Assembly (NCBI GenBank): GCA_963843925.1
Contig: CAWJML010000004.1
Span: 289,123-353,122, forward strand
DNA length: 64,000 bases
Reading direction: 5' to 3'
Source of the DNA: an uncultured Chloroflexia bacterium
GTDB lineage: Bacteria; Chloroflexota; Anaerolineae; Anaerolineales; Villigracilaceae
Under the pieces are notes generated by a model that saw nothing but the letters and a program-made list of their open reading frames with translations, searched no databases and was not told the DNA's origin. How positions within the stretch are numbered: the first letter of the stretch is position 1; every line of letters begins with the position of its first letter. The translations under genes were made by a program, and so were the position numbers. Below are positions 1-64,000 of this stretch, piece after piece.

Positions 1-6
1 ACAATT

Positions 7-444
7 ATGCCAATGAACCTCGTACTTGATTTCCGCTCTGGTCTTCCCATTTATCTTCAGGTGGTGGACCAAATCAAGGAGAGGATTGCCGGAGGTCAAC
101 TAAAGCCCGGTGACCAGCTCCCGACAGTACGCACGCTTGCCCTCGACCTGCGGGTGAACTTCAACACGATAGCCCGCTCGTATCGGATCCTTGATGAAAT
201 GGGCATCATTTCGACCCAGCAAGGGCGCGGAACTTATATATTGAATAATCCCCCGCCTGAGGTTTCGGAAGAAATCCGCAAGAGAGCACTAAAGGTTCTT
301 ACGGGTCGCTACCTGGCTGATGCAGAAAGATTGGGTGCCGACCGGGACGAGATTGATCAAATCTTGAAAGAACAGATGACACTCTGGCAAAAAGCCGGGC
401 ATCCGGTGGACCCAGACCCAGACCCAGACCCAGAAACTAATTAG
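7..444 (+). CDS. GntR-family (short, YhcF-like) HTH transcriptional regulator with an Asp-Pro repeat tail
   Basis: ORF runs from ATG 7 to the stop at 442-444. The winged-helix stretch LPTVRTLALDLRVNFNTIARSYRILDEMGIISTQQGRGTYI is typical of the GntR N-terminal domain. At about 145 aa there is no large effector domain. The C-terminus PVDPDPDPDPETN is encoded by (GACCCA)4. Confidence 0.8.
   Translation: MPMNLVLDFRSGLPIYLQVVDQIKERIAGGQLKPGDQLPTVRTLALDLRVNFNTIARSYRILDEMGIISTQQGRGTYILNNPPPEVSEEIRKRALKVLTGRYLADAERLGADRDEIDQILKEQMTLWQKAGHPVDPDPDPDPETN
409..432 (+). repeat. Hexanucleotide microsatellite (GACCCA)x4 inside the GntR gene 3' end
   Basis: Four perfect tandem GACCCA units read directly from the sequence. 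They encode the (Asp-Pro)n tail. Confidence 0.9.
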
Positions 445-459
445 TTGGAAGGAGAAAAA

Positions 460-1417
460 ATGAACACAAGAAGTATGTCAAAAGAACAAAGTCCACGCGG
501 CCTAAGACGCCAGCAACCTGATTTGCACATACCCGGCATTGCCTATTTTATTTTTGCCATCTGTCTTCTGATAGCCATGCTCGGTACGATCCTCATGACA
601 TCAAATGGTATCTTGAGTGATAACTGGGCAGGGGTTTGGGTAGTAGGTTGGATGGTGGTGGGTACTTTTTTGTTGATGTCCCTCAAGGTGGCTTCCCAAT
701 GGGAGAAAGCCATTGTACTGCGCCTGGGTCGGTTTCATAAATTGGCGGGACCCGGCTTCTTCCCGATCATCCCGATCATCGATACCTTGGCAAACTGGAT
801 CGACCATCGCGTAATGGTCACCCCGTTTTCAGCCGAGAAAACTCTGACCAAAGACACCGTGCCCGTGGATGTGGATGCTGTTCTCTTCTGGGTCGTCTGG
901 GATGCAGAAAAGGCTGCCCTTGAGGTTGCCGATTACCGGGCCGCCATCGCCTGGGCTGCACAAACCGCCTTGCGCGAGATCATCGGCCAGATGAGCCTGG
1001 CCGACATCCTGGTAGGACGCGGCAAAGATGGATGCAGATTTACAGAAGATCATTGACGAGCGCACCACCCCGTGGGGCATATCCGTACAGTCCGTGGAAA
1101 TAAGAGACGTGATTATTCCGCAGGGTCTGGAAGATGCCATGTCGCAGCAAGCCCAGGCTGAACGTGAGCGTCAGTCCAGGGTGATCCTTGGCGAAGCCGA
1201 GATGCAAGTCGCAGGCAGTTTCTCCGAGGCTTCCAAAGCATATGTGAACAACCCTACCGCCCTGCACCTGCGAGCGATGAACATGCTCTTCGAGGGCTTG
1301 AAGGAAAAGGGTGCCCTTGTCATAGTTCCCAGCAGTGCAGTGGACTCGATGAACCTGGGCGGTTTGAGCGGGATGGTCTCTTTGGCTCAGCAGAATCTTC
1401 CCAAGAAGGAAATGTAG
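460..1417 (+). CDS. SPFH/band-7 (stomatin/prohibitin-like) membrane protein; frame broken by a net +1 nt near 1024-1027 as assembled
   Basis: Overlapping ORFs 445-1056 (frame 1) and 1028-1417 (frame 2) together give one SPFH domain: ...QWEKAIVLRLGRFHKLAGPGFFPIIPIID...ALREIIGQMSLADILVGRGK / MDADLQKIIDERTTPWGISVQSVEIRDVIIPQGLEDAMSQQAQAERE. The likely start is ATG 460 after GGAAGGAG. Removing one A of AAA 1024-1026 gives GRGKMDADL in one frame. Confidence 0.8.
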
Positions 1418-1434
1418 CTCCTTAATGATAGATT

Positions 1435-1475
1435 GGGCAGGAAGGGTAACAACCTCCTGCCCGATCTTGTTTTTG
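1435..1475 (+). terminator. Rho-independent terminator after the SPFH gene
   Basis: GGGCAGGA (1435-1442) pairs with TCCTGCCC (1455-1462). It is followed by GATCTTGTTTTT. Confidence 0.6.
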
Positions 1476-1711
1476 ACAAACCAGACGAGGATAGCAAAAA
1501 GAATAATCAGTCATTTAGTCCAGACGACCATCGTATTATAAATTTCCTGCATGTCGCAGGAAACCACCAACAACCAGGGCGTTGCAGTCCATAGCCCTAA
1601 TTGCATGGGATATACGGAAAGTTCATTTAGTTCTATCCATTATATTTTTATAAGTAACATGGTTCGATGTTAATAACTCGACTGGATAAATCTATTCAAG
1701 GCAGACGGTTT

Positions 1712-1766
1712 GTTTCACGTGGAACATAAAATGCAGATTTATGGACGCGAACGTTTCACGTGAAAC
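1712..1766. promoter_or_regulatory. Two copies of a 14-bp palindromic operator-like site (GTTTCACGTGGAAC and perfect GTTTCACGTGAAAC), 41 bp apart
   Basis: Copies at 1712-1725 and 1753-1766, read directly. The second is a perfect palindrome with a CACGTG core. Both lie 27-80 bp upstream of ATG 1793. Confidence 0.5.
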
Positions 1767-1792
1767 TATTCTAAAAAATGGAAGGAGTTTAA

Positions 1793-2011
1793 ATGTCTGA
1801 TCAAACTAATCAATGGGAATACCGTGTCTTGACAGTTGGAAGTGGGCTGACCGGTGCGCACGATGATCAAATTGAGGAAGTATTGAACGATTGGGGGCAG
1901 GAAGGTTGGGAAGCCGTTAATGTATATGCCCCCAGCCAAAGTCCGAAGGTTACCATTGTGGCCAAACGCCCGCTGTCGGCAACCTCTCGCCGATTCAATA
2001 CCATGCCGTAA
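1793..2011 (+). CDS. Small DUF4177-like protein
   Basis: 72-aa ORF with RBS GGAAGGAG 5 nt upstream. The pattern WEYRVLTVG...LNDWGQEGWEAVNV...VTIVAKRP matches my recollection of DUF4177 small proteins. Confidence 0.65.
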   Translation: MSDQTNQWEYRVLTVGSGLTGAHDDQIEEVLNDWGQEGWEAVNVYAPSQSPKVTIVAKRPLSATSRRFNTMP

Positions 2012-2027
2012 AAGGATAAGGTCTGCT

Positions 2028-2060
2028 AAACAGGGAGCCCTGCCGGCCCCCTGTTTTTAT
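2028..2060 (+). terminator. Rho-independent terminator after the DUF4177 gene
   Basis: AAACAGGG (2028-2035) pairs with CCCTGTTT (2048-2055). It runs into TTTTTATTT. Confidence 0.6.
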
Positions 2061-2089
2061 TTAACAGAACGAACAAATGTTCTAGTAAT
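2061..2089 (+). promoter_or_regulatory. Promoter-like TTAACA-N16/17-TAGTAAT with an embedded LexA (Cheo-type) box CGAACAAATGTTCT
   Basis: TTAACA at 2061-2066 and TAGTAAT at 2083-2089. GAAC-N4-GTTC at 2070-2083 fills the spacer. The element faces the histidine kinase gene. Confidence 0.4.
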
Positions 2090-2247
2090 GATTGTGCTTG
2101 ATTTTGGAGGCCTGTTAACCATAACACCGAGATCGATTAACCACTTGAGGTTGGGAATTATATCCACAAACCTCCCTTCCTTGTCTCTGTTTGAATTGGG
2201 TATTGTCTGCTTTTCACTTTCGGACTAAACTATTATGAAAGGTGGAT

Positions 2248-3522
2248 ATGCCCAACCCGAAGACCGATTTACGTTACATGGCTGAGCAATTAGCTCGCTT
2301 GATCGAGGTCAGCGTGACGTTGAACTCGACCCTCAACCTGGATGATTTGCTCCGGTTCATTATTCGCACAGCAACAGAGATTATCGATTGTGAATCGGTT
2401 TCGATCCTTCTTTATGACGAGAAACGCAGCCGGCTTGTTTTTGCTGCCGCCACAGGCACCGATCCGAAACGGTTGGCTGAAACCCCAGTTTCTCTCGATA
2501 AAAGCCTGGCTGGGACGATCTTCCGCGAGAACAAGATTATCAGCTTATCTGATGTCCAGAATGATTCGAGCCATCATTCCATGGTTCCCAAGCATGTGAA
2601 TTTTATCGTCAACAATATGCTGGGAGTACCCATGCGGATCAAGGACAAACCAACCGGTGTCCTGGAAGCTCTCAACAAGCGGGATGGCAATTTTGATGAA
2701 AGTGATGCGGACATCCTGTCCGTGATTGCCTCCCAAGCCGCGGTTGCCATTCACAATGCACGCCTCGTCAGTGCCCTTCAGGGAGCTTATGACGATTTAC
2801 GCGCGGCTGACCAGTTGAAAACCAATTTTCTGGCATTGGCTTCACATGAATTGCGTACGCCGCTTGGTGTGATCATCGGATATGCCACCTTCCTTCAGGA
2901 AGAATCTCCCGGTGAACTTTCGGATCACGCCAAGCAGGTACTCAATGCAGCCATGCAAATGCGCGGGCTGGTGGATTCGATGACAAACCTCGACCTGCTT
3001 CGCACGCCCGAGATGGTTATGCACCGTCAGGTTGTACCCATGCAGCAGATCATGCGCGCTGCATATACCGAGGTAAAGCGTTTGGCGGAGGCCAAGCATC
3101 AGAAAGTAGTCCAGGATCTACCGCAATCCCTTATTCCGGTAAAATGTGATCCCGAAAAATTAAAATCGGTCTTTATCAATGTGCTCGATAACGCGGTTCG
3201 CTTCACGCCCGATGGTGGAACGATAACCATCGGCGCCAGGCTTCAGCCGGGTGGTGAAGTACTGAGCTGGGTTACTGATACCGGCAAGGGCATACCAGAA
3301 GGCGAGTTAAAAAACATCTTCCAGGAGTTTTACCAGATCGAACCTCATACCACACGCAAGTTCGGCGGCATGGGCATTGGACTCTCGATCGCCAAGGGTT
3401 TGGTGGAAGCGCACGGCGGTAGGATTTGGGCGGAAAGTCCCGGCCTCGGTAAAGGCTCTACGTTTAAAGTGGTTCTGCCGTTCTTGACAACGACGAGCCT
3501 CCAATCAATGAAGCGAAAATAA
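2248..3522 (+). CDS. GAF-domain sensor histidine kinase (GAF + HisKA + HATPase_c)
   Basis: N-terminal GAF-like region. H-box LALASHELRTPLGVI. N/G boxes DNAVRFTPDGG, DTGKGIP and GGMGIGLSIAKGLVEAHGGRIWAES. ATG 2248 is preferred over GTG 2242 because of the GAAAGG spacing. Confidence 0.85.
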   Translation: MPNPKTDLRYMAEQLARLIEVSVTLNSTLNLDDLLRFIIRTATEIIDCESVSILLYDEKRSRLVFAAATGTDPKRLAETPVSLDKSLAGTIFRENKIISLSDVQNDSSHHSMVPKHVNFIVNNMLGVPMRIKDKPTGVLEALNKRDGNFDESDADILSVIASQAAVAIHNARLVSALQGAYDDLRAADQLKTNFLALASHELRTPLGVIIGYATFLQEESPGELSDHAKQVLNAAMQMRGLVDSMTNLDLLRTPEMVMHRQVVPMQQIMRAAYTEVKRLAEAKHQKVVQDLPQSLIPVKCDPEKLKSVFINVLDNAVRFTPDGGTITIGARLQPGGEVLSWVTDTGKGIPEGELKNIFQEFYQIEPHTTRKFGGMGIGLSIAKGLVEAHGGRIWAESPGLGKGSTFKVVLPFLTTTSLQSMKRK

Positions 3523-3659
3523 CCAGTATTCGCATCACCTGGATCTCCAGCGCACAATTTGGCGCGATCAAATCCCTCATCACATTAATTAATAAGGTTG
3601 GAAGACCCCCATTCGTCTTGTATTTTGGCGATAAGATTTGATGGAAACCCCCTGTTTAC

Positions 3660-5976
3660 TCAGACTTTGCGCAGGAAAGCTACCGCCTTCCTCTGTAAAT
3701 CGTTCATCACCAGCGAGAGGCTGTGACCGGGGCGGAAATCCTGCACTTTTATAACACGTAAAGCCTCCAGTAACGTCGTCTCTGATGGCAGAAATTCTTG
3801 CAGGTGATTGGGGGTCTGATAGAAAAAGTCCCGCTCGAAACTACTATCGCGATCATCCAGGTTGATATTAAGAGGATAAATATGAGCTTCCATTAAATCC
3901 TGGAAGAAATGGGTGCCGAACGATGGCTCCAGATTCCGGGCCGACGCCCTTGCCTGTCAATTCGACCAAGGCACGCGTATGGTATATGTCACCATAAGCA
4001 ATACTGACGCCCAGATCAGGCGTCGAAGTTCCCCACCGGCCGGGTCCAATGCATATAAACGTCTCATCCTTAAACAAAGCGTTCAGTTTCCCAAGCGCAC
4101 GCTCCAATCGGTTGCGAGCAGCTGGTGATATCAGTGAAAAATATCCCTCCGGTGGGACGAAGAGTATCCACTGGATACCGGCTACAGCACCGCGCGGGAC
4201 CATGCGCCGGGTGGTAAAAATGATATCTTCACGGCTGAGGGGATCGGGGAGGTCAACGGTTTCCCCTTCTGCGATCGCACTTTGCGGTCGGCATTGCAAC
4301 AGCGTGATGCATACCTCGGGTCGTAATGATTGCGGGTCCAAGATCTCAGCGGTAAATTCTGTATCCACTGGTGATTCGTAATGCTTTTCAAGGGTGGTCA
4401 GGATGGTCTTCATTCGCGCAGCAAAAGGTGTATGCCTCAAAAGTCCATGAAAGGTGATGACCAGGTTCTTAGCCTCGACCAGGCTGGTGCGGATTGGCTC
4501 GATAAAGCCGCCTTCGTCCGCCTGGCAGATGAAACGCAAACTGGGGTACTGGGGTGTTAGGACCGTGTGGATAGGGAGGGTTTTGAAGGTGTTTTCTTCC
4601 AGATCGATCAGGTCCACGAAATGTTGTGAATGCTGGAGAATGGCCTCGGTAGAATCAGCAGGTTGCAGCAGCGGGTGGCTTAATGCGACCAGTCGCGGCT
4701 GTTCGTTGGCAATCGCGTCCACAGCACGCGTGCCCAGCCCCCACACCAGGCGCAGGAACCCATCCTCTGGTCGAATCTGTGTCGACCACCGGTATAAGTT
4801 CCGGCTAAAAGCAACCCCGGCCGTGTGCGGAAGAAAGTATCTCCCGAATTGTTCCCCTTCGACAAACTGGATCAGCACGGCAATGCGCTCATCGTAATCT
4901 ACCAGCCCCTTTTGGTGGCGGTAGAGCAATGCGTTTGGGTTGAGACAGGATGCATAGACGCGTGCAATCGCCTCAGTGATATTGGTGAGGTTCTCTTCAG
5001 CTGAACCCTGGTTTGGACAAAAATAACTGTTGTACTTTCCGGCGAACGAAGTGCCAAAACTGTCTTCCAAAAGGCTGGACGAACGCACGATCAATGGACG
5101 TCTGCTTGCCTCATCAAGGATTAATCTGAGTCGTTCAAGAATGTCTTTGGGGAAGGTCCCTCCAACAAAATCTTTCACGATCTTTGGATAATCAGCCCGC
5201 ATCGCGGCTTCGTTTTTGTATTTCTGGTCGGACCAATGGATCAAGCCATTGGCTGCCATGAATGCATAATACATATCCGAAGCCAGGAAATATGAAGTGG
5301 GGATCCGGATCATTTTCTGCACTTCGACTGGAGCTTCATCCCTCAGGATCCGGTAACCCAGCATCATCCCGGCAGATTTACCACCGATCTTTCCATACCC
5401 GATTTTACGACTGTATATATCCCGCAGATCATCGATCGTGAACCATTTTCGTGCGATTTTCAGGTAAGCCAGTTGGTCGCTGATCATGGTGCGGATGAGC
5501 ACCACTTTGATTTCCTGCAAGCGTGCTTCCAGGTGCTTTCGACGGGAGACGGGCATCCTTTCAATATCTTCTGCCTGTTCGAAGAGCATATCCTGTGGAG
5601 CCAGTTCCGGGTTGAATGTGATCAGGTCCGGTTCTTTTCCCCGCTCGCTAACCGCTTCCCGTACGATCGCCTCGAAATCCCCATAAGGGAGGTTATTGCC
5701 AAAATAAAAATCAGTCAAATGATCTATCACCCGTCGCTGTCTTTCGTCCCACACTTCCTGGGTTTCCTGGGCGTACGGGTCACCAAGCCCTTCTCGTTTC
5801 TGGCTTTCTATGGCTTTATGGCGTGCCTCCGCCTCGAAATCCGACTTGGCGATCACCCCCCGCGTAAACAATTGGTTACGCATGATCTGGCGGATGCGCG
5901 CGCTCAGAACGGGATATTCGCTTAGTGTCAGGTAGATGCGCAAGACACGATCAGTGGAAGGATTGGGGAGGCTCAT
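3660..5976 (-). CDS. PEP/pyruvate-binding (PPDK_N, ATP-grasp type) domain protein of unknown role; frame broken by a net +1 nt near 3936-3942
   Basis: The motif PLIVRSSSLLEDSFGTSFAGKYNSYF is typical of the PEP-utilising-enzyme nucleotide-binding domain. ORF 3868-5976 ends in the out-of-frame tail GPESGAIVRHPFLPGFNGSSYLSS. The adjacent frame reads NLEPSFGTHFFQDLMEAHIYPLN and continues into ORF 3660-3893. Confidence 0.7.
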
Positions 5977-5985
5977 GGGTTTATT

Positions 5986-7200
5986 TTACGGCTCAGATAA
6001 TCTGGAAGACAGGAACCATCTCTTGAGCAAACTGATCACCAGGCACACACTCAGGATTAAACCACCCCAGGTATTTAATGAATCCAGCACCGGAAAGCCG
6101 TAGACTTTAGCCAAAACCAGGACGATACCGATCCCAAATCCTGCAACCAGAAGCGACGCTACCTTACGGTCAAGAAGGATCAAAACAAGCCAGGCAGATG
6201 GCAGGATCAACCAGACATATGTCGCCACCCACGCTTTCCCCAGGAAGATCAATAAGCCTGTCAAATTGAGGATAAAAACCAATTCACTCGTGATGCCGGT
6301 TTTCCCGAGTGGTATGGCAGGCTGCCGTTCATCCTTGCTGAAACGGCGGCCGATAATCCACACCGTTCCCCCAAGCAGACCCAGTCCGCATAACTCGACC
6401 ACTCGTGACAGGTTCGGATAAGCGGATAGGTATTTGAGAAGTGATTGGTTGAGCCAAAAAGCGTCTCCTTTACCGACCTCGGGTAACACATATCGGATGT
6501 AATCAACAAACCAGCCGAACGGGACGAAGAACATTGAAAATGCTGCCAGCACAACGATACTGACCAGGTACATAACCAGGAACCGCAAGTCGCGCCGAAA
6601 AATGACGTAATAGATCAACAAGAAACCCGGACTGACCTTGATGATGGTTGCCACCGCCAACAGGATTGCTGCCGGTAAACGCTTGTTTCTTGCATATAAC
6701 AGGTAACTTGCCAGGATCAGACAGATAATGAACACATCAACTTGACCGTGCTGGATGTGACTCAATAACGGGAAGGAAACGAGAGTAAAACCAAGTCCAA
6801 GCGCCAGGAAGGTCATTCGCTGCTCAGGCGCGAACGAACGAACCATCCAGAATAATATGGCAATATAACTCAGCCCATAGGCGATCAACCAGGACAGCCT
6901 GGCTTGATCATACGGTAACCGCGCTATCAGGCTGAAAATGGGCAATGTTGGAGGTGGGTAGATGAAATCTGATATTACAGGCTGGTTTTGAGAGTTCGTT
7001 CCCCAAAAATATGGATTGTCCGATCGCAGGAATCGTGCCCCCGCGTTGTAATATGCGAAGAAATCCACGTTGTGGAGGACTCCCGCATCCGTCTGGGTGG
7101 GTTTGTTATAAAAATCCCGGGCTGAGATAAGCCAGTAATTCCAACCGAATACCGTGATCAAGACCAGGATGAGGATTTTAACAGTTACGGATAATTTCAT
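5986..7200 (-). CDS. Polytopic membrane protein, DUF2029/GT87-like glycosyltransferase
   Basis: 404 aa with about 10 or more hydrophobic helices. The N-terminal loop DFFAYYNAGARFLRSDNPY resembles the conserved loop of DUF2029/GT87 mannosyltransferase-like proteins. This is from memory, not searched. Confidence 0.5.
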   Translation of the reverse strand: MKLSVTVKILILVLITVFGWNYWLISARDFYNKPTQTDAGVLHNVDFFAYYNAGARFLRSDNPYFWGTNSQNQPVISDFIYPPPTLPIFSLIARLPYDQARLSWLIAYGLSYIAILFWMVRSFAPEQRMTFLALGLGFTLVSFPLLSHIQHGQVDVFIICLILASYLLYARNKRLPAAILLAVATIIKVSPGFLLIYYVIFRRDLRFLVMYLVSIVVLAAFSMFFVPFGWFVDYIRYVLPEVGKGDAFWLNQSLLKYLSAYPNLSRVVELCGLGLLGGTVWIIGRRFSKDERQPAIPLGKTGITSELVFILNLTGLLIFLGKAWVATYVWLILPSAWLVLILLDRKVASLLVAGFGIGIVLVLAKVYGFPVLDSLNTWGGLILSVCLVISLLKRWFLSSRLSEP

Positions 7201-7213
7201 TATTGTCCATTAT

Positions 7214-7246
7214 AAAACGTCAGGGCGATTTGCACCCTGACGTTTT
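7214..7246 (-). terminator. Hairpin terminator downstream of dnaN
   Basis: AAAACGTCAGGG (7214-7225) pairs with CCCTGACGTTTT (7235-7246). The 12-bp stem has A/T runs on both sides. Confidence 0.65.
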
Positions 7247-7267
7247 AAGCTTGCAGATTCTTATTGC

Positions 7268-8398
7268 TTAACCTAAATGCATCGGCATAATAACATGCAG
7301 AAAATTATCATCACCTACGGGGCGAATGACACCCGGGGAATTCGGGGCAGAAGTTTCCAGCGCCACATTGGGGCTTTTCATCACTTCCAGTACTTCACGC
7401 AGGTATTTAACATTGAAGGCGATCAGCAATCCCACACCGTCTATGGTTGCTGCCACGACCGTTTCGTTCGAGCCGGTTTCCTCGGATTGAGCGGAAATTT
7501 CGACCGAGCCGGGTTCCATTTCACCGGCTGATTTAATATCAAAGCGGGCCACATTAGATCCTTCGCGGGCGAATATCTCTGCCTGTTTACACGCTTTGAG
7601 AAGTGCCGGGGTGGAAAGAATGGTGCGGCTTTTATAGGAGCGCGGGATGATCTGCTGGTAATCCGGGAAGGTCCCGTCGATCAATTGTGATACAACTTCC
7701 ACTTCTTTCATGCGGAATACCACCTGTCCGCGTCCCTTCGGCAAGACCATCGAGATCATTTCATTTCCATCGCCTGCCACGCGAGCCAGTTCGCCCAAGG
7801 CTCGTGCCGGGATGATAGCGGTGAATGGCTGTGGTGCTGCCTCGGAAAGGATCCCTTTCCGGACTGATAATCTAAAACCGTCAGCCGCAGCCATGCTGAT
7901 ACTGTCCTTATCCACCGTTACCAGGACACCCATTAATACCGGTCGGGCCTCGTCCACCGATGCTGCGAATACCACCTGCGAGACCATGTCTTTAAAATCG
8001 GCTACATTTAAAAGGATTGCGCCTTCCATGTCCGGTACGGGCAAAGGTGGAAATTCCTGTGCGTCGATACACTTGATGTCTGTGTTCGATGCGCCGCAGT
8101 GTACGTTCAGGGTTTGAGTGCTGGCATTCAAGGTCAGGCTGACCTGTTCCGGAGGGAGAGTTGCTACGAGATCAGAGAACGTGCGGGCAGGGACGGTTGT
8201 TGAACCCTCCGCTTCGATCTTGGCACCGATCCAGCAGGTGATTCCTAATTCCAGGTTGGTTGCCGAAAGACGCAGGCGACCCTCATCGCTGGCGACCAAT
8301 ACATTCGAGAGCACCGGCAGTGTACTACGTGGGCTGACCGCACGTGAAACTATACCCAATCCACGAGCCAGGCTTTCTTGTAAGATGGTTGCTTTCAT
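7268..8398 (-). CDS. dnaN: DNA polymerase III beta sliding clamp
   Basis: MKATILQESLARGLGIVSRAVSPRSTLPVLSNVLV...LRLSATNLELGI...EVEVVSQLIDGTFPDYQQIIP...MPMHL is the canonical DnaN pattern. ATG 8398 is preceded by GGAGAGGAA. The longer ORF to 8515 has no support. Confidence 0.95.
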   Translation of the reverse strand: MKATILQESLARGLGIVSRAVSPRSTLPVLSNVLVASDEGRLRLSATNLELGITCWIGAKIEAEGSTTVPARTFSDLVATLPPEQVSLTLNASTQTLNVHCGASNTDIKCIDAQEFPPLPVPDMEGAILLNVADFKDMVSQVVFAASVDEARPVLMGVLVTVDKDSISMAAADGFRLSVRKGILSEAAPQPFTAIIPARALGELARVAGDGNEMISMVLPKGRGQVVFRMKEVEVVSQLIDGTFPDYQQIIPRSYKSRTILSTPALLKACKQAEIFAREGSNVARFDIKSAGEMEPGSVEISAQSEETGSNETVVAATIDGVGLLIAFNVKYLREVLEVMKSPNVALETSAPNSPGVIRPVGDDNFLHVIMPMHLG

Positions 8399-8649
8399 GG
8401 CAATTTCCTCTCCCATCAAAGTATATACCGAGAATCCTAAAGTGGAAAGGCAATTAGTCGATATTGTCATTGGAAAGATGGTTATCTGTGAAATCACCGT
8501 TGGTCTCGTTTCCATCGATCTCGTTTACGCTAGCGTCTTGTTCATTACTAAAAAAAAAGGTCAGGCTGTAAAGATCCAGTGTTTGAATTATTACAATACA
8601 TTCAGGGAAGGAATATAATGATTGCGGGAATAAGAAGAAAGGATCTACT

Positions 8650-9129
8650 ATGACGGAAGAATTGAATGTTGGATCGCCAGCCCCTGATTTCAGGCTGCCT
8701 ACAAATAATGAAAGGCTGGTCAGTTTGTCTGATTATCGCGGTAAAGCAAATGTTGTACTTTTCTTCGTACGGGAATATAACTGATTACAATGTCGCACGC
8801 ATGTCTCCCAGTTGGGGAGGCTTTACAAGGATTTCCAGGCGGCAGGAGCAGATATCCTCGTGATCCTGGGGGGCAACCTCGACCAGGCCCGCAACTATGC
8901 TCGACAGCTCAAGGCGCCCTTCCCGGTGCTGGCTGATCCAGATCGCAGCATCTATCATCTTTTTGATCTTGAGAAAGCGTTCATCCTGATTCAGCGCACA
9001 GCCTCGGTTGTCGTTGACAGGCAGGGCGTGATTCAATACATGAAACACGCTACGAATCCAATGCTGTGGTTGCAGGAAAGTGGTGAATTATTGACATTCG
9101 TGGTTGGTCTCGGACCGACCGCAAAATAG
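8650..9129 (+). CDS. AhpC/TSA (peroxiredoxin/redoxin-like) thioredoxin-fold protein with in-frame TGA at 8782-8784 (candidate Sec, U-L-Q-C)
   Basis: ATG 8650, TGA 8782 and the downstream ORF 8812-9129 are all in the same frame. The two halves read MTEELNVGSPAPDFRLPTNNERLVSLSDYRGKANVVLFFVREYN-[TGA]-LQCRTHVSQLGRLYKDFQAAGADILVILGG...PVLADPDRSIYHLF...VVVDRQGVIQY. Together they form one AhpC/TSA domain. Confidence 0.7.
8803..8821 (+). promoter_or_regulatory. SECIS-like hairpin downstream of the in-frame UGA
   Basis: GUCUCCC (8803-8809) pairs with GGGAGGC (8815-8821): 7 bp including one G-U pair. The apical loop is AGUUG. The hairpin starts 18 nt after the UGA and the loop G is 29 nt from the U of UGA. 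Confidence 0.5.
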
Positions 9130-9217
9130 GAGTGATACCTGGATTGGCCATATGCCGTTGAGTAAAAAGCGCACTTTTTGTGGCCAATTTCAACAGTGAT
9201 GATTATTAAGAGCACTC

Positions 9218-9245
9218 TTGACAATTCAACCGTTCGTCATATAAT
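9218..9245 (+). promoter_or_regulatory. Sigma-70 type promoter TTGACA-N16-TATAAT driving the T-box leader
   Basis: TTGACA at 9218-9223 and TATAAT at 9240-9245, read directly. Confidence 0.65.
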
Positions 9246-9261
9246 CCCGTCCAATATATTG

Positions 9262-9572
9262 AAAGACGTCGATGAGGACGAGTAAGCCTCGTACGGCGGG
9301 TCAGAGAGCAGGCGGTAATTGGTGAAAGTCCTGCCCGCACGATGAAGCTGAATGGACCTCGGAGTCGCAGAGCGAAACGAAAGGAATAGCTCTCGCCGGG
9401 ATGCTCCCGTTATCAGGCTAGGGTATACCCCAGGATTGGGCGTACCTGAAATCGAGTGAGGCTGGCTTTTCCCTGTGCATCACCACAGGGATTTTTAATT
9501 AATTCAGCCTAATTCGGGTGGCACCACGGACTACGCGTTCGTCCCGTTCATCGGACGAACGCGTTTGTATTT
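9262..9572 (+). promoter_or_regulatory. T-box riboswitch leader (candidate Trp specifier UGG) with intrinsic terminator
   Basis: Stem I elements: GAUGAGGACGAGUAAG, AGAGAG and GGUGAAAG. Candidate specifier UGG-A at 9353-9356. T-box sequence AAUUCGGGUGGCACCACGG at 9511-9529. Terminator ACGCGTTCGTCC (9533-9544) pairs with GGACGAACGCGT (9553-9564), followed by TTGTATTT. Confidence 0.85.
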
Positions 9573-9699
9573 AATGTTCGAAAGGATACTGCCATGTGTT
9601 TACTCGCATTCCATCCCCCTTGAAGGGTTCCATCTCAGAGCCTCCCTTTCTGATATATATTTACCCACTGACCAATAATTAATCCAAAGGAGCATCAAA

Positions 9700-11076
9700 A
9701 TGTCCGATCAAAATCGTTTTTTACTGAATGAAACCGACCTGCCGAAGAATTGGTACAACATCAATGCCGATAGTCCTGTCCCCCCTGCTCCGGTCTTGAA
9801 TCCGATGACGAAAGAACCGATTACACCTGAGTTCCTCTCGGTGCTCTTCCCCATGGAGATAATCAAGCAGGAAGTCAGCACGGAGCGTTATATCCAGATC
9901 CCTGAAGAGGTGCGCGAGATCTACAAGCTTTACCGTCCCACCCCAATGGTACGCGCCCGCCACCTCGAAAAGATATTAGGAACCCCAGCCCATATTTATT
10001 TTAAGAACGAAACCGTCTCGCCAGTTGGAAGTCATAAACCGAATACAGCCATCCCACAGGCTTTTTATAACAAAGTTGCCGGGACGAAGGCGATGACCAC
10101 CGAAACGGGTGCCGGGCAGTGGGGTACCTCACTGGCAATGGCTTGCAACTACTTCGGGATCGATCTCGAAGTGTATATGGTCAAGGTCTCGTACGAGCAA
10201 AAGCCCTATCGCCGCATCTTCATGCAGACATACGGAGCCCAGGTATTTGCCAGCCCGACTGACCGGACCGAGTTTGGTCGCTCGCTTCTGGCCAAGGACC
10301 CGGAAAACAACGGTTCACTTGGCATCGCCATTTCAGAGGCGGTGGAAGTGGCTGCGAAATCCGGCGGTGCGAAGAAATACAGTCTCGGTTCGGTTTTGAA
10401 CCATGTGCTCATGCACCAGTCGGTGATCGGCGAGGAAGCTCTCAAACAGATGGACATGGCCGGGGAATACCCGGATGTGGTCATCGGCTGCGTGGGTGGT
10501 GGTTCGAACTTCGGTGGCATCGCCTATCCATTCTTGCGCCAGAACCTAAAAGATGGGAAGCATACGCGGCTGGTGGCTGTTGAACCGACCGCCACCCCCT
10601 CTTTGACCAAGGGCGTCTATGCTTTTGACTATGGTGATACGGCTCAGATGGCCCCGATCGTCAAGATGCATACCCTCGGTCATACCTTTATGCCGGCTGG
10701 GATCCATGCAGGTGGTCTCCGCTACCATGGCATGGCTCCCAGTGTATCGGCGCTGTATCACGCCGGTTACATCGAAGCTGTGGCAGTCGGTCAGATCGGA
10801 ACCTTCGATGCCGCCGTTATGTTCACCAAAGCCGAGGGCATCATTCCGGCTCCCGAGTCGGCTCATGCCATCCGCGTAGCGATTGACGAAGCTCTCGACG
10901 CCAAGAAGAAGGGTGAGAAACGCATCATCCTATTCAACCTGTCGGGGCATGGTCATTTCGATATGACTGCTTACCAATCCTACCTGAACGGTGAGCTGGT
11001 GGATTATGAGCACCCTGCTCATGCAATTGAAGAGGCTATCAAGGACCTGCCGAAAGTGGAATATCAGGAAGCCTGA
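9700..11076 (+). CDS. trpB: TrpB2-type tryptophan synthase beta chain (PLP-dependent)
   Basis: 458 aa, long-form TrpB. PLP-lysine context NETVSPVGSHKPNTA. Also GCVGGGSNFGG and the SGHG motif near the C-terminus. RBS AAAGGAG. Confidence 0.85.
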   Translation: MSDQNRFLLNETDLPKNWYNINADSPVPPAPVLNPMTKEPITPEFLSVLFPMEIIKQEVSTERYIQIPEEVREIYKLYRPTPMVRARHLEKILGTPAHIYFKNETVSPVGSHKPNTAIPQAFYNKVAGTKAMTTETGAGQWGTSLAMACNYFGIDLEVYMVKVSYEQKPYRRIFMQTYGAQVFASPTDRTEFGRSLLAKDPENNGSLGIAISEAVEVAAKSGGAKKYSLGSVLNHVLMHQSVIGEEALKQMDMAGEYPDVVIGCVGGGSNFGGIAYPFLRQNLKDGKHTRLVAVEPTATPSLTKGVYAFDYGDTAQMAPIVKMHTLGHTFMPAGIHAGGLRYHGMAPSVSALYHAGYIEAVAVGQIGTFDAAVMFTKAEGIIPAPESAHAIRVAIDEALDAKKKGEKRIILFNLSGHGHFDMTAYQSYLNGELVDYEHPAHAIEEAIKDLPKVEYQEA

Positions 11077-11095
11077 GATTGATTCAGCCCCGTTC

Positions 11096-11130
11096 AAACT
11101 CCGAGGCCTTCGTGGCCTCGGAGTTTTTTT
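11096..11130 (+). terminator. Rho-independent terminator after trpB2
   Basis: AAACTCCGAGGCC (11096-11108) pairs with GGCCTCGGAGTTT (11114-11126). It runs into a T7 stretch. Confidence 0.85.
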
Positions 11131-11266
11131 GGAAAACACTTTGTAAAATACCGAAACATCCTCTCGTTTCACGAACGATATGTCTCAATCCGTTCCGGGC
11201 AGGCTGTATTTTCGCATTAAAACAGAACAACTGTGCGAACTTCGCCGTGTGGTAAAATGAATCCAT

Positions 11267-12256
11267 ATGGAAACTGAGCAAGGCAAACTACCCCCGCCGC
11301 CGGGTCTTTTCGCCTCACTGATGGCGGGGTTTGATTCTGTGGCAACCCATATCGCGGTCATCCTACCCCCGGTGTTGCTGGATTTGTTTCTCTGGCTTGG
11401 TCCCCACCTTAGTCTGAAACAATTCGTCCAACCGTTGATCGATTCGCTTACATCGCTTGCCAGCACACCCTTCCTGACGATGAATCCAGGTGATGTGGCG
11501 ACTATCCAAAAGGTATACACATCGTATTTCAATAACTTCAATCTTTTTGCTTTTTTGCGTACCTTCCCGGTCGGGAGTACGAGCCTTTTGAGTTTTGTCA
11601 TGCCGTCCAAAAATCCCTGGGGGGTTGCGGGTACAATTACCGCTGGATCGTTACCAGGGATTCTTGGCTGGGTGGTGATCCTTATCTTTACGGGCTGGGT
11701 GTTGGGGGCTTTGTACTATTATTGGGTTTCTTCGGTTGCCCTGAAACTGGAAATCCGCAATCTTTCACGCTCCCTCAAGCATGTCTTCCTGCTTTCGCTC
11801 ATCTGGATGGGGTTGCTCTTTTTGTTTGGCATTCCGGCCCTTATCCTGTTGTCAATTATCACCGTGATCAGCCCAGTGCTTGGTCAAGTCGTACTGTTCA
11901 TCGGGGCGCTCCTGCTGATCTGGCTGGTAATGCCCATCTTCTTCTCATCCCATGGCATATTTACCAACCAATTGGATGCCCTGCGCGCCATCCTAAGCAG
12001 CCTGCGTTTGGTTCGTTTTACCCTGCCAAATACTGGCCTGTTCCTTTTGACTTTTTTGGTCATCAATCAAGGTCTGAACTTTCTCTGGACTACACCACCG
12101 CAAAACTCATGGTGGGTTCTGGTCGGCATCATCGGGCACGCATTCATATCAACCGCACTCGTGGCGGCTAGTTTTGTATATTATCGGGACATCAACGCCT
12201 GGTTGAAGGTCGTCTTCGAGCAACTGCAAAAGCAGACAACTTCCGCCAAGGCATAA
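11267..12256 (+). CDS. Hypothetical polytopic membrane protein
   Basis: 329-aa ORF with several long hydrophobic segments. No motif recognised. It is preceded by an extended -10 element TGGTAAAAT (11250-11258) and has no SD sequence. Confidence 0.6.
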   Translation: METEQGKLPPPPGLFASLMAGFDSVATHIAVILPPVLLDLFLWLGPHLSLKQFVQPLIDSLTSLASTPFLTMNPGDVATIQKVYTSYFNNFNLFAFLRTFPVGSTSLLSFVMPSKNPWGVAGTITAGSLPGILGWVVILIFTGWVLGALYYYWVSSVALKLEIRNLSRSLKHVFLLSLIWMGLLFLFGIPALILLSIITVISPVLGQVVLFIGALLLIWLVMPIFFSSHGIFTNQLDALRAILSSLRLVRFTLPNTGLFLLTFLVINQGLNFLWTTPPQNSWWVLVGIIGHAFISTALVAASFVYYRDINAWLKVVFEQLQKQTTSAKA

Positions 12257-14182
<1,926 letters not shown>

Positions 14183-14216
14183 TTTATTTTTACGGTTTCT
14201 CCTCCCGAATCGCGCA

Positions 14217-14252
14217 AAAAGAGTTGGCAAGCTGGCTTGCCAACTCTTTTCT
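14217..14252 (+). terminator. Rho-independent terminator after gyrB
   Basis: AAAAGAGTTGGCAAG pairs with CTTGCCAACTCTTTT. This is a perfect stem with a 4-nt loop and a T-rich tail. Confidence 0.8.
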
Positions 14253-14432
14253 CTTCACCACTCTGGACTTAAAAATGTATTCACGCTCCACGCTCGATTC
14301 AGACGCACCCCTTTCAGGCTGACTTAACCTCCCCAAATGGGGGAGGCTTTTTGAATCGGTTATGTCTATAATAATTAATGCAATTTATCGCTGGGTGCTT
14401 TGAACGACTTGAAAACAAGGAGGTCAACAGAT

Positions 14433-15692
14433 ATGTCTAACCTTGGAGTCTGTTCTGAAGTTGGGAAACTGCGCAAGGTGATCGTTCACCGACCGGAGTT
14501 GAGCCTGCAGCGGCTAACTCCTGCCAACCATGACGAGTTGCTTTTTGATGATGTCTTGTGGGTGGAACACGCCCAACTCGAGCACGATCAGTTCGTTGCT
14601 TGCATGCAGGCGAGTGGGGTGGAGGTCTACTATGTTCTCGACCTGTTGAGGCAGGTACTCGAAAACAGCCGGGAGGCACGCAAGCTGGTCATCGAGCAGG
14701 TTGCCACCGACTACTCGGTCGGTTGGTCGCTGGTTGACGAGATCCGGCAGTTCCTCTGGGACTTGCCGCCTTCAGACCTGGCCCGCTACCTCATCGGTGG
14801 CCTTACCGCTGGTGAAACCACGATCGACTGGAAAAAATATGGACGTATCTCGCTGCATGCTGCCGCCATGCAGGATATGAATACTTTTCTTCTACCGCCC
14901 CTACCCAACACACTCTTTACCCGTGATTCATCCTGTTGGATATATGAAGGCGTTGCGGTTAACCCCATGTTTTGGCCGGTACGCCGGCATGAGGCGCTCA
15001 ACATGCTGGCCATCTACCGCTACCACCCAATCTTCCAGAATGCGGGTTTTGATTGGTTATATCCGAAAACAACCGACGGCGAGTTCAGCCTGGAAACTTT
15101 CGCCCATTCATCCCTTGAAGGCGGCGATGTAATGCCGATCGGAAATAGGACTGTTCTGATCGGTATGTCACAACGGACCCAGGATGGGATGATCGAACAG
15201 ATAGCCGAAGCATTGTTCTCGGCTGGCAGGGCTGAGCGCGTTATCGCCTGTGTGATGACCCGCGACCGTGCCCATATGCACCTGGATACGGTCTTCACCA
15301 TGCTCGACCGGGACAAGGTCACCCTGTTTCCCAAGGTGGTCTCGCAGATCCGGGCATTCAGTCTGCGCCCGGGGAGAAAACCCGGAGACTTCAGAGTTAC
15401 CGTGGAGAAGGATATGATTTCGGCAGTTGCTGATGCCCTCAAGGTCCGTAAGCTGTACGTGGTCGAGACGGGTGGAGATCAATACCAGGCTGAGCGCGAA
15501 CAGTGGGATGATGCCAATAACACGGTTGCCCTGGAGCCCGGTGTGGTGATCTCTTATGAACGGAACACGCACACCATTTCTAAAATGAAGGCTGCCGGGG
15601 TGCAGGTGATCCCCATTCCCGGTTTTGAGCTTGGAAAGGGCCGGGGGGGTGGTCACTGCATGACCTGCCCGATCCAGCGCGACGAAATTTAA
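14433..15692 (+). CDS. arcA: Arginine deiminase
   Basis: GVCSEVGKLRKVIVHRPELSL, FTRDSS, LEGGDVMPIG and the C-terminal catalytic context GRGGGHCMTCP. RBS AAGGAGG lies upstream of ATG 14433. Confidence 0.9.
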   Translation: MSNLGVCSEVGKLRKVIVHRPELSLQRLTPANHDELLFDDVLWVEHAQLEHDQFVACMQASGVEVYYVLDLLRQVLENSREARKLVIEQVATDYSVGWSLVDEIRQFLWDLPPSDLARYLIGGLTAGETTIDWKKYGRISLHAAAMQDMNTFLLPPLPNTLFTRDSSCWIYEGVAVNPMFWPVRRHEALNMLAIYRYHPIFQNAGFDWLYPKTTDGEFSLETFAHSSLEGGDVMPIGNRTVLIGMSQRTQDGMIEQIAEALFSAGRAERVIACVMTRDRAHMHLDTVFTMLDRDKVTLFPKVVSQIRAFSLRPGRKPGDFRVTVEKDMISAVADALKVRKLYVVETGGDQYQAEREQWDDANNTVALEPGVVISYERNTHTISKMKAAGVQVIPIPGFELGKGRGGGHCMTCPIQRDEI

Positions 15693-15858
15693 TGAGGGTT
15701 CGTTTGTATGGAGCTTCGCTGGTCTGATCCGCCTTTGTCTTCGGTGGAGATTAGATCGGGTAGGAATGGAAGCTCTCTTGAAATAAACACCCAGGAAATG
15801 GTAAACTCTATCCAGTAAGTAAATTGATCTTTACCTATCTCGAAAGGAGGATTAAATA

Positions 15859-16113
15859 ATGACGAATATATTGGTGTTTCTTCTTGTCGGTCTGGTAGCT
15901 GGCTGGTTGGCTGGTATCATCATGCGAGGCAGGTACGGTCTGATAGGTGACTTGATTATTGGGGTGATCGGATCTTTCCTGGGAGGCTGGCTGCTCGGTC
16001 TGCTCAAATTAAACGTAGGTGGTGGCATACTAGGTGCCATCATCACTGCCTTGATCGGTGCGATAGTATTACTGTTAATACTTCGCCTGATTTTTGGAGG
16101 AGGCCGCAGGTAA
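15859..16113 (+). CDS. GlsB/YeaQ/YmgE family (transglycosylase-associated) small membrane protein
   Basis: 84 aa. Gly-rich helices: LLVGLVAGWLAGIIMRGRYGLIGDLIIGVIGSFLGGWL. RBS AAAGGAGG. Confidence 0.8.
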   Translation: MTNILVFLLVGLVAGWLAGIIMRGRYGLIGDLIIGVIGSFLGGWLLGLLKLNVGGGILGAIITALIGAIVLLLILRLIFGGGRR

Positions 16114-16140
16114 TTCCTTTTCTCTTCCGCATTGAATGAT

Positions 16141-16170
16141 AGGACTGCCACTCTCGGCAGTCCTTTTTCG
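16141..16170 (+). terminator. Rho-independent terminator
   Basis: AGGACTGCC (16141-16149) pairs with GGCAGTCCT (16156-16164), followed by TTTTT. Confidence 0.8.
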
Positions 16171-16223
16171 ATTGTCCTTGTCATTTACATACTGACCTTG
16201 TAAAATGAAGTAGAGTTTATATC

Positions 16224-18650
16224 ATGTCCATCCCCGACGCAAAGCCCAAAACTAACTCTACCAGTCTGGCTGCATGGATGCCTCTCATGTGGCTCTCACT
16301 GGCTTTTATCGCTGGTATCTGGTTTGACAGTCAGGTGCATATCTCCATCCGGCGCTGGCTGGTATTGGCTGCCTTTTCGGTGGTATTGGCGCTCTTTATC
16401 CGGGTGATCCTGCCGCGTCTGGTGATCTATCAAACTACCGTTTCTTCAACCCGTGCCACGCTGATCCTTTTAGCGTTAACCCTTTTCTTCCTCGGTGCAG
16501 CCCGCTACCAGGTGACTGTTCCTGGTAAGGACCCCTTTCACATAGCCTGGTTTGCCGATCGGGATTTTGATCTGGTTATTACTGGAACGCTGGCTGGTCC
16601 ACCGGATAATCGCGATACGTACACCAATCTACGCCTGGATACCACCCTGGTGGATACCGGTTCAGGCGATCTGCCAGTCCACGGTCTCATTCTGGTGCGC
16701 GTAGATCCCGGAGGATCATGGCATTATGGTGATGTGGTGCGGGTGAGAGGCCAGCTTAAGACCCCTCCCTCGAATGAGACTTTTTCCTACCAGGATTACC
16801 TTTCCCGTCAGGGTATTCTCGCCTACATGCCGTCAGGAAAGATCACCCGCTTGCCGTTTATCGGCGGAAATCCTGCGCTCCGATCGGTGTATGCAATCAA
16901 AGATCGTCTCATATCAATTGTTTATAGGATCTTCCCTGATCCGGAAGCTTCCCTGATAGCCGGAATTCTGCTCGGGGACGATAATGGCATGCCTGCTGAC
17001 CTGCAACAGGCATATAAGAATACCGGTACTGCACACATTATTGCAATTTCCGGGTTCAATATCGCCATTATCGCCGGCTTATTCTTGATCCTCTTCCGTC
17101 GTTTGCTCGGACCGCGCAAAGGCGCCATTGCAGCCATTATTGGAATCATCCTTTACACCGTACTGGTGGGGGCCACCGCATCTGTCCTTCGGGCAGCCAT
17201 CATGGGCACTCTCGCAATATTACGCCAGCCTTTTTGGCAGGCGCCAGAACGGTGTCAATACCCTGGTTGCCACAGCTGGCTTTATGGCGGTTATCGATCC
17301 ACGATCTCTTTGGGATGTCGGATTCCAGTTATCGTTTACCGCCACGCTTGGCTTGATCCTCTATGCAAAATCTCTTCAGGACTGGTTTACCCGCCTTTTG
17401 TCCCGACGTCTCCCTTTGGGAACGGCAGCACGCATCGGCGCACCGGTCGGTGAGTTCGTTCTCTTCACAATGGCTGCCCAGGTAACCACCCTGCCGATCA
17501 TGGCTTATCAGTTCGGTCGAGTTTCTCTTGTCTCCATCCTCGCCAATCCCTTTGTTCTCCCGGCCCAACCCGCTGTGATGGTCCTGGCTGGATTGGCTAC
17601 CTTCCTGGGTTTCTTTTACCTTCCGCTAGGTAAACTTGTTGGTTGGATTGCCTGGCCTTTCGCTGCTTACACCGACCGCGCTGTGGAGTTCTTTAATGGA
17701 TTTCCACATGGCGTTATTGTGCTGGGTGAATTTTCTCTGCTCTTTGTGATCTTGTATTACGTTGTCTTGTATTTATTAACCTTCTCCGGATCGCGGTTGA
17801 GGCAGGTGCTACGACCCGTTTTAGTGCCATCAATATTTATTACTTCGCTGGGCATCCTTGTATTCCTCGTTTGGACGGCGGTTTTTACCCAGCCTGACGG
17901 GAATTTACATCTAACGTTTATGGATGTCGGATCAGCAGATGCGATCCTTATTCAGTCCCCAACCGGAAGGTCGCTCCTGGTCAATGGCGGTTCATCCCCC
18001 TCACAGCTCTCAAGTTCCCTTGGAAGGCGTCTACCACCTTTTGACCGTCGCCTGGATTGGCTCGTCGTTGCCTCCACCGCGGATCAAGAGGTCGCTGCTT
18101 TGCAGCGCATACTGGATCGTTTCCCGGCCAGCAACGTCCTGTGGGCAGGCCCGGTCAGTGCATCGTATTCATCGGAAGACCTCGAGCTCTGGCTTTCAGA
18201 GAATGGTGTCCCGGTCATACCGGCTTACCCTGGTGCTGTCCTGGACCTGGGTAGCGGCGCACGGCTGAAAGTTTCAGATATATCCAGCCGAGGTGCGGTC
18301 TTGTTGGTGGAGTGGAACTCCTTTCGAGCCCTGCTACCGATCGGAATTAATTTTGATACCCTGGATGCATCGGTTAGCGGGCCGAACGCTGGCAGTTCCA
18401 TGGGTCCGGTAACTGCCCTCTTGCTGGCTGATTTCAGGTCTGGCGCAGACAAACCCACCCGAATGGATTGCGACGGCTGCGACCAGAGGTCGCGGTTCTT
18501 TCCGTTGCCGCTGGGGACCCCACCAATCTACCGGCTCAATCGGTACTGGAAAGCCTGAATGCGACTACTCTCCTGCGAACCGACCACAACGGCTGGGTCA
18601 CGATTTCGACCGACGGGTCGGGTTTTTGGGTGGATGTTGAAAAGAAATGA
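16224..18650 (+). CDS. comEC: ComEC/Rec2 DNA internalisation channel with C-terminal metallo-beta-lactamase domain; frame broken at about 17216-17222 and once or twice at about 18432-18469
   Basis: Three ORFs (16224-17453 frame 0, 17128-18558 frame 1, 18468-18650 frame 0) join into one ComEC. Motifs: YKNTGTAHIIAISGFNI, SVLRAAIMGTLAI / YASLFGRRQNGVNTL...WDVGFQLSFTATLGL, the MBL part LTFMDVGSADAILIQSP, and the tail RLRPEVAVLSVAAGD...LLRTDHNGWV. Confidence 0.85.
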
Positions 18651-19264
18651 CCGATTTCGATTTGCGTGCCCGGGATTGGGATAGCGATCCCCTAAAATTA
18701 GATCGGGCGCGCAAGGTGGCAGATGCGATTCGCGAAGCTGTGCGCCTGGATACCGGCATGTCGGCTTTGGAATATGGTTGTGGAACGGGCCTCTTGAGTT
18801 TTGCCCTCCAACCCAGTCTGGGGCATATCACTCTGGCAGATAGTTCACAGGGGATGTTGGATGTTCTAAATAATAAGATAATGTCTGCCGGGTTTCAAAA
18901 TATGACTCCCCTGCACCTCGACCTGTCGGCTGACCCGCTTCCGGACCAGCGGTTTGATATTGTGTACACTCTAATGACATTGCATCATATACCTGATACC
19001 CGCAAAATACTGGTTGACTTCTACGATCTGCTCAAAGAACCAGGGTATCTCTTCATCTGCGACTTGGACAAAGAGGACGGTTCATTTCATGAAGAGGGTG
19101 CTGATGTCCATTCCGGTTTCGATCGGGCAGGCTTGACCATGGATCTGAGGCATGCCGGCTTTACCCTTGTCCGTTTCTCGACTGTCTATCATGTAATAAA
19201 AGAAGTCGACGAAAACCGGCGCTCCTACCCACTCTTCCTTGCTGTGGCGGAAAAAGGATCGTGA
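18647..19264 (+). CDS. Class I SAM-dependent methyltransferase
   Basis: Motif I is ALEYGCGTGLLS. 205 aa. The ATGA start overlaps the comEC stop. Confidence 0.8.
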   Translation: MTDFDLRARDWDSDPLKLDRARKVADAIREAVRLDTGMSALEYGCGTGLLSFALQPSLGHITLADSSQGMLDVLNNKIMSAGFQNMTPLHLDLSADPLPDQRFDIVYTLMTLHHIPDTRKILVDFYDLLKEPGYLFICDLDKEDGSFHEEGADVHSGFDRAGLTMDLRHAGFTLVRFSTVYHVIKEVDENRRSYPLFLAVAEKGS

Positions 19265-19579
19265 ATCCAGGGTAAAAACCTCTTTCGCACTCAGCATTTT
19301 CCCCAGGATTCGAACGATATCCGGGGCTTATTTATACCAATTACATAGTTTTATGGTATACTCCCGTGCCGCTCGAAAATGGAGCGAACGATCCAGGGAA
19401 ATTGTTTTGAGACTTCGAATGATGGCCCGGTGATAGTGACCGGGCTATATTGTTGGGCTGATGCACCCGCAAGAGTGCCTCTGGTTGGCAAGATTTTTAT
19501 TGAGGTCATCAAAACTTCCCATCATCCAGTCTGTCCAGGCAACCTTTTTGCTTGAACGGGCACCAGTAAAGAGGATTTG

Positions 19580-21220
19580 ATGACCACCCAATTTATTGAT
19601 CTTACCCTGCGTCCTGAATTGATGCAGGCCATAGCCGCGCTCGGTTATATTGAGCCGACCTCCATACAGGCTGCCGTAATCCCGGTCATGCTGACCGGCG
19701 TCGATGTGATTGGTCAAGCTCAGACCGGCACCGGGAAGACCGCTGCCTTTGCCCTCCCCATGTTGAACAACCTTATACCCGGCCAACGCCACGTACAAGC
19801 GCTGGTACTTTGTCCTACCCGCGAGCTTGCCTTGCAGGTGGCTGGTGCCATTAATGACTACGGTAAGGTGCTGGAGGTGCGAGTCCTGGCCGTTTATGGT
19901 GGTCAGCCCTACGGTCCGCAGATCAGTCGTCTAAATCGCGGCGTGGACGTGGTAGTTGGCACTCCCGGTCGTTTGATCGACCTGCTGGACCGGAATGCGC
20001 TTAACATCAGCAAGGTGAAAACGGTCGTGCTTGACGAGGCTGATGAAATGCTCTCGATGGGCTTTGTCGAGGACATCGAGACTATCCTGGCACAAACCTC
20101 AGCAGAGCGTCAGACAGCCCTGTTCTCCGCCACGCTACCGGCTCCCATTCGAAAGTTGGCGAGTCATTACATGCATCACCCGCAATCCATTGTGATCCAG
20201 CACGCACAGGTTACATTGGAAGAGATTCAGCAGCGCTACTATTTGGTAAACCAGGGAGATAAACTGGCAGCGATCACAAGACTTTTCGAGATCGAGCCGA
20301 TCAAAAGTGCCCTAATTTTTGTCCGTACCCGCATCGGAACTGGCGAGCTCGCCAATGAATTGTCCCGCCGCGGCTTTCCTGCTGAAGCTCTGAATGGCGA
20401 TCTTAGCCAGGAGGCGCGTGAACGAACCCTTAACCACTTCCGCCAGAATCAGGTCAAGGTCTTGGTGGCGACTGACGTAGCCGCCCGCGGCCTGGATATC
20501 GACGACATTTCCCACGTATTCAATTATGATTTGCCTGACGATCCTGAGATCTACATCCATCGCATCGGACGCACGGGACGAGCCGGCAAGTCCGGAATAG
20601 CCATCTCGATGGTGACGCCGCGTGAAAAACGCCTGCTGCGACAAATTGAATCCCTCATCCGGCAGCCCCTGGCAAAAGCTGACCTTCCGACCGAAGAAGA
20701 TATCAAGCTTCATCGCGAGGACGAGTTGCTCAATGAAGTAAGGGTTTGGCTTACACGTGCCCGTTACCGCCGCGAACGCGAGATGGTTGCTCGCCTGGTT
20801 GAAGAGGGTCATGATCCCCTTGAGATTGCTGCTGCTGCCCTCAAACAGGCACGCGCAGATGAGAGGCAGCGCCCGGTCGCTGCAATTAGTGAGGTGGCAG
20901 AGAGACCACAGCGCCAGTATGAACGAAAAGGTGGTCATACTGCAAGGCGTGGCGGTTTTTCGGACCGAGGCCCTGTTTCACATGAACCAGGCATGGTCCG
21001 CCTCAGCCTGAACATGGGTCGTGATAAGGGCATCCGTCCGAATGATGTGGTCGGAGCCATAGCCTACCATGCCGATATTCCCGGTTCTACGATCGGCAAA
21101 ATTTTCATTGAAGATCGACGCACCCTCGTGGATGTGCCGGAGAACCTTGTCAACCAGATCCTTTCGAAAGCTGGAAAATACAGCCTGCGGAAACAGGCAT
21201 TCACGGTGGAGCGTGTTTGA
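19580..21220 (+). CDS. deaD: DEAD-box ATP-dependent RNA helicase (DeaD/CsdA-like, with DbpA-type C-terminal RNA-binding domain)
   Basis: Q-motif and motif I AQTGTGKTAAF, PTRELA, VLDEADEML (DEAD), SAT and HRIGRTGRAG. A C-terminal region of about 70 aa (MVRLSLNMGRDKGIRPNDVVGAI) resembles the DbpA domain. Confidence 0.9.
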   Translation: MTTQFIDLTLRPELMQAIAALGYIEPTSIQAAVIPVMLTGVDVIGQAQTGTGKTAAFALPMLNNLIPGQRHVQALVLCPTRELALQVAGAINDYGKVLEVRVLAVYGGQPYGPQISRLNRGVDVVVGTPGRLIDLLDRNALNISKVKTVVLDEADEMLSMGFVEDIETILAQTSAERQTALFSATLPAPIRKLASHYMHHPQSIVIQHAQVTLEEIQQRYYLVNQGDKLAAITRLFEIEPIKSALIFVRTRIGTGELANELSRRGFPAEALNGDLSQEARERTLNHFRQNQVKVLVATDVAARGLDIDDISHVFNYDLPDDPEIYIHRIGRTGRAGKSGIAISMVTPREKRLLRQIESLIRQPLAKADLPTEEDIKLHREDELLNEVRVWLTRARYRREREMVARLVEEGHDPLEIAAAALKQARADERQRPVAAISEVAERPQRQYERKGGHTARRGGFSDRGPVSHEPGMVRLSLNMGRDKGIRPNDVVGAIAYHADIPGSTIGKIFIEDRRTLVDVPENLVNQILSKAGKYSLRKQAFTVERV

Positions 21221-21235
21221 AATTGATGGAATAAC

Positions 21236-21270
21236 AAAAACAGCCGTCCAAAACTGGACGGCTGTTTGCT
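21236..21270. terminator. Bidirectional terminator between convergent genes
   Basis: AAACAGCCGTCCA pairs with TGGACGGCTGTTT. The stem has A and T runs on either side. Confidence 0.8.
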
Positions 21271-21303
21271 AGGTCGGTATTGCGATTTACCCATCGGCAG
21301 CGT

Positions 21304-22017
21304 TTATGTCATTTGTTTGAGCTTTTGGATGTGTGCGGTGTGATCCCTTTCATGCCAAAGGGCACGCCGCAATATTTTTCGGGGCGACCAGAACTCCCCA
21401 TCCACGCCGACAACCCGTTTAATATCGCTTAACTTGAAAAGTGCAAAATTTAGTTGTTTGCGAACTTTATCAAGCCGGCCAACCGGATCTTCGGGGACTT
21501 CATTGCGTGGGAATGCCAGGCCGAGTCGATCCAGGTACCACCATTCTGCACCACCGAGGTGCTTCAGGATGCCATTAATGCTCCATCTTTCTCCCGGATA
21601 GGTCTGGTTCAATTTTGCATCGGTCAGCCCGCGTAATGTTTTCAAAAGATCATCCCTGCTCCAGGTCAACAAGTCCAGACCGCGTTTTATTTCGATCGTA
21701 GTAAGCGGTTTCCAATCATAGGGAAAGAACGACTCTACAGTAAACCCGTCCGTTTCGGTGGTTTTATCGAGATCGTCATTTATAAAATAGACATCCCACG
21801 TCCCGTTTACTTCAAAATCGACCTCGTTTTCAGGGAAGTTTAACCAGGTATTTGCTTCATGTCTCAGGATCCAGCCTGCGTAACTGCTTAGCGACCCTTC
21901 TAGGTTGGTGAGTGCAGCTTGACCTTTCATCCCGTACGCAAAACAGCCCGGGTGTTCCAGTGCCCAGGCGATTGAGCGTCCCTCATAATTATTTTCGATC
22001 CCAACTTGAAAGATCAT
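21304..22017 (-). CDS. DinB-superfamily protein with an N-terminal HicB-like (UPF0150-like) module
   Basis: The C-terminal half WSINGILKHLGGAEWWYLDRLG...RRALWHERDHTAHIQKL has DinB-type His spacing. The N-terminus MIFQVGIENNYEGRSIAWALEHPGCFAYG resembles the HicB fold. ATG 22017 has a GGAGG 8 nt upstream. Confidence 0.55.
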   Translation of the reverse strand: MIFQVGIENNYEGRSIAWALEHPGCFAYGMKGQAALTNLEGSLSSYAGWILRHEANTWLNFPENEVDFEVNGTWDVYFINDDLDKTTETDGFTVESFFPYDWKPLTTIEIKRGLDLLTWSRDDLLKTLRGLTDAKLNQTYPGERWSINGILKHLGGAEWWYLDRLGLAFPRNEVPEDPVGRLDKVRKQLNFALFKLSDIKRVVGVDGEFWSPRKILRRALWHERDHTAHIQKLKQMT

Positions 22018-22107
22018 CCCTAACCTCCATGCCCCTTTATTGTACACCAGCATAAAAGGCCGGAGATAACACATCCATTACAGTTACAAATTCGGACGAA
22101 CCTCGCT

Positions 22108-23286
22108 TTATCCGTACCGGTTCATGAATAATTCCATCCGGTGCAGCGCTTCTTCTATTTTCTCGTAAGCAGTGGCATACGAACATCTGACGAATCCCTC
22201 CCCACCTGCTCCGAATGCATTACCGGGTACGACAGCCACGTGTTCTTCCAGTAGTAATTTTTCGGCAAACATATCGTCGTCCATCCCGGAGGCGGAGATC
22301 TTGGGGAAGGCATACAACGCGCCGCGCGGCTCAACGGTTGTGAGTCCGAGTTTGTTCAACCCGCCGACGATCAACCTCCTGCGCCGGTCATATTCGCTGA
22401 CCATTTCCTTAACGAATTTTTCCCCGTTGGTCAATGCTTCGAGTGCGGCATCCTGGGCCATCGTTGGAGCAGACATGATCGTGTATTGGTGTACGCGGAC
22501 CATGCCTTTGATGATGTCCTCTGGTCCGGCAGCATAACCGATACGCCAACCGGTCATTGCGTAGTCCTTTGAAAGACCGCCAAGCAGGACGGTTCGCTTT
22601 TTAATGTTTTCGGATAACGCGGGCAGACAAACATGCGGACCACCGTATACCAGGCGGTCGTAAATTTCATCCGATACGATGATCAGGTCATGCCGTTCTG
22701 CGATTTCAGCGACTTCTCGCAGCACTTCGCTCGATGCCACGGCACCGGTGGGGTTGGCAGGGTAACCGACAAATATTATTTTCGTTCGTGGGGTGATGGC
22801 TGCCCGGACTTGATCCGGGTCGAGCTGGAAATTGTTTTCCATCCGGCTAGGGATTTCCACGGGCACACCGCCTGCCAGGATCACTTCCGCCTGGTAGGAG
22901 ACAAAGCACGGGGTTGGAATGATGACCTCATCACCCGGGTCAAGCAGGGTGGTCATGACGAGGTAGAGCGCTTCTGAGACTCCGACGGTCAGGATGACCT
23001 CGTTCACTGGATCAAAGGAAATACCGTATAACTTTGACAGGTTATTGGCTACAGCCTGGCGGACTTCCAACTTACCGGAATTGGAAGTGTAGTGCGTCTC
23101 TCCATCCTGCAGAGAGCGGATGCCCGCTTCCAGGATCGGCTTCGGTGTTGTGAAATCCGGTTCGCCAATACCAAGCGATATGACATCTTTCATGGTCGCG
23201 GCGATATCGAAGAATTTCCGTATACCGGAAGGTTTGAGGTCTGCAACACGTTTGGAAATATAGCGAACGCTTGAAATTTCCTGCAT
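22108..23286 (-). CDS. Class I/II PLP-dependent aminotransferase (aspartate aminotransferase-like)
   Basis: 392 aa. Motifs: IRKFFD, ISLGIGEPDFTTP, GYPANPTG and LSKDYAMTGWRIGY (PLP lysine). Confidence 0.9.
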   Translation of the reverse strand: MQEISSVRYISKRVADLKPSGIRKFFDIAATMKDVISLGIGEPDFTTPKPILEAGIRSLQDGETHYTSNSGKLEVRQAVANNLSKLYGISFDPVNEVILTVGVSEALYLVMTTLLDPGDEVIIPTPCFVSYQAEVILAGGVPVEIPSRMENNFQLDPDQVRAAITPRTKIIFVGYPANPTGAVASSEVLREVAEIAERHDLIIVSDEIYDRLVYGGPHVCLPALSENIKKRTVLLGGLSKDYAMTGWRIGYAAGPEDIIKGMVRVHQYTIMSAPTMAQDAALEALTNGEKFVKEMVSEYDRRRRLIVGGLNKLGLTTVEPRGALYAFPKISASGMDDDMFAEKLLLEEHVAVVPGNAFGAGGEGFVRCSYATAYEKIEEALHRMELFMNRYG

Positions 23287-23295
23287 GCATACTCC

Positions 23296-23505
23296 TTAGA
23301 GGTTTTGGATCAGCCAGCTATCCGATTTCTCATCGTAGGATAGATTAAAAAGTTCTCCATCGGTGGTTCTTATTTTGAACCATTTCGCCTCTGGCGTGCG
23401 GCCCTGTGACAGGATATCTGCTACCAGATATCGTTCTCCCTGCCAGGTTAACGCCACCGGTTTATCAGAGTAACTGCTTCCCGAATGGCATTCTACAATA
23501 TCCAT
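23296..23505 (-). CDS. Hypothetical small protein (69 aa)
   Basis: The ORF is tightly packed 9 nt upstream of the aminotransferase gene. The start is placed at ATG 23505, after the upstream terminator. No motif was recognised and the SD is weak. Confidence 0.4.
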   Translation of the reverse strand: MDIVECHSGSSYSDKPVALTWQGERYLVADILSQGRTPEAKWFKIRTTDGELFNLSYDEKSDSWLIQNL

Positions 23506-23521
23506 TGTAAGGCAATCCAAT

Positions 23522-23556
23522 AAAAAACTGTAGGACAAGATATCATCTTGTCCTAC
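23522..23556 (-). terminator. Rho-independent terminator after the nucleotidyltransferase gene
   Basis: GTAGGACAAGAT (23530-23541) pairs with ATCTTGTCCTAC (23545-23556). The minus-strand T6 tract corresponds to plus-strand A6 at 23522-23527. Confidence 0.8.
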
Positions 23557-23568
23557 AAACAAAAAGCA

Positions 23569-24603
23569 CTATTTAAGAATAACCAAACTGTCATCGCCAA
23601 TATTCAATTTTAATGGCGGATCGTTGGCAGATCGACCCTGGACTTTGGCCTTCCGTCCAATGAACGAGCCTTTTATCGCTGCCGAATCGACAGTTACACC
23701 GGATTCGAGAATGCTGTCTTCAATTCGGGAATCATTAATATTACAATCCGCGCCAATGGAGGCATGCGGTCCGATCGTTGAATTCTTGATCTGGGCGCTC
23801 GCATGGATGTAGACAGGCGGTTTTATTTCAACGCCTTCAGACATTACACTCTCCGCATTCTTGGCTTGGTTGTGTTCCAGAAAATACCGGTTGGTTTCAA
23901 GCGTGGCTTCTATCGTGCCGGTATCCAACCAGACCTCAACGGCTTGTGTGCGCATTTTTAATCCACGCTCGATCATGATATTGATGGCATCTGTGAGGAA
24001 GTATTCACCCTTCAGGGATTTGCCCCGTTTCATCTGTTCATCAATCGCCGAAAGGAGGTCCAAGCTTTCACGCAGGTAATAACATCCTACCACGACACGA
24101 TTGTTTTCAAAGCCCGTTGGCTTTTCAACTAGACGGGTCACCCAGCCTTCGGCGCTCACTTCAGCCACACCAAAGCGGCGCGGGTCTGGCACAACCTTGA
24201 CCCAGGCTACCCCATCCGCTTTTTCCTTAGCCAGGAAGGAAAAATCCGTTTCGATCAATGTATCCGAAAAACATACGATCATTGGACCGGACAAATATTT
24301 TCGAGCCAGATGCAATGCATCTGACTGCCCTTTCATGACAGGTTGCAGTACATAATTAACCTTCAAGTCCGGGTACTTCTGCTTCATATAAGCAGGTATT
24401 TGTGTTTCGCCCAAACCTGGGCTGAAGATGATGACGTATTCTACCGGCAGGTTGTGAGGTATGCTATCGAACGTTGCCAGTAAGTAGTCGAGCACAGACT
24501 TGCCCGCAACGCTCACCAAAGGTTTCGGTTTGGACCATGTTTGTGGACGCATCCGCGTAGCCCAGCCGGCAGTTGGAATAACGATTTTCAAAGTTTGTTT
24601 CAT
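23569..24603 (-). CDS. Sugar-phosphate nucleotidyltransferase with C-terminal left-handed beta-helix
   Basis: The N-terminus KIVIPTAGWATRMRP...KPLVSVAGKSVLDYLL is the NTP_transferase signature. The C-terminus has hexapeptide-like repeats. Confidence 0.8.
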   Translation of the reverse strand: MKQTLKIVIPTAGWATRMRPQTWSKPKPLVSVAGKSVLDYLLATFDSIPHNLPVEYVIIFSPGLGETQIPAYMKQKYPDLKVNYVLQPVMKGQSDALHLARKYLSGPMIVCFSDTLIETDFSFLAKEKADGVAWVKVVPDPRRFGVAEVSAEGWVTRLVEKPTGFENNRVVVGCYYLRESLDLLSAIDEQMKRGKSLKGEYFLTDAINIMIERGLKMRTQAVEVWLDTGTIEATLETNRYFLEHNQAKNAESVMSEGVEIKPPVYIHASAQIKNSTIGPHASIGADCNINDSRIEDSILESGVTVDSAAIKGSFIGRKAKVQGRSANDPPLKLNIGDDSLVILK

Positions 24604-24661
24604 GCTGCTATTTTACCTTGCGGTCAACTCGTATGCAATTTTCTGATAATGGGAGCAATGG

Positions 24662-25225
24662 TTAACGGAAGAAAATGATCCCGACCCCTGCTGCTACAAG
24701 AACCAGCCAAATCGGGCTGATGCTCGTAAAGGTCAGGACGAGAAATGCGCCGATTGCGATCAACCATTTGCTCCAATCGTGCAGCAGGGAAGAACCTAAT
24801 CCTTGTTTATCGAGTCCAAATACCGTAAATCCAATCTGGACAGCCGTCCAGACCAGAAGTCCAACCACAAATGGGCGAACGCCTTGAAGGGCGCCCTTCA
24901 TATAAATATTATCTTTAATATTAAAAAAGACGGTGATCAGGACCAGCATTAATAACGTGGCTGGGACAACAGTGCCCACCACAGCGGTCACGGCTCCCGG
25001 CCAGCCCGCCAGTTTGTAACCGACATAAGCTGAGGCTTGCGGCGCAGTTGGGCCGGGCAGTGCATTGCTGATAGCGATGTCATCAGCAAACTCCTCGGGG
25101 GTGAGCCAACCAGCAGCAATGACCTCCCGCTGCATCAGGCCCAGGGAAGCTGGCCCACCTCCCCACGAAAACATGGCTACTTTAGTAAAGAGCCAGAATA
25201 TTTGGAGAAGCAATTTCCATTCCAT
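24662..25225 (-). CDS. Chromate transporter (short ChrA-family, single half)
   Basis: 187 aa. FSWGGGPASLGLMQREVI and LPGPTAPQ are typical of CHR-family short proteins. No partner half-gene is adjacent. Confidence 0.75.
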   Translation of the reverse strand: MEWKLLLQIFWLFTKVAMFSWGGGPASLGLMQREVIAAGWLTPEEFADDIAISNALPGPTAPQASAYVGYKLAGWPGAVTAVVGTVVPATLLMLVLITVFFNIKDNIYMKGALQGVRPFVVGLLVWTAVQIGFTVFGLDKQGLGSSLLHDWSKWLIAIGAFLVLTFTSISPIWLVLVAAGVGIIFFR

Positions 25226-25383
25226 GTACTTACCTCCCCATTATCTATTTGTGTCCAAAGATAGGGTATGGTACATAGTTTTCTTCCAGTCGTTTGATTA
25301 CCATAGTAAAAACTGGATTTCGAGCGCGGCAATGGATCGTTCTACTTGCTCCGGTTTGCTGGATAAAAGTAAAAACTGTGGGA

Positions 25384-27111
25384 TCAACGCCCAGCGTCCA
25401 ATTCTTGGATGACGCCGACCATCAGGTCCACCGCTTTTTTAAGCGTACTGGCATCAAAAGCAAATTTGGCTCCTGCCGACTTGAATAATTCAGGCAGCGT
25501 AACCATGCCTCCCAGGGAAAGTGCCTTGCGGTAATCTGCCACAGCCTTCATTTGGTTCTTTAATGCATTACCGAATATTTGTACTGCCCCCAATTGTGCC
25601 AAGCCATACTCTACATAATAGAAAGGCACCTGGTGAATATGCAATTTACGGTGCCAACCGGTTACCTTTTCATCCTCCAATCCGCTCCAATCCACACCCG
25701 GGATGAACCGGTCCCATAACTCCCCCCACTTTTTATCGCAGTTGGAAGGGTCTGCCCCGGCATTTGGATTCTCGTAAACCCACTGTTGGAAAGAATCGAC
25801 CACTGCCATGAATGGCCAGAAAAGGATCATGCCTTCGAGATGCTCGGTCCGGGCTCGGCTGGCTCCTGATTCCGTGTAGAAGCCCCCACGTTCTTTGGTC
25901 AGGTAAGGTGAAGCCAGCAGCTCCATCCCCATCGAAGCCACTTCCGCAAATTCCATCGGCACAGCCAGTTGCTGAACATAGGGGATTTTCGCCGTTTCGA
26001 AAACGTGGAAGGAATGTCCTGATTCGTGCAGCATGGTCATGACATCGTCGTGAGTGCCGACTGCGTTGACAAAAACAAAGGGCTTTCGGATCGATGTGAA
26101 GGACGTGCAGTACGCTCCAGGCGCCTTGTTCTTTCGGTTATCAAGGTCAGTAAGTCCATCAGCGACCAGACTGTCGAAGTAACCGCCCAAAACTGGATCA
26201 ACCTGATGGAAGATGGACGATGCCCCAGTCTTAAGTTCATCGATCGAGCCGAATGGTTTTAGTTGGGACTGACCGGCAGGAGAGGCCGGGCGGTTGAACC
26301 AGCCGTCCACCAGGTCCCAGGGACGCAACGTATCCAGGCCAAGAACCTTCTTCCGCTTCTCGTAGATCCTTGTCGCGGCTGGAACGACGACTTCCTCGAT
26401 GGCTTTCTCGAAGGACTTGCAATCTGCCGGGGTGTAATCAAAGCGTAATTTTTGTTGCCAGGCGTATTCACGGTAGGAAGCTTTGCCTGCGTTTTTGGCG
26501 ATCCTGGCGCGCACGTCCATGAATTTCTGCCAGAGGTCGTTGATGGTCTTGCGGTCTGAGAGTTGGCGTTCCGCTTTGAGCCGCCATGCTTTTTCGCGCT
26601 TGGCGCGGTCAGGCTGCTGGTAATTTAATGCAAGCCTGGTCAGGGTAATCTCCTCGCCCTCCCATTTGACCGTTTGTGCCCCATAAATTTTATCGTATTC
26701 GATTGTTAACTTCTGCTGGTCAGCCAGTAATGGAAGATTGGAATCGCGGAAAAGATCCGCTTCAGCACGCATGTTTCGCAGGGGGATGTCGAAACCCTTC
26801 GGTTCGAGTTTGCTTACCAACAGTTTTTCTTTCAGTTTTTGCTCGGCAGCCATGACGTTCGGAAAGATGCCGTCCAGGAACTTGTTCATTCGTTCCTCAG
26901 CTTCTTTATCCAATGTATTGATCGACATGGCTACCGATAACCGCGCCAACATTTCCTCGATGCGTTCGCCCACGGATGACCAATCAGCCAGCCATTTATC
27001 TACGCTGGCAGCCGTTAGGGATTGCGCCTCCAGGTTTTTATAGTGTGGTTCGATTTCAGACCAGCTCCATGCGATGATTTCTTGCGAAGTGTTGGGAAGA
27101 TTTTTTAGCAT
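25384..27111 (-). CDS. pepF: Oligoendopeptidase F (M3 family zinc metallopeptidase)
   Basis: Zinc motif TMLHESGHSFH (HExxH) and overall M3B-like sequence. ATG 27111 (MLKNLPNTSQEI) is preferred over the upstream extension. Confidence 0.85.
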   Translation of the reverse strand: MLKNLPNTSQEIIAWSWSEIEPHYKNLEAQSLTAASVDKWLADWSSVGERIEEMLARLSVAMSINTLDKEAEERMNKFLDGIFPNVMAAEQKLKEKLLVSKLEPKGFDIPLRNMRAEADLFRDSNLPLLADQQKLTIEYDKIYGAQTVKWEGEEITLTRLALNYQQPDRAKREKAWRLKAERQLSDRKTINDLWQKFMDVRARIAKNAGKASYREYAWQQKLRFDYTPADCKSFEKAIEEVVVPAATRIYEKRKKVLGLDTLRPWDLVDGWFNRPASPAGQSQLKPFGSIDELKTGASSIFHQVDPVLGGYFDSLVADGLTDLDNRKNKAPGAYCTSFTSIRKPFVFVNAVGTHDDVMTMLHESGHSFHVFETAKIPYVQQLAVPMEFAEVASMGMELLASPYLTKERGGFYTESGASRARTEHLEGMILFWPFMAVVDSFQQWVYENPNAGADPSNCDKKWGELWDRFIPGVDWSGLEDEKVTGWHRKLHIHQVPFYYVEYGLAQLGAVQIFGNALKNQMKAVADYRKALSLGGMVTLPELFKSAGAKFAFDASTLKKAVDLMVGVIQELDAGR

Positions 27112-27180
27112 GACAATCCTTTCATAGTGACAGGGGCAGATACACAAAAAGGAAAACGAATACGGTGCCTTCCTCTTATT

Positions 27181-29367
27181 TTAGTCCTTCTTTTTAATCA
27201 CGGATAAATTGGCCAGGCTTGCAGCCAGGCGCTTGATACCGACGCTTTCGAATACGACATCAACGGTCTCGTCGTTGTCTTGAACCCGGCTGTTTAAAAC
27301 AATTCCTTCCCCCCAACCAGAGTGCATGACACGCATGCCAGCCCGGAAACGGGTCTCTACTTTTGCGGTGGGTACTGCGTCGGATCGCAGCCAGGTTGGA
27401 TTTTGGGATCGGCTGCCGCGAACTTGACCGCCGCGCGCTTTTCCGTTCAATAATGGAGCAGGGATATCTTCCAGATAGCGGGAAGGGATGGTTTCCTCAC
27501 CATAACCGCGGCCTCCCCGTCGTTGGGCGCGCAGCAAATACAGCCGGTCTTTAGCCCTGGTGATCCCTACGTAGAACAGCCGGCGTTCTTCCTCCATGGC
27601 TTCAGGTTCATCGAATGAGCGGCTGTGCGGCAGGATGCCGTCGTCCAAGCCTACAATGAAAACCGATCCGAACTCGAGCCCTTTGGCTGCGTGCAGGGTA
27701 AGCAAGGTTGGTGCATTTGTCCCTTCGGCGAGCGTATCTTGATCGGAAATCAGTGCCACGTTCTCCAGAAAGTCAGTCAGGGTACGATCTTCAAATTCAA
27801 CTGCGAGTCGTCTCAATTCCTGGACGTTTTCCCACCGCTCGGCACCTTCATCGCTTCCATCGTCGAGGTATGACTGGTAATTGATATCTTTTGTAATCCG
27901 ATCGAAAAGTTCCACGACGGTCATGCGTGGAGCTTCGGCACTCCAGCTCGACACCAGGACACCGAATTCTGCCAACGGCCCGATGGTGCGACCGGTGAAT
28001 TGCGCAAGGTAAGTTGAATTGTTCCCGCGGGCGAGATCCATTAAAACTCCCGAAGGACTGGTGCCTGTTTTGTGGGCTGTATTATGCAGGCTCGCGATGG
28101 TCTTCTCTCCTACGCCTCGTGGTGGAGTGTTGATTACCCGGTCGAGCGAGATTTCATCAGCGGGGTTATACACAAGTCGCAGGTAGGCGATAATATCTTT
28201 TACTTCGCGCCTGCCATAGAATCGTTGAGCACCGACCAATTTATATGGAAGTCGGGCTTGCAGGAAGGCTTCTTCCAACAACCGGGATTGGGCATTCGTG
28301 CGGTACATGACAGCACAGTTGCCTGGCTCGACAGCTTTGCTGGCGACCAGGTTGGCGATGGTATCCACAACGAATGCCGCTTCAGTGTAATCATCGAGCG
28401 CCTCATAAAATATGAGCTTCTCGCCTTCGCCGCGTTCAGTGAATAGGCGTTTTTGGCGTCTGTTTGGATTTCGGTCGATCACCGCTGTTGCTGCATCGAG
28501 GATGGTTTGCTTTGAGCGGTAATTCTGTTCTAGCAAAATTACCTGGGCATCCGGGTAATCCTGCTCGAAACGCTGGACATTACGGTAATCCGCACCCCGC
28601 CAGCGGTAAATCGATTGGTCCGGGTCCCCAACCACAAAAATGTTATTGTGCCTCGAAGCAAGGTGCTTAAGCAATACGTACTGGGCAAAATTGGTATCCT
28701 GGAATTCGTCAACCAGCACATGATGAAAACGCTCGGAGTATTTCTCGCGCACGGCGGGGAATTCTGAAAGCAGGTGAGCCGTCCATAATAAAAGATCATC
28801 AAAATCGACGGCATTGTTTTGTTTCAATAATTCCTGGTAGCGCTTGTAAACTCGTTTTACCACTTCGTCCCGATAGGTCTGGATCGGATAGTCTTCCGGG
28901 AAGATTAAGTCATTCTTTGCGCGCGAGATGGCAGCGTGGACGGATTGGGGGCGGTAGGCTTTATCGTCCAGGTTAAGATCATGGATGGCACCCTTGACGA
29001 CTCTCTGCTGATCGTCATCGTCGTAGATGACAAAGCTGGTGTCAAAGGGAAGCTGTTCTGATTCACGCCGCAATAACCTGGCACAGATGGAGTGAAAGGT
29101 ACCCAACCAGAGACCGTCTGCTGCCATTTCTCCCAGCATCTCATGAACGCGGTTTTTCATTTCATTGGCTGCTTTATTCGTGAAAGTAACTGCCAGCATC
29201 TGGTACGGACGCACTCCCTGCTTGGCAAGCAGGTAAGCAACTCGCTGGGTAAGCACGCGGGTCTTCCCGGATCCGGGACCTGCCAGTACAAGAACAGGTC
29301 CCGCCCCGGCAGTTACTGCTATGCGTTGTTGTGGATTAAGTTTGTCGAGGAAATCCATGAGCGGCAA
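27181..29367 (-). CDS. pcrA: UvrD/PcrA-type ATP-dependent DNA helicase (SF1)
   Basis: LNPQQRIAV, Walker A AGPGSGKTRVL, VDEFQDTN, GDPDQSIYRWRGA, TLHAAKGLEF and YVGITRAK. 728 aa. Confidence 0.93.
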   Translation of the reverse strand: MPLMDFLDKLNPQQRIAVTAGAGPVLVLAGPGSGKTRVLTQRVAYLLAKQGVRPYQMLAVTFTNKAANEMKNRVHEMLGEMAADGLWLGTFHSICARLLRRESEQLPFDTSFVIYDDDDQQRVVKGAIHDLNLDDKAYRPQSVHAAISRAKNDLIFPEDYPIQTYRDEVVKRVYKRYQELLKQNNAVDFDDLLLWTAHLLSEFPAVREKYSERFHHVLVDEFQDTNFAQYVLLKHLASRHNNIFVVGDPDQSIYRWRGADYRNVQRFEQDYPDAQVILLEQNYRSKQTILDAATAVIDRNPNRRQKRLFTERGEGEKLIFYEALDDYTEAAFVVDTIANLVASKAVEPGNCAVMYRTNAQSRLLEEAFLQARLPYKLVGAQRFYGRREVKDIIAYLRLVYNPADEISLDRVINTPPRGVGEKTIASLHNTAHKTGTSPSGVLMDLARGNNSTYLAQFTGRTIGPLAEFGVLVSSWSAEAPRMTVVELFDRITKDINYQSYLDDGSDEGAERWENVQELRRLAVEFEDRTLTDFLENVALISDQDTLAEGTNAPTLLTLHAAKGLEFGSVFIVGLDDGILPHSRSFDEPEAMEEERRLFYVGITRAKDRLYLLRAQRRGGRGYGEETIPSRYLEDIPAPLLNGKARGGQVRGSRSQNPTWLRSDAVPTAKVETRFRAGMRVMHSGWGEGIVLNSRVQDNDETVDVVFESVGIKRLAASLANLSVIKKKD

Positions 29368-29410
29368 TACTTCTAAAGCAGCACGACGCGCCGTGCCCCC
29401 AATCCACTTA

Positions 29411-29809
29411 TTATCTCAATTCCGATGTGCAGTTTGGGCAGCGGGTTGCCTTGATGGAAATGATGGTAAAGCAGTGCGGGCATTCTTTTGTCGTTGGTTC
29501 TGCAACCGGGGCAGGTGCTGGTTTCTTTTGCAGACTGTTGATACCTTTGACCATCAGGAAGATTACCAGGGCAATGATAAGAAAATCGATCACGTTGTTG
29601 ATAAAGTTTCCGTAGGTAACTGTTGCTTTCCCGATCGAAAAGGAGAGACCGGTAAAATCAATCCCGCCGATGATCAGACCTATCAACGGCATCAGGAGAT
29701 CGTTTACCAGCGAACTGATGATTTTACCAAACGCACCTCCGATAATAACGGCGACAGCCAGGTCCATGACATTGCCACGCATGATGAAGTTTTTAAACTC
29801 ATTAATCAT
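29411..29809 (-). CDS. mscL: Large-conductance mechanosensitive channel MscL with C-terminal CxxC...CxxC zinc-ribbon
   Basis: [52 protein letters not shown] is the canonical MscL N-terminus and TM1. The tail reads [24 protein letters not shown]. Confidence 0.92.
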
Positions 29810-29935
29810 TGCGATTCTCCTTTATTGTACCGAAAAGGATTGACACTTCATTGTACCGTTGCGGTTCGGGGCTGTCAACGAAAGCACCGCGCTGTTGTAT
29901 AATCCTTGCATATATTCATGGTTTGGAGGGTCGTG

Positions 29936-31864
29936 ATGTCATTTTATCGGTCAGTTCTCCCCCGGTTTGGTATCCTTATCATGCTGTCAATGGTGGTCGC
30001 CTGTGGACAGGGTACTTTTGTGCCAACCCCCTCTACCCAGGAACCAATCCCAACTGCGACCCCGATACCGCCGCGCCAGTTGACCGTATGTCTCGGGCAG
30101 GAACCTTCCACTTTATACCCGGTAAATAATCCATCCTCGGTTGCCAAAAGCGTATTAGCCGCCGTCTATGACGGTCCTTTTGATACCAATTCCTACAATT
30201 ATCAGCCCGTTATACTGGAACGATTGCCCAGTATTGGGAATGGTGATGCACAACTCTTTTCGAAACAGGTTGCCGTAGGCGATGAGGTAGTGGATAGCAG
30301 TGGTGCGCCCGTGACATTGGTTGCAGGAACCATGGTTCGACCGTCTGGTTGCCAGAGTGACACTTGCGCAGTCAAGTATGACGGGAACACCTCGCTCCAG
30401 ATGGATCAGATGCAAGTGACTTTTCGAATGCTCCCCGATCTCACCTGGTCGGATGGTGAACCCCTCACTGCTGATGATTCAGTTTACGCGTACCAGGTTG
30501 ATAAAGATCCTGCAACCGTTGGCTCGAAATATGTTCTTGACCGCACGCAGTCTTATGAAGCCACAGATACTCTATCCGTTCAATGGTGGGGTAAACCCGG
30601 TTTTATCGATTCGACTTATTTTATTAATTTTTGGTCGCCGCTGCCAGCCCATCTTTGGAAACAGATACCCGTCAACCAGCTTGCTGAAACCAGTGAAACT
30701 GCCCGTACTCCTGTTGGCTGGGGGGCATATTCGATCAGGGAGTGGGTTTCTGGTGACCATATCACCCTCGTGAAGAACCCATACTATTTCAGGAAGGCTG
30801 GTGGCTTACCCAAGTTCGATATCCTTACCTTCCGTTTCGTCACAGATCCTGGAAGTGCGATAAGTGACCTCTTGGCTGGTACCTGTGACATTCTCGATCC
30901 AAGCATTGCGCTGGATGGACAGGTAGATGTACTGCGTTCGATGGCGAAGCAGGATCAATTACAAGCACTATTTTCGACTGTACCAACAATGGAAGAACTT
31001 GCCCTCGGCATTCAACCTGCTGCGTACGATAATCAAAAAGTTCCAGCAGGGAGTCCTCCAGACTACTTCAGTGACCCTCGCGTCCGGCAGGCGGTGGCAA
31101 TGTGTCTTGACCGTCAGAAGGTAGTTGACTCGGTACTATCCGGTTTGACCTATGTTCCAAACAGCTACCTGCCTCAGGAACATCCGCTTTACAATCCTAA
31201 TATAACTGCCTATTCATATAATGTTGCGGCTGCCGGTCAATTGCTCGATCAGGCTGGTTGGCAGCTTGTGGGTGGTGATCCGACCTCTCCGCGCCAGTCG
31301 TTGGGATCGCAAAATATACCGGCTGGGACCCCGCTGGAAGTAACCTACGTTACCTCCAATGCCACCCAACGACAGCAAGTAAGTTCCATCCTGGCAGCCT
31401 CGCTTGCCCAATGCGGGATCAAGGTTCACATTCAGTATCTGGATTCGACGGTCCTGTATGCAGGCGGACCGCAGGGTGTTTTATTTGGTAGAAATTTCGA
31501 CCTTGCTGAATTCGCAATGGGAAGCACAGGGATAGAATCATCCTGTGGTTGGTACACCACTTCAGCCATCCCAAATAATTCCAACCACTGGGTGGGTGAG
31601 AATGTCAGTGGTTACAGCAGCCCGGCTTTTGATGCAGCCTGTCTGGCCTCCCTGCAATCCCTTCCGGATGAGCCGGCCCATACCACATCGTATGCACAGG
31701 CACAGGCTATTTTTTCCCAGGACCTGCCTGTCATACCGCTCTATTGGCGGGTCAAGTCTGCTGCCGCGTGGGTCGGAATATGTCATTTCTCGCTTGACCC
31801 GACAGCCTCCAGCAATTTGTGGAACATCGAGGCGATTGACAGTGGCTCGGACTGTCAACCGTGA
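29936..31864 (+). CDS. ABC transporter substrate-binding lipoprotein, family 5 (peptide/nickel type), canonical domain order
   Basis: Lipobox LSMVVAC. N-lobe motifs (TFRMLPDLTWSDGEPLTADD; GWGAYSIREWVSGDHITLVKNPYY) precede the C-lobe motifs (PPDYFSDPRVRQAVAMCLDR; YSYNVAAAGQLLDQAGW). RBS GGAGGG. Confidence 0.85.
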   Translation: MSFYRSVLPRFGILIMLSMVVACGQGTFVPTPSTQEPIPTATPIPPRQLTVCLGQEPSTLYPVNNPSSVAKSVLAAVYDGPFDTNSYNYQPVILERLPSIGNGDAQLFSKQVAVGDEVVDSSGAPVTLVAGTMVRPSGCQSDTCAVKYDGNTSLQMDQMQVTFRMLPDLTWSDGEPLTADDSVYAYQVDKDPATVGSKYVLDRTQSYEATDTLSVQWWGKPGFIDSTYFINFWSPLPAHLWKQIPVNQLAETSETARTPVGWGAYSIREWVSGDHITLVKNPYYFRKAGGLPKFDILTFRFVTDPGSAISDLLAGTCDILDPSIALDGQVDVLRSMAKQDQLQALFSTVPTMEELALGIQPAAYDNQKVPAGSPPDYFSDPRVRQAVAMCLDRQKVVDSVLSGLTYVPNSYLPQEHPLYNPNITAYSYNVAAAGQLLDQAGWQLVGGDPTSPRQSLGSQNIPAGTPLEVTYVTSNATQRQQVSSILAASLAQCGIKVHIQYLDSTVLYAGGPQGVLFGRNFDLAEFAMGSTGIESSCGWYTTSAIPNNSNHWVGENVSGYSSPAFDAACLASLQSLPDEPAHTTSYAQAQAIFSQDLPVIPLYWRVKSAAAWVGICHFSLDPTASSNLWNIEAIDSGSDCQP

Positions 31865-32199
31865 TATGTAGCTTGTCATTGCGTATCGGGAGCAGTAATA
31901 CTTGACGTATTGTAGTACTTGTGTTAATCTTCTCCGAACCTTCCCCCTGTTCTACCCCATTCCTGGCACTTGATATTCATAAGATATGGGATAACTGGGT
32001 TGTGTAATATGGAAGCGTTGGAAGCAAATCCTCATGCAAGACCAGCCAAACAGCAAGTGATGAATAATCTCACGCTCCGAATCTGCTGTTAATGAAATGC
32101 CTTTACAGTAAAAATCGTGTATAATTTTAGTCCATTGATCGGTAATACATTATCAGGTAGCATGTTTAAGTAATTCCAGTAGATTGAAGGATTGTCTGC

Positions 32200-33189
32200 A
32201 TGCCTGTCCCCATCCTCGAAGTAACAAATCTTGAAACCCAGTTTAAAACCCCTGAAGGAATAGTACATGCTGTAAATGGAGTCTCTTTCTCACTGGAAGA
32301 AGGTGAGACAGTAGGCCTTGTTGGCGAAAGTGGTTGCGGTAAAAGCGTGACCATGCTTTCCGTCCTGCGATTGATAGCGATGCCTCCCGGAAAGATCGTT
32401 GCCGGGCAGGCATTATTTCATGACAAAGATCTATTGCTGATGCACACGGAGGATATTCGGCATGTACGTGGTGGTCAGATCGCGATGATCTTCCAGGACC
32501 CCATGACTTCTTTAAATCCAGTTATGACAATTGGCAACCAGATGGCAGAACCTTTGATGATCCATCTGGCTTTGACCAAAAAACAGGCATTGGCTCGTTC
32601 GATCGAATTGCTTGAAATGGTTGGGATCCCAAGGGCCAAAGATCGCCTGCCGGATTACCCGCACCAATTCTCGGGTGGCATGCGCCAGCGTGTCATGATC
32701 GCCATGGCGTTATCCTGCAACCCTCAAATCTTGATTGCCGATGAACCAACCACGGCCTTGGATGTGACTATTCAAGCCCAGATCACCGAGTTGGTTAAAC
32801 GTCTGCGCGATGAACTGGGGATGGCTGTCATCTGGATTACCCATGACCTGGGTGTAATTGCCGGGCTAGCCCGCCGGGTAACCGTAATGTATGGCGGATA
32901 TATGATCGAGGAAGCTCTCGTCAAAGATATCTATGCAAATCCGCAGCATCCATATACGATCGGTCTGCTGGGCAGTTTACCCCGGTTGGATAGCCAGACC
33001 CATCAACGCTTGTTTTCGATCGAGGGTGCGCCCCCGGTATTGTTTGAGAAACCAAATTATTGTCCATTTGCCCCGCGTTGTAAGTGGGTCATGGATCATT
33101 GTTGGAAAGAGAACCCGGTCCTGCAGGAAGTTGGGAGCGACCATCGCGCAGCTTGCTGGGTTGATACTAAAACCGGGAAGGCGCGCTAA
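32200..33189 (+). CDS. ABC transporter ATP-binding protein, OppD/DppD-like (pair 1)
   Basis: Walker A GESGCGKS, signature FSGGMRQR, Walker [13 protein letters not shown] and the C-terminal oligopeptide-type extension with CPFAPRC. Confidence 0.92.
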
Positions 33190-34181
33190 TGGCTACCACC
33201 ACTCACAATGATGTCCTTTTGCATGTGGATGATCTTTTCATGCATTTTCCGATCTACCGTGGCGTGATTCGCCGGCAGGTGGGAGCAGTCCATGCGGTGG
33301 ATGGGGTTTCATTTGATATCAAGCGCGGCGAGACCCTGGGTTTGGTAGGTGAGTCCGGGTGTGGTAAATCGACCACCGGGCGGACGATCCTCCAACTCTA
33401 CAAGCCAACCTCCGGACATGTATATTACGATGGAACCGACCTGACCAAATTGAAACGCGAAGAGATGCGCTACATGCGGCGTGAAATGCAGATGATCTTT
33501 CAGGATCCATATGCAAGCTTGAATCCGCGCATGACCGTCGGAGATATCATTGCCGAACCGCTGGTTGTGCACAGTGTTGGCACCGGCAAGGAGATCCAGC
33601 AAAGCGTCGAACATCTTTTGGACGTGGTCAAGTTGAACCCGGCCTTTGCCAGCCGCTATCCACATGAATTTTCAGGCGGACAGCGCCAGCGCATTGGTGT
33701 GGCGCGCGCACTCGCCTTGCAGCCTTCCTTGATCATCTGTGATGAACCCATCTCGGCGTTGGATGTGTCAATCCAGGCGCAGGTGGTCAATCTGCTCGAG
33801 GACCTGCAAAAAGAGTTTCATTTAACCTACCTGTTCATTGCCCATGATCTGTCGATGGTGCGCCACATTAGCGACCGCGTCGCGGTAATGTATCTCGGTA
33901 TCATCGTTGAGATAGCCGACCGGGCGGATCTGTACAGTAACCCGCTCCATCCTTATACCCAGGCACTTCTATCCGCAGTGCCGATTCCTGACCCCATTGC
34001 AGATTCCAAACGCCAGCGCCGGGTACTGGAAGGTGATGTGCCTTCGCCAGTGAACCCGCCCTCCGGCTGCCGCTTCCGCACACGCTGCTGGTTGGCTGAA
34101 AAGATCTGTGAGGAACAGCGTCCTGAATTTCGGGAAATTACACGTGATCATTATGTTGCATGTCATATGGTGAAAGGATAG
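33189..34181 (+). CDS. ABC transporter ATP-binding protein, OppF/DppF-like (pair 1)
   Basis: [37 protein letters not shown] and GCRFRTRC. The TAATG start overlaps the preceding stop. Confidence 0.92.
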
Positions 34182-34277
34182 ATCTTATCTGGAAGGAGGT
34201 GGTTGCCTGAAAGAATAATGCTGTGTCGTATTTATTTTGAACCATATCCAATCTAGTCAGTTAGAGGAGAGAAGATT

Positions 34278-36305
34278 ATGCGTAAGTTAATTGTTGTTGC
34301 AAGTCTTGTGATGGTCGCAAGCATGCTACTTGCTGCTTGCGGTCCCACAGCCACCCCAGCGACCACGGTACCGCCCACCCAGGCTGGTGCCCCGGCTACT
34401 GAGGCTCCCACGGCTGAACCGACCGCAGCGCCAGTATCCAATCCCTACATTGGTTCTGGCAAAGTGGATGGCAATGGCGTTCCGCCCGAGTTCTTCAATG
34501 ATCCTCATGTCCGCAAGGGCTTCGCCTATGCCTTCGACTGGACGACCTACATTACCGACGTGTTCGCTGGTGAAGCCATCCAGCCGCTCGAGCTCGCTCT
34601 GCCCGGCATGCCTGGTTTTGATCCCGCTGCGCCGCACTACACCTATGACCTGGCAAAATCTGCCGAAGAGTTCAAGGCTTCCACCCTTACATCTGCAGAT
34701 GGCAAGTCCCTCTGGGATGTAGGTTTCCGCGTTCAAATGCTTTACAACCAGGGCAACACTTCCCGCCAGATCATCGCCGAAGTCATGGCGTCCAATTTGG
34801 CCAAGGTGAATCCCTTGTTCCAGGTCGAAGTCCTTGGTCTGCCATGGCCTGCCTACTTGGCCGCCCAGCGCGCTGGACAGATCCCGATCATGACCGCTGG
34901 TTGGTTGGAAGACATTCACGACCCGCATAACTGGTACCAGCCTTATACGCTGGGCGCCTACGGTGGACGGTCGAACCTGCCCGCCGACCTCAAGGCTCAG
35001 TTCAAGGTCATCTTGGACAAAGGCGTTGCTCTGACCGACCCGGCTGCACGCACCGAGGTCTATAAGGGCTTTAACCAACTGTACTATGACCAGGCCGTCG
35101 GTGTTCCGCTGGTGCTGGCCACCTCCCATGGTTTCGAGAATACCTGGGTCCAGGGTCGCATTTTGAACCCGATCTACCCCGGTCTCTACTTCTACCCGAT
35201 GTCCAAGGCTGCCGGTGCCAAGAATCCGACCACCTTCACCTATGCAACCATTGGTGACATGGACACTCTGGATCCGGCTCTGGCCTATGATACTGCCAGC
35301 GGTGAGACCATCCAGAATATTTACCAAACCCTGGTGTTCTACGATGGCGAAGCCACCGACAAGTTCGTTCCGATGCTTGCCGATGCGATGCCGACCATTT
35401 CCGCAGATGGTCTGACCTATACCTTCCACATCCGCGCCAATGTGAAATTCCACAATGGTGACGTTATGACTCCGTCCGATGTGGCCTATTCGTTCCAGCG
35501 CGGCCTGCTCCAGGGCGGTGGTGTTTCACCGCAATGGCTGCTCTCCGAGCCGTTCTTTGGTGTAGGCAACCAGGATGTCACAGCCCTGATCGATCCCGCC
35601 CTCGCGGACGATCAAGCCAACCTTGCCAAGGTTGATCCCGCCAAGCTGGTCGAAGTCTGCCAGAAGGTAAAGGGTATGATTGCTGCCGACGATGCCGCTG
35701 GCACCGTCACCATGACCCTTGCACAGCCTTGGGGCCCGTTCCTGGCCACCATCGCCCAGACCTGGGGCTCTGTCCTCGACCAGAAGTGGGTTGCTGCGAA
35801 TAAGGGCTGGGATGGCACCTGCGAAACCTGGCAGAACTTCTATGGAATGCAGTCTGCCGATGATCCCATCAGTGGTATCACCAATGGTACCGGCGCTTAC
35901 ATGCTGGACCACTGGACCAAGGGCACCGAGATCGTTATGACCAAGAACCCCAGTTACTGGGGAACTGCTCCTGCCCTGGATCGCGCCGTCATCCAGATCA
36001 TCCCCGAATGGGGCACCCGCTTCGCCGAACTGCAAGCTGGTGACGCTGATATCGTCGACGTACCGGTGGAGAATCGTTCCCAGGTGGACGCCATGGTAAA
36101 GGAATTCCAGGTTTACGATGCTTCAACCAATACCTATGGTCCACTCCAGCAACTCTGCTCGATCGATTCAACCCAGACAGGCCCTGCCAAGTACATCGCC
36201 TGCAAACCCGGTGAGACCGCACCCACGGGCAAGACCATGCGCTTACGCATTGGCCGCCCAGGCATCACCATGGATGTAATGCTGTTCAACTGGGCTATTC
36301 ATTAA
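34278..36305 (+). CDS. Family-5 ABC substrate-binding lipoprotein with circularly permuted lobe order (C-lobe module first, N-lobe module second)
   Basis: Lipobox LLAAC followed by a Pro/Thr/Ala linker. Then PPEFFNDPHVRKGFAYAFDW...HYTYDLAKSAEEF...TAGWLEDIHDPHNWY...LYFYPMSK (about residue 310). Then AAGAK-NPTTFTYATIGDMDTLDPALAYD...DGLTYTFHIRANVKFHNGD...GTGAYMLDHWTKGTEIVMTKNPSYWG...MLFNWAIH-stop. It is one uninterrupted frame. Confidence 0.8.
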   Translation: MRKLIVVASLVMVASMLLAACGPTATPATTVPPTQAGAPATEAPTAEPTAAPVSNPYIGSGKVDGNGVPPEFFNDPHVRKGFAYAFDWTTYITDVFAGEAIQPLELALPGMPGFDPAAPHYTYDLAKSAEEFKASTLTSADGKSLWDVGFRVQMLYNQGNTSRQIIAEVMASNLAKVNPLFQVEVLGLPWPAYLAAQRAGQIPIMTAGWLEDIHDPHNWYQPYTLGAYGGRSNLPADLKAQFKVILDKGVALTDPAARTEVYKGFNQLYYDQAVGVPLVLATSHGFENTWVQGRILNPIYPGLYFYPMSKAAGAKNPTTFTYATIGDMDTLDPALAYDTASGETIQNIYQTLVFYDGEATDKFVPMLADAMPTISADGLTYTFHIRANVKFHNGDVMTPSDVAYSFQRGLLQGGGVSPQWLLSEPFFGVGNQDVTALIDPALADDQANLAKVDPAKLVEVCQKVKGMIAADDAAGTVTMTLAQPWGPFLATIAQTWGSVLDQKWVAANKGWDGTCETWQNFYGMQSADDPISGITNGTGAYMLDHWTKGTEIVMTKNPSYWGTAPALDRAVIQIIPEWGTRFAELQAGDADIVDVPVENRSQVDAMVKEFQVYDASTNTYGPLQQLCSIDSTQTGPAKYIACKPGETAPTGKTMRLRIGRPGITMDVMLFNWAIH

Positions 36306-36328
36306 TTAGCTCGGGTCGTTGTTACGAT

Positions 36329-36359
36329 GTGCGGGGGCCTGTACACTGGGCCCCCGCAC
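36329..36359 (+). other. GC-rich 11-bp hairpin immediately after the binding-protein gene (no U-tract)
   Basis: GTGCGGGGGCC (36329-36339) pairs with GGCCCCCGCAC (36349-36359). The loop is 9 nt. Confidence 0.7.
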
Positions 36360-36369
36360 CTTCCTGGCG

Positions 36370-36425
36370 GTTTTGTCCTGCGGAGTGAAAAGAATGACAA
36401 TCCTGTTCACTCCGCACGACAAAAC
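36370..36425 (+). other. Long 20-bp inverted repeat (1 mismatch) ending 15 nt before the permease start
   Basis: GTTTTGTCCTGCGGAGTGAA (36370-36389) pairs with TTCACTCCGCACGACAAAAC (36406-36425). The loop is 16 nt. Confidence 0.7.
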
Positions 36426-36440
36426 TTAAGAGGTAATCAG

Positions 36441-37506
36441 ATGCTGACTTACATTATTCGCCGCCTATTGCTCGTCCCGCTGCTTCTCTTCGGGGTGACA
36501 GTACTGATATTTGCGATGTTGCAGTTCCTGAGCCCGGTCGAACGATCGGCGCTGTATATTCGCGACACCCCAAAGAACGATGCACAGATGAATGCGATCA
36601 TCAAGAATTATGGACTCGATAAGCCGCTCTATGTTCAATACTGGGTCTGGCTTGTCGGTCGGGTAGATCCAAATACGCACGTGAGGAAGGGCGGGATCAT
36701 CTTCGGCGATTTTGGTTACTCACGTACCGCTTCCCAACCTGTGCTCGATTTGATCAAAACTCGCTTCCCTAATACACTGGACCTGACCATTTGGGCGGTT
36801 GCCCCCGTGCTTCTGGTGGGAATTTGGCTCGGGGTCCAGGCAGCTGTCCATCAGAACGGTTTCGTGGACCAGGCCGCCAGGGTATTCAGTATCGTGGGTA
36901 CATCCTTTCCAACCTTTGTTTTCGGTTTGTTGATGTTAATGCTTTTCTATGTGTCGTTCAGGTGGTTCTTGCCTGGACGGGTCTCGGATTGGGCCAGCGC
37001 AATAGTCTTCTCCGATAGTTTTCATCACTTTACCCGCCTGCTGACATTTGATGCCCTGCTGAATGGCCGCTTCGACATCTTTTGGGATGCGATGCGCCAC
37101 ATGTTGATGCCCATCCTGACTCTCTCATATATCAGCTGGGCGACCTTCGTGCGTGTGACCCGTTCATCCATGCTCGAGACCCTGAGAATGGAATACGTGA
37201 CGACCGCCCACCGCGAAAGGTGTGCGTGAGCGTGATGTCATAAGCAAGCATGCCCAGCCAAACGCCATGATCCCGGTGGTGACCCTGGCAGGCTTCCAGG
37301 TTATCGGTCTGCTCGGAGGCGTCGTCATCACGGAAACAGTGTTCAATTATCCCGGTATCGGCCAGGCGGCAGCCGCTGCTGCACAGAACCTGGATGTGAT
37401 CACTGTCCTGGGCTTTGCACTCTTTAATGGATTGATACTGATCTGTTCCAATTTAGTTGTAGATATTTTGTATGCGGTCGTTGATCCACGCGTCCGCCTC
37501 TCGTAG
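36441..37506 (+). CDS. ABC transporter permease, OppB/DppB-like; frame broken by a net +1 nt near 37206-37212
   Basis: The start MLTYIIRRLLLVPLLLFGVTVLIF is typical. ORF 36327-37229 ends ...MEYVTTAHRERCA-stop. The next frame reads AKGVRERDVISKHAQPNAMIPVVTLAGFQ, which is the EAA-loop region, and continues to 37506. Confidence 0.88.
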
Positions 37507-37517
37507 GGAGATCTATC

Positions 37518-38558
37518 ATGACTGAAACTGTTCTTACGGGTACACCCACCCCCATCCTCGAGACCATTCCATTAAAGAAAATTGGCAGGCTCGAACGCTT
37601 CCTTGGCCCTGAAAACTACCGCATCCTTCGAGGCCTGGTTAAGACGCCAGCTTCGATTTTCGGCTTCATCATGATCGGCATTTTTATCGTAATTGCGTTG
37701 GCAGCCCCAATCATTGCGCCGCCGGCTGGACCCGACCCCTACAAGATCCCTCGCGACGGCTACAGCGCCCAACCCAAACCGATGATGTCAAAATGGTCGG
37801 AAATGAACATGCCGCCTTTGCCCTTCTGGTGGAAACCCATCATGAAGACGGACCAGTGGGTTCATATCTTGGGGACTTCCCAGGGACAATATGATATTTT
37901 CTACGGCATCATCTGGGGCACACGCACGGCCTTTCGTACCGGTTTTATTGTGGTTGTCGCCACTTTCTTGATCGGCGTCATCGTTGGATCGGTCTCTGCT
38001 TATTATGGCGGGGGGGTCGACAACGTCATCATGCGTATTGTGGATGTCTTCCTTACCTTGCCATTCATCCTGGCAGCCCTCATTATGGCAGCTGTTTTGA
38101 CACCCAAGATCGGAAAAAGTCTAATACCAGCAATCATCGCGCTTATCACCTTTGGATGGATGGGATACGCGCGCGTGATCCGCGGTGATATCCTTTCCAT
38201 AAAGGAACGGGATTACGTCATGGCTGCCCGTGTCATTGGAGCCAAGGATGGTCGTATCCTGTTCCGGCATATCTTACCGAACGCGATCTTCCCAACCATG
38301 GTTTTAGCTTCGCTTGCGATCGGTGACGTGGTTCTGAGTTTTGCAGCCCTTAGTTTTCTAGGTATCGGAACTTCCATCGGTTACGCGGACTGGGGTCAGG
38401 TGTTAAGTTTCGCCCGCAACTGGATCGGCAGCCTGAATACCTACTGGTATATTGTCGTTTGGCCCGGTCTAACCCTTGTGCTCTTTGTAATGGGTTGGAA
38501 CCTGGTGGGCGATGCCTTGCGCGATGTGCTCGATCCCCGCATGCGTGGGAAGACTTAA
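37518..38558 (+). CDS. ABC transporter permease, OppC/DppC-like
   Basis: 346 aa. HILGTSQGQYDIFYGIIWGTR plus an EAA-like ARVIGAKDGRILFRHILPN. RBS GGGAGA. Confidence 0.9.
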   Translation: MTETVLTGTPTPILETIPLKKIGRLERFLGPENYRILRGLVKTPASIFGFIMIGIFIVIALAAPIIAPPAGPDPYKIPRDGYSAQPKPMMSKWSEMNMPPLPFWWKPIMKTDQWVHILGTSQGQYDIFYGIIWGTRTAFRTGFIVVVATFLIGVIVGSVSAYYGGGVDNVIMRIVDVFLTLPFILAALIMAAVLTPKIGKSLIPAIIALITFGWMGYARVIRGDILSIKERDYVMAARVIGAKDGRILFRHILPNAIFPTMVLASLAIGDVVLSFAALSFLGIGTSIGYADWGQVLSFARNWIGSLNTYWYIVVWPGLTLVLFVMGWNLVGDALRDVLDPRMRGKT

Positions 38559-38598
38559 TTGGCGTAGAGATATATTCTGTCGGATATTGGCTCTGCAT

Positions 38599-38645
38599 AC
38601 CCGTTTTCATGACCATTTGTATTGGCGGTGAAAACGGGTATTTTG
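38599..38645 (+). terminator. Terminator-like hairpin inside the ABC locus (between the permease and the second ATPase pair)
   Basis: ACCCGTTTTCA (38599-38609) pairs with TGAAAACGGGT (38629-38639), followed by ATTTTG. A TATAAT hexamer follows at 38648-38653. Confidence 0.5.
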
Positions 38646-38721
38646 AATATAATAAAGACATGTTATTATCATGATCAGTACTCCTCATTATCAAAGCAAA
38701 CTCTATCATGGGAGAACGTAG

Positions 38722-39739
38722 GTGATAGCCAAAACTCAACCCTTGCTCGAAGTGAAAAACCTTAAAACTTACTTCTACACCGAAGATGGTGTGGTGAAGG
38801 CAGTGGATGGTGTCGATTTTGTCGTTTATCCTGGCGAAGTACTGGGCTTGGTGGGTGAGTCGGGCTGCGGGAAAAGTGTCACTTCATTATCGATCATGAG
38901 GCTTATCAGCCTGCCGGGAAAGGTTCTCGAAGGTGAAATTGTATTTGACGGGCAGAATTTGCTCAACTTGACCGAAACCGAGATGACCCACATGCGGGGC
39001 AATCGCATCTCGATGATTTTCCAGCAACCGCAATCCGCCCTCAACCCGGTTTTTAAAGTGGGTGACCAGATCGCAGAAGTACTTAATATCCACCAGGACC
39101 TTGGCAGGGAATCAGGCTTGGAAGCGCGCCATCGAGCTGCTGACCATGGTCGGAATCCCTGAACCTGAAAAACGGGCCGATGCCTTTCCGCATGAACTAT
39201 CCGGCGGCATGGCTCAACGAGTCATGATTGCCATGGCTCTGGCTTGCGTCCCGGAGTTGTTGATCGCAGATGAGCCGACTACTGCCCTGGATGTGACCAT
39301 TCAAGCTCAGATCCTTGACTTGATGCGTGACCTCCGCGCAAAAGTGGGCGCATCGGTCATCCTGATCACCCACGACCTGGGAGTGATCGCTGAAATGGCT
39401 GAGCGCGTCGCAGTCATGTACGCTGGTCGTATCGTGGAACAGGCTGATGTAAAGAACTTGTTTGCCAATCCGCGCCATCCATATACCCAGGGATTAATGG
39501 GATCCATTCCGATTCTCGGCAGGGTAAAGGATCGCCTGGAGGTGATTCCGGGCATCGTACCAAACCTGGTTGATTTACCGGCTGGCTGCCGCTTCGCCCC
39601 CCGCTGTAAAGCGCGCCTTGATTACAAATTACAGATTTGCACAGAAGTTGAACCAGATCTGATCCCGAACTCTTCCGAGCACCTGGTCCGCTGCTGGCTA
39701 TATCAGGACCGGGAAGGACATACCGCTCCACTCAAGTAA
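38722..39739 (+). CDS. ABC transporter ATP-binding protein, OppD/DppD-like (pair 2); frame broken by a net +1 nt near 39097-39101
   Basis: [11 protein letters not shown] in ORF 38722-39162. ORF 39062-39739 supplies [35 protein letters not shown] and [12 protein letters not shown]. Removing one C of GACC gives [12 protein letters not shown]. Confidence 0.88.
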
Positions 39740-39776
39740 GTGTCAGAGTTTACAATACCATTTGGAGTAAATCTTC

Positions 39777-40775
39777 ATGGCGATTTCGTCAAAGAACGAA
39801 AGTGATCCGAATAAGGAATTAGTGGTTGTAAAAGACCTGGTGAAATACTTCCCTGTTCGCTCAGGGTTGTTGCAACGCGTAGTTGCCTGGGTGCAGGCTG
39901 TTGATAAAGTCAGTTTCACCATCCGGCAGGGAGAAACTTTGGGAATGGTGGGTGAGTCTGGTTGTGGAAAGACCACAGTTGGACGCAGTATGCTGCGTCT
40001 GATCGAGCCCACTTCCGGGTCGGTGTTTTTTGAGGGGACGGATGTGTTGAGCCTGAAGGGCAAGGCGCTCAAAGCCATGCGCCGCAACATGCAGATCATC
40101 TTCCAGGACCCATATGCCTCTCTTGATCCACGCATGCCCATCGGTCAATCTGTTATGGAAGGGCTAAATGTTCACGGCATCGGCACCCGTAAAGAACGTG
40201 TCGATATCATGCTAGATACATTGAAAAAGGTGGGTTTGGAAGATTACCATGCCCGTCGATACCCGCATGAATTCTCCGGTGGACAACGTCAGCGCATCGG
40301 CATCGCCCGCGCCCTGGCGCTGCAGCCAAAGTTCATCATCTGTGATGAACCGGTATCTGCGCTGGATGTTTCCATTCAGTCACAGGTCTTGAACATCTTG
40401 AAAGACCTTCAAAAAGAGTTTGGACTAACCTACCTTTTCATTGCCCATAACCTCAGTGTTGTCGAGCATATTTCCGACCGCGTGGCAGTCATGTACCTCG
40501 GTAAGATGGTGGAATTGGCTGATCGTGATGAGCTTTATCGCGATCCAAAACACCCTTATACCCTCGCGTTGATGTCAGCTATCCCGGTTCCCGACCCATC
40601 GCTGAAACGGGAACGTGTTATATTAAAAGGTGATGTTCCCAGTCCGCTTCATCCACCGTCGGGTTGCCGATTCCACCCTCGCTGCCCGGTGGCGATTGAA
40701 CGCTGCTCGCACGAGGAGCCGGAATTCAGGGAGATAAAACCCGATCATTGGGTCGCTTGTTGGGTCGCTAAATAG
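39777..40775 (+). CDS. ABC transporter ATP-binding protein, OppF/DppF-like (pair 2)
   Basis: [36 protein letters not shown] and GCRFHPRC. Confidence 0.92.
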
Positions 40776-40790
40776 GATAATAAGAATAGC

Positions 40791-41825
40791 ATGCCCCATT
40801 ATCGGATCCTGATTGTTGAAGACCAGCGTGAAGTCGGTCGCTTGCTGCGTTCGGCTCTATTGACCCTTGAGCACGAACTCGTGGTGATTGAGTTGCCGTC
40901 CGCTGAAGAGGCTATCCTGGATAGTACTCGCAATAAAGTGGATTTGCTGGTATCCGATTATCGTCTCCCGGGGATGACCGGTGTGGATCTCTTGCACAAG
41001 GTCCGGAAAAATCACCCTGAGACAAAGGTCATCCTCATCACCGGTCAGACCGACCCAAGGATCCGGAAGGATGTTGCCGAATCCGGCGCAGACGCATTTT
41101 TTATCAAGCCCGTTCCGATCGCGGATTTTCTGGATGCCGTTGAACGCCACCTCGGGCTGGTCGATACGATCCTGCCCCCGGAACCGATCGAGGTCGATGA
41201 TGAGGTGGTTCCCCAACCCAGTCTGCCGGACCTTTTGGCTGGCTTGCGTCAGGATCTTTCAGCGAATACCGTTATCCTTCTGAACGATACTGGTCGCATA
41301 CTGGCTCGCGCTGGGGATTTCCCTAATAGTAAAGATGAGCTTTCCATAACATCTTCCCTGCTTACACTGCATAGTACCGGGAAGAAGGTTGCTGCAATGA
41401 TCGGGCAGCAGGTGGTATCGAACTGGCATGTTTTTAATGGTGGTCAATACGATCTGATCTCTGCACCGGTCGGGACGAACCACGTGATGGCTATTATCGG
41501 GAAGAGCTTGGCCGGTGAAGGCCAGGCGGTAAAGACCATGGAATTATTTATTCTGGCTCGTAAAGATATCGAACAATTCATTGGTGAGTCTGTCACGGAA
41601 ATTTCCTCCGTACCGGAAGAGCATGCTATCCCCGCGGAAGCGATTGAGCAGGGTGAGCGTGAAATGGAACCATTGTTTAAGGATGCGAAAAAGAAATTAA
41701 AGCCGGCGGAAGTAAAAGAGTTCTGGGATAATGCTGCTGATAATCAAAAAGCTCTTTCCAACCCGGATATGCTTTCATACGAACAGGCCAGGAAGTTAGG
41801 CCTGGCTCCAAAGGATAAATCCTAG
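40791..41825 (+). CDS. Response-regulator receiver (REC) domain protein with a non-DNA-binding C-terminal domain (possibly Roadblock/LC7-like)
   Basis: REC motifs: RILIVEDQ, DLLVSDYRLPGMTG and KVILITG. The C-terminal 200 aa have no HTH. The segment NTVILLNDTGRILARAGDF...YDLISAPVGTNHVMAIIG resembles Roadblock/LC7 by eye. Confidence 0.75.
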   Translation: MPHYRILIVEDQREVGRLLRSALLTLEHELVVIELPSAEEAILDSTRNKVDLLVSDYRLPGMTGVDLLHKVRKNHPETKVILITGQTDPRIRKDVAESGADAFFIKPVPIADFLDAVERHLGLVDTILPPEPIEVDDEVVPQPSLPDLLAGLRQDLSANTVILLNDTGRILARAGDFPNSKDELSITSSLLTLHSTGKKVAAMIGQQVVSNWHVFNGGQYDLISAPVGTNHVMAIIGKSLAGEGQAVKTMELFILARKDIEQFIGESVTEISSVPEEHAIPAEAIEQGEREMEPLFKDAKKKLKPAEVKEFWDNAADNQKALSNPDMLSYEQARKLGLAPKDKS

Positions 41826-41862
41826 CCACGCTGTCGGGGCTGTGATACAATTCGCGCCGCCT

Positions 41863-41933
41863 TGGGGCGTTGTGCAATGGCAGCACGTCAGCCTTTGGAG
41901 CTGATTATCTTGGTTCGAATCCAGGCGCCCCAG
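41863..41933 (+). tRNA. tRNA-Gln (anticodon UUG)
   Basis: Hand-folded cloverleaf. Acceptor TGGGGCG/CGCCCCA. D stem GTGC/GCAC with loop AATGGCA. Anticodon stem TCAGC/GCTGA with loop CTTTGGA. Variable loop TTAT. T arm CTTGG-TTCGAAT-CCAGG. Discriminator G. CCA is not encoded. Confidence 0.85.
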
Positions 41934-41941
41934 CTTGAACT

Positions 41942-41966
41942 ACCCGCTGCAGGCGGGGCTTTTTTA
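41942..41966 (+). terminator. Terminator after tRNA-Gln
   Basis: CCCGC-TGCAG-GCGGG followed by GCTTTTTT. A second hairpin ending AGGCCTTTTTT follows before glmU. Confidence 0.6.
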
Positions 41967-42025
41967 CAGAGATGGGCCTCGCGCCACCTGTTGGCGGTGC
42001 AGGCCTTTTTTATTAGGAGATTCCA

Positions 42026-43384
42026 ATGGATATAACTGCTGTAGTCCTCGCCGCTGGTCAGGGTACCCGCATGAATTCGGTCCTGCCAAAGGTGATGCAT
42101 CCGGTCTGTGGCGTTCCGATGATTACCCACGCACTGGATGCAGCCAAATCTGCCAGCACCAAAAAACCCGTGGTCGTCATCGGTCATGGCGCCGATGCCG
42201 TCCGTGATTATCTCGACGGGACAGCCAAATGTGTCACCCAGGATCCCCAGTTGGGTACGGGGCATGCGGTCCAGCAGGCAGAACAGCTTTTGAGCGGCAA
42301 AACGGACCTTGTACTGGTCACTTACGGTGATATGCCGCTCTTGCGTCCGGAAACCCTCAAATCACTGGTCGGAATGCAGAAGAAAAATCCTGGACCGATG
42401 AGCATGTTGACCGTCAATGCTGTAGATCCACGTGGCTTTGGGCGGGTGGTGCGCGGCACGGATGGCAGCGTCAAGGCGATTGTTGAGGAAGCGGCAGCAA
42501 CGAAACGACAACTGTCCATTAATGAATTGAATGTTGGCGCGTACTGTTTTTCTTCGAACTGGTTGTGGGAGGCTCTGCGCCGGATAAAGGTCTCAAAAAA
42601 AGGTGAGTATTACCTCACGGATACGGTGGAGCTGGCAGTGAAAAGCGGTCTGGTAGTTGAGGCACTTGTCGGTGATGACCCGGTCGAAATGATCGGTATA
42701 AATACCCGCCAGCATCTCGCTGAAGCGGAAGAAGCAATGCGGTTTCGTATCAACCGTAAGCATATGCTCGCCGGAGTAACCATCATAAATCCCACAGCAA
42801 CATATATCGAGCAAACAGTAAAGATCGGCCGCGATACGATCATTTGGCCGAACACTTTTCTGCGTGGAAATACCGTCATTGGTGAAGGCTGTATCATCGG
42901 TCCAAACACCATTGCAGATAATTCGGCTATCGGGGATTTCTGTGAGATTCTAGCCGCCGTCATGGAAGGAGCGCTGATCGAAGATAATGTAGGCATCGGG
43001 CCGTTTGCCCGCCTGAGAAAGGGTGCCCACTTGTGTAAGGGAGTCCACATGGGGAATTTTGGCGAAGTCAAAGATTCTACCCTTGGACCTGGCACGAAGA
43101 TGGGGCATTTCTCTTACATCGGCAATGCCACCATCGCTGAAAATGTAAATATCGGCGCCGGAACAGTTACCTGCAACTATGATGGTGTCCATAAGAATCC
43201 GACCGAGATCGGTGAGGGTGCTTTCATCGGTTCTGATACCATGCTGGTGGCGCCGGTGAAGATTGGAGCCCGTGCGCGGACCGGTGCAGGTGCGGTGGTC
43301 ACCAGGGACGTGGACCCTGATACGCTTGTGGTGGGCGTGCCTGCTCACCTAATCAAAAAATCGGAAACGAATAAAAGCCGGTAA
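42026..43384 (+). CDS. glmU: Bifunctional UDP-N-acetylglucosamine pyrophosphorylase / glucosamine-1-phosphate N-acetyltransferase
   Basis: AVVLAAGQGTRMNS..PKVMHPVCG, GTGHAV, YYLTD, and C-terminal hexapeptide repeats with NYDG. Confidence 0.93.
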   Translation: MDITAVVLAAGQGTRMNSVLPKVMHPVCGVPMITHALDAAKSASTKKPVVVIGHGADAVRDYLDGTAKCVTQDPQLGTGHAVQQAEQLLSGKTDLVLVTYGDMPLLRPETLKSLVGMQKKNPGPMSMLTVNAVDPRGFGRVVRGTDGSVKAIVEEAAATKRQLSINELNVGAYCFSSNWLWEALRRIKVSKKGEYYLTDTVELAVKSGLVVEALVGDDPVEMIGINTRQHLAEAEEAMRFRINRKHMLAGVTIINPTATYIEQTVKIGRDTIIWPNTFLRGNTVIGEGCIIGPNTIADNSAIGDFCEILAAVMEGALIEDNVGIGPFARLRKGAHLCKGVHMGNFGEVKDSTLGPGTKMGHFSYIGNATIAENVNIGAGTVTCNYDGVHKNPTEIGEGAFIGSDTMLVAPVKIGARARTGAGAVVTRDVDPDTLVVGVPAHLIKKSETNKSR

Positions 43385-43458
43385 GTACTTCTATTTACAC
43401 CTGGGTCAACACGCAAAGGCAGGAATGCCAGAGTTATCTTTTGGGGATGAGGTAAATA

Positions 43459-43869
43459 ATGATAAACATAACCGACGTTGAGCGCAAAGCCTTGATTGAC
43501 TTGGCGAATGAAGCCCGCCGAAAGGCTTACGCGCCCTATTCTAATTATCCAGTAGGAGCGGCTCTCCGTACACGTTCCGGGCGGATCTACACCGGTTGCA
43601 ATGTAGAGAATGCAGCTTATCCGACCGGCATGTGTGCCGAGCGGGTTGCCATATTCAAGGCTGTTTCGGAGGGTGAAAAAGAATTCGATATCATTGCCGT
43701 GGTCACGCCCAATGGCGGATCGCCGTGCGGAGGTTGCCGGCAGGTCATGGCTGAGTTTGGTCTCGATACTGTCATACTGATCGGGGATGATAAAGGTCGT
43801 GTTCTCAAGGAGACTACAGTTGCCGACCTTCTGCCGGAAGCGTTCACGCCCAAAGATTTAAAGATTTAG
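43459..43869 (+). CDS. cdd: Cytidine deaminase
   Basis: Zinc-ligand motifs CAERVAIF and PCGGCRQ. 136 aa. Confidence 0.92.
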   Translation: MINITDVERKALIDLANEARRKAYAPYSNYPVGAALRTRSGRIYTGCNVENAAYPTGMCAERVAIFKAVSEGEKEFDIIAVVTPNGGSPCGGCRQVMAEFGLDTVILIGDDKGRVLKETTVADLLPEAFTPKDLKI

Positions 43870-43915
43870 ATCATTTCTAATGTAAAACCATACTTATCGT
43901 ATTGATTTACTATTG

Positions 43916-44675
43916 ATGACCGAACATCGATCCTTCCGGGTGGAAGCTGTTGTCATCCGTCACGCTGATTGGGGTGAAGCTGACCGCATGCTGACGCTCT
44001 ATACCCGCGAGCGTGGGAAAGTTCGAGCCATCGCCAAAGGCGCCAGGCGTATCAAGTCGCGTAAAGCCGGGCATCTCGAACCATTCACGCGGGTCACATT
44101 ACAATTGGCGAAAGGTCGGGGACCTCTTCATCATTACCCAGGCGGATACTCTGGAAGCATATATGCCGATCCATGAGAGCCTGGAAAAAACCGGTCAGGC
44201 AGCGTACTTATCCGAATTACTCGATCGCTTCTCATTCGAGGATGAATCGGAGAATTTTGAAGTCTTCCACTTATTGACCGATACCCTCGGCCGTATCGAG
44301 CGGGATGATGATCATTGGCTGGCGGTCCGTTATTTTGAAGTGCACCTGTTGGATTATTTGGGATACCGTCCTCATTTATTTGAGTGCGCGAATTGTGGGG
44401 AGAAGATTCAGGCCGTGGACCAGTTCTTCTCGCCGGCAGCCGGGGGTGTTCTGTGCCCGCGCTGTGGAGCGGGTAAGCCCGGTGTCTGGAAAGTTTCGGT
44501 CGGCGCCCTGAAGTATCTCCGTCATTTCCAGCGCAGTGATTATGAACGCGCAAAACGCGCTCATCCAGAACCGGAACTTCGGAACGAGGTTGAGGCGCTA
44601 TTGCAGCGTTATCTTTCCTACCTGCTGGAACGTGCCCTGAATTCCCCTGAATTTATCAGGCAGATCAATCAATAA
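43916..44675 (+). CDS. recO: DNA repair protein RecO; frame broken by an extra G in GGGG 44118-44121
   Basis: The OB-fold N-terminus is FRVEAVVIRHADWGEADRMLTLYTRERGKVRAIAKGARR...LQLAKGR. The next frame reads DLFIITQADTLEAY... and contains the zinc finger CANCGEKI...LCPRCG. Confidence 0.88.
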
Positions 44676-45894
44676 CCGGTCTTACGGATTGGCTCAGAGC
44701 TGAATTCGCCTTTATCTCCTGTCGCTGCGCCCATCCGATCTGGGTCTTTCGTATGATGAATACAATGAGCGATCCAAGTTGACGCCACATAAGTTTCTGG
44801 AACCAGCTTATTCGCAGGCGATAGAAAAACTTTGCCCACCATGTGCGTCTCGCCAGAGCTTTGCCCATCTCTGATCGTAATATTGCTGTTTTATACCCCC
44901 GGAATGAATAGTCTTTTGAATAAAAAGCTTCCTTGATGGCTTGGGCTGCCAGTGCGCCGTAACCCAGTGCGATGCTGATCCCTTCACCAAAAAGGGCATC
45001 GCCTCCGGCCGCATCACCAACCAGTAGGATATGTTCGGTTGAAAAAACACTTCTTGGTTCGAACCAACGAAGGGGATGGCCTTCCAACTCGTAATCGTTC
45101 ATTTCATAACCATGACGATGAAACTCATCAGCCAGGGCTTCCCGTAGTGAAATGTCCGGTTGCCGGGGGTAGACATTACTGTCGAAAATACCACGCACGC
45201 GCACCGGTTTTCCATTTTCAAGGGCGGGAAAATCCCAACTGTATCCCAGTATGCCTTTTGGAACGTACCGGAAATCGAAGTAAGAATCAGATTGGATGTG
45301 GAAGGATTCTTCCGGTCGGATTTCGGTGACGATTTCCAACAGGCGGGCGGTATGGGTATCTTCCCGCCCGGTTACCGCTCTGCGTACAACGCTTGTTGAC
45401 CCGTCTGCACCGATTACCACCTTTGCGTTGAATGTCCCGCTTCCGGTTTCAACTCTCACATGCTCCGGGCCGTTGGTTACTCCTTTCACATTTACGCCTT
45501 CCCTGAGATCAAAGCCTTTTTTATGTGCTTCCTGGGCCAGCCATGCATCGAACTCATGCCGGCGGATAATGCGGAATGCGAAAGGTCTCTTTGGGTCGGG
45601 TCGCATCCTGAATCCTCTACCATCGAAATCGAACCGCGCCCAATCCACATCCACATGCGGGATTGTTGTGACGTCCAGGTTCAAATGATGCAAGATGACT
45701 TCCGCGTCCGGTAGTAATCCACCACCGCACAATTTTTTTCGGGGGTGGTGGGCTTTTTCCAATATCAGGGTCTTTGGGACCAGTTCAGGCGCGATTTGTG
45801 CCAGGTGCAAAGCCGTCGAAATTCCCGCCGGGCCGGAGCCGATGATGATGATGTCATACAAATGCATTTCAGGTTTCAACCCGCTGTCTGGCAT
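44665..45894 (-). CDS. Geranylgeranyl reductase family / FAD-dependent oxidoreductase
   Basis: Dinucleotide-binding motif YDIIIIGSGPAGISTA, plus GADGSTSVVRR and LLVGDAAGG. The start is uncertain (ATG 45894 or 45864). Confidence 0.8.
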   Translation of the reverse strand: MPDSGLKPEMHLYDIIIIGSGPAGISTALHLAQIAPELVPKTLILEKAHHPRKKLCGGGLLPDAEVILHHLNLDVTTIPHVDVDWARFDFDGRGFRMRPDPKRPFAFRIIRRHEFDAWLAQEAHKKGFDLREGVNVKGVTNGPEHVRVETGSGTFNAKVVIGADGSTSVVRRAVTGREDTHTARLLEIVTEIRPEESFHIQSDSYFDFRYVPKGILGYSWDFPALENGKPVRVRGIFDSNVYPRQPDISLREALADEFHRHGYEMNDYELEGHPLRWFEPRSVFSTEHILLVGDAAGGDALFGEGISIALGYGALAAQAIKEAFYSKDYSFRGYKTAILRSEMGKALARRTWWAKFFYRLRISWFQKLMWRQLGSLIVFIIRKTQIGWAQRQEIKANSALSQSVRPVID

Positions 45895-46076
45895 GGCATC
45901 TATTTAACCACAATTATTCATGTATAACTATGAACACGGGCGTAAATTGAACTGGAGGATATACTTGCCGTGCCTGGCTTTCAGCTCGTCGCTTTACGAC
46001 GCCGATCATCCTTTCTGGGGTTTTATTCAGCCTGCGGTATAATCCTTTTGTCATTCATTTTAATTTTCACAATCGG

Positions 46077-49057
46077 ATGCACATGCCCGAAAAACATACT
46101 TTTCAATCTATCATCCTGACCTTACAAGAGTTTTGGGCTGCCCATGGCTGCCTTATCTGGCAGCCCTACTATACCCAGGTTGGTGCCGGGACGATGAACC
46201 CGGCTACTTTTCTCCGCGTTCTTGGTCCGGAACCGTGGAATGTTGCTTATGTGGAACCTTCCATCCGCCCGGACGATGGTCGTTACGGTGAGAACCCCAA
46301 CCGTTTCCAGCAGCACTATCAATTCCAGGTGATCCTAAAACCGGATCCCGGTAACCCGGTTGAGCTTTATCTCAAGTCGCTTGAAGCTCTTGGCATCAAT
46401 TCTCGCGCGCGCACGATATCCGCCTTGTGGAGGATAACTGGGAGCAGCCAGCCATTTCTGCCTGGGGTTTGGGCTGGGAGATTTGGCTGGATGGGCAGGA
46501 GATCACCCAGTTTACATACTTCCAACAGGTTGGTGGGCAAAGTCTTGACCCGGTGGCCGTTGAAATTACTTATGGCATGGACCGCATCTTGATCGCCCTA
46601 AATAATGCCGCTGCCATCTGGGATGAGCCCTGGAATGAAACCGTTCAATACGGCGAGGTGCGCAGGCGGGATGAGTATGAGCAGAGTAAATATTATTTTG
46701 AAGTAGCTGATGTGGATCGTCTTCGGAAAATATACGACCTTTACAAAAGCGAGGCCGAAGCTTGCCTGGCAGAAGGTCTGGTGATCCCCGCTCATGACTA
46801 CGTATTGAAATGTTCGCATGCTTTCAATATTCTGGACGCACGCGGCGCCATCGGTGTCAGCGAACGGCAGGCGTTCTTCGGACAGATGCGAGATCTGGCT
46901 CGCCAGGTTGCCCAGGTTTATCTGGACCAGCGTAAAGAACTTGAATTTCCGCTGCTGAAGCCTTCGGGCACCAGTTCTACAGTGATAAAGGCCGGTCACA
47001 AGGCCGTTCCCATCGACCGTCCGGCTCCATTCTTGCTTGAGATCGGTGTGGAAGAACTTCCAGCCGGCGATTTGAACTCGAGTCTTGATCAACTGCGCGT
47101 TAACGTTCCGAAGTTTTTGGATGATCTTCACCTCGAGCACGGAGCCATAACCATATCAGGCACCCCCCGCCGCTTGGCAGTTTTCGTGGAATCAATTGCC
47201 CCACGGCAGCCTGATCGGGAAGATGTGATCAAGGGGCCTCCGGCTGAACGCGCTTTCGATCCCGAAGGCACCCCGACTCAGGCCGCGATTGGTTTCGCCC
47301 GGGGAAAGGGTGTGGATGTCAAGCATCTCGAGCTGCGCGAAATGGAAGGCGGCAGGTATGTAGTGGCAGTTGTAAAGCATAACGGGCGCCCCGTTACCGA
47401 GCTCCTGGTGGAATCTCTGCCAGCCTTGCTTGCAGGGATAAAATTTGATAAATCAATGAGATGGAATGCTAGCGGTGTTGCTTTTTCACGTCCGTTGCGC
47501 TGGTTGGTGGCACTTTTAGGCGATGAAGTTATTCCCTTCGAATACGCCGGACTAATTGCTGGTCGTGTCACACGTGGTCTCCGTCCATTTGGTTCCCCGG
47601 AGATTATCATTCCTTCGGCCGGCAAGTATTTCTCCACGATGAAAAGGAAAAGCATCATTCTGGATGTGGATGACCGTAAAGAAATCATCGAGAATGGAGT
47701 AGATAGCCTGGCTGCATCCGTCAAGGGCAAGGCGATCATGCCTCCGGAGTTGCTGGCAGAGGTCGCAAACCTGGTGGAGATGCCGACCCCCATGCTTGGA
47801 AGTTTTGATCCAAATTTCCTGTCACTACCACAGGATGTGCTGGTATCGGTGATGAAGAAGCACCAGCGCTATTTCCCGATCCAAAAGAATGGAAAATTAT
47901 TGGCGAGTTTTGTGATTGTCCGTAATGGTGATGACCAACAGGTGGATCTGGTCCGTGAAGGTAACGAGCATGTGGTCAGGGCTCGATTTGCGGACGCGGA
48001 TTTCTTCGTTCGTGAAGATTTGAAACATAATCTTGAAGATTTCCGCTCGCGTTTGGGAACCCTCGTCTTCCAAAAGAAACTGGGCTCCATGCTCGATAAG
48101 TCGGACCGCATAGAGAAATTGACCGGTGAACTGGTTCCAATTCTGGGCCTGACCGCCGATGAGGCGATTTACGCCCGCCGCGCTGCACATCTTTCAAAAG
48201 CCGATCTTGTTTCCAGGATGGTGGTGGAAATGACCTCATTGCAGGGTGTGATGGGTCGTGAATATGCCCTCCGCTCCGGGGAACATCAAGCCGTGGCAGA
48301 CGCCATTGGTGAACAATATCAACCGGTCCCGGGCTCGAAACCCGGTATTGCATTGGCTTTGGCTGATCGCCTGGATTCTCTCGTGGGTTTGTTTTCAATT
48401 GGGATGGTACCCACTGGAACGAAGGACCCATTCGGCTTACGGCGGGCTGCCATCGGTATTGTCCAACCATTGATAGAGCATAAACTGCCGATTAATTTGC
48501 TCTCTGCCTTGCGAGCTGCCGCCGCGTTCCAAACCGTTCCAGTCAACGATGAGGTTCAAGGTCAGGTAATGGAGTTTCTTACCGGACGTTTGCGCGTCGT
48601 TCTCCTCGATAAGGGTTATAAACACGACATCGTGGATGCTGTCCTGGCGCTGCAAGCTGAGAACCCTGCCGGGGCATTGTCTGCAGTCATCGAACTCACG
48701 GGCTGGGTGGCACGCAAGGACTGGATTACGATCCTGCCTGCTTACGCCCGTTGTGTACGTATCACCCGTGATCAAAAGACCACGTTTACTGTGAACCCAG
48801 GTATTTTTACTGAAGATGCCGAGAGGAATTTACATTTGGCTTTGGAGATTGCTGAAAAGCAGCCGCACTCACCTGGAAAAGTGGACGATTTCCTGTCTTC
48901 CTTTATTCCACTCATCCCTTCGGTTAATGCCTTCTTTGATAAAGTTCTGGTCATGGCTGATGATAAAACCCTGCAGGAGAACCGATTGGGTTTATTGCAA
49001 CGTATCGCCGCCTTGGCGGGTTCGACTGCCGATTTGAGCAAACTCGAAGGTTTTTAA
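46077..49057 (+). CDS. glyQS: Fused glycine--tRNA ligase alpha+beta (GlyQS); frame broken in the (CG)n run 46404-46412 (net +2 or -1)
   Basis: The alpha part is [23 protein letters not shown]...[41 protein letters not shown]...GINSRA. The next frame reads [42 protein letters not shown] and runs without a stop into a GlyS-like beta part (EIGVEELPA...). Confidence 0.9.
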
Positions 49058-49126
49058 CTGACAACCGAACGTGCTCATTATCATCATATTTTTTTATCCC
49101 GGCTATAATTGGAACCAGAAGCCGTT

Positions 49127-50362
49127 ATGCCCCTGCCATCCGCTGATGTCTTGCTTCGAATAGAAAGGCTCCTGGGTATTGGTAAGCAACAGGAAGCCCT
49201 TCCGCTGTTGGTTGAGTACTTAAGATCCAACCCGGCATCGGCGCGCGCCTGGTGGTTGATGAGTTTGTCGGTAACGGACACCAAGTATCAGGTTGACTGT
49301 CTTGAACGTGTGATCCAACTGGAACCGGATAATGAGCTGGCCCGGGAACGTCTGCTAATGCTGAAGAATGGCCCGTCAGCTCCAATTTCGGTTAATCCGT
49401 TCACCACCCTGGAGATGCCCGACGCGGATAAATTCCGGGCTGCCGAATCGGTCGCGCCAGCCCGGACTACAAAAGTTGATGATCAGCCAGCTCATGCGGC
49501 TGTTGAGAGTGCAGCTATCCTGCCTGCAGCGCCTGCCGAACAGGAAGAGCCGCCTATCGAGCCTCCGGTCGTACCGCCGGGAGTAACGGCGGTACGACCT
49601 AAAAAATCAAATTCGAAATGGTGGGTTTTATATAGCTTAGGGGCTATCCTGCTGCTTATCATAGCTGTATTTTTGTTCATCTATTTTCGCGGCCAGCAGC
49701 AGGATCGTCTCAGGATCCAGCGGGATTACGCCTTGCAGCAAACCCTCATCGTCGCTCAGACCCTGGCAGGTTTACCCACCTCGACGCCCCGCCCAACCTT
49801 GACAGCAACTCCCACCTCGACCCCCCGGCCAACCAAAACTACCACCCCCGCCCCAAGCATAACCCCAACATATCAGTACACATTAACGAGGACGCTGCGC
49901 CCGTCGGGTCTGGTGGGACCCATCATTGGTTTGTTTGCCCCGGAAATCAAACTAAATGACGTCGTCACCGGTCATCAAGTGACACTCAGCCAATTTGACG
50001 GGAAGCCTGTCCTGATATTTTTCTTTGCGACTTGGTGTCCACATTGCACTGACGAGATTTCTTCAATTCAAAGTATTTCCCAGGAATACAATAATTCCGG
50101 CTTGGTAGTCCTTGCGATCAGCTCCGCAGAAAATAGTACAGTGGTACGCGATTTCCAGAGTACTCATCAATTGACTTTTCCGGTCTTGCTTGACCCTGAG
50201 AATGTTGCTCTGGCTGCCTATCGTGTGAAACTGCTTCCAATTCACTTTTTTATTACCACCTCCGGCAGGATTTCGTACCTCGTCTCGGGAGAGATGACTT
50301 TGGACCAATTGAAGGCCCAGGTTGAAAAGCTCCTGATCGTCCCTCCCACCCCAACTCCGTAG
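49127..50362 (+). CDS. Membrane-anchored TPR + TlpA/ResA-type thioredoxin-fold (WCPHC) protein
   Basis: N-terminal TPR-like helices, one TM helix (WWVLYSLGAILLLIIAVFLFIYF), a Pro/Thr linker and the redoxin domain FFFATWCPHCTDE. Confidence 0.8.
   Translation: MPLPSADVLLRIERLLGIGKQQEALPLLVEYLRSNPASARAWWLMSLSVTDTKYQVDCLERVIQLEPDNELARERLLMLKNGPSAPISVNPFTTLEMPDADKFRAAESVAPARTTKVDDQPAHAAVESAAILPAAPAEQEEPPIEPPVVPPGVTAVRPKKSNSKWWVLYSLGAILLLIIAVFLFIYFRGQQQDRLRIQRDYALQQTLIVAQTLAGLPTSTPRPTLTATPTSTPRPTKTTTPAPSITPTYQYTLTRTLRPSGLVGPIIGLFAPEIKLNDVVTGHQVTLSQFDGKPVLIFFFATWCPHCTDEISSIQSISQEYNNSGLVVLAISSAENSTVVRDFQSTHQLTFPVLLDPENVALAAYRVKLLPIHFFITTSGRISYLVSGEMTLDQLKAQVEKLLIVPPTPTP
49778..49849 (+). repeat. Imperfect 2 x 36-nt tandem repeat encoding TSTPRPT(L/K)T(A/T)TP linker units
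   Basis: Units at 49778-49813 and 49814-49849, read directly. Confidence 0.7.
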
Positions 50363-50463
50363 AAAAACCGTTTCGATCGAGTGGAGTATTCCAAATCAGA
50401 TGGGATGATCTGGATGATCATCAGGTTAGTTGTCCATTCTTTTCATCTTCCTGGCGTCGACGC

Positions 50464-50492
50464 TTGCGCCGCCTCCCAAGCTCGTCTATAAT
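50464..50492 (+). promoter_or_regulatory. Promoter TTGCGC-N17-TATAAT, 11 nt upstream of the dnaG ATG
   Basis: TTGCGC at 50464-50469 and TATAAT at 50487-50492. There is no SD before ATG 50504. Confidence 0.5.
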
Positions 50493-50503
50493 TCCTGTAC
50501 TCC

Positions 50504-52429
50504 ATGTCCCAAATAGAAGAAATTAAATCCCGCATCGATATTGTGGATTTGGTCGGGGAGACCGTAAAACTTCGGCGCGCCGGAAAGAATTATTCCGGTC
50601 TGTGTCCATTTCACAACGAAAAAACGCCTTCTTTCATCGTGTCACCGGATCGGCAGACCTGGCGCTGCTTCGGTCAGTGTGGCGAGGGTGGGGATATCTT
50701 TAAATTTGTGATGAAGAAGGAGGGCTGGGATTTTAAGGAAGCCTTGCGTTTCCTGGCAGATCGAGCCGGCGTCAAACTTGAAACCTACCGGGTGGAAAAA
50801 CCAGAGGAGAAGGAAGCCCACGAACGCCTGCATGGACTGCTTGAAGATGCCCTTACCTACTATCGCTATTACCTTTCCACCCCTACTGGAAATTTCGCCC
50901 TTGACTATATCCGCGAAAAACGCCACCTCACCCCTTCGACCATTGAGACCTTCGGCCTTGGTTATGCACCACAGGGTTGGGATACAGCCCTCAAACATTT
51001 CAAGGAGAATGGTTTCACGGAGCCAGAAATGCTTGAGGCCGGTTTGGTTAGCCAGCGTGAGAACGGCAGTTTCATCGACCGTTTTCGAAATCGCTTGATG
51101 ATCCCCATCCGTGACGAGAATGGGCGTATGACCGGCTTTGGCGCCCGCATCCTTGACCCGAATGATGTCCCCAAGTTCATGAATTCTCCCGAAACGCCTC
51201 TTTTCAGCAAAAGTCATTTGCTTTACGGTCTCGACCGGGCCCGTAAGCCCATTCGTGCGGCAGATCAGGCCGTGATCGTGGAAGGCTATCTGGACGTTAT
51301 AGCCTTGCATCAGGCCGGCTTCGAAAATGTTGTCTCACCGATGGGCACATCATTGACCGAAGAGCAGTTGAGACTGCTCAAGAAATTTACCCGTCGAATG
51401 GTGTTGGCTCTCGACCCGGATGCTGCCGGGCAAAAAGCCGTCCTGCGCGGGTTGGATGCCGCCCGCCAGACCCTCGACCGGTCGGATGAAATGGGTTTCG
51501 ATGCCCGCGGCCTGCTCCACCATGAAGCCCGTCTCCAGGCGGATTTGCGGGTTGCCAGCATGCCGGACAACCTGGATCCGGATGAGATCGTCCAGCGCGA
51601 CCCGCAGCAGTGGAAGCAGCTCATCGAGCAGGCACAACCCATCGTCGTCCATGTAATGGGTGCGTTGTCATATGGCCGCGATCTGGACGATGCCAAGGTT
51701 AAATCCGAGATCGTCGCACAGGTATTACCTTTGATTGAGGACATTCCCAACCCGGTCGAACGGGATACCTACCGGCAGCGGCTGGCACGTTTCCTCAAAG
51801 TGGATGAACGCTCGATCAGCGGCACCCAGGCCCGTGGACCTGTCGCCCGGAGGCCCAGGATTCATCCTGTTTCCTCGCAGAGCGGGTCGGAAATATCTCC
51901 TCCTGACATTAGTGCGGTAACCTCCGCCCCGTATAAAATGGAGGCTCACATTCTCGGTCTTCTTTTTCACCGCCCGGACCTGCTGTACCGGTTCGACCGT
52001 GTGCTGCAGGAGGCCAGCCTGGAACGCATGTCCACCGCTGATTTCGGGTATACTCCTCACCAGGAATTATTCAGTTTGGTGCGGATGTCCCTCGAACAGG
52101 ACGTCGACGACCCCGATAGTTACTTGCGGATAAACTTGCCTGCCTCACTGGAGGGTCTGGCGGAGGAATTGAAAACATTGCCAGGCGAACTCGATCCGGT
52201 GGACGATCGTTTGCTGGAAGATCTTTTCCGCACCGTGAAAAAAATCCGGCGCTTGATAACATTGGAGAAAAACAATCAGGATAAATATATGCAGGAAGAC
52301 GCTCAAAAATCAGGTGATAAAACCAGCGCCGATTATTACCGTGAACAGGTACAGCAAAACTCCGTGTTATTACGTGGGCTGGATCAGGCCAGGATCAAGC
52401 CGAACGGGCAACATAAAGAGGGGCAATGA
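50504..52429 (+). CDS. dnaG: DNA primase
   Basis: Zinc finger [11 protein letters not shown]...CFGCGEGGD and the TOPRIM region [12 protein letters not shown]...[10 protein letters not shown]. 641 aa. Confidence 0.95.
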
Positions 52430-54036
52430 CTCGAGCAAGTAAACCGAAACCCGGTCCACAACGCCGTAAGGCTTCATCGAAACCAGCAAAGGCTAAATCC
52501 ACTCCAAAGGCTTCCGGGTTCGTGAGACCCAAGCCTGTCGAATCGGATGAAGAACTCGACCAGGTTGTTGCGTCTGAGGAAGAACAGCCTGCGCCCGAAG
52601 AGTTGAATGGGCTGGGAGTTGAAGACCCGCTCGAACTGGACCGCGCCGAGTTGGTCGCAGAACTTTCCGAGGATCCGGTCAGGTTGTACCTGCGCGAGAT
52701 CGGCGCAGTCAAATTGCTGGATGCTTCACTGGAATTCCGCCTGGCGACCATTATCGAAGGTCGTCGTGTCATTCTGTTGACCATGCGCCGGCGCAGGATG
52801 GGAAAACATACCCCGGCCTTGCCCGTTACGGTCGCGTACCATAACTTATTGCGTGACCTGGCTATTGCCTGGTCACGGTTTGGCGAGGATTCAGCCCTGT
52901 TTGGCGCGGTTGTACCCGATCCGGCATTGTTGCTGGAGGAGGCGCAAGGTCTTCACAAAGGTTGGGAGCACAATACTACGCCGTCTTACCTGCACTCGTA
53001 CATGGAACAAAAAGCGTGGGGGCAGGACACACGTTGGGACAGTCTGGTGGGTCATGCGTACAATGTCTATGTAATTTTCTACATTTTGCCGGAGGCTTTT
53101 GCGGCCTGGTTATTGAACCACTTGAAAACCCATCATGGTTTTCCAACACAGCGGACCCAGTTCCACAACCTTCCAGCGGAATCCGAATTGAATGAAGAGG
53201 TCGAAACCATCCGCCTTCGTGCCGATGAGGCTAATGCTGCCATCATTCGCGCCAACCTACGCCTGGTGGTCAGTGTTGCCAAGCGTTACCTCGGGCGGGG
53301 TATTTCCTTCCTGGATTTGATCCAGGAAGGAAACCTGGGCTTGCTGCGGGCGGTCAATAAGTTCGATCCTCGCAGGGGCTTCAAGTTCAGTACCTACGCC
53401 ACCTGGTGGATTCGCCAGTCCATAAACCGCTCGATTGCCGAGCAAGCCCGCACCATCCGCATCCCGGTGCATCTTTTCGAGTCTATCACCCGCATTTTAC
53501 GGATCCAGCGTCAGCTTACACAACAGCTCGGACGCGACCCCACGAATAATGAGATCTCCCTTGAGTTTGGTTTTCTAAGTCCCCCGGACGTGCAGTTAAT
53601 TTTACGGGCGCGGGCTGAGGAAAACCCGCTTCCCCCTGAAACCCAGCGACGCTGGGAAATGGCGACCGCCAAGGTGGATCGGATTCTTCGCTCCGCTGAG
53701 GAACCTGTTTCGCTCGAGGGTCCTGTCAGTGGAGATGAAGATTCCAGCCAATTGGGCGATTTTATTGAAGACGTGGATGCCCTCGAGCCTCTCGATGCCG
53801 CTTCTCGTGAGATGCTGCGCGAAACGGTTCAGGGTGCCCTGTCAGCCCTTTCAGAACGCGAGCGCCAGGTTTTGGAATTACGTTTCGGGCTGGTGGATGG
53901 CAAGGATCATACCCTCGAAGAAGTCAGCCGGTACTTTAATGTGACCCGCGAGCGCATCCGCCAGATCGAAGCCAAGGCGCTGCGGAAATTGCGTCATCCC
54001 ACCCGAAGCCGGCACTTAAGGGACTATCTTGGATAG
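52426..54036 (+). CDS. rpoD: Primary (housekeeping) RNA polymerase sigma factor, group 1
   Basis: Region 1.2 [11 protein letters not shown]. Region 2 [56 protein letters not shown]. Regions 3 and 4 include [15 protein letters not shown]...[30 protein letters not shown]. There is a 4-nt overlap with dnaG. Confidence 0.95.
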
Positions 54037-54043
54037 AGATTTC

Positions 54044-54070
54044 AAAACGGCGTTTTTACGCCGTTTTGTT
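54044..54070 (+). terminator. Rho-independent terminator after rpoD
   Basis: AAAACGGCG (54044-54052) pairs with CGCCGTTTT (54059-54067), followed by GTT. Confidence 0.8.
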
Positions 54071-54121
54071 ATGCAACGAAATCCATTTTCCTGGGTTATT
54101 CACTTTGGTCCACGAAACACT

Positions 54122-54138
54122 TTGTGAAATATTACACA
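54122..54138. promoter_or_regulatory. Rex-like operator TTGTGAA-ATAT-TACACA upstream of nuoA
   Basis: 12 of 14 half-site positions match TTGTGAA-N4-TTCACAA. It lies about 25 nt upstream of the extended -10 element TGATATACT (54162-54170). Confidence 0.45.
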
Positions 54139-54210
54139 TACTCGATGCAGAAGAAAGAATATGATATACTTTCCAGCCGGTATGACGTAAACCAAACCTG
54201 AGGAGAACTT

Positions 54211-54567
54211 ATGCTTCTGGAATACGCTGCCATTGCCGCGTTCATCCTTGTTACTACCCTGATCGGCTTTATTGCCATCGGGTTGGGTACTATTTTCGGT
54301 CCCAAACATTCCACTTCTAAAAAATCGATGCCTTATGAATCTGGCATGGATCCCATCGGTCCCGGCACACGCCGCATGCCGGTACGCTTCTATCTAATAG
54401 CTGTCCTTTTCATCCTCTTCGATATTGAAACGGTTTTCTTCCTGCCCTGGGCGCTCGTCTTTCGCCAACTGGGTCTTTTTGGATTAATTGAGATGTTCCT
54501 TTTCATTGCAGTTTTATTGGTAGGCTACTTTTACGCATGGAAGAAAGGAGCACTCGAATGGGAGTAG
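54211..54567 (+). CDS. nuoA: NADH-quinone oxidoreductase subunit A
   Basis: 118 aa with three TM helices, YESGMDP, and [21 protein letters not shown]. Confidence 0.93.
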
Positions 54568-55043
54568 AGCAAAAACTTGGCAACTTGGGAGTCGCCACCA
54601 CCACGCTGGAACAGGCGGTCGCCTGGAGTCGCACCAACGCCATGTGGCCGATGCTTTTTGGTCTCGCCTGTTGTGCAATTGAAATGATGTCCGCCCAGGC
54701 TGCCCATTATGATATGTCACGCTTTGGCATGGAATTGATGCGCCCCAGCCCGCGCCAGTCAGACCTGATGATCGTCGCCGGTCGCGTTACCCGCAAGATG
54801 GCTCCTGTCCTTCGTCGTTTGTATGACCAGATGCCCGAGCCCAAATGGGTTATTGCAATGGGTGATTGTGCTTCCTGCGGTGGCGTTTTCAATAATTATG
54901 CCGTCGTACAAGGTGTGGATGAAGTGGTGCCGGTCGATATCTACGTGGCGGGTTGCCCGCCGCGGCCCGAGGCTCTCATCCATGGTGTGCTGACCCTTTA
55001 TGAAAAAGTTAAGGCAATGAAATTCGCCGAGGAAAAGAAATAA
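54558..55043 (+). CDS. nuoB: NADH-quinone oxidoreductase subunit B
   Basis: [38 protein letters not shown] and [12 protein letters not shown] 54558 follows GAAAGGAG. Confidence 0.95.
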
Positions 55044-55113
55044 GCTTCTATTCCTTTTTTTCCTTCACCATGTCTGGGGTGGTTGTCGCGTGTGAAGGAA
55101 ATGTTCGCGAAGA

Positions 55114-55638
55114 ATGGTGAAGGTACTGATGGACGACAAATTGCAACCAATCGTTGAGAAATTGGCAAAGAACTTCGATGGCATCGCTACGGAGTATCGT
55201 GGCGACGTCAGCCTTGAGATCTCCTCGCAGAAGATCGTCGATGCCTGCCGGCAGGTCGAAGCTCAGGGTTTTGAGTTGCTTTCGGCCATGACTGCAGTCG
55301 ACTACTGGCCGCAGACCGATCCCCGTTTCCATGTCGTTTACGAGTTCACTTCGGTTTCGAAGAACCTTGTCTTGACCTTGCGGGTGCCCGTGCCTGGAGT
55401 AAATCCGTCGCTGCCAACGATATCCCATATTTATCGGAATGCCAATTGGCGCGAGCGCGAAATTTGGGACATGTTCGGGATCAAGTTTGCCGATCATCCC
55501 GACCTGCGCCGCATCCTGATGCCTGCTGACTGGGAAGGTCATCCGTTGCGCAAGGATTACCCGCTCGGCTACGAGGAACCGCAGTTCACTTTCAACTTTG
55601 ATGAGATCGACCTGCGCAAACCATACGCCAAGGAATAG
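55114..55638 (+). CDS. nuoC: NADH-quinone oxidoreductase subunit C
   Basis: [42 protein letters not shown]. Confidence 0.93.
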
Positions 55639-55643
55639 TGGCT

Positions 55644-56873
55644 ATGCCTGATATCCAAGAAATTACCGTTGATGATCTGAAACATTTGGTTTCCGATAAG
55701 GCTGTTCAGGGTGAAAATGTCCTCCTGAACATGGGTCCGCAGCACCCTTCCACGCATGGTGTTCTGCGTCTTTTACTTGAGCTGGATGGCGAGCGGGTCG
55801 TCAATTGCATCCCCGATATTGGTTTCTTGCATACCGGTATCGAGAAGAACATGGAAGCCAAGACATACCAGAAGGCTGAAGTGATGACCGACCGGTTGGA
55901 CTATCTGAATACGGTGGGTAACAACCTGGCATATACCCTGGCGGTTGAAAAGTTGGTCGATCTGGATGTGCCGGTGCGTGCCCAGGCCGTCCGGGTCATC
56001 CTGACCGAACTCCAACGAATTGCTTCACACCTGGTCTGGCTCGGCACCTCGGCTCTTGATTTGGCAGCCATGTCGATGTTCCTCTATTGTTTCCGGGAAC
56101 GTGAAAATATTCTCGACATTTTCGAGCTCTGCTCCGGGCAGCGCATGATGACAACCTATATCCGCCCGGGCGGCTTGTGGCGGGACGTACCAGTCGAGTT
56201 CGAGGCTGCCGTCCGGAACATCCTCAAGACATTCCCAAAGCGGATCGATGAGTACGAGGCCCTTCTTACCCGTAACCCGCTCATGCTTGACCGGACTTAT
56301 AGCATTGGCAGGCTGACCGGCGAAGAGTGCCTGAACCTTGGGGTCACCGGTCCGATGCTGCGCGCCAGTGGGATCAAATGGGATCTTCGTAAAGCTCGCC
56401 CGTATTCGGGCTATGAACAGTACGATTTTGAGGTCCCCACGCGCACAGAAGGTGACGTCTACGCCCGCTACCTGGTGCGGATCGAGGAGATGCGTCAGTC
56501 GCTCAAGATTGTCCGGCAGGCGCTCGATAAATTGCCCATCGGACCAGTACGTTCCAACAATTACAAGTTCGTTCCGCCGCCGCGCTCCGAGATCGGGGTC
56601 AGCATGGAAGCGCTCATCCACCACTTCAAGTTGTGGACGGAGGGCTATAACGCTCCGCGGGGAGCGGTTTATACTGCGGTCGAATCGCCTCGCGGTGAGT
56701 TAGGTGTGTATCTCGAAAGTGATGGTGGTCCAAAACCGTATCGCGTCCATTGGCGCACCCCCTCATTTGATAACCTGCAGTCTCTGCCGCTGATGGCCAA
56801 GGGTGTCCTGGTGGCGGACCTGGTCGCAATTATTGGCTCAGTAGATATTGTTCTGGGAGATGTGGATCGATGA
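55644..56873 (+). CDS. nuoD: NADH-quinone oxidoreductase subunit D
   Basis: LNMGPQHPSTHGVLRL, GFLHTGIEK and the C-terminus IGSVDIVLGDVDR. ATG 55644 is preferred over GTG 55638 because of the AAGGAA spacing. Confidence 0.95.
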   Translation: MPDIQEITVDDLKHLVSDKAVQGENVLLNMGPQHPSTHGVLRLLLELDGERVVNCIPDIGFLHTGIEKNMEAKTYQKAEVMTDRLDYLNTVGNNLAYTLAVEKLVDLDVPVRAQAVRVILTELQRIASHLVWLGTSALDLAAMSMFLYCFRERENILDIFELCSGQRMMTTYIRPGGLWRDVPVEFEAAVRNILKTFPKRIDEYEALLTRNPLMLDRTYSIGRLTGEECLNLGVTGPMLRASGIKWDLRKARPYSGYEQYDFEVPTRTEGDVYARYLVRIEEMRQSLKIVRQALDKLPIGPVRSNNYKFVPPPRSEIGVSMEALIHHFKLWTEGYNAPRGAVYTAVESPRGELGVYLESDGGPKPYRVHWRTPSFDNLQSLPLMAKGVLVADLVAIIGSVDIVLGDVDR

Positions 56874-57379
56874 GTTTGGCTGACAAATATCCACAGGAAG
56901 TAAAAAAGATCCTGGCGAAATACCCGCCGGAGCAGAAACGTTCGGCGGTCATGCCGCTCCTGTACCTGGCCCAGCGCGAAGGTGGCTTTATTACCAAGGC
57001 AGCCCTGGAAGACATTGCTCAAATGCTCGATATCTCTTCCACCAACGTGGCAGAGATCGTTGGATTTTACACTCTCTACCACGACTCGAAGGATGGTAAA
57101 TATCGCCTGCAGGTTTGTACCGACTTGCCGTGTGCCTTGCGTGGTGCTGACCGGTTCCTCGAGCAGTTGTGTGGGAATCTGGGTATTCAAGTCGGACAGA
57201 CCACTGCCGATGGGGTGATCACGCTCGAAGCGGTGACTTGCCTGGCTGGCTGCGACCGTGCCCCTTTACTCCAGGTCCAATCTCCTGATGGGCTGGAATA
57301 CCATGAGAATATGTCCGTGGACAAGACAATGGAATTGATCGAAGCTCTTCGCAATTCGGGCAGGGAGGTGAAGTCATGA
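56870..57379 (+). CDS. nuoE: NADH-quinone oxidoreductase subunit E
   Basis: KRSAVMPLLYLAQREGG and the 2Fe-2S cysteines VCTDLPC...CLAGCDRAP. Confidence 0.93.
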   Translation: MSLADKYPQEVKKILAKYPPEQKRSAVMPLLYLAQREGGFITKAALEDIAQMLDISSTNVAEIVGFYTLYHDSKDGKYRLQVCTDLPCALRGADRFLEQLCGNLGIQVGQTTADGVITLEAVTCLAGCDRAPLLQVQSPDGLEYHENMSVDKTMELIEALRNSGREVKS

Positions 57380-58636
57380 GCCTCCTTCTGCTCCGTCATC
57401 GTGAGATTCCCGGTATCGACCGGCTGGATATATATCAAAAGAACAGCGGCATTCAGGCTTTCAAAAAAGCAGTCACCAAAATGAAACCGCAGGAAGTCAC
57501 CGATATGGTCAAAGCCTCCGGCTTGCGCGGCCGCGGTGGCGCCGGTTTCCCGACCGGTGTCAAGTGGGGCTTTATTCCTGATAACATCTGGCCTCACTAT
57601 GTCGTCGCCAATGCCGACGAGTCCGAACCCGGCACCTTTAAGGATCGCGAGCTCATGGAATCCAATCCCTTCCAATTCCTGGAAGGGGTGGCGCTTGCCT
57701 CCTACGCCACCGGGGCAAACACAGCCTACATTTATTTACGCGGTGAGTTCTGGCAGATCGCAGATATTCTCGATGCCAGGATCGCCGATATGGAAAAAGC
57801 CGGTTTCCTCGGTGATAAGCTCTTCGGCACGGACTATTCCTTGCGCATCTTTACTCATCTCGGCGCGGGAGCATACATCTGCGGCGAGGAGACCGCCCTG
57901 CTGGAATCGATCGAAGGCAAGCGTGGCATGCCGCGCATCCGCCCGCCCTTCCCGGCGGTCTATGGACTGTATGGTAAGCCCACCGTCGTCAATAATGTCG
58001 AGACGCTTGCCAATGTTCCTTTGATCGTTGATAAGGGCGCCGATTGGTACAAATCATTTGGCACAGCCGATAGCAGCCGGAGTAAAGATCTTCTCGCTCT
58101 CCGGTCATATCAATAAACCGGGTAATTATGAATTGCCCTTCGGCACAACCTACCGTGATCTTATTTTCAATTACGGCGGTGGCATCACGGATGGTCGTCC
58201 GATTAAAGCCATCATGTCTGCCGGCGCTTCCTCTGCCATGATCGTGGCAGACGACAAAGCACTGGACACTCCGATGGATTATGCCTCCGTCCGCTCCCTT
58301 GGTGCGGACCTCGGCTCGGCTTCCGTGATCGTGATCAACGATAGCGTCAATCTGGAGTGGGTCATCAACAAGACCATCCATTTCTTTAAACATGAATCCT
58401 GCGGTAAATGCACTCCCTGCCGCGAAGGATGTTATTGGATGATGAACGTGATCGAACGCATCGAGCGAGGGGAACAGGTCGAGCAGAATACACAACTCCT
58501 GAACAGTGTGGCGAAGGAGATGCAGAATAAATGTCTGTGTCCGTTGGGTGAATTCGCCACCATGGCGGTCACAACCGCAATAGAACGCTTCCCCGCTGAT
58601 TTCCAACCTTCGACCGTCGGAGGCAGTCATGGCTAA
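57376..58636 (+). CDS. nuoF: NADH-quinone oxidoreductase subunit F; frame broken by a net +1 nt near 58077-58080
   Basis: GLRGRGGAGFPTGVKW and YICGEETALLESIEGKRG occur in ORF 57376-58116. ORF 58028-58636 supplies GVKIFSLSGHINKPGNYELPFGTT and ESCGKCTPCREG. Confidence 0.92.
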
Positions 58637-61062
58637 AATGGTATCCCTGACCATTGACGGTCGCCCGGTCTCTGTACCGCAAGGTACCCTTATCGTAAAC
58701 GCCGCCAAGGGTATTGGTATCGATATCCCGGTCTTTTGCTATCATCCAAAAATGGAGCCGGTTGGCATGTGCCGGCAGTGCATGGTCGAGGTGGGACGCC
58801 CGGTTATCGATCGCGCCTCCGGTCAGGTTGTCATGGAGGGCGATAAACCCAGGATTGGCTTCGGTCCAAAGCTGGAAACTGCCTGCACCACACCTGTCGC
58901 TGATGGTATGGTTGTGCTCAGCCAGTCTGAGAAAGCCAGGACCTCCCAGAAGGAGATCCTGGAATTCCTGCTCACCTCACACCCCCTGGATTGCCCGGTC
59001 TGTGACAAGGGCGGCGAATGCCCGCTCCAGAATCTGACCATGGCACATGCTTCCCCTCAGAGTCGTTACATCTTTGATGAGAAACATCATGCCGAAAAGC
59101 ATCTGCCCCTCGGTGATCTGATCTGGTTGGACCGTGAGCGCTGCATTCAATGCGCTCGTTGCATCCGTTTCCAGGACGAGATTGCCGGTGAGCCTGTTCT
59201 GGCTTTTTACCAGCGCGGACGTAACACCGATATCATTACCAATTCTGAACCCGGATTCGACTCGGTCTTTTCCGGTAACACCACCGACATCTGTCCGGTT
59301 GGCGCGCTGACCACTTCAGATTTCCGCTTTGGCGCCCGACCCTGGGAGATGAAAGCTGCCGCCTCCATTTGCTCGCACTGCCCGGTCGGATGCAATATCA
59401 CTTTCAATACTCGTCGCGAAGCCAGTTCAGGTGGAAAAGTTGCCATCAAACGAGTCATGCCTCGCCAGAATGAAGCGGTTAACGAGATATGGATGTGTGA
59501 CAAGGGTCGTTTTGCCTACCACTTCACGGAAAGCGCTGACCGGGTTGTTCAACCGCAGGTCAGGAAAAACGGCAAATTGGAACCGGTTTCATGGGAACAG
59601 GCTCTGAAAGAGACCGGTAAAAAGTTAAAAGGACAGGATGTGATCGTCCTGGCTGGCGGTCGTTTGAGTAATGAAGATTTATTCAATCTGAAACAGCTAG
59701 CCGATGGACTTGGCGGTCAAGCCTTGCTGAACACGCACATGGGCGGCGGTGAACAGACCGTTCGTTATGGCGTGGGGCAGGGGACAAATTTCTCCGATAT
59801 GGGCAAGGGTACCACCATCCTGGTTGCCGCCTCCGATTTGTATAATGAGGCTCCGGTCTGGTACCTGCGTATCAAGCAGGCTGCCCGGCGCGGCGCTACT
59901 CTTATCGTGGTCAATCCACGTGAGACCCGCCTTGAAAAATATGCAGATCACGTCGTCCGTTATGTGTACGGCGATGAGGCGCTCACCGTTGGCGGCTTGC
60001 TCGCCTCCAAACCCGGCAAGCTGGTCGCGGATGCGATCACTTCTGCCGAGAATCTGGTTGTTCTGTACGGCAGCGAGGGCTTGGGATTGGAAGGTTCATC
60101 CGCCCTGGCATCTGCCTGTGCCAGCCTGTTGATGGAGACAAAACATATTGGCCGGGCAAATAACGGCCTGATCGGCGTCTGGCCGCATGCCAATGACCAG
60201 GCAGCCTGGGAACTCGGGTTTAAAACCAGCACCGGACTGGCGAAAATGTTTTCAGGCAAGGTGGTCTATATCGTTGCTGCCGACCCGGTCGGGGACGATC
60301 CCTCCTTGGCTGCTGCACTCAAAGAAGCTAAATCCATCATCGTCCAGGAACTCTTCCCAACACAGACAACTGAACTGGCGGACGTGGTCTTGCCGGCACA
60401 AACCTATACCGAACGGGATGGTTCATTTACATCGGGTGAACGTCGTGTCCAGCGCTTTTACCCTGCGCTCCCGCCGCGCACCGGTTGTAAACCTGATTTT
60501 GCCATTACCGCTCTCATCGCAGGAGAACTCGGTATCAAGCTCGAAGGTCTTTCGGCTGCACGGGTGACAGATAAGATCGCCGCATTCTCCGGTGCATTCA
60601 GCCGTGTTACATACTTGAGTCTGGCTGAAGTCAAAGAACAGTGGCCCATTGTCGGTCGAGGCGACTTGTATTACGGCGGAACGACCTACACCAATCTGCA
60701 GGGTCTGGGTGTCCAACTGGCACTCGCTCCTGATGGCGAGTTAGTCATACCGGATACGGGTGAAGCGCTACGTCCGGATGAGGATCAGTGGTTGGCTGTA
60801 CCGGTGACTCATCTGTATGATCAAGGTGTTACCGTAATCACCTCTCCACTGTTGCAGACGCACATAATGGAGTCGAGTCGTCATACTTAACCCGGAAATG
60901 GCGAAAACTCTTATGGTCGGATCCGGGGATCAGGTTGACTTTAATGGGACCAGGCTTCACGTTCGCCTGGATGCGAATGTCCCGGCATCGGTGGTGCTGG
61001 TACCGCGCAGCCTGGGCGTTCCCATCCAAATGCCGGTCGTGGCGAAGTTGAAGAAAGTGTAA
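58629..61062 (+). CDS. nuoG: NADH-quinone oxidoreductase subunit G; C-terminal about 60 codons displaced by a net +1 nt near 60864-60878
   Basis: Cys clusters: CYHPKMEPVGMCRQC, HPLDCPVCDKGGECPLQ, CIQCARCIRF and CPVGAL. The ORF stops at 60890, but the +1 frame continues VVILNPEMAKTLMVGSGDQVDFNGTRLHVRLDANVPASVVLVPRSLG...KLKKV to TAA 61060-61062. Confidence 0.9.
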
Positions 61063-61074
61063 GGAAGGTCGCGG

Positions 61075-62191
61075 ATGACTTTATTCCATGTATTGGAATG
61101 GCTGATAAAAGGGTTTGTCTGGGCTTTGGTGCTGCTTGGAGGATTTGCCTACCTGACGCTGTACGAGCGCAGGGCGTTAGCTCGCATTCAATCACGCATT
61201 GGCCCGAATCGGGCTGGTCCATTCGGTATCCTCCAGCCCATCGCCGATGCGGTCAAACTGATTTTCAAAGAGGAACTAACCCCTGCCAAGGCTGACAAGC
61301 TGATCTTCCTGCTCGCCCCGGTCATTACAGTAGTTCCTGCTGTGATTATCACCGCCGTCGTGCCCTGGGGTCCAAGTCTGGATATTTTTGGCTATCATCT
61401 GAATCTCTATATTGCCGATATAAACGTTGGGGTCCTCTATATCATGTCCATCGCCTCCATCGCGGTTTACGGCATCGTACTCGCCGGCTGGTCCTCCAAT
61501 AATAAATACGCCATGATGGGCGGGCTGCGCTCTACCGCGCAAATGATCAGTTACGAGCTTGCACTGGGTCTCTCATTCGTCTCAGCCATCTTGCTGGCGG
61601 GATCGATGCGCATGATCGATATCGTTGACATGCAAAAACCCATCTGGTTTGTCCTGCTCCAGCCGGTCGGGACGGGTATCTTCCTGATCGCCACCCTGGC
61701 TGAGGTTAACCGTGCGCCATTCGATATGCCCGAGGCCGAGCAGGAACTGACCGCCGGATATCATACCGAATACTCGGGCATGAAGTTCGCCTTGCTCTTC
61801 ATGGCTGAGTACACCAAGATGATCGCCATCAGCGCCATCGGGGCGACCCTTTTCTTTGGCGGCTATCTTGGACCTTTTGTCGATCGGTTCCCCTGGTTGG
61901 GACCGGTCTACATCTTCATCAAGATTATCATCCTGCTCTTCGGGATGATCTGGGTGCGGGCAACCTTTCCAGCGTATCCGCTATGACCGCCTCATGGCTT
62001 TTGGTTGGAAGGTGCTCCTACCGCTTTCGTTGGCGGTCGTCTTCATTACGGCGGTCGGGATAATCCTTTCCCAGCATTATGGAAATTCGTTGTTGATGGG
62101 CATCATCCCCATTGCTTCTTTATTGGTGGCTGGATTCGCGGTGGCGATGATCGACCGCGAGTTAAGGAGAAAAGATTATGCGCGTCGTTGA
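61075..62191 (+). CDS. nuoH: NADH-quinone oxidoreductase subunit H; frame broken by a net +1 nt near 61969-61973
   Basis: ERRALARIQSRIGPNRAGPFGILQPIADAVKL and EVNRAPFDMPEAEQELTAGYHTEYSGMKFALLF. The ORF ends WVRATFPAYPL-stop, while the next frame reads RIRYDRLMAFGWKVLLPLSLA and continues to 62191. Confidence 0.92.
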
Positions 62192-62696
62192 GCCGTTTGT
62201 CGAAATGGCGCGTGGTCTTTGGACGACGCTCCGTATGATGATTGACAAACCTGTAACGGTTCAATATCCGGAGCAGAAGAAACCGGTCAAACCGCGCTTC
62301 CGCGGTCGGCATGTCCTCAAGCGCTATGATAATGGTCTGGAAAAGTGCATTGGCTGTGCGTTGTGCGCGGCTGCCTGCCCGGCAGATGCGATATTTGTCG
62401 AGTCGGCTGAAAATACGGACGAGCATCGTTTCTCACCCGGAGATCGCTACGCCAGCACCTACGAAATCAACATGCTGCGTTGCATCTACTGTGGTTTTTG
62501 TGAGGATGCCTGTCCCACCGAAGCGATAGTCCTGGGTGACCAGTACGAGCTTTCATTTACCGACCGGCGCCAGGCGATTTACCCCAAGGAAATGTTGATC
62601 GAACCCGTACCTGCTACTGGACAGCCCACCCCGCAAAAGACGAGTCCCGGCGAGTTTACCCGTTCGGTGCCTGCTATGAAAGATCCCCAGGATTAA
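62178..62696 (+). CDS. nuoI: NADH-quinone oxidoreductase subunit I
   Basis: Two 4Fe-4S motifs: CIGCALCAAACP and CIYCGFCEDACP. Confidence 0.95.
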   Translation: MRVVEPFVEMARGLWTTLRMMIDKPVTVQYPEQKKPVKPRFRGRHVLKRYDNGLEKCIGCALCAAACPADAIFVESAENTDEHRFSPGDRYASTYEINMLRCIYCGFCEDACPTEAIVLGDQYELSFTDRRQAIYPKEMLIEPVPATGQPTPQKTSPGEFTRSVPAMKDPQD

Positions 62697-62703
62697 GGTA
62701 TCT

Positions 62704-63231
62704 ATGAATTTGACTCTCATCCTTTTTTTTGTCCTGGCCGCCGTTGCTTTCGCCTCGGCCGTTGGCCTTCTGGTCAGCCGCAACGCGGTTTATGCCGCAC
62801 TGTTCCTCGTGTTGAACTTTGCCTCGGTTGCGGTCTTCTACTTGATTTTGGGCGCTCCGTTCATTGCCCTCGCCCAGGTGACGGTTTATGCCGGCGCCAT
62901 CATGGTGCTCTTCCTCTTTGTCATCATGTTGCTTGGTGCGGAGAAATTGCCGCGCGGGAATGTACTGCCCTGGCAGCGGCCAGTCGCGATCGGACTTACA
63001 GTTGTACTCCTGGCAGAGGCGGGTCTGCTGCTCTTCCAGCGCCTCACCACGATTTCTACTCAACTCGCCAATCCGGATGCCGCTGTCAATACGACTGCCG
63101 CCCTTCAGTCCCTGGCTTTACTGTTATTCAACCAGTACTTGCTGCCCTTTGAGGTGACCTCCATCCTGCTGTTGGTAGCAATGGTGGGAGTCATTGTCCT
63201 TACGAAAAAAGAGAAGGGAGAACAGGCATAA
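62704..63231 (+). CDS. nuoJ: NADH-quinone oxidoreductase subunit J
   Basis: 175-aa hydrophobic protein. [20 protein letters not shown] is typical of NuoJ. Its operon position also fits. Confidence 0.9.
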
Positions 63232-63542
63232 TGGCAGGATCGATACCTCTCTCTTATTACATTGCGCTGTCAGTGCTCCTGTTCACCCTGGGAACTCTGG
63301 GTGTCCTCATTCGCCGCAACCCGCTGATCATCTTTATGTCGGTCGAGTTGATGCTGAACGCGGCTAACCTCGCATTCCTGGCCTTTTCCCGTTTCTTCAA
63401 TGTGCTCACAGGTCAGATCTTCGTTTTCTTTGTGATGACGGTGTCCGCTGCTGAGGTCGCGGTCGGCTTGGCTCTTATCGTTATCATCTTTCGCAGCAAA
63501 CACAGCATTGATGTTGATCTCATGAACAGTCTGAAAGGATAA
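63231..63542 (+). CDS. nuoK: NADH-quinone oxidoreductase subunit K
   Basis: 103 aa. [17 protein letters not shown] and [12 protein letters not shown]. Confidence 0.93.
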
Positions 63543-63549
63543 TCCTCCA

Positions 63550-64000
63550 ATGCCATCTTCCGGATTGTTCTCTCTTGTTCCCTTGATCGTTCTCCTGCCG
63601 GTGGTCGGGCTGCTGGTCAACCTGATATTCGGTGGGCGCATGAGCGAAAAGGCCATCGGCGTGGTCGCCAGCGTCGCCTCCGGGCTGGCTTTCGTCGTCG
63701 CCGCCATCCTTGGGTATGCACTTTGGTCCGGAACCGGCGATGCGGTCATTGTTCCGTTTGCCGACTGGATCCATATCGGCGATCTAAATGTGGCCTGGAA
63801 TTTCCGGGTTGACACGCTCTCGGTGTTGATGATGCTGGTGGTGGCAGGCGTGGGCACGTTGATCCATATTTACGCCATCGGCTACATGCACGAAGATGTA
63901 CGCTTCAAGAACGATCCCAGACGTTTCCGCCGCTTCTTCGTTTTCATGAACCTCTTTATCGCCATGATGATGATCCTGGTCAGCGGCGACAGTTACCTGA
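63550..64000 (+). CDS. nuoL: NADH-quinone oxidoreductase subunit L (5' part; continues beyond the window)
   Basis: ATG 63550 opens a frame that stays open to the window end. WNFRVDTLSVLMMLVVAGVGTLIHIYAIGYMHED is the conserved NuoL N-terminal motif. Confidence 0.9.
   Translation, partial: MPSSGLFSLVPLIVLLPVVGLLVNLIFGGRMSEKAIGVVASVASGLAFVVAAILGYALWSGTGDAVIVPFADWIHIGDLNVAWNFRVDTLSVLMMLVVAGVGTLIHIYAIGYMHEDVRFKNDPRRFRRFFVFMNLFIAMMMILVSGDSYL

What the first reader, a model, noticed from the sequence alone, without database searches (positions are those of the whole stretch)
8650..9129. Candidate selenoprotein: AhpC/TSA-like redoxin with UGA at the first Cys of its CxxC motif and a SECIS-like hairpin
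From ATG 8650 to TAG 9127-9129 the frame is interrupted only by TGA 8782-8784. Positions 8650, 8782 and 8812 are all 1 mod 3.

The 44 codons before the TGA (…GSPAPDFRLPTNNERLVSLSDYRGKANVVLFFVREYN) and the 114 after it (LQCRTHVSQLGRLYKDFQAAGADILVILGG…PVLADPD…VVVDRQG) are the two halves of one thioredoxin-fold AhpC/TSA domain. Neither half is a sensible protein alone.

TGA-TTA-CAA-TGT reads U-L-Q-C exactly where this redoxin family carries (W)C-x-x-C. That is the typical Sec/Cys interchange position.

A hairpin starts 18 nt after the UGA. GUCUCCC (8803-8809) pairs with GGGAGGC (8815-8821) around an AGUUG loop. This places an unpaired G-U 29-30 nt from the UGA, inside the window described for bacterial SECIS elements.

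Every other gene disruption in this window is a frameshift, not a substitution. A random error creating a stop at precisely the catalytic codon is therefore unlikely.

Prx-like and thioredoxin-like Sec proteins are known in bacteria. Sec usage in this lineage, and in this particular subfamily, would still be worth documenting.
Basis: partly seen in the sequence, partly recalled or inferred. Interest (0 to 1): 0.8.

Follow-up and report, generated by a model that had tools for sequence, protein, structure and literature searches.

The report
Prx-like selenoprotein gene in Anaerolineae
This is almost certainly a real selenoprotein gene: a small peroxiredoxin-fold redox enzyme whose in-frame TGA encodes selenocysteine. 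The kind is already known, but annotation pipelines routinely cut it into two fragments.

Summary
ATG 8650 to TAG 9129 is one frame broken only by TGA 8782-8784, and the joined product is a complete AhpC/TSA domain.

The TGA is not an error:
- 89 of 92 orthologous loci from genomes and metagenomes carry TGA at this column. Three carry TGC.
- "Trp" homologues in databases are TGA translated under code 4.
- Both halves are under equal purifying selection.
- TGA is an ordinary stop elsewhere in the window.

The hairpin 8803-8821 is conserved, with an invariant AGUU in the loop and compensatory changes in three stem pairs. Its codon choice cannot be explained by the protein sequence: the core is fully paired in 85% of orthologues, against 5.5% after synonymous randomisation.

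Two orthologue-bearing contigs also carry Sec machinery, a tRNA-Sec 1.7 kb away and a selD 3.2 kb away. The window itself has none, so this genome's own machinery is untested.

Sec sits where peroxiredoxins have the Thr of T-x-x-C. The Cys three residues on is at the peroxidatic position, and the triad Arg is kept.

This fits the published "Prx-like thiol:disulfide oxidoreductase" selenoprotein family (PF00578, UxxC). It is a correct call and a new member of a known kind. Its main value is in fixing annotation.

The parts
8590..8619 (+). Promoter-like site (ATTACA-18-TATAAT), 30 nt upstream of the start codon, in the dnaN/Prx divergent intergenic region
   Evidence: Consensus scan, 10 of 12 matches. 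This is a pattern match only; function is inferred.
8639..8643 (+). Shine-Dalgarno-like AAGGA, 6 nt before ATG 8650
   Evidence: Read from the sequence. GAAAGGATCT is conserved in the close relatives L097, L098 and L099.
8650..9129 (+). Complete selenoprotein coding sequence of 159 codons plus stop: Prx-like (AhpC/TSA fold) protein with a U45-L-Q-C48 redox motif
   Evidence: - Translation.
- Pfam AhpC-TSA 1-124/124, E 3.9e-26.
- Against 71 orthologues, pN/pS is 0.27/0.80 upstream and 0.24/0.73 downstream of the TGA.
- An AlphaFold model of the 69%-identical Cys form has pLDDT 92, and its best PDB neighbours are BCP/PrxQ peroxiredoxins at TM 0.80-0.87.
8782..8784 (+). UGA codon read as selenocysteine (residue 45)
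   Evidence: - TGA at this column in 89 of 92 orthologous sites, TGC in 3.
- TGC/TGT in the closest Cys forms L095 and L096.
- The column aligns with the Thr of the Prx T-x-x-C motif.
8791..8793 (+). Cys48 codon (TGT), the invariant partner of Sec in UxxC, at the position of the peroxidatic Cys of peroxiredoxins
   Evidence: Invariant in alignments A1 and A3. Aligned with the peroxidatic Cys of 5enu and of M. tuberculosis AhpE 4x1u.
8803..8821 (+). SECIS-type hairpin: stem 8803-8809 / 8815-8821, apical loop AGUUG 8810-8814. The conserved core is 8805-8819 (5 bp plus loop).
   Evidence: - A29, G30, U31 and U32 are invariant in 70 sequences.
- Core pairs are kept in 89-100% of sequences per pair.
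- Compensatory changes occur at 25:37 (4 sequences), 26:36 (8) and 24:38 (1).
- The core is fully paired in 85% of orthologues against 5.5% after synonymous-codon randomisation.
8995..8997 (+). Arg116 codon, invariant, aligned with the conserved active-site Arg of peroxiredoxins
   Evidence: Invariant in A1 and A3. Aligned with the Arg of 'PARI-TFVID' in Bcp1 3drn.

Best explanation
Window 8650-9129 is one intact gene for a cytoplasmic, 159-residue peroxiredoxin-fold selenoprotein.

- The ribosome reaches UGA 8782-8784.
- The hairpin 19-39 nt downstream (8803-8821, apical loop AGUUG) acts as a bacterial SECIS. It recruits SelB.GTP.Sec-tRNA(Sec), so selenocysteine is inserted instead of termination.

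The product carries a U45-x-x-C48 centre at the N-terminal cap of helix alpha-1.
- Sec occupies the place of the Thr of the peroxiredoxin T-x-x-Cp motif.
- Cys48 occupies the peroxidatic-Cys place.
- The active-site Arg (R116) is retained.

The most likely chemistry is also inferred. The selenolate attacks a peroxide or a disulfide substrate. The oxidised selenium is captured by Cys48 as an intramolecular selenenylsulfide. This is then re-reduced by a thioredoxin-type reductant.

What is shown is the gene structure, conservation of the TGA, selection on both halves, selection on the RNA hairpin, the fold, and the active-site correspondence.
For: (1) One frame and a full AhpC-TSA domain across the TGA.

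(2) The TGA is conserved.
- All six Anaerolineae/Chloroflexia MAG orthologues have it.
- 76 of the 80 best metagenome loci have it; overall 89 TGA against 3 TGC.
- Public protein sets show the typical split: 110-114-aa ORFs starting right after the TGA, and 44-aa N-terminal ORFs.

(3) The 'Trp' homologues P0004, P0005 and P0007 are TGA in the DNA.

(4) Cys homologues sit at the same column: L085, L087, L089, L095, L096, L007 and L008.

(5) Purifying selection is equal on both sides of the TGA.

(6) TGA ends 16 of 47 long ORFs in the window, so the genetic code is standard.

(7) The hairpin is selected at the RNA level.
- The loop has invariant AGUU, and three pairs show compensatory changes arising in several sub-lineages.
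- Gln is CAG in 67 of 67 sequences here, against 34 of 67 at the Gln three codons after the TGA.
- Leu is TTG/TTA in 67 of 67, against 30% family usage. Gly is GGG in 53 of 67, against 20%.
- The core is fully paired in 85% of sequences, against 5.5% after synonymous randomisation. Mean MFE is -11.9 against -7.8 kcal/mol.
- Distant Cys forms lack the hairpin. The closest Cys forms have it with one mismatch.

(8) Sec machinery is on the same contig as an orthologue in two cases.
- tRNA-Sec in L090: ARAGORN, and Rfam RF01852 at 70.8 bits.
- SelD in L058: TIGR00476 at 266 bits.

(9) Literature.
- A. thermophila encodes SelB, and Anaerolineales SAGs have a Sec formate dehydrogenase (PMC4959059).
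- Prx-like UxxC selenoproteins are an established predicted family (PMC1088965, PMC13188914).

(10) Active-site correspondence and fold.
Against: - No tRNA-Sec, selA, selB or selD lies in the 64-kb window, and the rest of this genome could not be read. Sec decoding in this very organism is therefore inferred from relatives.
- The window hairpin alone has only z = -1.82.
- The two outer stem pairs (22:40 and 23:39) hold in only about 55% of orthologues.
- The closest Cys forms and L085 still keep most of the hairpin, so part of it is favoured by the conserved V-A/S-Q-L-G-R peptide.
- By my recollection, the loop G-U lies about 7 nt further from the UGA than in E. coli fdhF.
- bSECISearch itself was not run.
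- There are no experimental data on selenium incorporation, substrate or reductant.
Confidence: 0.9

Rival explanations
1. The gene is a pseudogene, or the TGA is an assembly or sequencing error: a nonsense substitution of TGC/TGT/TGG in a Cys- or Trp-containing redoxin.
For: The window does contain broken genes: ComEC and the PPDK_N gene are frameshifted. TGA is one substitution away from TGC, TGT or TGG.
Against: - The same TGA is present in 89 of 92 orthologous sites from independent samples, sequencing technologies and lineages. These include same-species and same-genus assemblies L015, L097, L098 and L099.
- Both halves stay under purifying selection at saturated synonymous divergence.
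- The other breaks in the window are indels, not substitutions.
Confidence: 0.01
2. The locus is a split gene. Translation stops at UGA, releasing a 44-residue peptide, and restarts at the adjacent codon (UGA-AUG coupling). This would give a separate 114-residue C-terminal protein.
For: In about 80% of orthologues the codon after TGA is ATG, so the stop and a start are adjacent. Gene callers annotate exactly such ORFs.
Against: - In the window and in L015, L097 and L098 the next codon is TTA. Elsewhere it is ATA, ATT, GCA, CTC or CTG, and most of these are not start codons.
- Cys forms have a hydrophobic residue (A, M, F, W or I) at that position within one polypeptide.
- A split would cut the fold between beta-strand 34-40 and helix 46-57 and would delete the nucleophile.
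- Reinitiation does not explain the selection on the downstream hairpin.
Confidence: 0.03
3. The UGA is read through without selenium. Either the genetic code is reassigned (UGA = Trp or Gly), or a near-cognate tRNA inserts Cys or Trp, with the hairpin only slowing the ribosome.
For: - Some public gene calls translate the codon as Trp.
- No Sec machinery was seen for this genome.
- Hairpins after stop codons can promote read-through in general (my own knowledge).
Against: - TGA terminates 16 of 47 long ORFs in the window, including trpB-like and dnaG, so there is no reassignment.
- The Trp calls are code-4 artefacts on short contigs.
- The column interchanges only with Cys, at a redox-motif position, which is the signature of Sec.
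- tRNA-Sec and SelD occur beside orthologues.
- The loop G-U is invariant, as expected for a SelB contact rather than a mere roadblock.
Confidence: 0.05

Closest known systems
Prx-like thiol:disulfide oxidoreductase selenoproteins ('Prx-like protein' / 'Prx-like 1'; PF00578 with UxxC; prototype Geobacter sulfurreducens WP_010940744.1)
   Same: - Same Pfam domain (PF00578) and same U-x-x-C motif.
[quoted passage not shown] See also PMC2398784, PMC9312934 and PMC13188914.
- Here Sec aligns with the Prx Thr, and Cys48 with the peroxidatic Cys.
- Cys homologues exist, and a SECIS-type hairpin follows the UGA.
   Different: - Direct sequence comparison with the Geobacter or marine prototypes could not be made.
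- This clade has its own signature: F-F-V-R-E-Y/F-x-U-x-Q-C-R-x-H and Q-R-T-A-S.
- It comes from Anaerolineae and related uncultured Chloroflexota.
- No NCBIfam model reaches its cutoff for this protein.
Sec-containing peroxiredoxin PrxU (TxxU; NCBIfam NF040737)
   Same: AhpC/TSA fold, selenocysteine in the active-site turn, and the conserved Arg.
   Different: In PrxU, Sec replaces the peroxidatic Cys (T-x-x-U). Here Sec replaces the Thr and the Cys is kept (U-x-x-C). The NF040737 score is 35 bits against a cutoff of 270.
BCP/PrxQ-type and AhpE peroxiredoxins (PDB 3drn, 5enu, 3hjp, 4x1u)
   Same: - They are the best sequence matches in PDB (E 3e-13 to 1e-10).
- They are also the best structural matches to the model of the Cys form (TM 0.80-0.87).
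- The Cys48 and Arg116 equivalents are conserved.
   Different: They have Thr, not Sec or Cys, three residues before the peroxidatic Cys. Sequence identity is only 18-25%.
SelL / SelL-related redox proteins (NCBIfam NF040769; Prx-like family with UxxU/CxxC)
   Same: This is the best NCBIfam match (E 1.6e-21). It is a Prx-like fold with a Trx-like dithiol/diselenol motif at the same place.
   Different: The score of 76.7 bits is below the family cutoff of 120. This protein has a single Sec and no second one.
ResA/TlpA thiol-disulfide oxidoreductases
   Same: C-x-x-C at the N-cap of helix alpha-1, and detectable sequence similarity (E about 1e-9).
   Different: - Structural similarity is weaker (TM about 0.70).
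- The NF002854 score is 43 bits against a cutoff of 170.
- ResA and TlpA are membrane-anchored and extracytoplasmic. This protein has no signal peptide or anchor (read from the sequence).
Bacterial SECIS element (E. coli fdhF paradigm; bSECIS consensus)
   Same: A stem-loop inside the coding region just 3' of the UGA, with a small apical loop carrying a conserved G (here G-U). [quoted passage not shown]
   Different: - The sequence is lineage-specific (CCC-AGUUG-GGG).
- By my recollection, the loop lies somewhat further from the UGA than in fdhF.
- There is no Rfam model for bacterial SECIS, and no Rfam family reached its gathering score at this site.

Membership tests
Bacterial selenoprotein gene (Sec-UGA + SECIS) | In-frame UGA conserved among orthologues, with coding conservation on both sides | tested here: met
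   89 of 92 sites are TGA. pN/pS is 0.27/0.80 upstream and 0.24/0.73 downstream.
Bacterial selenoprotein gene (Sec-UGA + SECIS) | Cys-containing homologues aligned at the UGA column | tested here: met
   TGC or TGT in L085, L087, L089, L095, L096, L007 and L008. Cys in P0001-3, P0006, P0008, P0011, P0016 and P0017.
Bacterial selenoprotein gene (Sec-UGA + SECIS) | [quoted passage not shown] | tested here: met
   - Conserved 5-7 bp stem and an AGUUG loop.
- Compensatory changes in 3 pairs.
- 85% fully paired against 5.5% after synonymous randomisation.
- The bSECISearch program itself was not available.
Bacterial selenoprotein gene (Sec-UGA + SECIS) | tRNA-Sec, SelA, SelB and SelD present in the same genome | not testable with these tools
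   - None is in the 64-kb window, and the rest of the genome is not retrievable.
- Indirect support: tRNA-Sec lies 1.7 kb from the orthologue in L090, and SelD lies 3.2 kb from the orthologue in L058.
- SelB is reported in Anaerolinea thermophila and in Anaerolineales SAGs (PMC4959059).
Bacterial selenoprotein gene (Sec-UGA + SECIS) | Selenium actually incorporated at the UGA position | not testable with these tools
   This needs 75Se labelling or mass spectrometry.
Prx-like thiol:disulfide oxidoreductase selenoprotein family (PF00578, UxxC/UxxU) | AhpC-TSA (PF00578) domain | tested here: met
   91.8 bits against a cutoff of 26, covering profile positions 1-124 of 124.
Prx-like thiol:disulfide oxidoreductase selenoprotein family (PF00578, UxxC/UxxU) | Trx-like U-x-x-C motif in place of the Prx T-x-x-C(U) motif | tested here: met
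   U45-L-Q-C48. U aligns with Thr and C48 with the peroxidatic Cys of 5enu and 4x1u. The motif sits at the N-cap of helix 46-57 in the model.
Prx-like thiol:disulfide oxidoreductase selenoprotein family (PF00578, UxxC/UxxU) | Closer homology to the described prototypes (e.g. WP_010940744.1) than to other Prx-like subfamilies | not tested
   The prototype sequences could not be fetched with these tools.
Canonical peroxiredoxin, including PrxU | Catalytic triad Thr/Ser - peroxidatic Cys/Sec - Arg | tested here: not met
   Thr is replaced by Sec, although the Cys and Arg positions are kept. NCBIfam scores are PrxU 35 vs 270, BCP 32.5 vs 140 and AhpC 26 vs 272.
SelL-related redox protein (NF040769) | Score at or above the curated cutoff | tested here: not met
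   76.7 bits against a cutoff of 120.
ResA/TlpA thiol-disulfide oxidoreductase | Family HMM cutoff and extracytoplasmic anchoring | tested here: not met
   43.4 bits against a cutoff of 170. The N-terminus MTEELNVGSPAPDF has no hydrophobic segment.

The most novel reading that the evidence does not exclude
This may be a distinct, so far undescribed Anaerolineae-wide subfamily of Prx-like selenoproteins.
- Signature: U-x-Q-C-R-x-H ... Q-R-T-A-S.
- Sec would be the ancestral and overwhelmingly dominant state, about 97% of sampled orthologues.
- The SECIS would be lineage-specific (CCC-AGUUG-GGG).
- Occasional recent Sec-to-Cys reversions would leave decaying hairpin relics (L095, L096, L085).
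- The active site would be a hybrid: Sec in the Thr slot of an otherwise intact Prx centre, with the peroxidatic Cys and the Arg retained. This could give a catalytic cycle different from both Prx and Trx.
Probability: 0.35. Interest if true: 0.45.

Novelty: new member of a known kind. Interest (0 to 1): 0.3.

Why it matters
The main value is practical. Public gene calls for this gene are wrong almost everywhere.
- NCBI, ENA, JGI and Logan records show a 44-residue stub plus a 91-114-residue truncated "peroxiredoxin". Alternatively they show a full-length protein with a false Trp from code-4 calling.
- A correct model (TGA = Sec, CDS 8650-9129) restores a complete redox enzyme.
- The gene also marks this genome and a large set of Anaerolineae as Sec users.

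Scientifically, the family offers a very clean natural data set for bacterial SECIS rules outside Proteobacteria and Firmicutes. It has about 70 diverged sequences, an invariant loop, compensatory stem changes, and Cys revertants with decaying hairpins.

It is also a tractable case of Sec placed in the Thr slot of a peroxiredoxin active site. It does not change what is known about Sec decoding or about selenoprotein families.

Tried and rejected
- **Trp at the column.** This was rejected. The DNA of P0004, P0005 and P0007 has TGA.
- **Sec machinery in the window.**
  - The window holds only tRNA-Gln and a T-box.
  - Ten ORFs of SelA, SelB or SelD size turned out to be GyrB, DnaG, GlmU-like, ADI, solute-binding proteins and others.
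It did find L058, which was then verified with NCBIfam.
- **Retrieving the window's own contig.** The aim was to reach the rest of the genome. The proteins are in the collection (498,200-bp contig), but positional look-ups returned nothing.
- **Other selenoprotein genes in the window.** Of 62 TGA sites with open frames on both sides, only 8782 looks like a gene. A second exact CCCAGTTGGG at 42246 lies inside an uninterrupted GlmU-like ORF and is within chance expectation.
- **A conserved operon partner.** Synteny (dnaN - Prx - T-box/trpB-like - gyrB) holds only in the closest relatives. L090 and L058 have different neighbours.
- **Structure prediction of the window protein itself.** The 69%-identical Cys form P0001 was modelled instead.
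- **DNA of the Cys homologue P0006.** It was not available.
- **A covariance-model search.** I judged this uninformative, because the model would mostly encode the coding conservation.
- **A SelD homology search of the 5.8-billion-protein set.** I did not run this, because a hit could not be tied to this genome.
Full report
**1. The observation**

Reading 8400-9300 and translating 8650-9129 confirms every coordinate in the finding.
- ATG 8650 is preceded by AAGGA at 8639-8643.
- The frame has a single interruption, TGA 8782-8784, and ends at TAG 9127-9129.
- There are 44 codons before the TGA and 114 after it. TGA-TTA-CAA-TGT reads U-L-Q-C.
- GUCUCCC (8803-8809) pairs perfectly with GGGAGGC (8815-8821) around AGUUG.

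With Cys substituted for the stop, the product matches Pfam AhpC-TSA over the entire profile (positions 1-124 of 124, E 3.9e-26). It also matches Redoxin and AhpC-TSA_2. Neither half is a domain on its own.

**2. Whether the TGA is real and conserved**

A homology search gave a bimodal picture.
- Full-length proteins of 153-174 residues.
- A much larger set of 105-114-residue proteins that begin "MQC...", exactly one codon after the TGA column.
- Full-length proteins have either Cys or "Trp" at the column.

I fetched the DNA of three "Trp" forms. All have TGA, and the gene callers had used a code in which TGA is Trp.

A scan of GTDB species representatives found six Anaerolineae/Chloroflexia MAG orthologues. 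All have TGA at this column. Two Fimbriimonadales homologues have Cys, as C-H-T-C.

A metagenome scan returned 80 loci. Counting all held loci, the column is TGA 89 times and TGC 3 times.

The closest relatives also keep the TGA.
- They are L015, L097, L098 and L099, with 90-97% identity for this protein and 95-100% for its neighbours.
- They have the same dnaN - Prx - T-box/trpB-like - gyrB order and come from independent ENA and JGI samples.

The window's own record in the public collection has the 44-residue N-terminal stub called as a separate ORF.

**3. Whether both halves are translated, and in which genetic code**

Against 71 diverged orthologues, synonymous sites are saturated while non-synonymous differences stay low on both sides.
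- Upstream of the TGA: pS 0.80, pN 0.27.
- Downstream of the TGA: pS 0.73, pN 0.24.

So the 44 upstream codons are maintained as coding sequence in frame with the rest.

TGA ends 16 of 47 long ORFs in the window, including the trpB-like gene and dnaG. The organism therefore uses the standard code.

**4. The hairpin**

I aligned 70 distinct TGA-bearing sequences, taking 63 nt from the TGA with no gaps.
- Loop bases A29, G30, U31 and U32 are invariant.
- The five core pairs (columns 24-28 with 34-38, window 8805-8809 with 8815-8819) form in 89-100% of sequences per pair.
- Compensatory double changes occur at three pairs:
  - 25:37 changes between G-C and U-A in 4 sequences. The window lineage and L065 changed independently.
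  - 26:36 changes from C-G to G-C or G-U in 8 sequences from at least three sub-lineages.
  - 24:38 changes in 1 sequence.
- The two outer pairs, present in the window, hold in only about 55% of sequences. Many sequences ("CGC AUG" types) seem to use another register there.

Observed pairing exceeds all slid-register controls and all 500 shuffles for percentage of cells paired, cells changed on both sides, and covariation score. It does not do so for the two counts of pairs and pair types (111 and 33 of 500 shuffles reach them).

The decisive control is codon usage.
- The Gln codon in the loop is CAG in 67 of 67 sequences. The Gln codon three codons after the TGA is CAA 33 and CAG 34.
- The Leu codon is TTG or TTA in 67 of 67, against 30% family usage.
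- The Gly codon is GGG in 53 of 67, against 20%. The GGC cases coincide with G at the partner column.
- Keeping every protein sequence but redrawing synonymous codons from family usage gives a fully paired core in 5.5% of cases, against 85% observed. Mean MFE is -7.8 against -11.9 kcal/mol.

Cys forms behave as expected for a SECIS.
- The distant ones (L087, L089, L007, L008) have no hairpin.
- The closest ones (L095, L096) have it with one mismatch (-8.7 and -8.2 against -12.0 kcal/mol).
- L085 keeps 6 bp but has an AAUUG loop. This looks like a relic after Sec-to-Cys conversion.

In 837 kb of held DNA, I scanned for the combination of TGA, open frames, a GC-rich stem of at least 5 bp and an AGUUG-like loop. 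It occurs 79 times, always at this gene.

**5. Sec machinery**

The window holds only tRNA-Gln and a T-box. It has no selA, selB or selD. The rest of the genome could not be reached.

Two orthologue-bearing contigs do carry machinery.
- L090 has a tRNA-Sec (anticodon UCA; Rfam RF01852 at 70.8 bits against a gathering score of 47) 1.7 kb downstream of its TGA gene.
- L058 has selD (TIGR00476 at 266 bits against a cutoff of 125; cut by the contig end) 3.2 kb from its TGA gene.

The literature agrees.
- A SelB gene is reported in Anaerolinea thermophila UNI-1, and Sec-type formate dehydrogenases in Anaerolineales single-cell genomes (PMC4959059).
- Selenoproteins in Chloroflexi were reported in 2006 (PMC1794560).
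- Dehalococcoidia genomes with 46-49 selenoproteins are listed in BSepDB (PMC13326102).

**6. What the protein is**

PDB sequence matches are BCP/PrxQ and AhpE peroxiredoxins, then ResA. In those alignments:
- Sec45 falls on the Thr of the T-x-x-C motif.
- Cys48 falls on the peroxidatic Cys.
- Arg116, in the invariant Q-R-T-A-S, falls on the conserved active-site Arg.

I modelled the 69%-identical Cys form P0001 with AlphaFold.
- The model is confident (pLDDT 92.1, pTM 0.88).
- Residue 45 sits at the end of the loop after strand 34-40, and residue 48 in the first turn of helix 46-57. This is the classic CxxC geometry.
- Foldseek ranks BCP/PrxQ structures first (TM 0.80-0.87). ResA follows at about 0.70.

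NCBIfam's best hit is the SelL-related redox protein family, below its cutoff (76.7 against 120). PrxU, BCP, AhpC and ResA are far below theirs.

The N-terminus has no signal peptide or membrane anchor, so the protein is cytoplasmic.

The gene looks monocistronic.
- It has a promoter-like site at 8590-8619.
- It is divergent from dnaN.
- The next gene has its own perfect promoter (9218-9245) and a T-box.

**7. Mechanism**

Shown here: gene structure, conservation, RNA-level selection, fold, and active-site correspondence.

Inferred:
- SelB.GTP.Sec-tRNA(Sec) binds the AGUUG-capped hairpin while the ribosome sits at the UGA, and Sec is inserted.
- The Sec45 selenolate attacks a peroxide or disulfide substrate.
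- Cys48 resolves the oxidised selenium into a selenenylsulfide.
- A thioredoxin-type system recycles it.

Which substrate is used, and whether Sec45 or Cys48 reacts first, is open.

**8. Rivals**

- Pseudogene or sequencing error: excluded by recurrence of the TGA and by selection on both halves.
- Split gene with UGA-AUG reinitiation.
  - This is attractive because ATG follows the TGA in about 80% of orthologues.
  - The window has TTA, and others have ATA, ATT, GCA or CTC.
  - The cut would remove the nucleophile and bisect the fold.
  - It would not explain the hairpin selection.
- Recoding to Trp or Gly, or selenium-independent read-through.
  - TGA is a normal stop in this window.
  - The column alternates only with Cys.
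  - Sec machinery sits beside orthologues.

**9. Comparison with what is known**

The anatomy is that of the "Prx-like protein" selenoprotein family, also called "Prx-like 1" or "Prx-like thiol:disulfide oxidoreductase".
- It is defined in the field by PF00578 plus a UxxC/UxxU motif.

Both defining features were tested and met. Direct comparison with the prototype sequences was not possible. The protein is not a canonical Prx or PrxU, not a SelL-related family member by score, and not ResA/TlpA.

**10. Verdict**

The gene is a genuine selenoprotein gene of a known kind, in a phylum already known to use Sec.

What is worth recording:
- The near-universal mis-annotation of this clade.
- The unusually clean comparative evidence for its SECIS.
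- The fact that Sec, not Cys, is the dominant state (about 97% of sampled orthologues).

Interest is 0.3. Novelty is a new member of a known kind.

Noticed in passing
window 9218-9549 and 9700-11076: A T-box leader (Rfam RF00230, 105 bits) lies directly behind a perfect TTGACA-16-TATAAT promoter (9218-9245). It has terminator-like hairpins at 9470-9491 and 9533-9564. It precedes a TrpB-like PALP gene, presumably regulated by tRNA-Trp.
   Followed up: partly
window 16224-18647 (+) and 3663-5976 (-): Two genes are broken by indel-type frame changes relative to intact orthologues in L098. ComEC (807 aa in L098) changes frame near 17221 and 18440. The PPDK_N-domain gene (771 aa in L098) changes frame near 3940. 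This is typical of long-read assembly errors, or of real pseudogenes. dnaN is intact (8416-7271).
   Followed up: partly
L090 12143-12235 and L058 9424-10218: Sec machinery genes sit close to the Prx-like selenoprotein gene in two unrelated contigs: tRNA-Sec 1.7 kb downstream in L090, and selD 3.2 kb away in L058. Elsewhere there is no such linkage, so this may be coincidence rather than an operon.
   Followed up: partly
L009 about 10001-10183: A deltaproteobacterial MAG contig carries a classical Sec-peroxiredoxin (…DFTFV-TGA-PTE…, a TxxU motif). A second stop or frame break follows shortly after.
   Followed up: no
L052, TGA at 6090 and at 10124: There are two paralogous copies of the TGA-containing Prx-like gene on one 14-kb contig. 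The copy at 6090 has a C-to-U change in the stem (CCU AGUUG GGG) and a diverged downstream sequence.
   Followed up: no
proteins P0004, P0005, P0007, P0009, P0010, P0014, P0022, P0027, P0031 (loci L010-L014): Public gene calls on short contigs translate the Sec codon as Trp, apparently by genetic-code-4 calling. This produces full-length but wrong 'WxxC' proteins that could mislead alignments. DNA was checked for P0004, P0005 and P0007.
   Followed up: yes
protein P0018: One full-length homologue has Tyr at the Sec/Cys column (…FVREFTYRECRAH…). It could be a TAT/TAC mutant, an inactive form or an error. Its DNA was not fetched.
   Followed up: no
L085 10130-10192; L095; L096: Cys-encoding homologues still carry most of the hairpin: 6 bp with an AAUUG loop in L085, and one mismatch each in L095 and L096. 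This looks like decaying SECIS relics after Sec-to-Cys conversion.
   Followed up: partly
L090 18396-20378 (-): A radical SAM protein is interrupted by an intein with a LAGLIDADG homing-endonuclease domain.
   Followed up: no
window 42246-42255: A second exact copy of the hairpin-top sequence CCCAGTTGGG lies inside an uninterrupted GlmU-like ORF (42026-43384). No TGA is associated with it, and the count is within chance expectation (7 matches with up to 1 mismatch, against 5.2 expected).
   Followed up: yes

Follow-up and report, generated by a model that had tools for sequence, protein, structure and literature searches.

A probable natural circular permutant among the cluster C substrate-binding lipoproteins of uncultured Anaerolineae

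Substrate-binding proteins (SBPs) are the textbook Venus-flytrap modules and the chassis of most genetically encoded biosensors, and sites at which they can be permuted are sought by engineers. The 'permutation by duplication' model, in which duplication is followed by fusion and truncation, is known for DNA methyltransferases, for saposins and swaposins, and for other proteins. The canonical cluster C chain runs from N-terminal domain I into domain II, back into domain I, across a hinge into domain III and through a second hinge to C-terminal domain I, with two covalent hinge strands (PMC7312458, PMC8566422). A natural permutant has been described in cluster B: the lipoprotein TpMglB-2 (Tp0684) of Treponema pallidum, classified as 'Type Ic / Cluster Bc' (Brautigam et al. 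2016, PMC4990184), retains its fold, ligand binding and closure, and homologues with its topology occur mainly in organisms that have membrane-tethered binding proteins. The literature searched yielded engineered permutants, biosensors and TpMglB-2 only, and no natural circular permutant of cluster C; PMC8694067 mentions circular permutation generically, once. This agrees with an earlier sequence-only reading of the DNA analyzed here, which was aware of no described permutant in this SBP cluster, with the qualification that natural permutation was already known in cluster B (PMC4990184).

In this study, we followed up that reading for one gene in a 64,000-nucleotide stretch of DNA (the window) from an uncultured member of the Anaerolineae. 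We consider it very probable that this gene encodes a functional, lipid-anchored cluster C importer protein that is a natural circular permutant, of a type here called T1.

The locus and the order of its modules

The SBP gene had been described as one unbroken frame across its modules, and the open reading frame is indeed uninterrupted over 675 aa (Table 1); its product is identical to the public protein P0001 in a database match. The N-terminus, MRKLIVVASLVMVASMLLAAC, contains the lipobox LAAC with Cys21, followed by a Pro/Thr/Ala-rich linker, and the signal region, MRK-LIVVASLVMVASML-LAAC, fits the lipobox pattern [LVI][ASTVI][GAS]C when read by eye. Residues 2-20 are helical in the AF2 model, and in the family alignment C21 is invariant in 63 members and A20 is at least 90% conserved; the window SBP is predicted to be a lipid-anchored lipoprotein. 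The tether that follows varies between family members in both length and sequence.

Table 1. Features of the permuted SBP gene and its neighbors (positions in the window)
Feature	Position	Strand	Remarks
SBP gene, permutation type T1	34278..36305	+	complete; 675 aa + stop; family-5 (cluster C) lipoprotein (predicted)
Lipoprotein signal peptide (predicted), residues 1-21	34278..34340	+	MRK + hydrophobic core + lipobox L-A-A-C, Cys21
Pro/Thr/Ala-rich flexible tether, residues 22-55	34341..34442	+	pLDDT <50 at 22-49
Module B, residues 56-310	34443..35207	+	~DppA 260-507; corresponds to canonical sister P0048 426-681
Connector AAGAK, residues 311-315	35208..35222	+	old C-terminus (...YPMSK) joined to old N-terminus (NPTTF...)
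Module A, residues 316-675	35223..36302	+	from PF00496, DppA and P0048 (57-418, 67% identity) alignments
Two ABC ATPase genes, Opp/Dpp D/F type	32200-33189, 33189-34181	+	directly upstream of SBP
Perm1	36438-37506	+	downstream permease; split by frameshift near 37222-37229
Perm2	37518-38558	+	downstream permease
Canonical-order family-5 SBP paralogue, distant	29906..31864	+	single colinear PF00496 match

Module B runs from hinge segment 1 (PYIGSGKVDGNGVP) through domain III and hinge segment 2 to the strands of the old C-terminus; its motifs are PPEFFNDPHVRKGFAYAFDW (residues 69-88), TAGWLEDIHDPHNWY and ...NPIYPGLYFYPMSK, the last of which reaches residue 310. Beyond the connector, module A carries the motifs TFTYATIGDMDTLDPALAYD, DGLTYTFHIRANVKFHNGD and GTGAYMLDHW...NPSYWG. 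It consists of two parts of domain I, the old N-terminal one and the second, with domain II between them; a family-specific insertion in domain II contains C461 and C515. The protein ends in ...MDVMLFNWAIH, directly before the point at which a canonical chain enters the hinge. The resulting domain order, III-hinge-I (C-terminal part)-connector-I (N-terminal part)-II-I, departs from canonical cluster C topology. The B-then-A order, the AAGAK connector, the terminal ...MDVMLFNWAIH and the lipoprotein signal LLAAC (Cys21) with its Pro/Thr/Ala linker had all been claimed by the sequence-only reading, and all of them are present.

The genes around the SBP form an ABC transporter operon. ATPase homologues at the same position in related loci carry PF00005 and PF08352 (oligo_HPY), and the permeases of the window are 74-83% identical to those at the same position in related loci. 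In the paralogue, residues 167-522 match PF00496 positions 15-328 colinearly, as expected from the A-B order ascribed to it; a paralogue of this type adjoins the permuted-SBP operon in more than 35 loci. The assembly had been called imperfect, and frameshift-like breaks do occur in neighboring genes, with the SBP gene itself intact. An ATPase of the next operon in the window is split as well.

Profile, sequence and structure comparisons

The Pfam profile PF00496 matches the window SBP with 212 bits (gathering cut-off, 32.4) in two swapped stretches, the best of which aligns residues 362-605 with profile positions 1-187 of 368. Once residues 311-675 are joined to 56-310, which un-permutes the sequence, a single colinear match spans positions 1-363 of 368 with 218 bits; the scan that the earlier reading had suggested thus gave the two partial matches in swapped order that it foresaw. 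Residues 75-298 match positions 306-523 of the 535 in the NCBIfam DppA model, and phmmer against E. coli DppA (1dpe) places residues 70-299 on 273-496, 319-407 on 2-95 and 472-601 on 132-243. Compared with the canonical protein P0048, residues 55-310 correspond to 426-681 (71% identity) and residues 314-674 to 57-418 (67%), and the rotated window SBP aligns globally, end to end, with canonical P0089 over 617 residues at 67% identity. A family representative, P0121, reads in canonical coordinates (c) as c364-620 and then c5-364, without repeat. The swapped order of the window SBP is statistically unambiguous. NCBIfam contains no dedicated model for the permuted form, which draws only sub-threshold partial matches from it (DppA, NikA, OppA and similar). 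Permuted proteins are annotated with two partial PF00496 matches or, in some metagenome-assembled genomes (MAGs), as 'hypothetical protein'.

AF2 models were of similar quality for the window SBP (pLDDT 89.5, pTM 0.83) and a canonical sister (pLDDT 88.7, pTM 0.83). In a Foldseek search of the PDB, the best 50 matches listed were all family-5-type binding proteins, with E values down to 7e-17. Order-dependent alignment covered the window model over about 290-340 columns only (TMt 0.37-0.44), whereas the canonical sister model aligned with the same PDB entries over 632-659 columns (TMt 0.69-0.86), so the entries cover half of the permuted model and all of the canonical one, in keeping with the non-colinearity that had been proposed. 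Neither the sequences nor the structures of the PDB include a colinear full-length match to the window SBP. After rotation, the secondary-structure states of the window model agree with those of the canonical sister at 95% over 617 aligned residues. Judged from the models, the three-domain bilobed DppA/OppA-like fold appears to be retained. The evidence supports the view that the gene encodes a real family-5/cluster C SBP with its halves swapped and its fold apparently unchanged.

The canonical-order sisters of the window SBP are P0048, P0055, P0089 and P0119 of Chloroflexota, which are 67-70% identical to it in module A and 63-71% in module B; in a neighbor-joining (NJ) tree, the bootstrap value for the sister placement of the window family is no higher than 62-92%. 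Both forms have the same signal-peptide style and the motifs SPQWLL, WDGxCxTWQN, GSGxLDGNGIPxDFF and GWxEDIHDPHNW. The sisters are ordered signal peptide-linker-A-B and the permutant signal peptide-linker-B-connector-A; at the site of the permutant's termini a canonical sister carries the 8-residue loop ATSKESPN, and at the site of AAGAK it has free ends ('...YYYTISKQ*' and '...AAAGSKDPTTF...'). This comparison fixes both T1 junctions to the residue. Equivalent connectors of 3-5 residues are found in most permutants, and a few are longer. P0089 occupies the same operon slot (locus L001, GCA_036170095.1), with partner proteins 74-77% identical to those of the window. A normal A-B gene with the same flanks had been proposed as a sign of local misassembly; such a relative exists at L001, but it belongs to a separate lineage, about 67-71% identical and not the same gene, which points to evolution instead.

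Recurrence, origin and alternative explanations

Orthologues with the same order, the search for which had been recommended, are abundant. The permuted architecture is shared by 116 of the 120 best homologue clusters (58-76% identity, about 100% coverage) and by all of the best 80 species-level genome loci, nearly all of them from Anaerolineae; both counts, of protein clusters and of species-level genomes, are lower bounds. The source assemblies come from independent projects and assemblers (NCBI, JGI, ENA, Logan), with contigs of up to 3.2 Mb, and the ATPase-ATPase-SBP-Perm-Perm layout is kept in 65 of the 80 permuted loci. T1 is the dominant form, present in at least 80 Anaerolineae species and probably in hundreds.

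The permuted members of the subfamily fall into four breakpoint classes, T1-T4, with cuts at canonical positions ~c365, ~c450, ~c200 and ~c120-147, and each type is found in ABC operons with real stop codons. We rejected the idea that T3 reflects truncation at contig ends, as both genes end in TAA inside contigs and four clusters share a ...WDGTC[ND] end. The cuts lie at four positions that we read as permissive: the hinge crossing, a loop in domain III, the loop after the conserved Cys in domain II and a variable insertion in domain II. It seems that relatives in the Anaerolineae arrived at such permutations more than once, by way of four different cut points. Fitch parsimony on the tree (NJ on Kimura distances, with weak deep support) gives 13 topology changes with a canonical root state, about nine of which are well supported. 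Seven lineages fall in clades that hold one permutant lineage and otherwise only canonical sequences (bootstrap 79-100), and by pairwise identity permutants are closer to their canonical sisters than to permutants of the same type.

The most serious alternative, which we nevertheless regard as unlikely, is that T1-T4 descend from one ancient event, that later reversion, gene conversion or tree artefacts created the present pattern, and that permutation itself is rare. Connectors do resemble one another between types (x-A-G/A-A-K-N-P, KNP being found in place of the KDP that most canonical proteins show), the deep NJ nodes are poorly supported, and T2a, T2c and T3a form one clade with 22 canonical sequences (bootstrap 84), where the resolution is ambiguous and one origin plus reversion costs the same as two origins. 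Four different breakpoints, however, demand at least four events regardless. Each of three T4 lineages pairs with a canonical protein (bootstrap 100, 62-73% identity), whereas the three are only 35-42% identical to one another. The T1 lineages P0334 (70-77% identical to canonical P0379 and 49% to the window protein) and P0233 (grouped with canonical proteins at bootstrap 89 and 99) likewise side with canonical proteins. Partner transporter proteins diverge in step with the SBPs, and the parsimony root is canonical. A single origin of all T1 proteins was rejected, since P0233, P0334 and P0388 are each nearer to canonical proteins than to the window family; another T1 protein, P0175, is only 37-38% identical to that family. 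The number of independent events could be an overcount if paralogues exchanged sequence by gene conversion or lineages returned to canonical order. The joint reading, that the subfamily is a natural hotspot with roughly 9-13 independent permutations, whose canonical sisters, tandem fusion and end products all survive in homologous operons, and that T1 works with a single covalent hinge link, is one on which we are evenly divided.

The most likely route would have begun with tandem duplication of a canonical lipoprotein gene. Fusion in frame would then have deleted the stop codon and the spacer, together with the second signal peptide and the greater part of the second linker, of which the connector is what is left; loss of module A from copy one and of module B from copy two would have followed, and the same process repeated within the subfamily would have yielded T1-T4. 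A tandem SBP-SBP intermediate had been suggested as something to look for, and P0126 (1372 aa), which is present on two independent contigs, is an A-B-A-B fusion in which residues 61-631 correspond to c8-614 and 639-1219 to c4-620; its copies are 60% identical and are sisters at bootstrap 100. The connector of the window SBP (AAGAKNPTTF) resembles the tail of a canonical linker (AAAGSKDPTTF in P0089). The signal peptide and linker are kept and alignable between the permutant P0334 and its canonical sister P0379. Truncation must spare both, which argues for an internal in-frame deletion and not simply a new start codon.

A genuine permutation could instead have arisen by fission and reversed re-fusion, or by some other rearrangement, a route to which we assign a low probability, somewhat below that of a single ancient event. 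The 481 retrieved proteins include no partial intermediate of the form A-B-A or B-A-B, and duplication, fusion and truncation require three separate in-frame events. Against fission stand the full fusion P0126, the tandem SBP genes at locus L023, connectors that look like remnants of the second copy's lipoprotein linker, and the lack of split A-only/B-only gene pairs in the operons examined; a separately exported half-protein would also need its own signal peptide.

It is improbable that the window SBP is a decaying, non-functional relic in its own genome. Perm1 is frameshifted at about 37222 and the ATPase of the next operon is split, so this operon copy could be decaying, or the break could be an assembly indel. 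The SBP reading frame is intact, however, and the family is clearly constrained in hundreds of genomes; the 110 invariant positions of a 63-sequence family alignment were defined on the window SBP's own sequence and so are all present there. The long-read MAG loci L003, L006 and L081 show similar scattered frameshifts in different genes, which suggests sequencing indels. A chimera, in which module B of one paralogue was fused to module A of an unrelated one, is marginally less probable still: several SBP paralogues do lie close together in these genomes, sometimes in tandem, and could recombine, but modules A and B share their nearest canonical relatives, with similar identity values, one canonical protein can be aligned with the whole length of the un-permuted sequence, and the paralogue next to the operon in the window is much more remote. 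A local misassembly or chimeric contig that joined two SBP genes into a frame absent from the organism, for which the breaks in neighboring genes might speak, is scarcely credible, given that the architecture and junctions recur in the independently assembled clusters and genomes counted above, that the connector and both termini are conserved across the family, and that the divergence among these sequences excludes a systematic artefact common to all assemblies.

Comparison with known systems

The window SBP is like DppA (1dpe/1dpp), OppA, AapF (7kz8) and the Bacillus anthracis protein 5u4o in its PF00496 match and in the three-domain bilobed fold predicted for it, and like canonical cluster C systems in its operon of two oligo_HPY ATPases and two BPD_transp_1 permeases. 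Its putative lipoprotein anchoring resembles that of monoderm OppA-type proteins. It is about 110-170 residues longer than the solved cluster C structures of about 500 aa, owing to subfamily-specific insertions in domains I and II. Relative to a canonical chain, that of the window SBP is rotated, with its start at the domain I-to-III hinge crossing and its end at the point of entry of a canonical chain into that hinge. The cut separates the last domain-I strand (...MDVMLFNWAIH) from the first hinge segment (PYIGSG...), and the ancestral C- and N-termini, neighbors in domain I, are bridged by a connector of 4-5 residues, here AAGAK. The placement of the hinge is based on alignment and secondary structure; in the alignment, residue 70 corresponds to DppA 273 with 14 conserved residues preceding it, which locates the new termini at the first of the two inter-lobe crossings proposed earlier. 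With this topology, the lipid tether would enter at the hinge and domain III and not at domain I, and the lobes would be covalently linked through one of the two hinge segments only. This may alter the Venus-flytrap mechanics, as the sequence-only reading had supposed.

The GW.EDIHDP motif is invariant in the alignments of permuted and canonical proteins. As in DppA, the GW..D..DP motif keeps its peptide-binding Asp, with D212 aligned to DppA D408, the Asp that binds the peptide α-amino group (PMC8566422). DppA R355 is not conserved, its position being taken by Met154, which indicates that dipeptide-type clamping of the carboxylate is not conserved either. From one conserved Asp and generic operon features only, the ligand is probably peptides. 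Because the three-domain fold and the binding-cleft motif appear to be retained, the window SBP should still capture its ligand between the lobes and dock on the two permeases. If so, the function of T1 suggests that hinge chain connectivity is dispensable for Venus-flytrap action, and relocation of the tether may be what selection acted on.

One subfamily thus offers a matched set: canonical proteins, a tandem fusion and permutants of four types, 50-70% identical and encoded in equivalent operons. With it one can ask directly whether open-close dynamics and transporter docking depend on both covalent hinge strands. The set also charts, in natural proteins, where the large cluster C fold tolerates breaks, which is useful for engineering, and permuted SBPs call for annotation that takes domain order into account. 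In line with permutation by duplication, there is a tandem-fused relative, the ancestral termini adjoin in the fold, the connectors resemble leftover inter-copy sequence, and the breakpoints fall within variable loops or on a domain boundary; the subfamily differs from a full series in the partial intermediates, which the 481 proteins lack. Even so, the series is unusually complete for the duplication-fusion-truncation model, for which most known cases are end products only.

The window SBP shares with TpMglB-2 the plan of a naturally permuted ligand-binding lipoprotein that serves an ABC transporter, a resemblance of principle only. TpMglB-2 is a sugar-binding, type I protein of cluster B with a three-segment hinge, whereas the window SBP matches cluster C/PF00496 only. 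In TpMglB-2, three N-lobe strands moved to the C-terminus and a fourth crossover was added, while the T1 cut removes one of two crossovers. The permuted part of TpMglB-2 has poor sequence similarity, and its acquisition from another gene was considered, whereas both halves of the window SBP are 63-71% identical to an extant sister group. Multiple breakpoints and a tandem intermediate are absent from the report on TpMglB-2; the subfamily of the window SBP has both.

Module order, relatives, and fold of the permuted lipoprotein

The substrate-binding protein (SBP) of the window carries the canonical C-terminal half of a DppA/OppA-type protein (module B) ahead of the canonical N-terminal half (module A). 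The sequence-only reading had proposed this swapped order, and profile and DppA alignments bear it out in every detail. The PF00496 profile gives the protein 212 bits split over two segments, the stronger of which pairs residues 362-605 with profile positions 1-187 of 368, and the NCBIfam DppA model matches residues 75-298 at model positions 306-523 of 535. In the alignment to DppA of E. coli (1dpe, 507 aa), residues 70-299 pair with 273-496, 319-407 with 2-95, and 472-601 with 132-243. When residues 311-675 were placed ahead of 56-310 and PF00496 was rescored, the re-joined sequence gave a single colinear match (1-363 of 368, 218 bits). The adjacent SBP paralogue (29906-31864) is colinear with the profile, as expected from the canonical order that the same reading had assigned to it. 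The G+C content is 0.563 across the SBP gene (window 34001-36000) versus about 0.50-0.53 in the flanks, probably a result of the protein composition and of the tether rich in Ala, Pro, and Gly, and not a sign of foreign origin.

Features of the permuted SBP and breakpoints of the permutation types (c, canonical coordinates, with module A at c1-365 and module B at c366-620; P, retrieved protein cluster)
Feature	Position	Strand	Description
Permuted SBP ORF	34278-36305	+	Intact, 675 aa
Lipoprotein signal peptide			MRKLIVVASLVMVASMLLAAC; lipobox LAAC, Cys21
Pro/Thr/Ala-rich tether	Residues 22-55		
Module B	Residues 56-310		
Connector	Residues 311-315		AAGAK
Module A	Residues 316-675		C-terminal end ...MDVMLFNWAIH
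T1	~c365		Predicted first hinge crossing; window family, P0175, P0233
T2	~c450		Domain III loop; P0125, P0132
T3	~c200		Directly after conserved Cys of WDGxC; P0134, P0141
T4	~c120-147		Variable domain II insertion; P0145, P0157, P0160
Tandem A-B-A-B	No breakpoint		P0126

The B-then-A order is shared by many relatives. Among 5.8 billion protein clusters searched, 116 of the 120 best matches examined have this order; their identity is 58-76%, the coverage is close to complete, and the underlying assemblies come from NCBI, JGI, ENA, and Logan. When one genome per species was scanned, 363 loci were recovered; the best 80 were examined, and every one encodes the permuted protein, in full length unless the contig ends too early, on contigs of up to 3.2 Mb. 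Nearly all of these 80 belong to Anaerolineae (Anaerolineaceae, Brevefilum, Longilinea, Mesolinea, and others). The possibility that the permuted ORF is an artefact is rejected by these two counts. The ATPase-ATPase-SBP-permease-permease layout of the window recurs in 65 of the best 80 loci, and the distant canonical SBP paralogue seen in the window is often close by as well. A family alignment of 63 sequences contains 110 invariant positions, which are spread across both modules and include the new N-terminal segment (Y57, G59, S60, D64, G65, G67, and P69). Permutants with the window breakpoint (T1) also occur in MAGs labelled Candidatus Heimdallarchaeota (P0175; locus L087 8001-9893, adjoining an M20 peptidase and ABC permeases) and Thiomargarita (locus L060), which could reflect horizontal transfer or binning contamination.

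The remaining 4 of the 120 best matches (P0048, P0055, P0089, and P0119) have the canonical order, are about 682 aa long, and match the window protein at 67-70% (module A) and 63-71% (module B) identity. Judged by alignment, this canonical sister group fixes both permutation junctions. At the break point, the canonical internal ...ISMDVLLFNFNIATSKDSPNPYIGSGQLDGNGVPPDFF... corresponds to the window C terminus ...ITMDVMLFNWAIH (stop) and then the mature N terminus ...SNPYIGSGKVDGNGVPPEFF...; at the join, the canonical C terminus ...YYYTISKQ (stop) and N terminus ...AAAGSKDPTTFVV... correspond to the window internal ...YFYPMSK-AAGA-KNPTTFTY.... P0089 occupies the same operon slot as the window SBP, with partner ATPases 77% and permeases 74-75% identical to those of the window.

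AF2 models were confident and of similar quality for the window protein (pLDDT 89.5, pTM 0.83, disorder only in tether residues 22-49) and the canonical sister (pLDDT 88.7, pTM 0.83). Once rotated, the window protein can be aligned with the sister across 617 residues (67% identity), and the two agree in 95% of three-state secondary structure, with an essentially identical order of elements; the native order permits alignment of only 362 residues. Foldseek, which respects chain order, aligned PDB cluster C proteins (DppA/OppA-type, PF00496) with the window model over only 286-340 columns (TMt 0.37-0.44) and the same entries with the sister model over 632-659 columns (TMt 0.69-0.86). Because the same entries give half-length and full-length matches, respectively, the window protein is predicted to have the cluster C fold; no solved structure with its connectivity was present in the PDB library searched. 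The rotated colinearity, the many relatives with the same order, and the predicted fold together support the circular permutation that had been suspected.

Cluster C SBPs have a contiguous domain III between two antiparallel lobe-linking hinge strands (PMC7312458; for DppA, PMC8566422). Residue 70 of the window protein aligns with DppA 273, and the preceding 14 conserved residues represent the segment ahead of domain III. Since the C terminus also falls just past the long domain I strand 654-670 of the AF2 model, the alignment places the cut where the chain first crosses the hinge. The lobes would then, by inference, be left with a single covalent link, not two, and the lipid tether would now enter at the hinge/domain III side; this may alter the Venus-flytrap mechanics, as the sequence-only reading had proposed. 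Residues 56-69 may still lie in the hinge, whose second segment is at about residues 289-300, as the secondary-structure pattern, identical in the two models, suggests.

Other breakpoints and the probable recurrence of permutation

An exhaustive HMMER search of 1.84 billion representatives returned 627 matches at E <= 1e-30, and the best 150, which were mapped in canonical coordinates, were mostly canonical, together with three further permutation types (T2, T3, and T4) and one tandem fusion. Some 12 clusters make up T2, among them ones from NCBI MAGs of Pelolinea and Anaerolineae with contigs of up to 565 kb; all have a lipoprotein signal and share one C-terminal end point. The four T3 clusters all end in ...WDGTC[ND], and in both contigs read (2 of the 4 clusters) the stop is a real TAA inside the contig. 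All permutation types lie in ABC operons, T2 and T3 in the same syntenic slot as T1, and in all permutants the old termini are joined by a connector of 3-5 residues, occasionally longer.

One T2 subfamily (P0125, P0288, P0290, and P0292) has a Cys close to both new termini (N-terminal ...EEVCTEV... and C-terminal ...MMLCE), a pair that could staple the cut loop through a disulfide bond; P0352 and P0371, which form the other T2 subfamily, have no such pair. Canonical P0347 and P0446 carry insertions of about 70-100 residues at c128-150, exactly the part cut in T4 permutants, which marks this region as a structurally permissive loop. Some canonical members of this SBP subfamily (P0122, P0127, P0135, P0136, P0152, and P0154) begin with a Ser/Thr protein kinase and a transmembrane segment, which suggests that the binding domain doubles as an extracellular sensor; P0138 has a WD40 N terminus and P0123 has C-terminal SLH-like repeats.

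In NJ trees with bootstrap on un-permuted sequences (147, then 442), Fitch parsimony gave 13 topology changes from a canonical root state; the trees are distance-based, with weak support at deep nodes and an ambiguous T2a/T2c/T3a region. Three T4, two T3, and two T1 lineages, seven in all, each group exclusively with canonical sequences at bootstrap values of 79-100; for the window family, the corresponding support is 62-92. Tree-free pairwise BLAST agrees with this placement: T4 proteins share 62-73% identity with their canonical partners versus 35-42% among themselves, and the T1 lineage P0334 shares 70-77% with canonical P0379 versus 49% with the window protein. Gene conversion or reversion could have inflated the apparent number of independent events.

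Operon function and neighboring genes

The window operon contains Opp/Dpp-type partner genes. D408 of DppA binds the peptide alpha-amino group (PMC8566422) and aligns with window D212 in GWLEDIHDP, a motif invariant across permuted and canonical alignments alike. DppA R355 is replaced by Met154, and the window site is therefore not dipeptide-specific. From these sequence features, we infer with moderate confidence that the transporter takes up peptides, which is the best reading of its role. A distant T1 homologue of the window SBP adjoins an M20 peptidase.

The operon's first permease gene, Perm1 (36438-37506), is broken by a frameshift near 37222-37229, with 36438-37229 in one frame and 37222-37506 in another; the break stems either from a sequencing indel or from true inactivation. 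In the ABC operon that follows, the first ATPase gene (38722-39739) is also broken, into two overlapping ORFs (38722-39162 and 39062-39739), and scattered frameshifts likewise occur in related long-read MAG loci (L003, L006, and L081). Upstream, on the minus strand, 27181-29367 and 29411-29809 encode what we take, from reading the translations, to be a UvrD/PcrA-like helicase and a small MscL-like membrane protein, respectively, both unrelated to the permuted SBP.

Origin and relation to known permutants

The permutants would have arisen by duplication, in-frame fusion, and then truncation. The data fit such an origin on four counts. Tandem SBP genes are seen at locus L023; P0126 is a full tandem fusion in which each copy is most closely related to the other (60% identity, bootstrap 100); the connectors look like the end of the linker in canonical lipoproteins; and the signal peptide and linker are kept. 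The 481 retrieved proteins included no partial intermediate (A-B-A or B-A-B). The L023 genes, both T1 (2458-4452 and 6001-8004; 56% and 61% identity to the window protein), show the kind of arrangement from which further fusions could arise. P0126 (L083 1672-5790) is a 1372-aa protein with a C-terminal extension, encoded beside three GH116 glycoside hydrolase genes, with no ABC transporter genes visible in the 13.8-kb locus; its role may be non-transport or glycan-related.

By sequence, predicted fold, and context, the window protein is a member of PF00496 and cluster C, and its chain topology is not the canonical one of that cluster. In the openly accessible literature, we found no natural circular permutant in cluster C, and the only natural SBP case was TpMglB-2, a cluster B protein whose authors suggested the label "Cluster Bc" (PMC4990184). 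By analogy, the class of the window protein would be "Cluster Cc," with the added interest of a recurrent, multi-breakpoint pattern and of available natural matched pairs.
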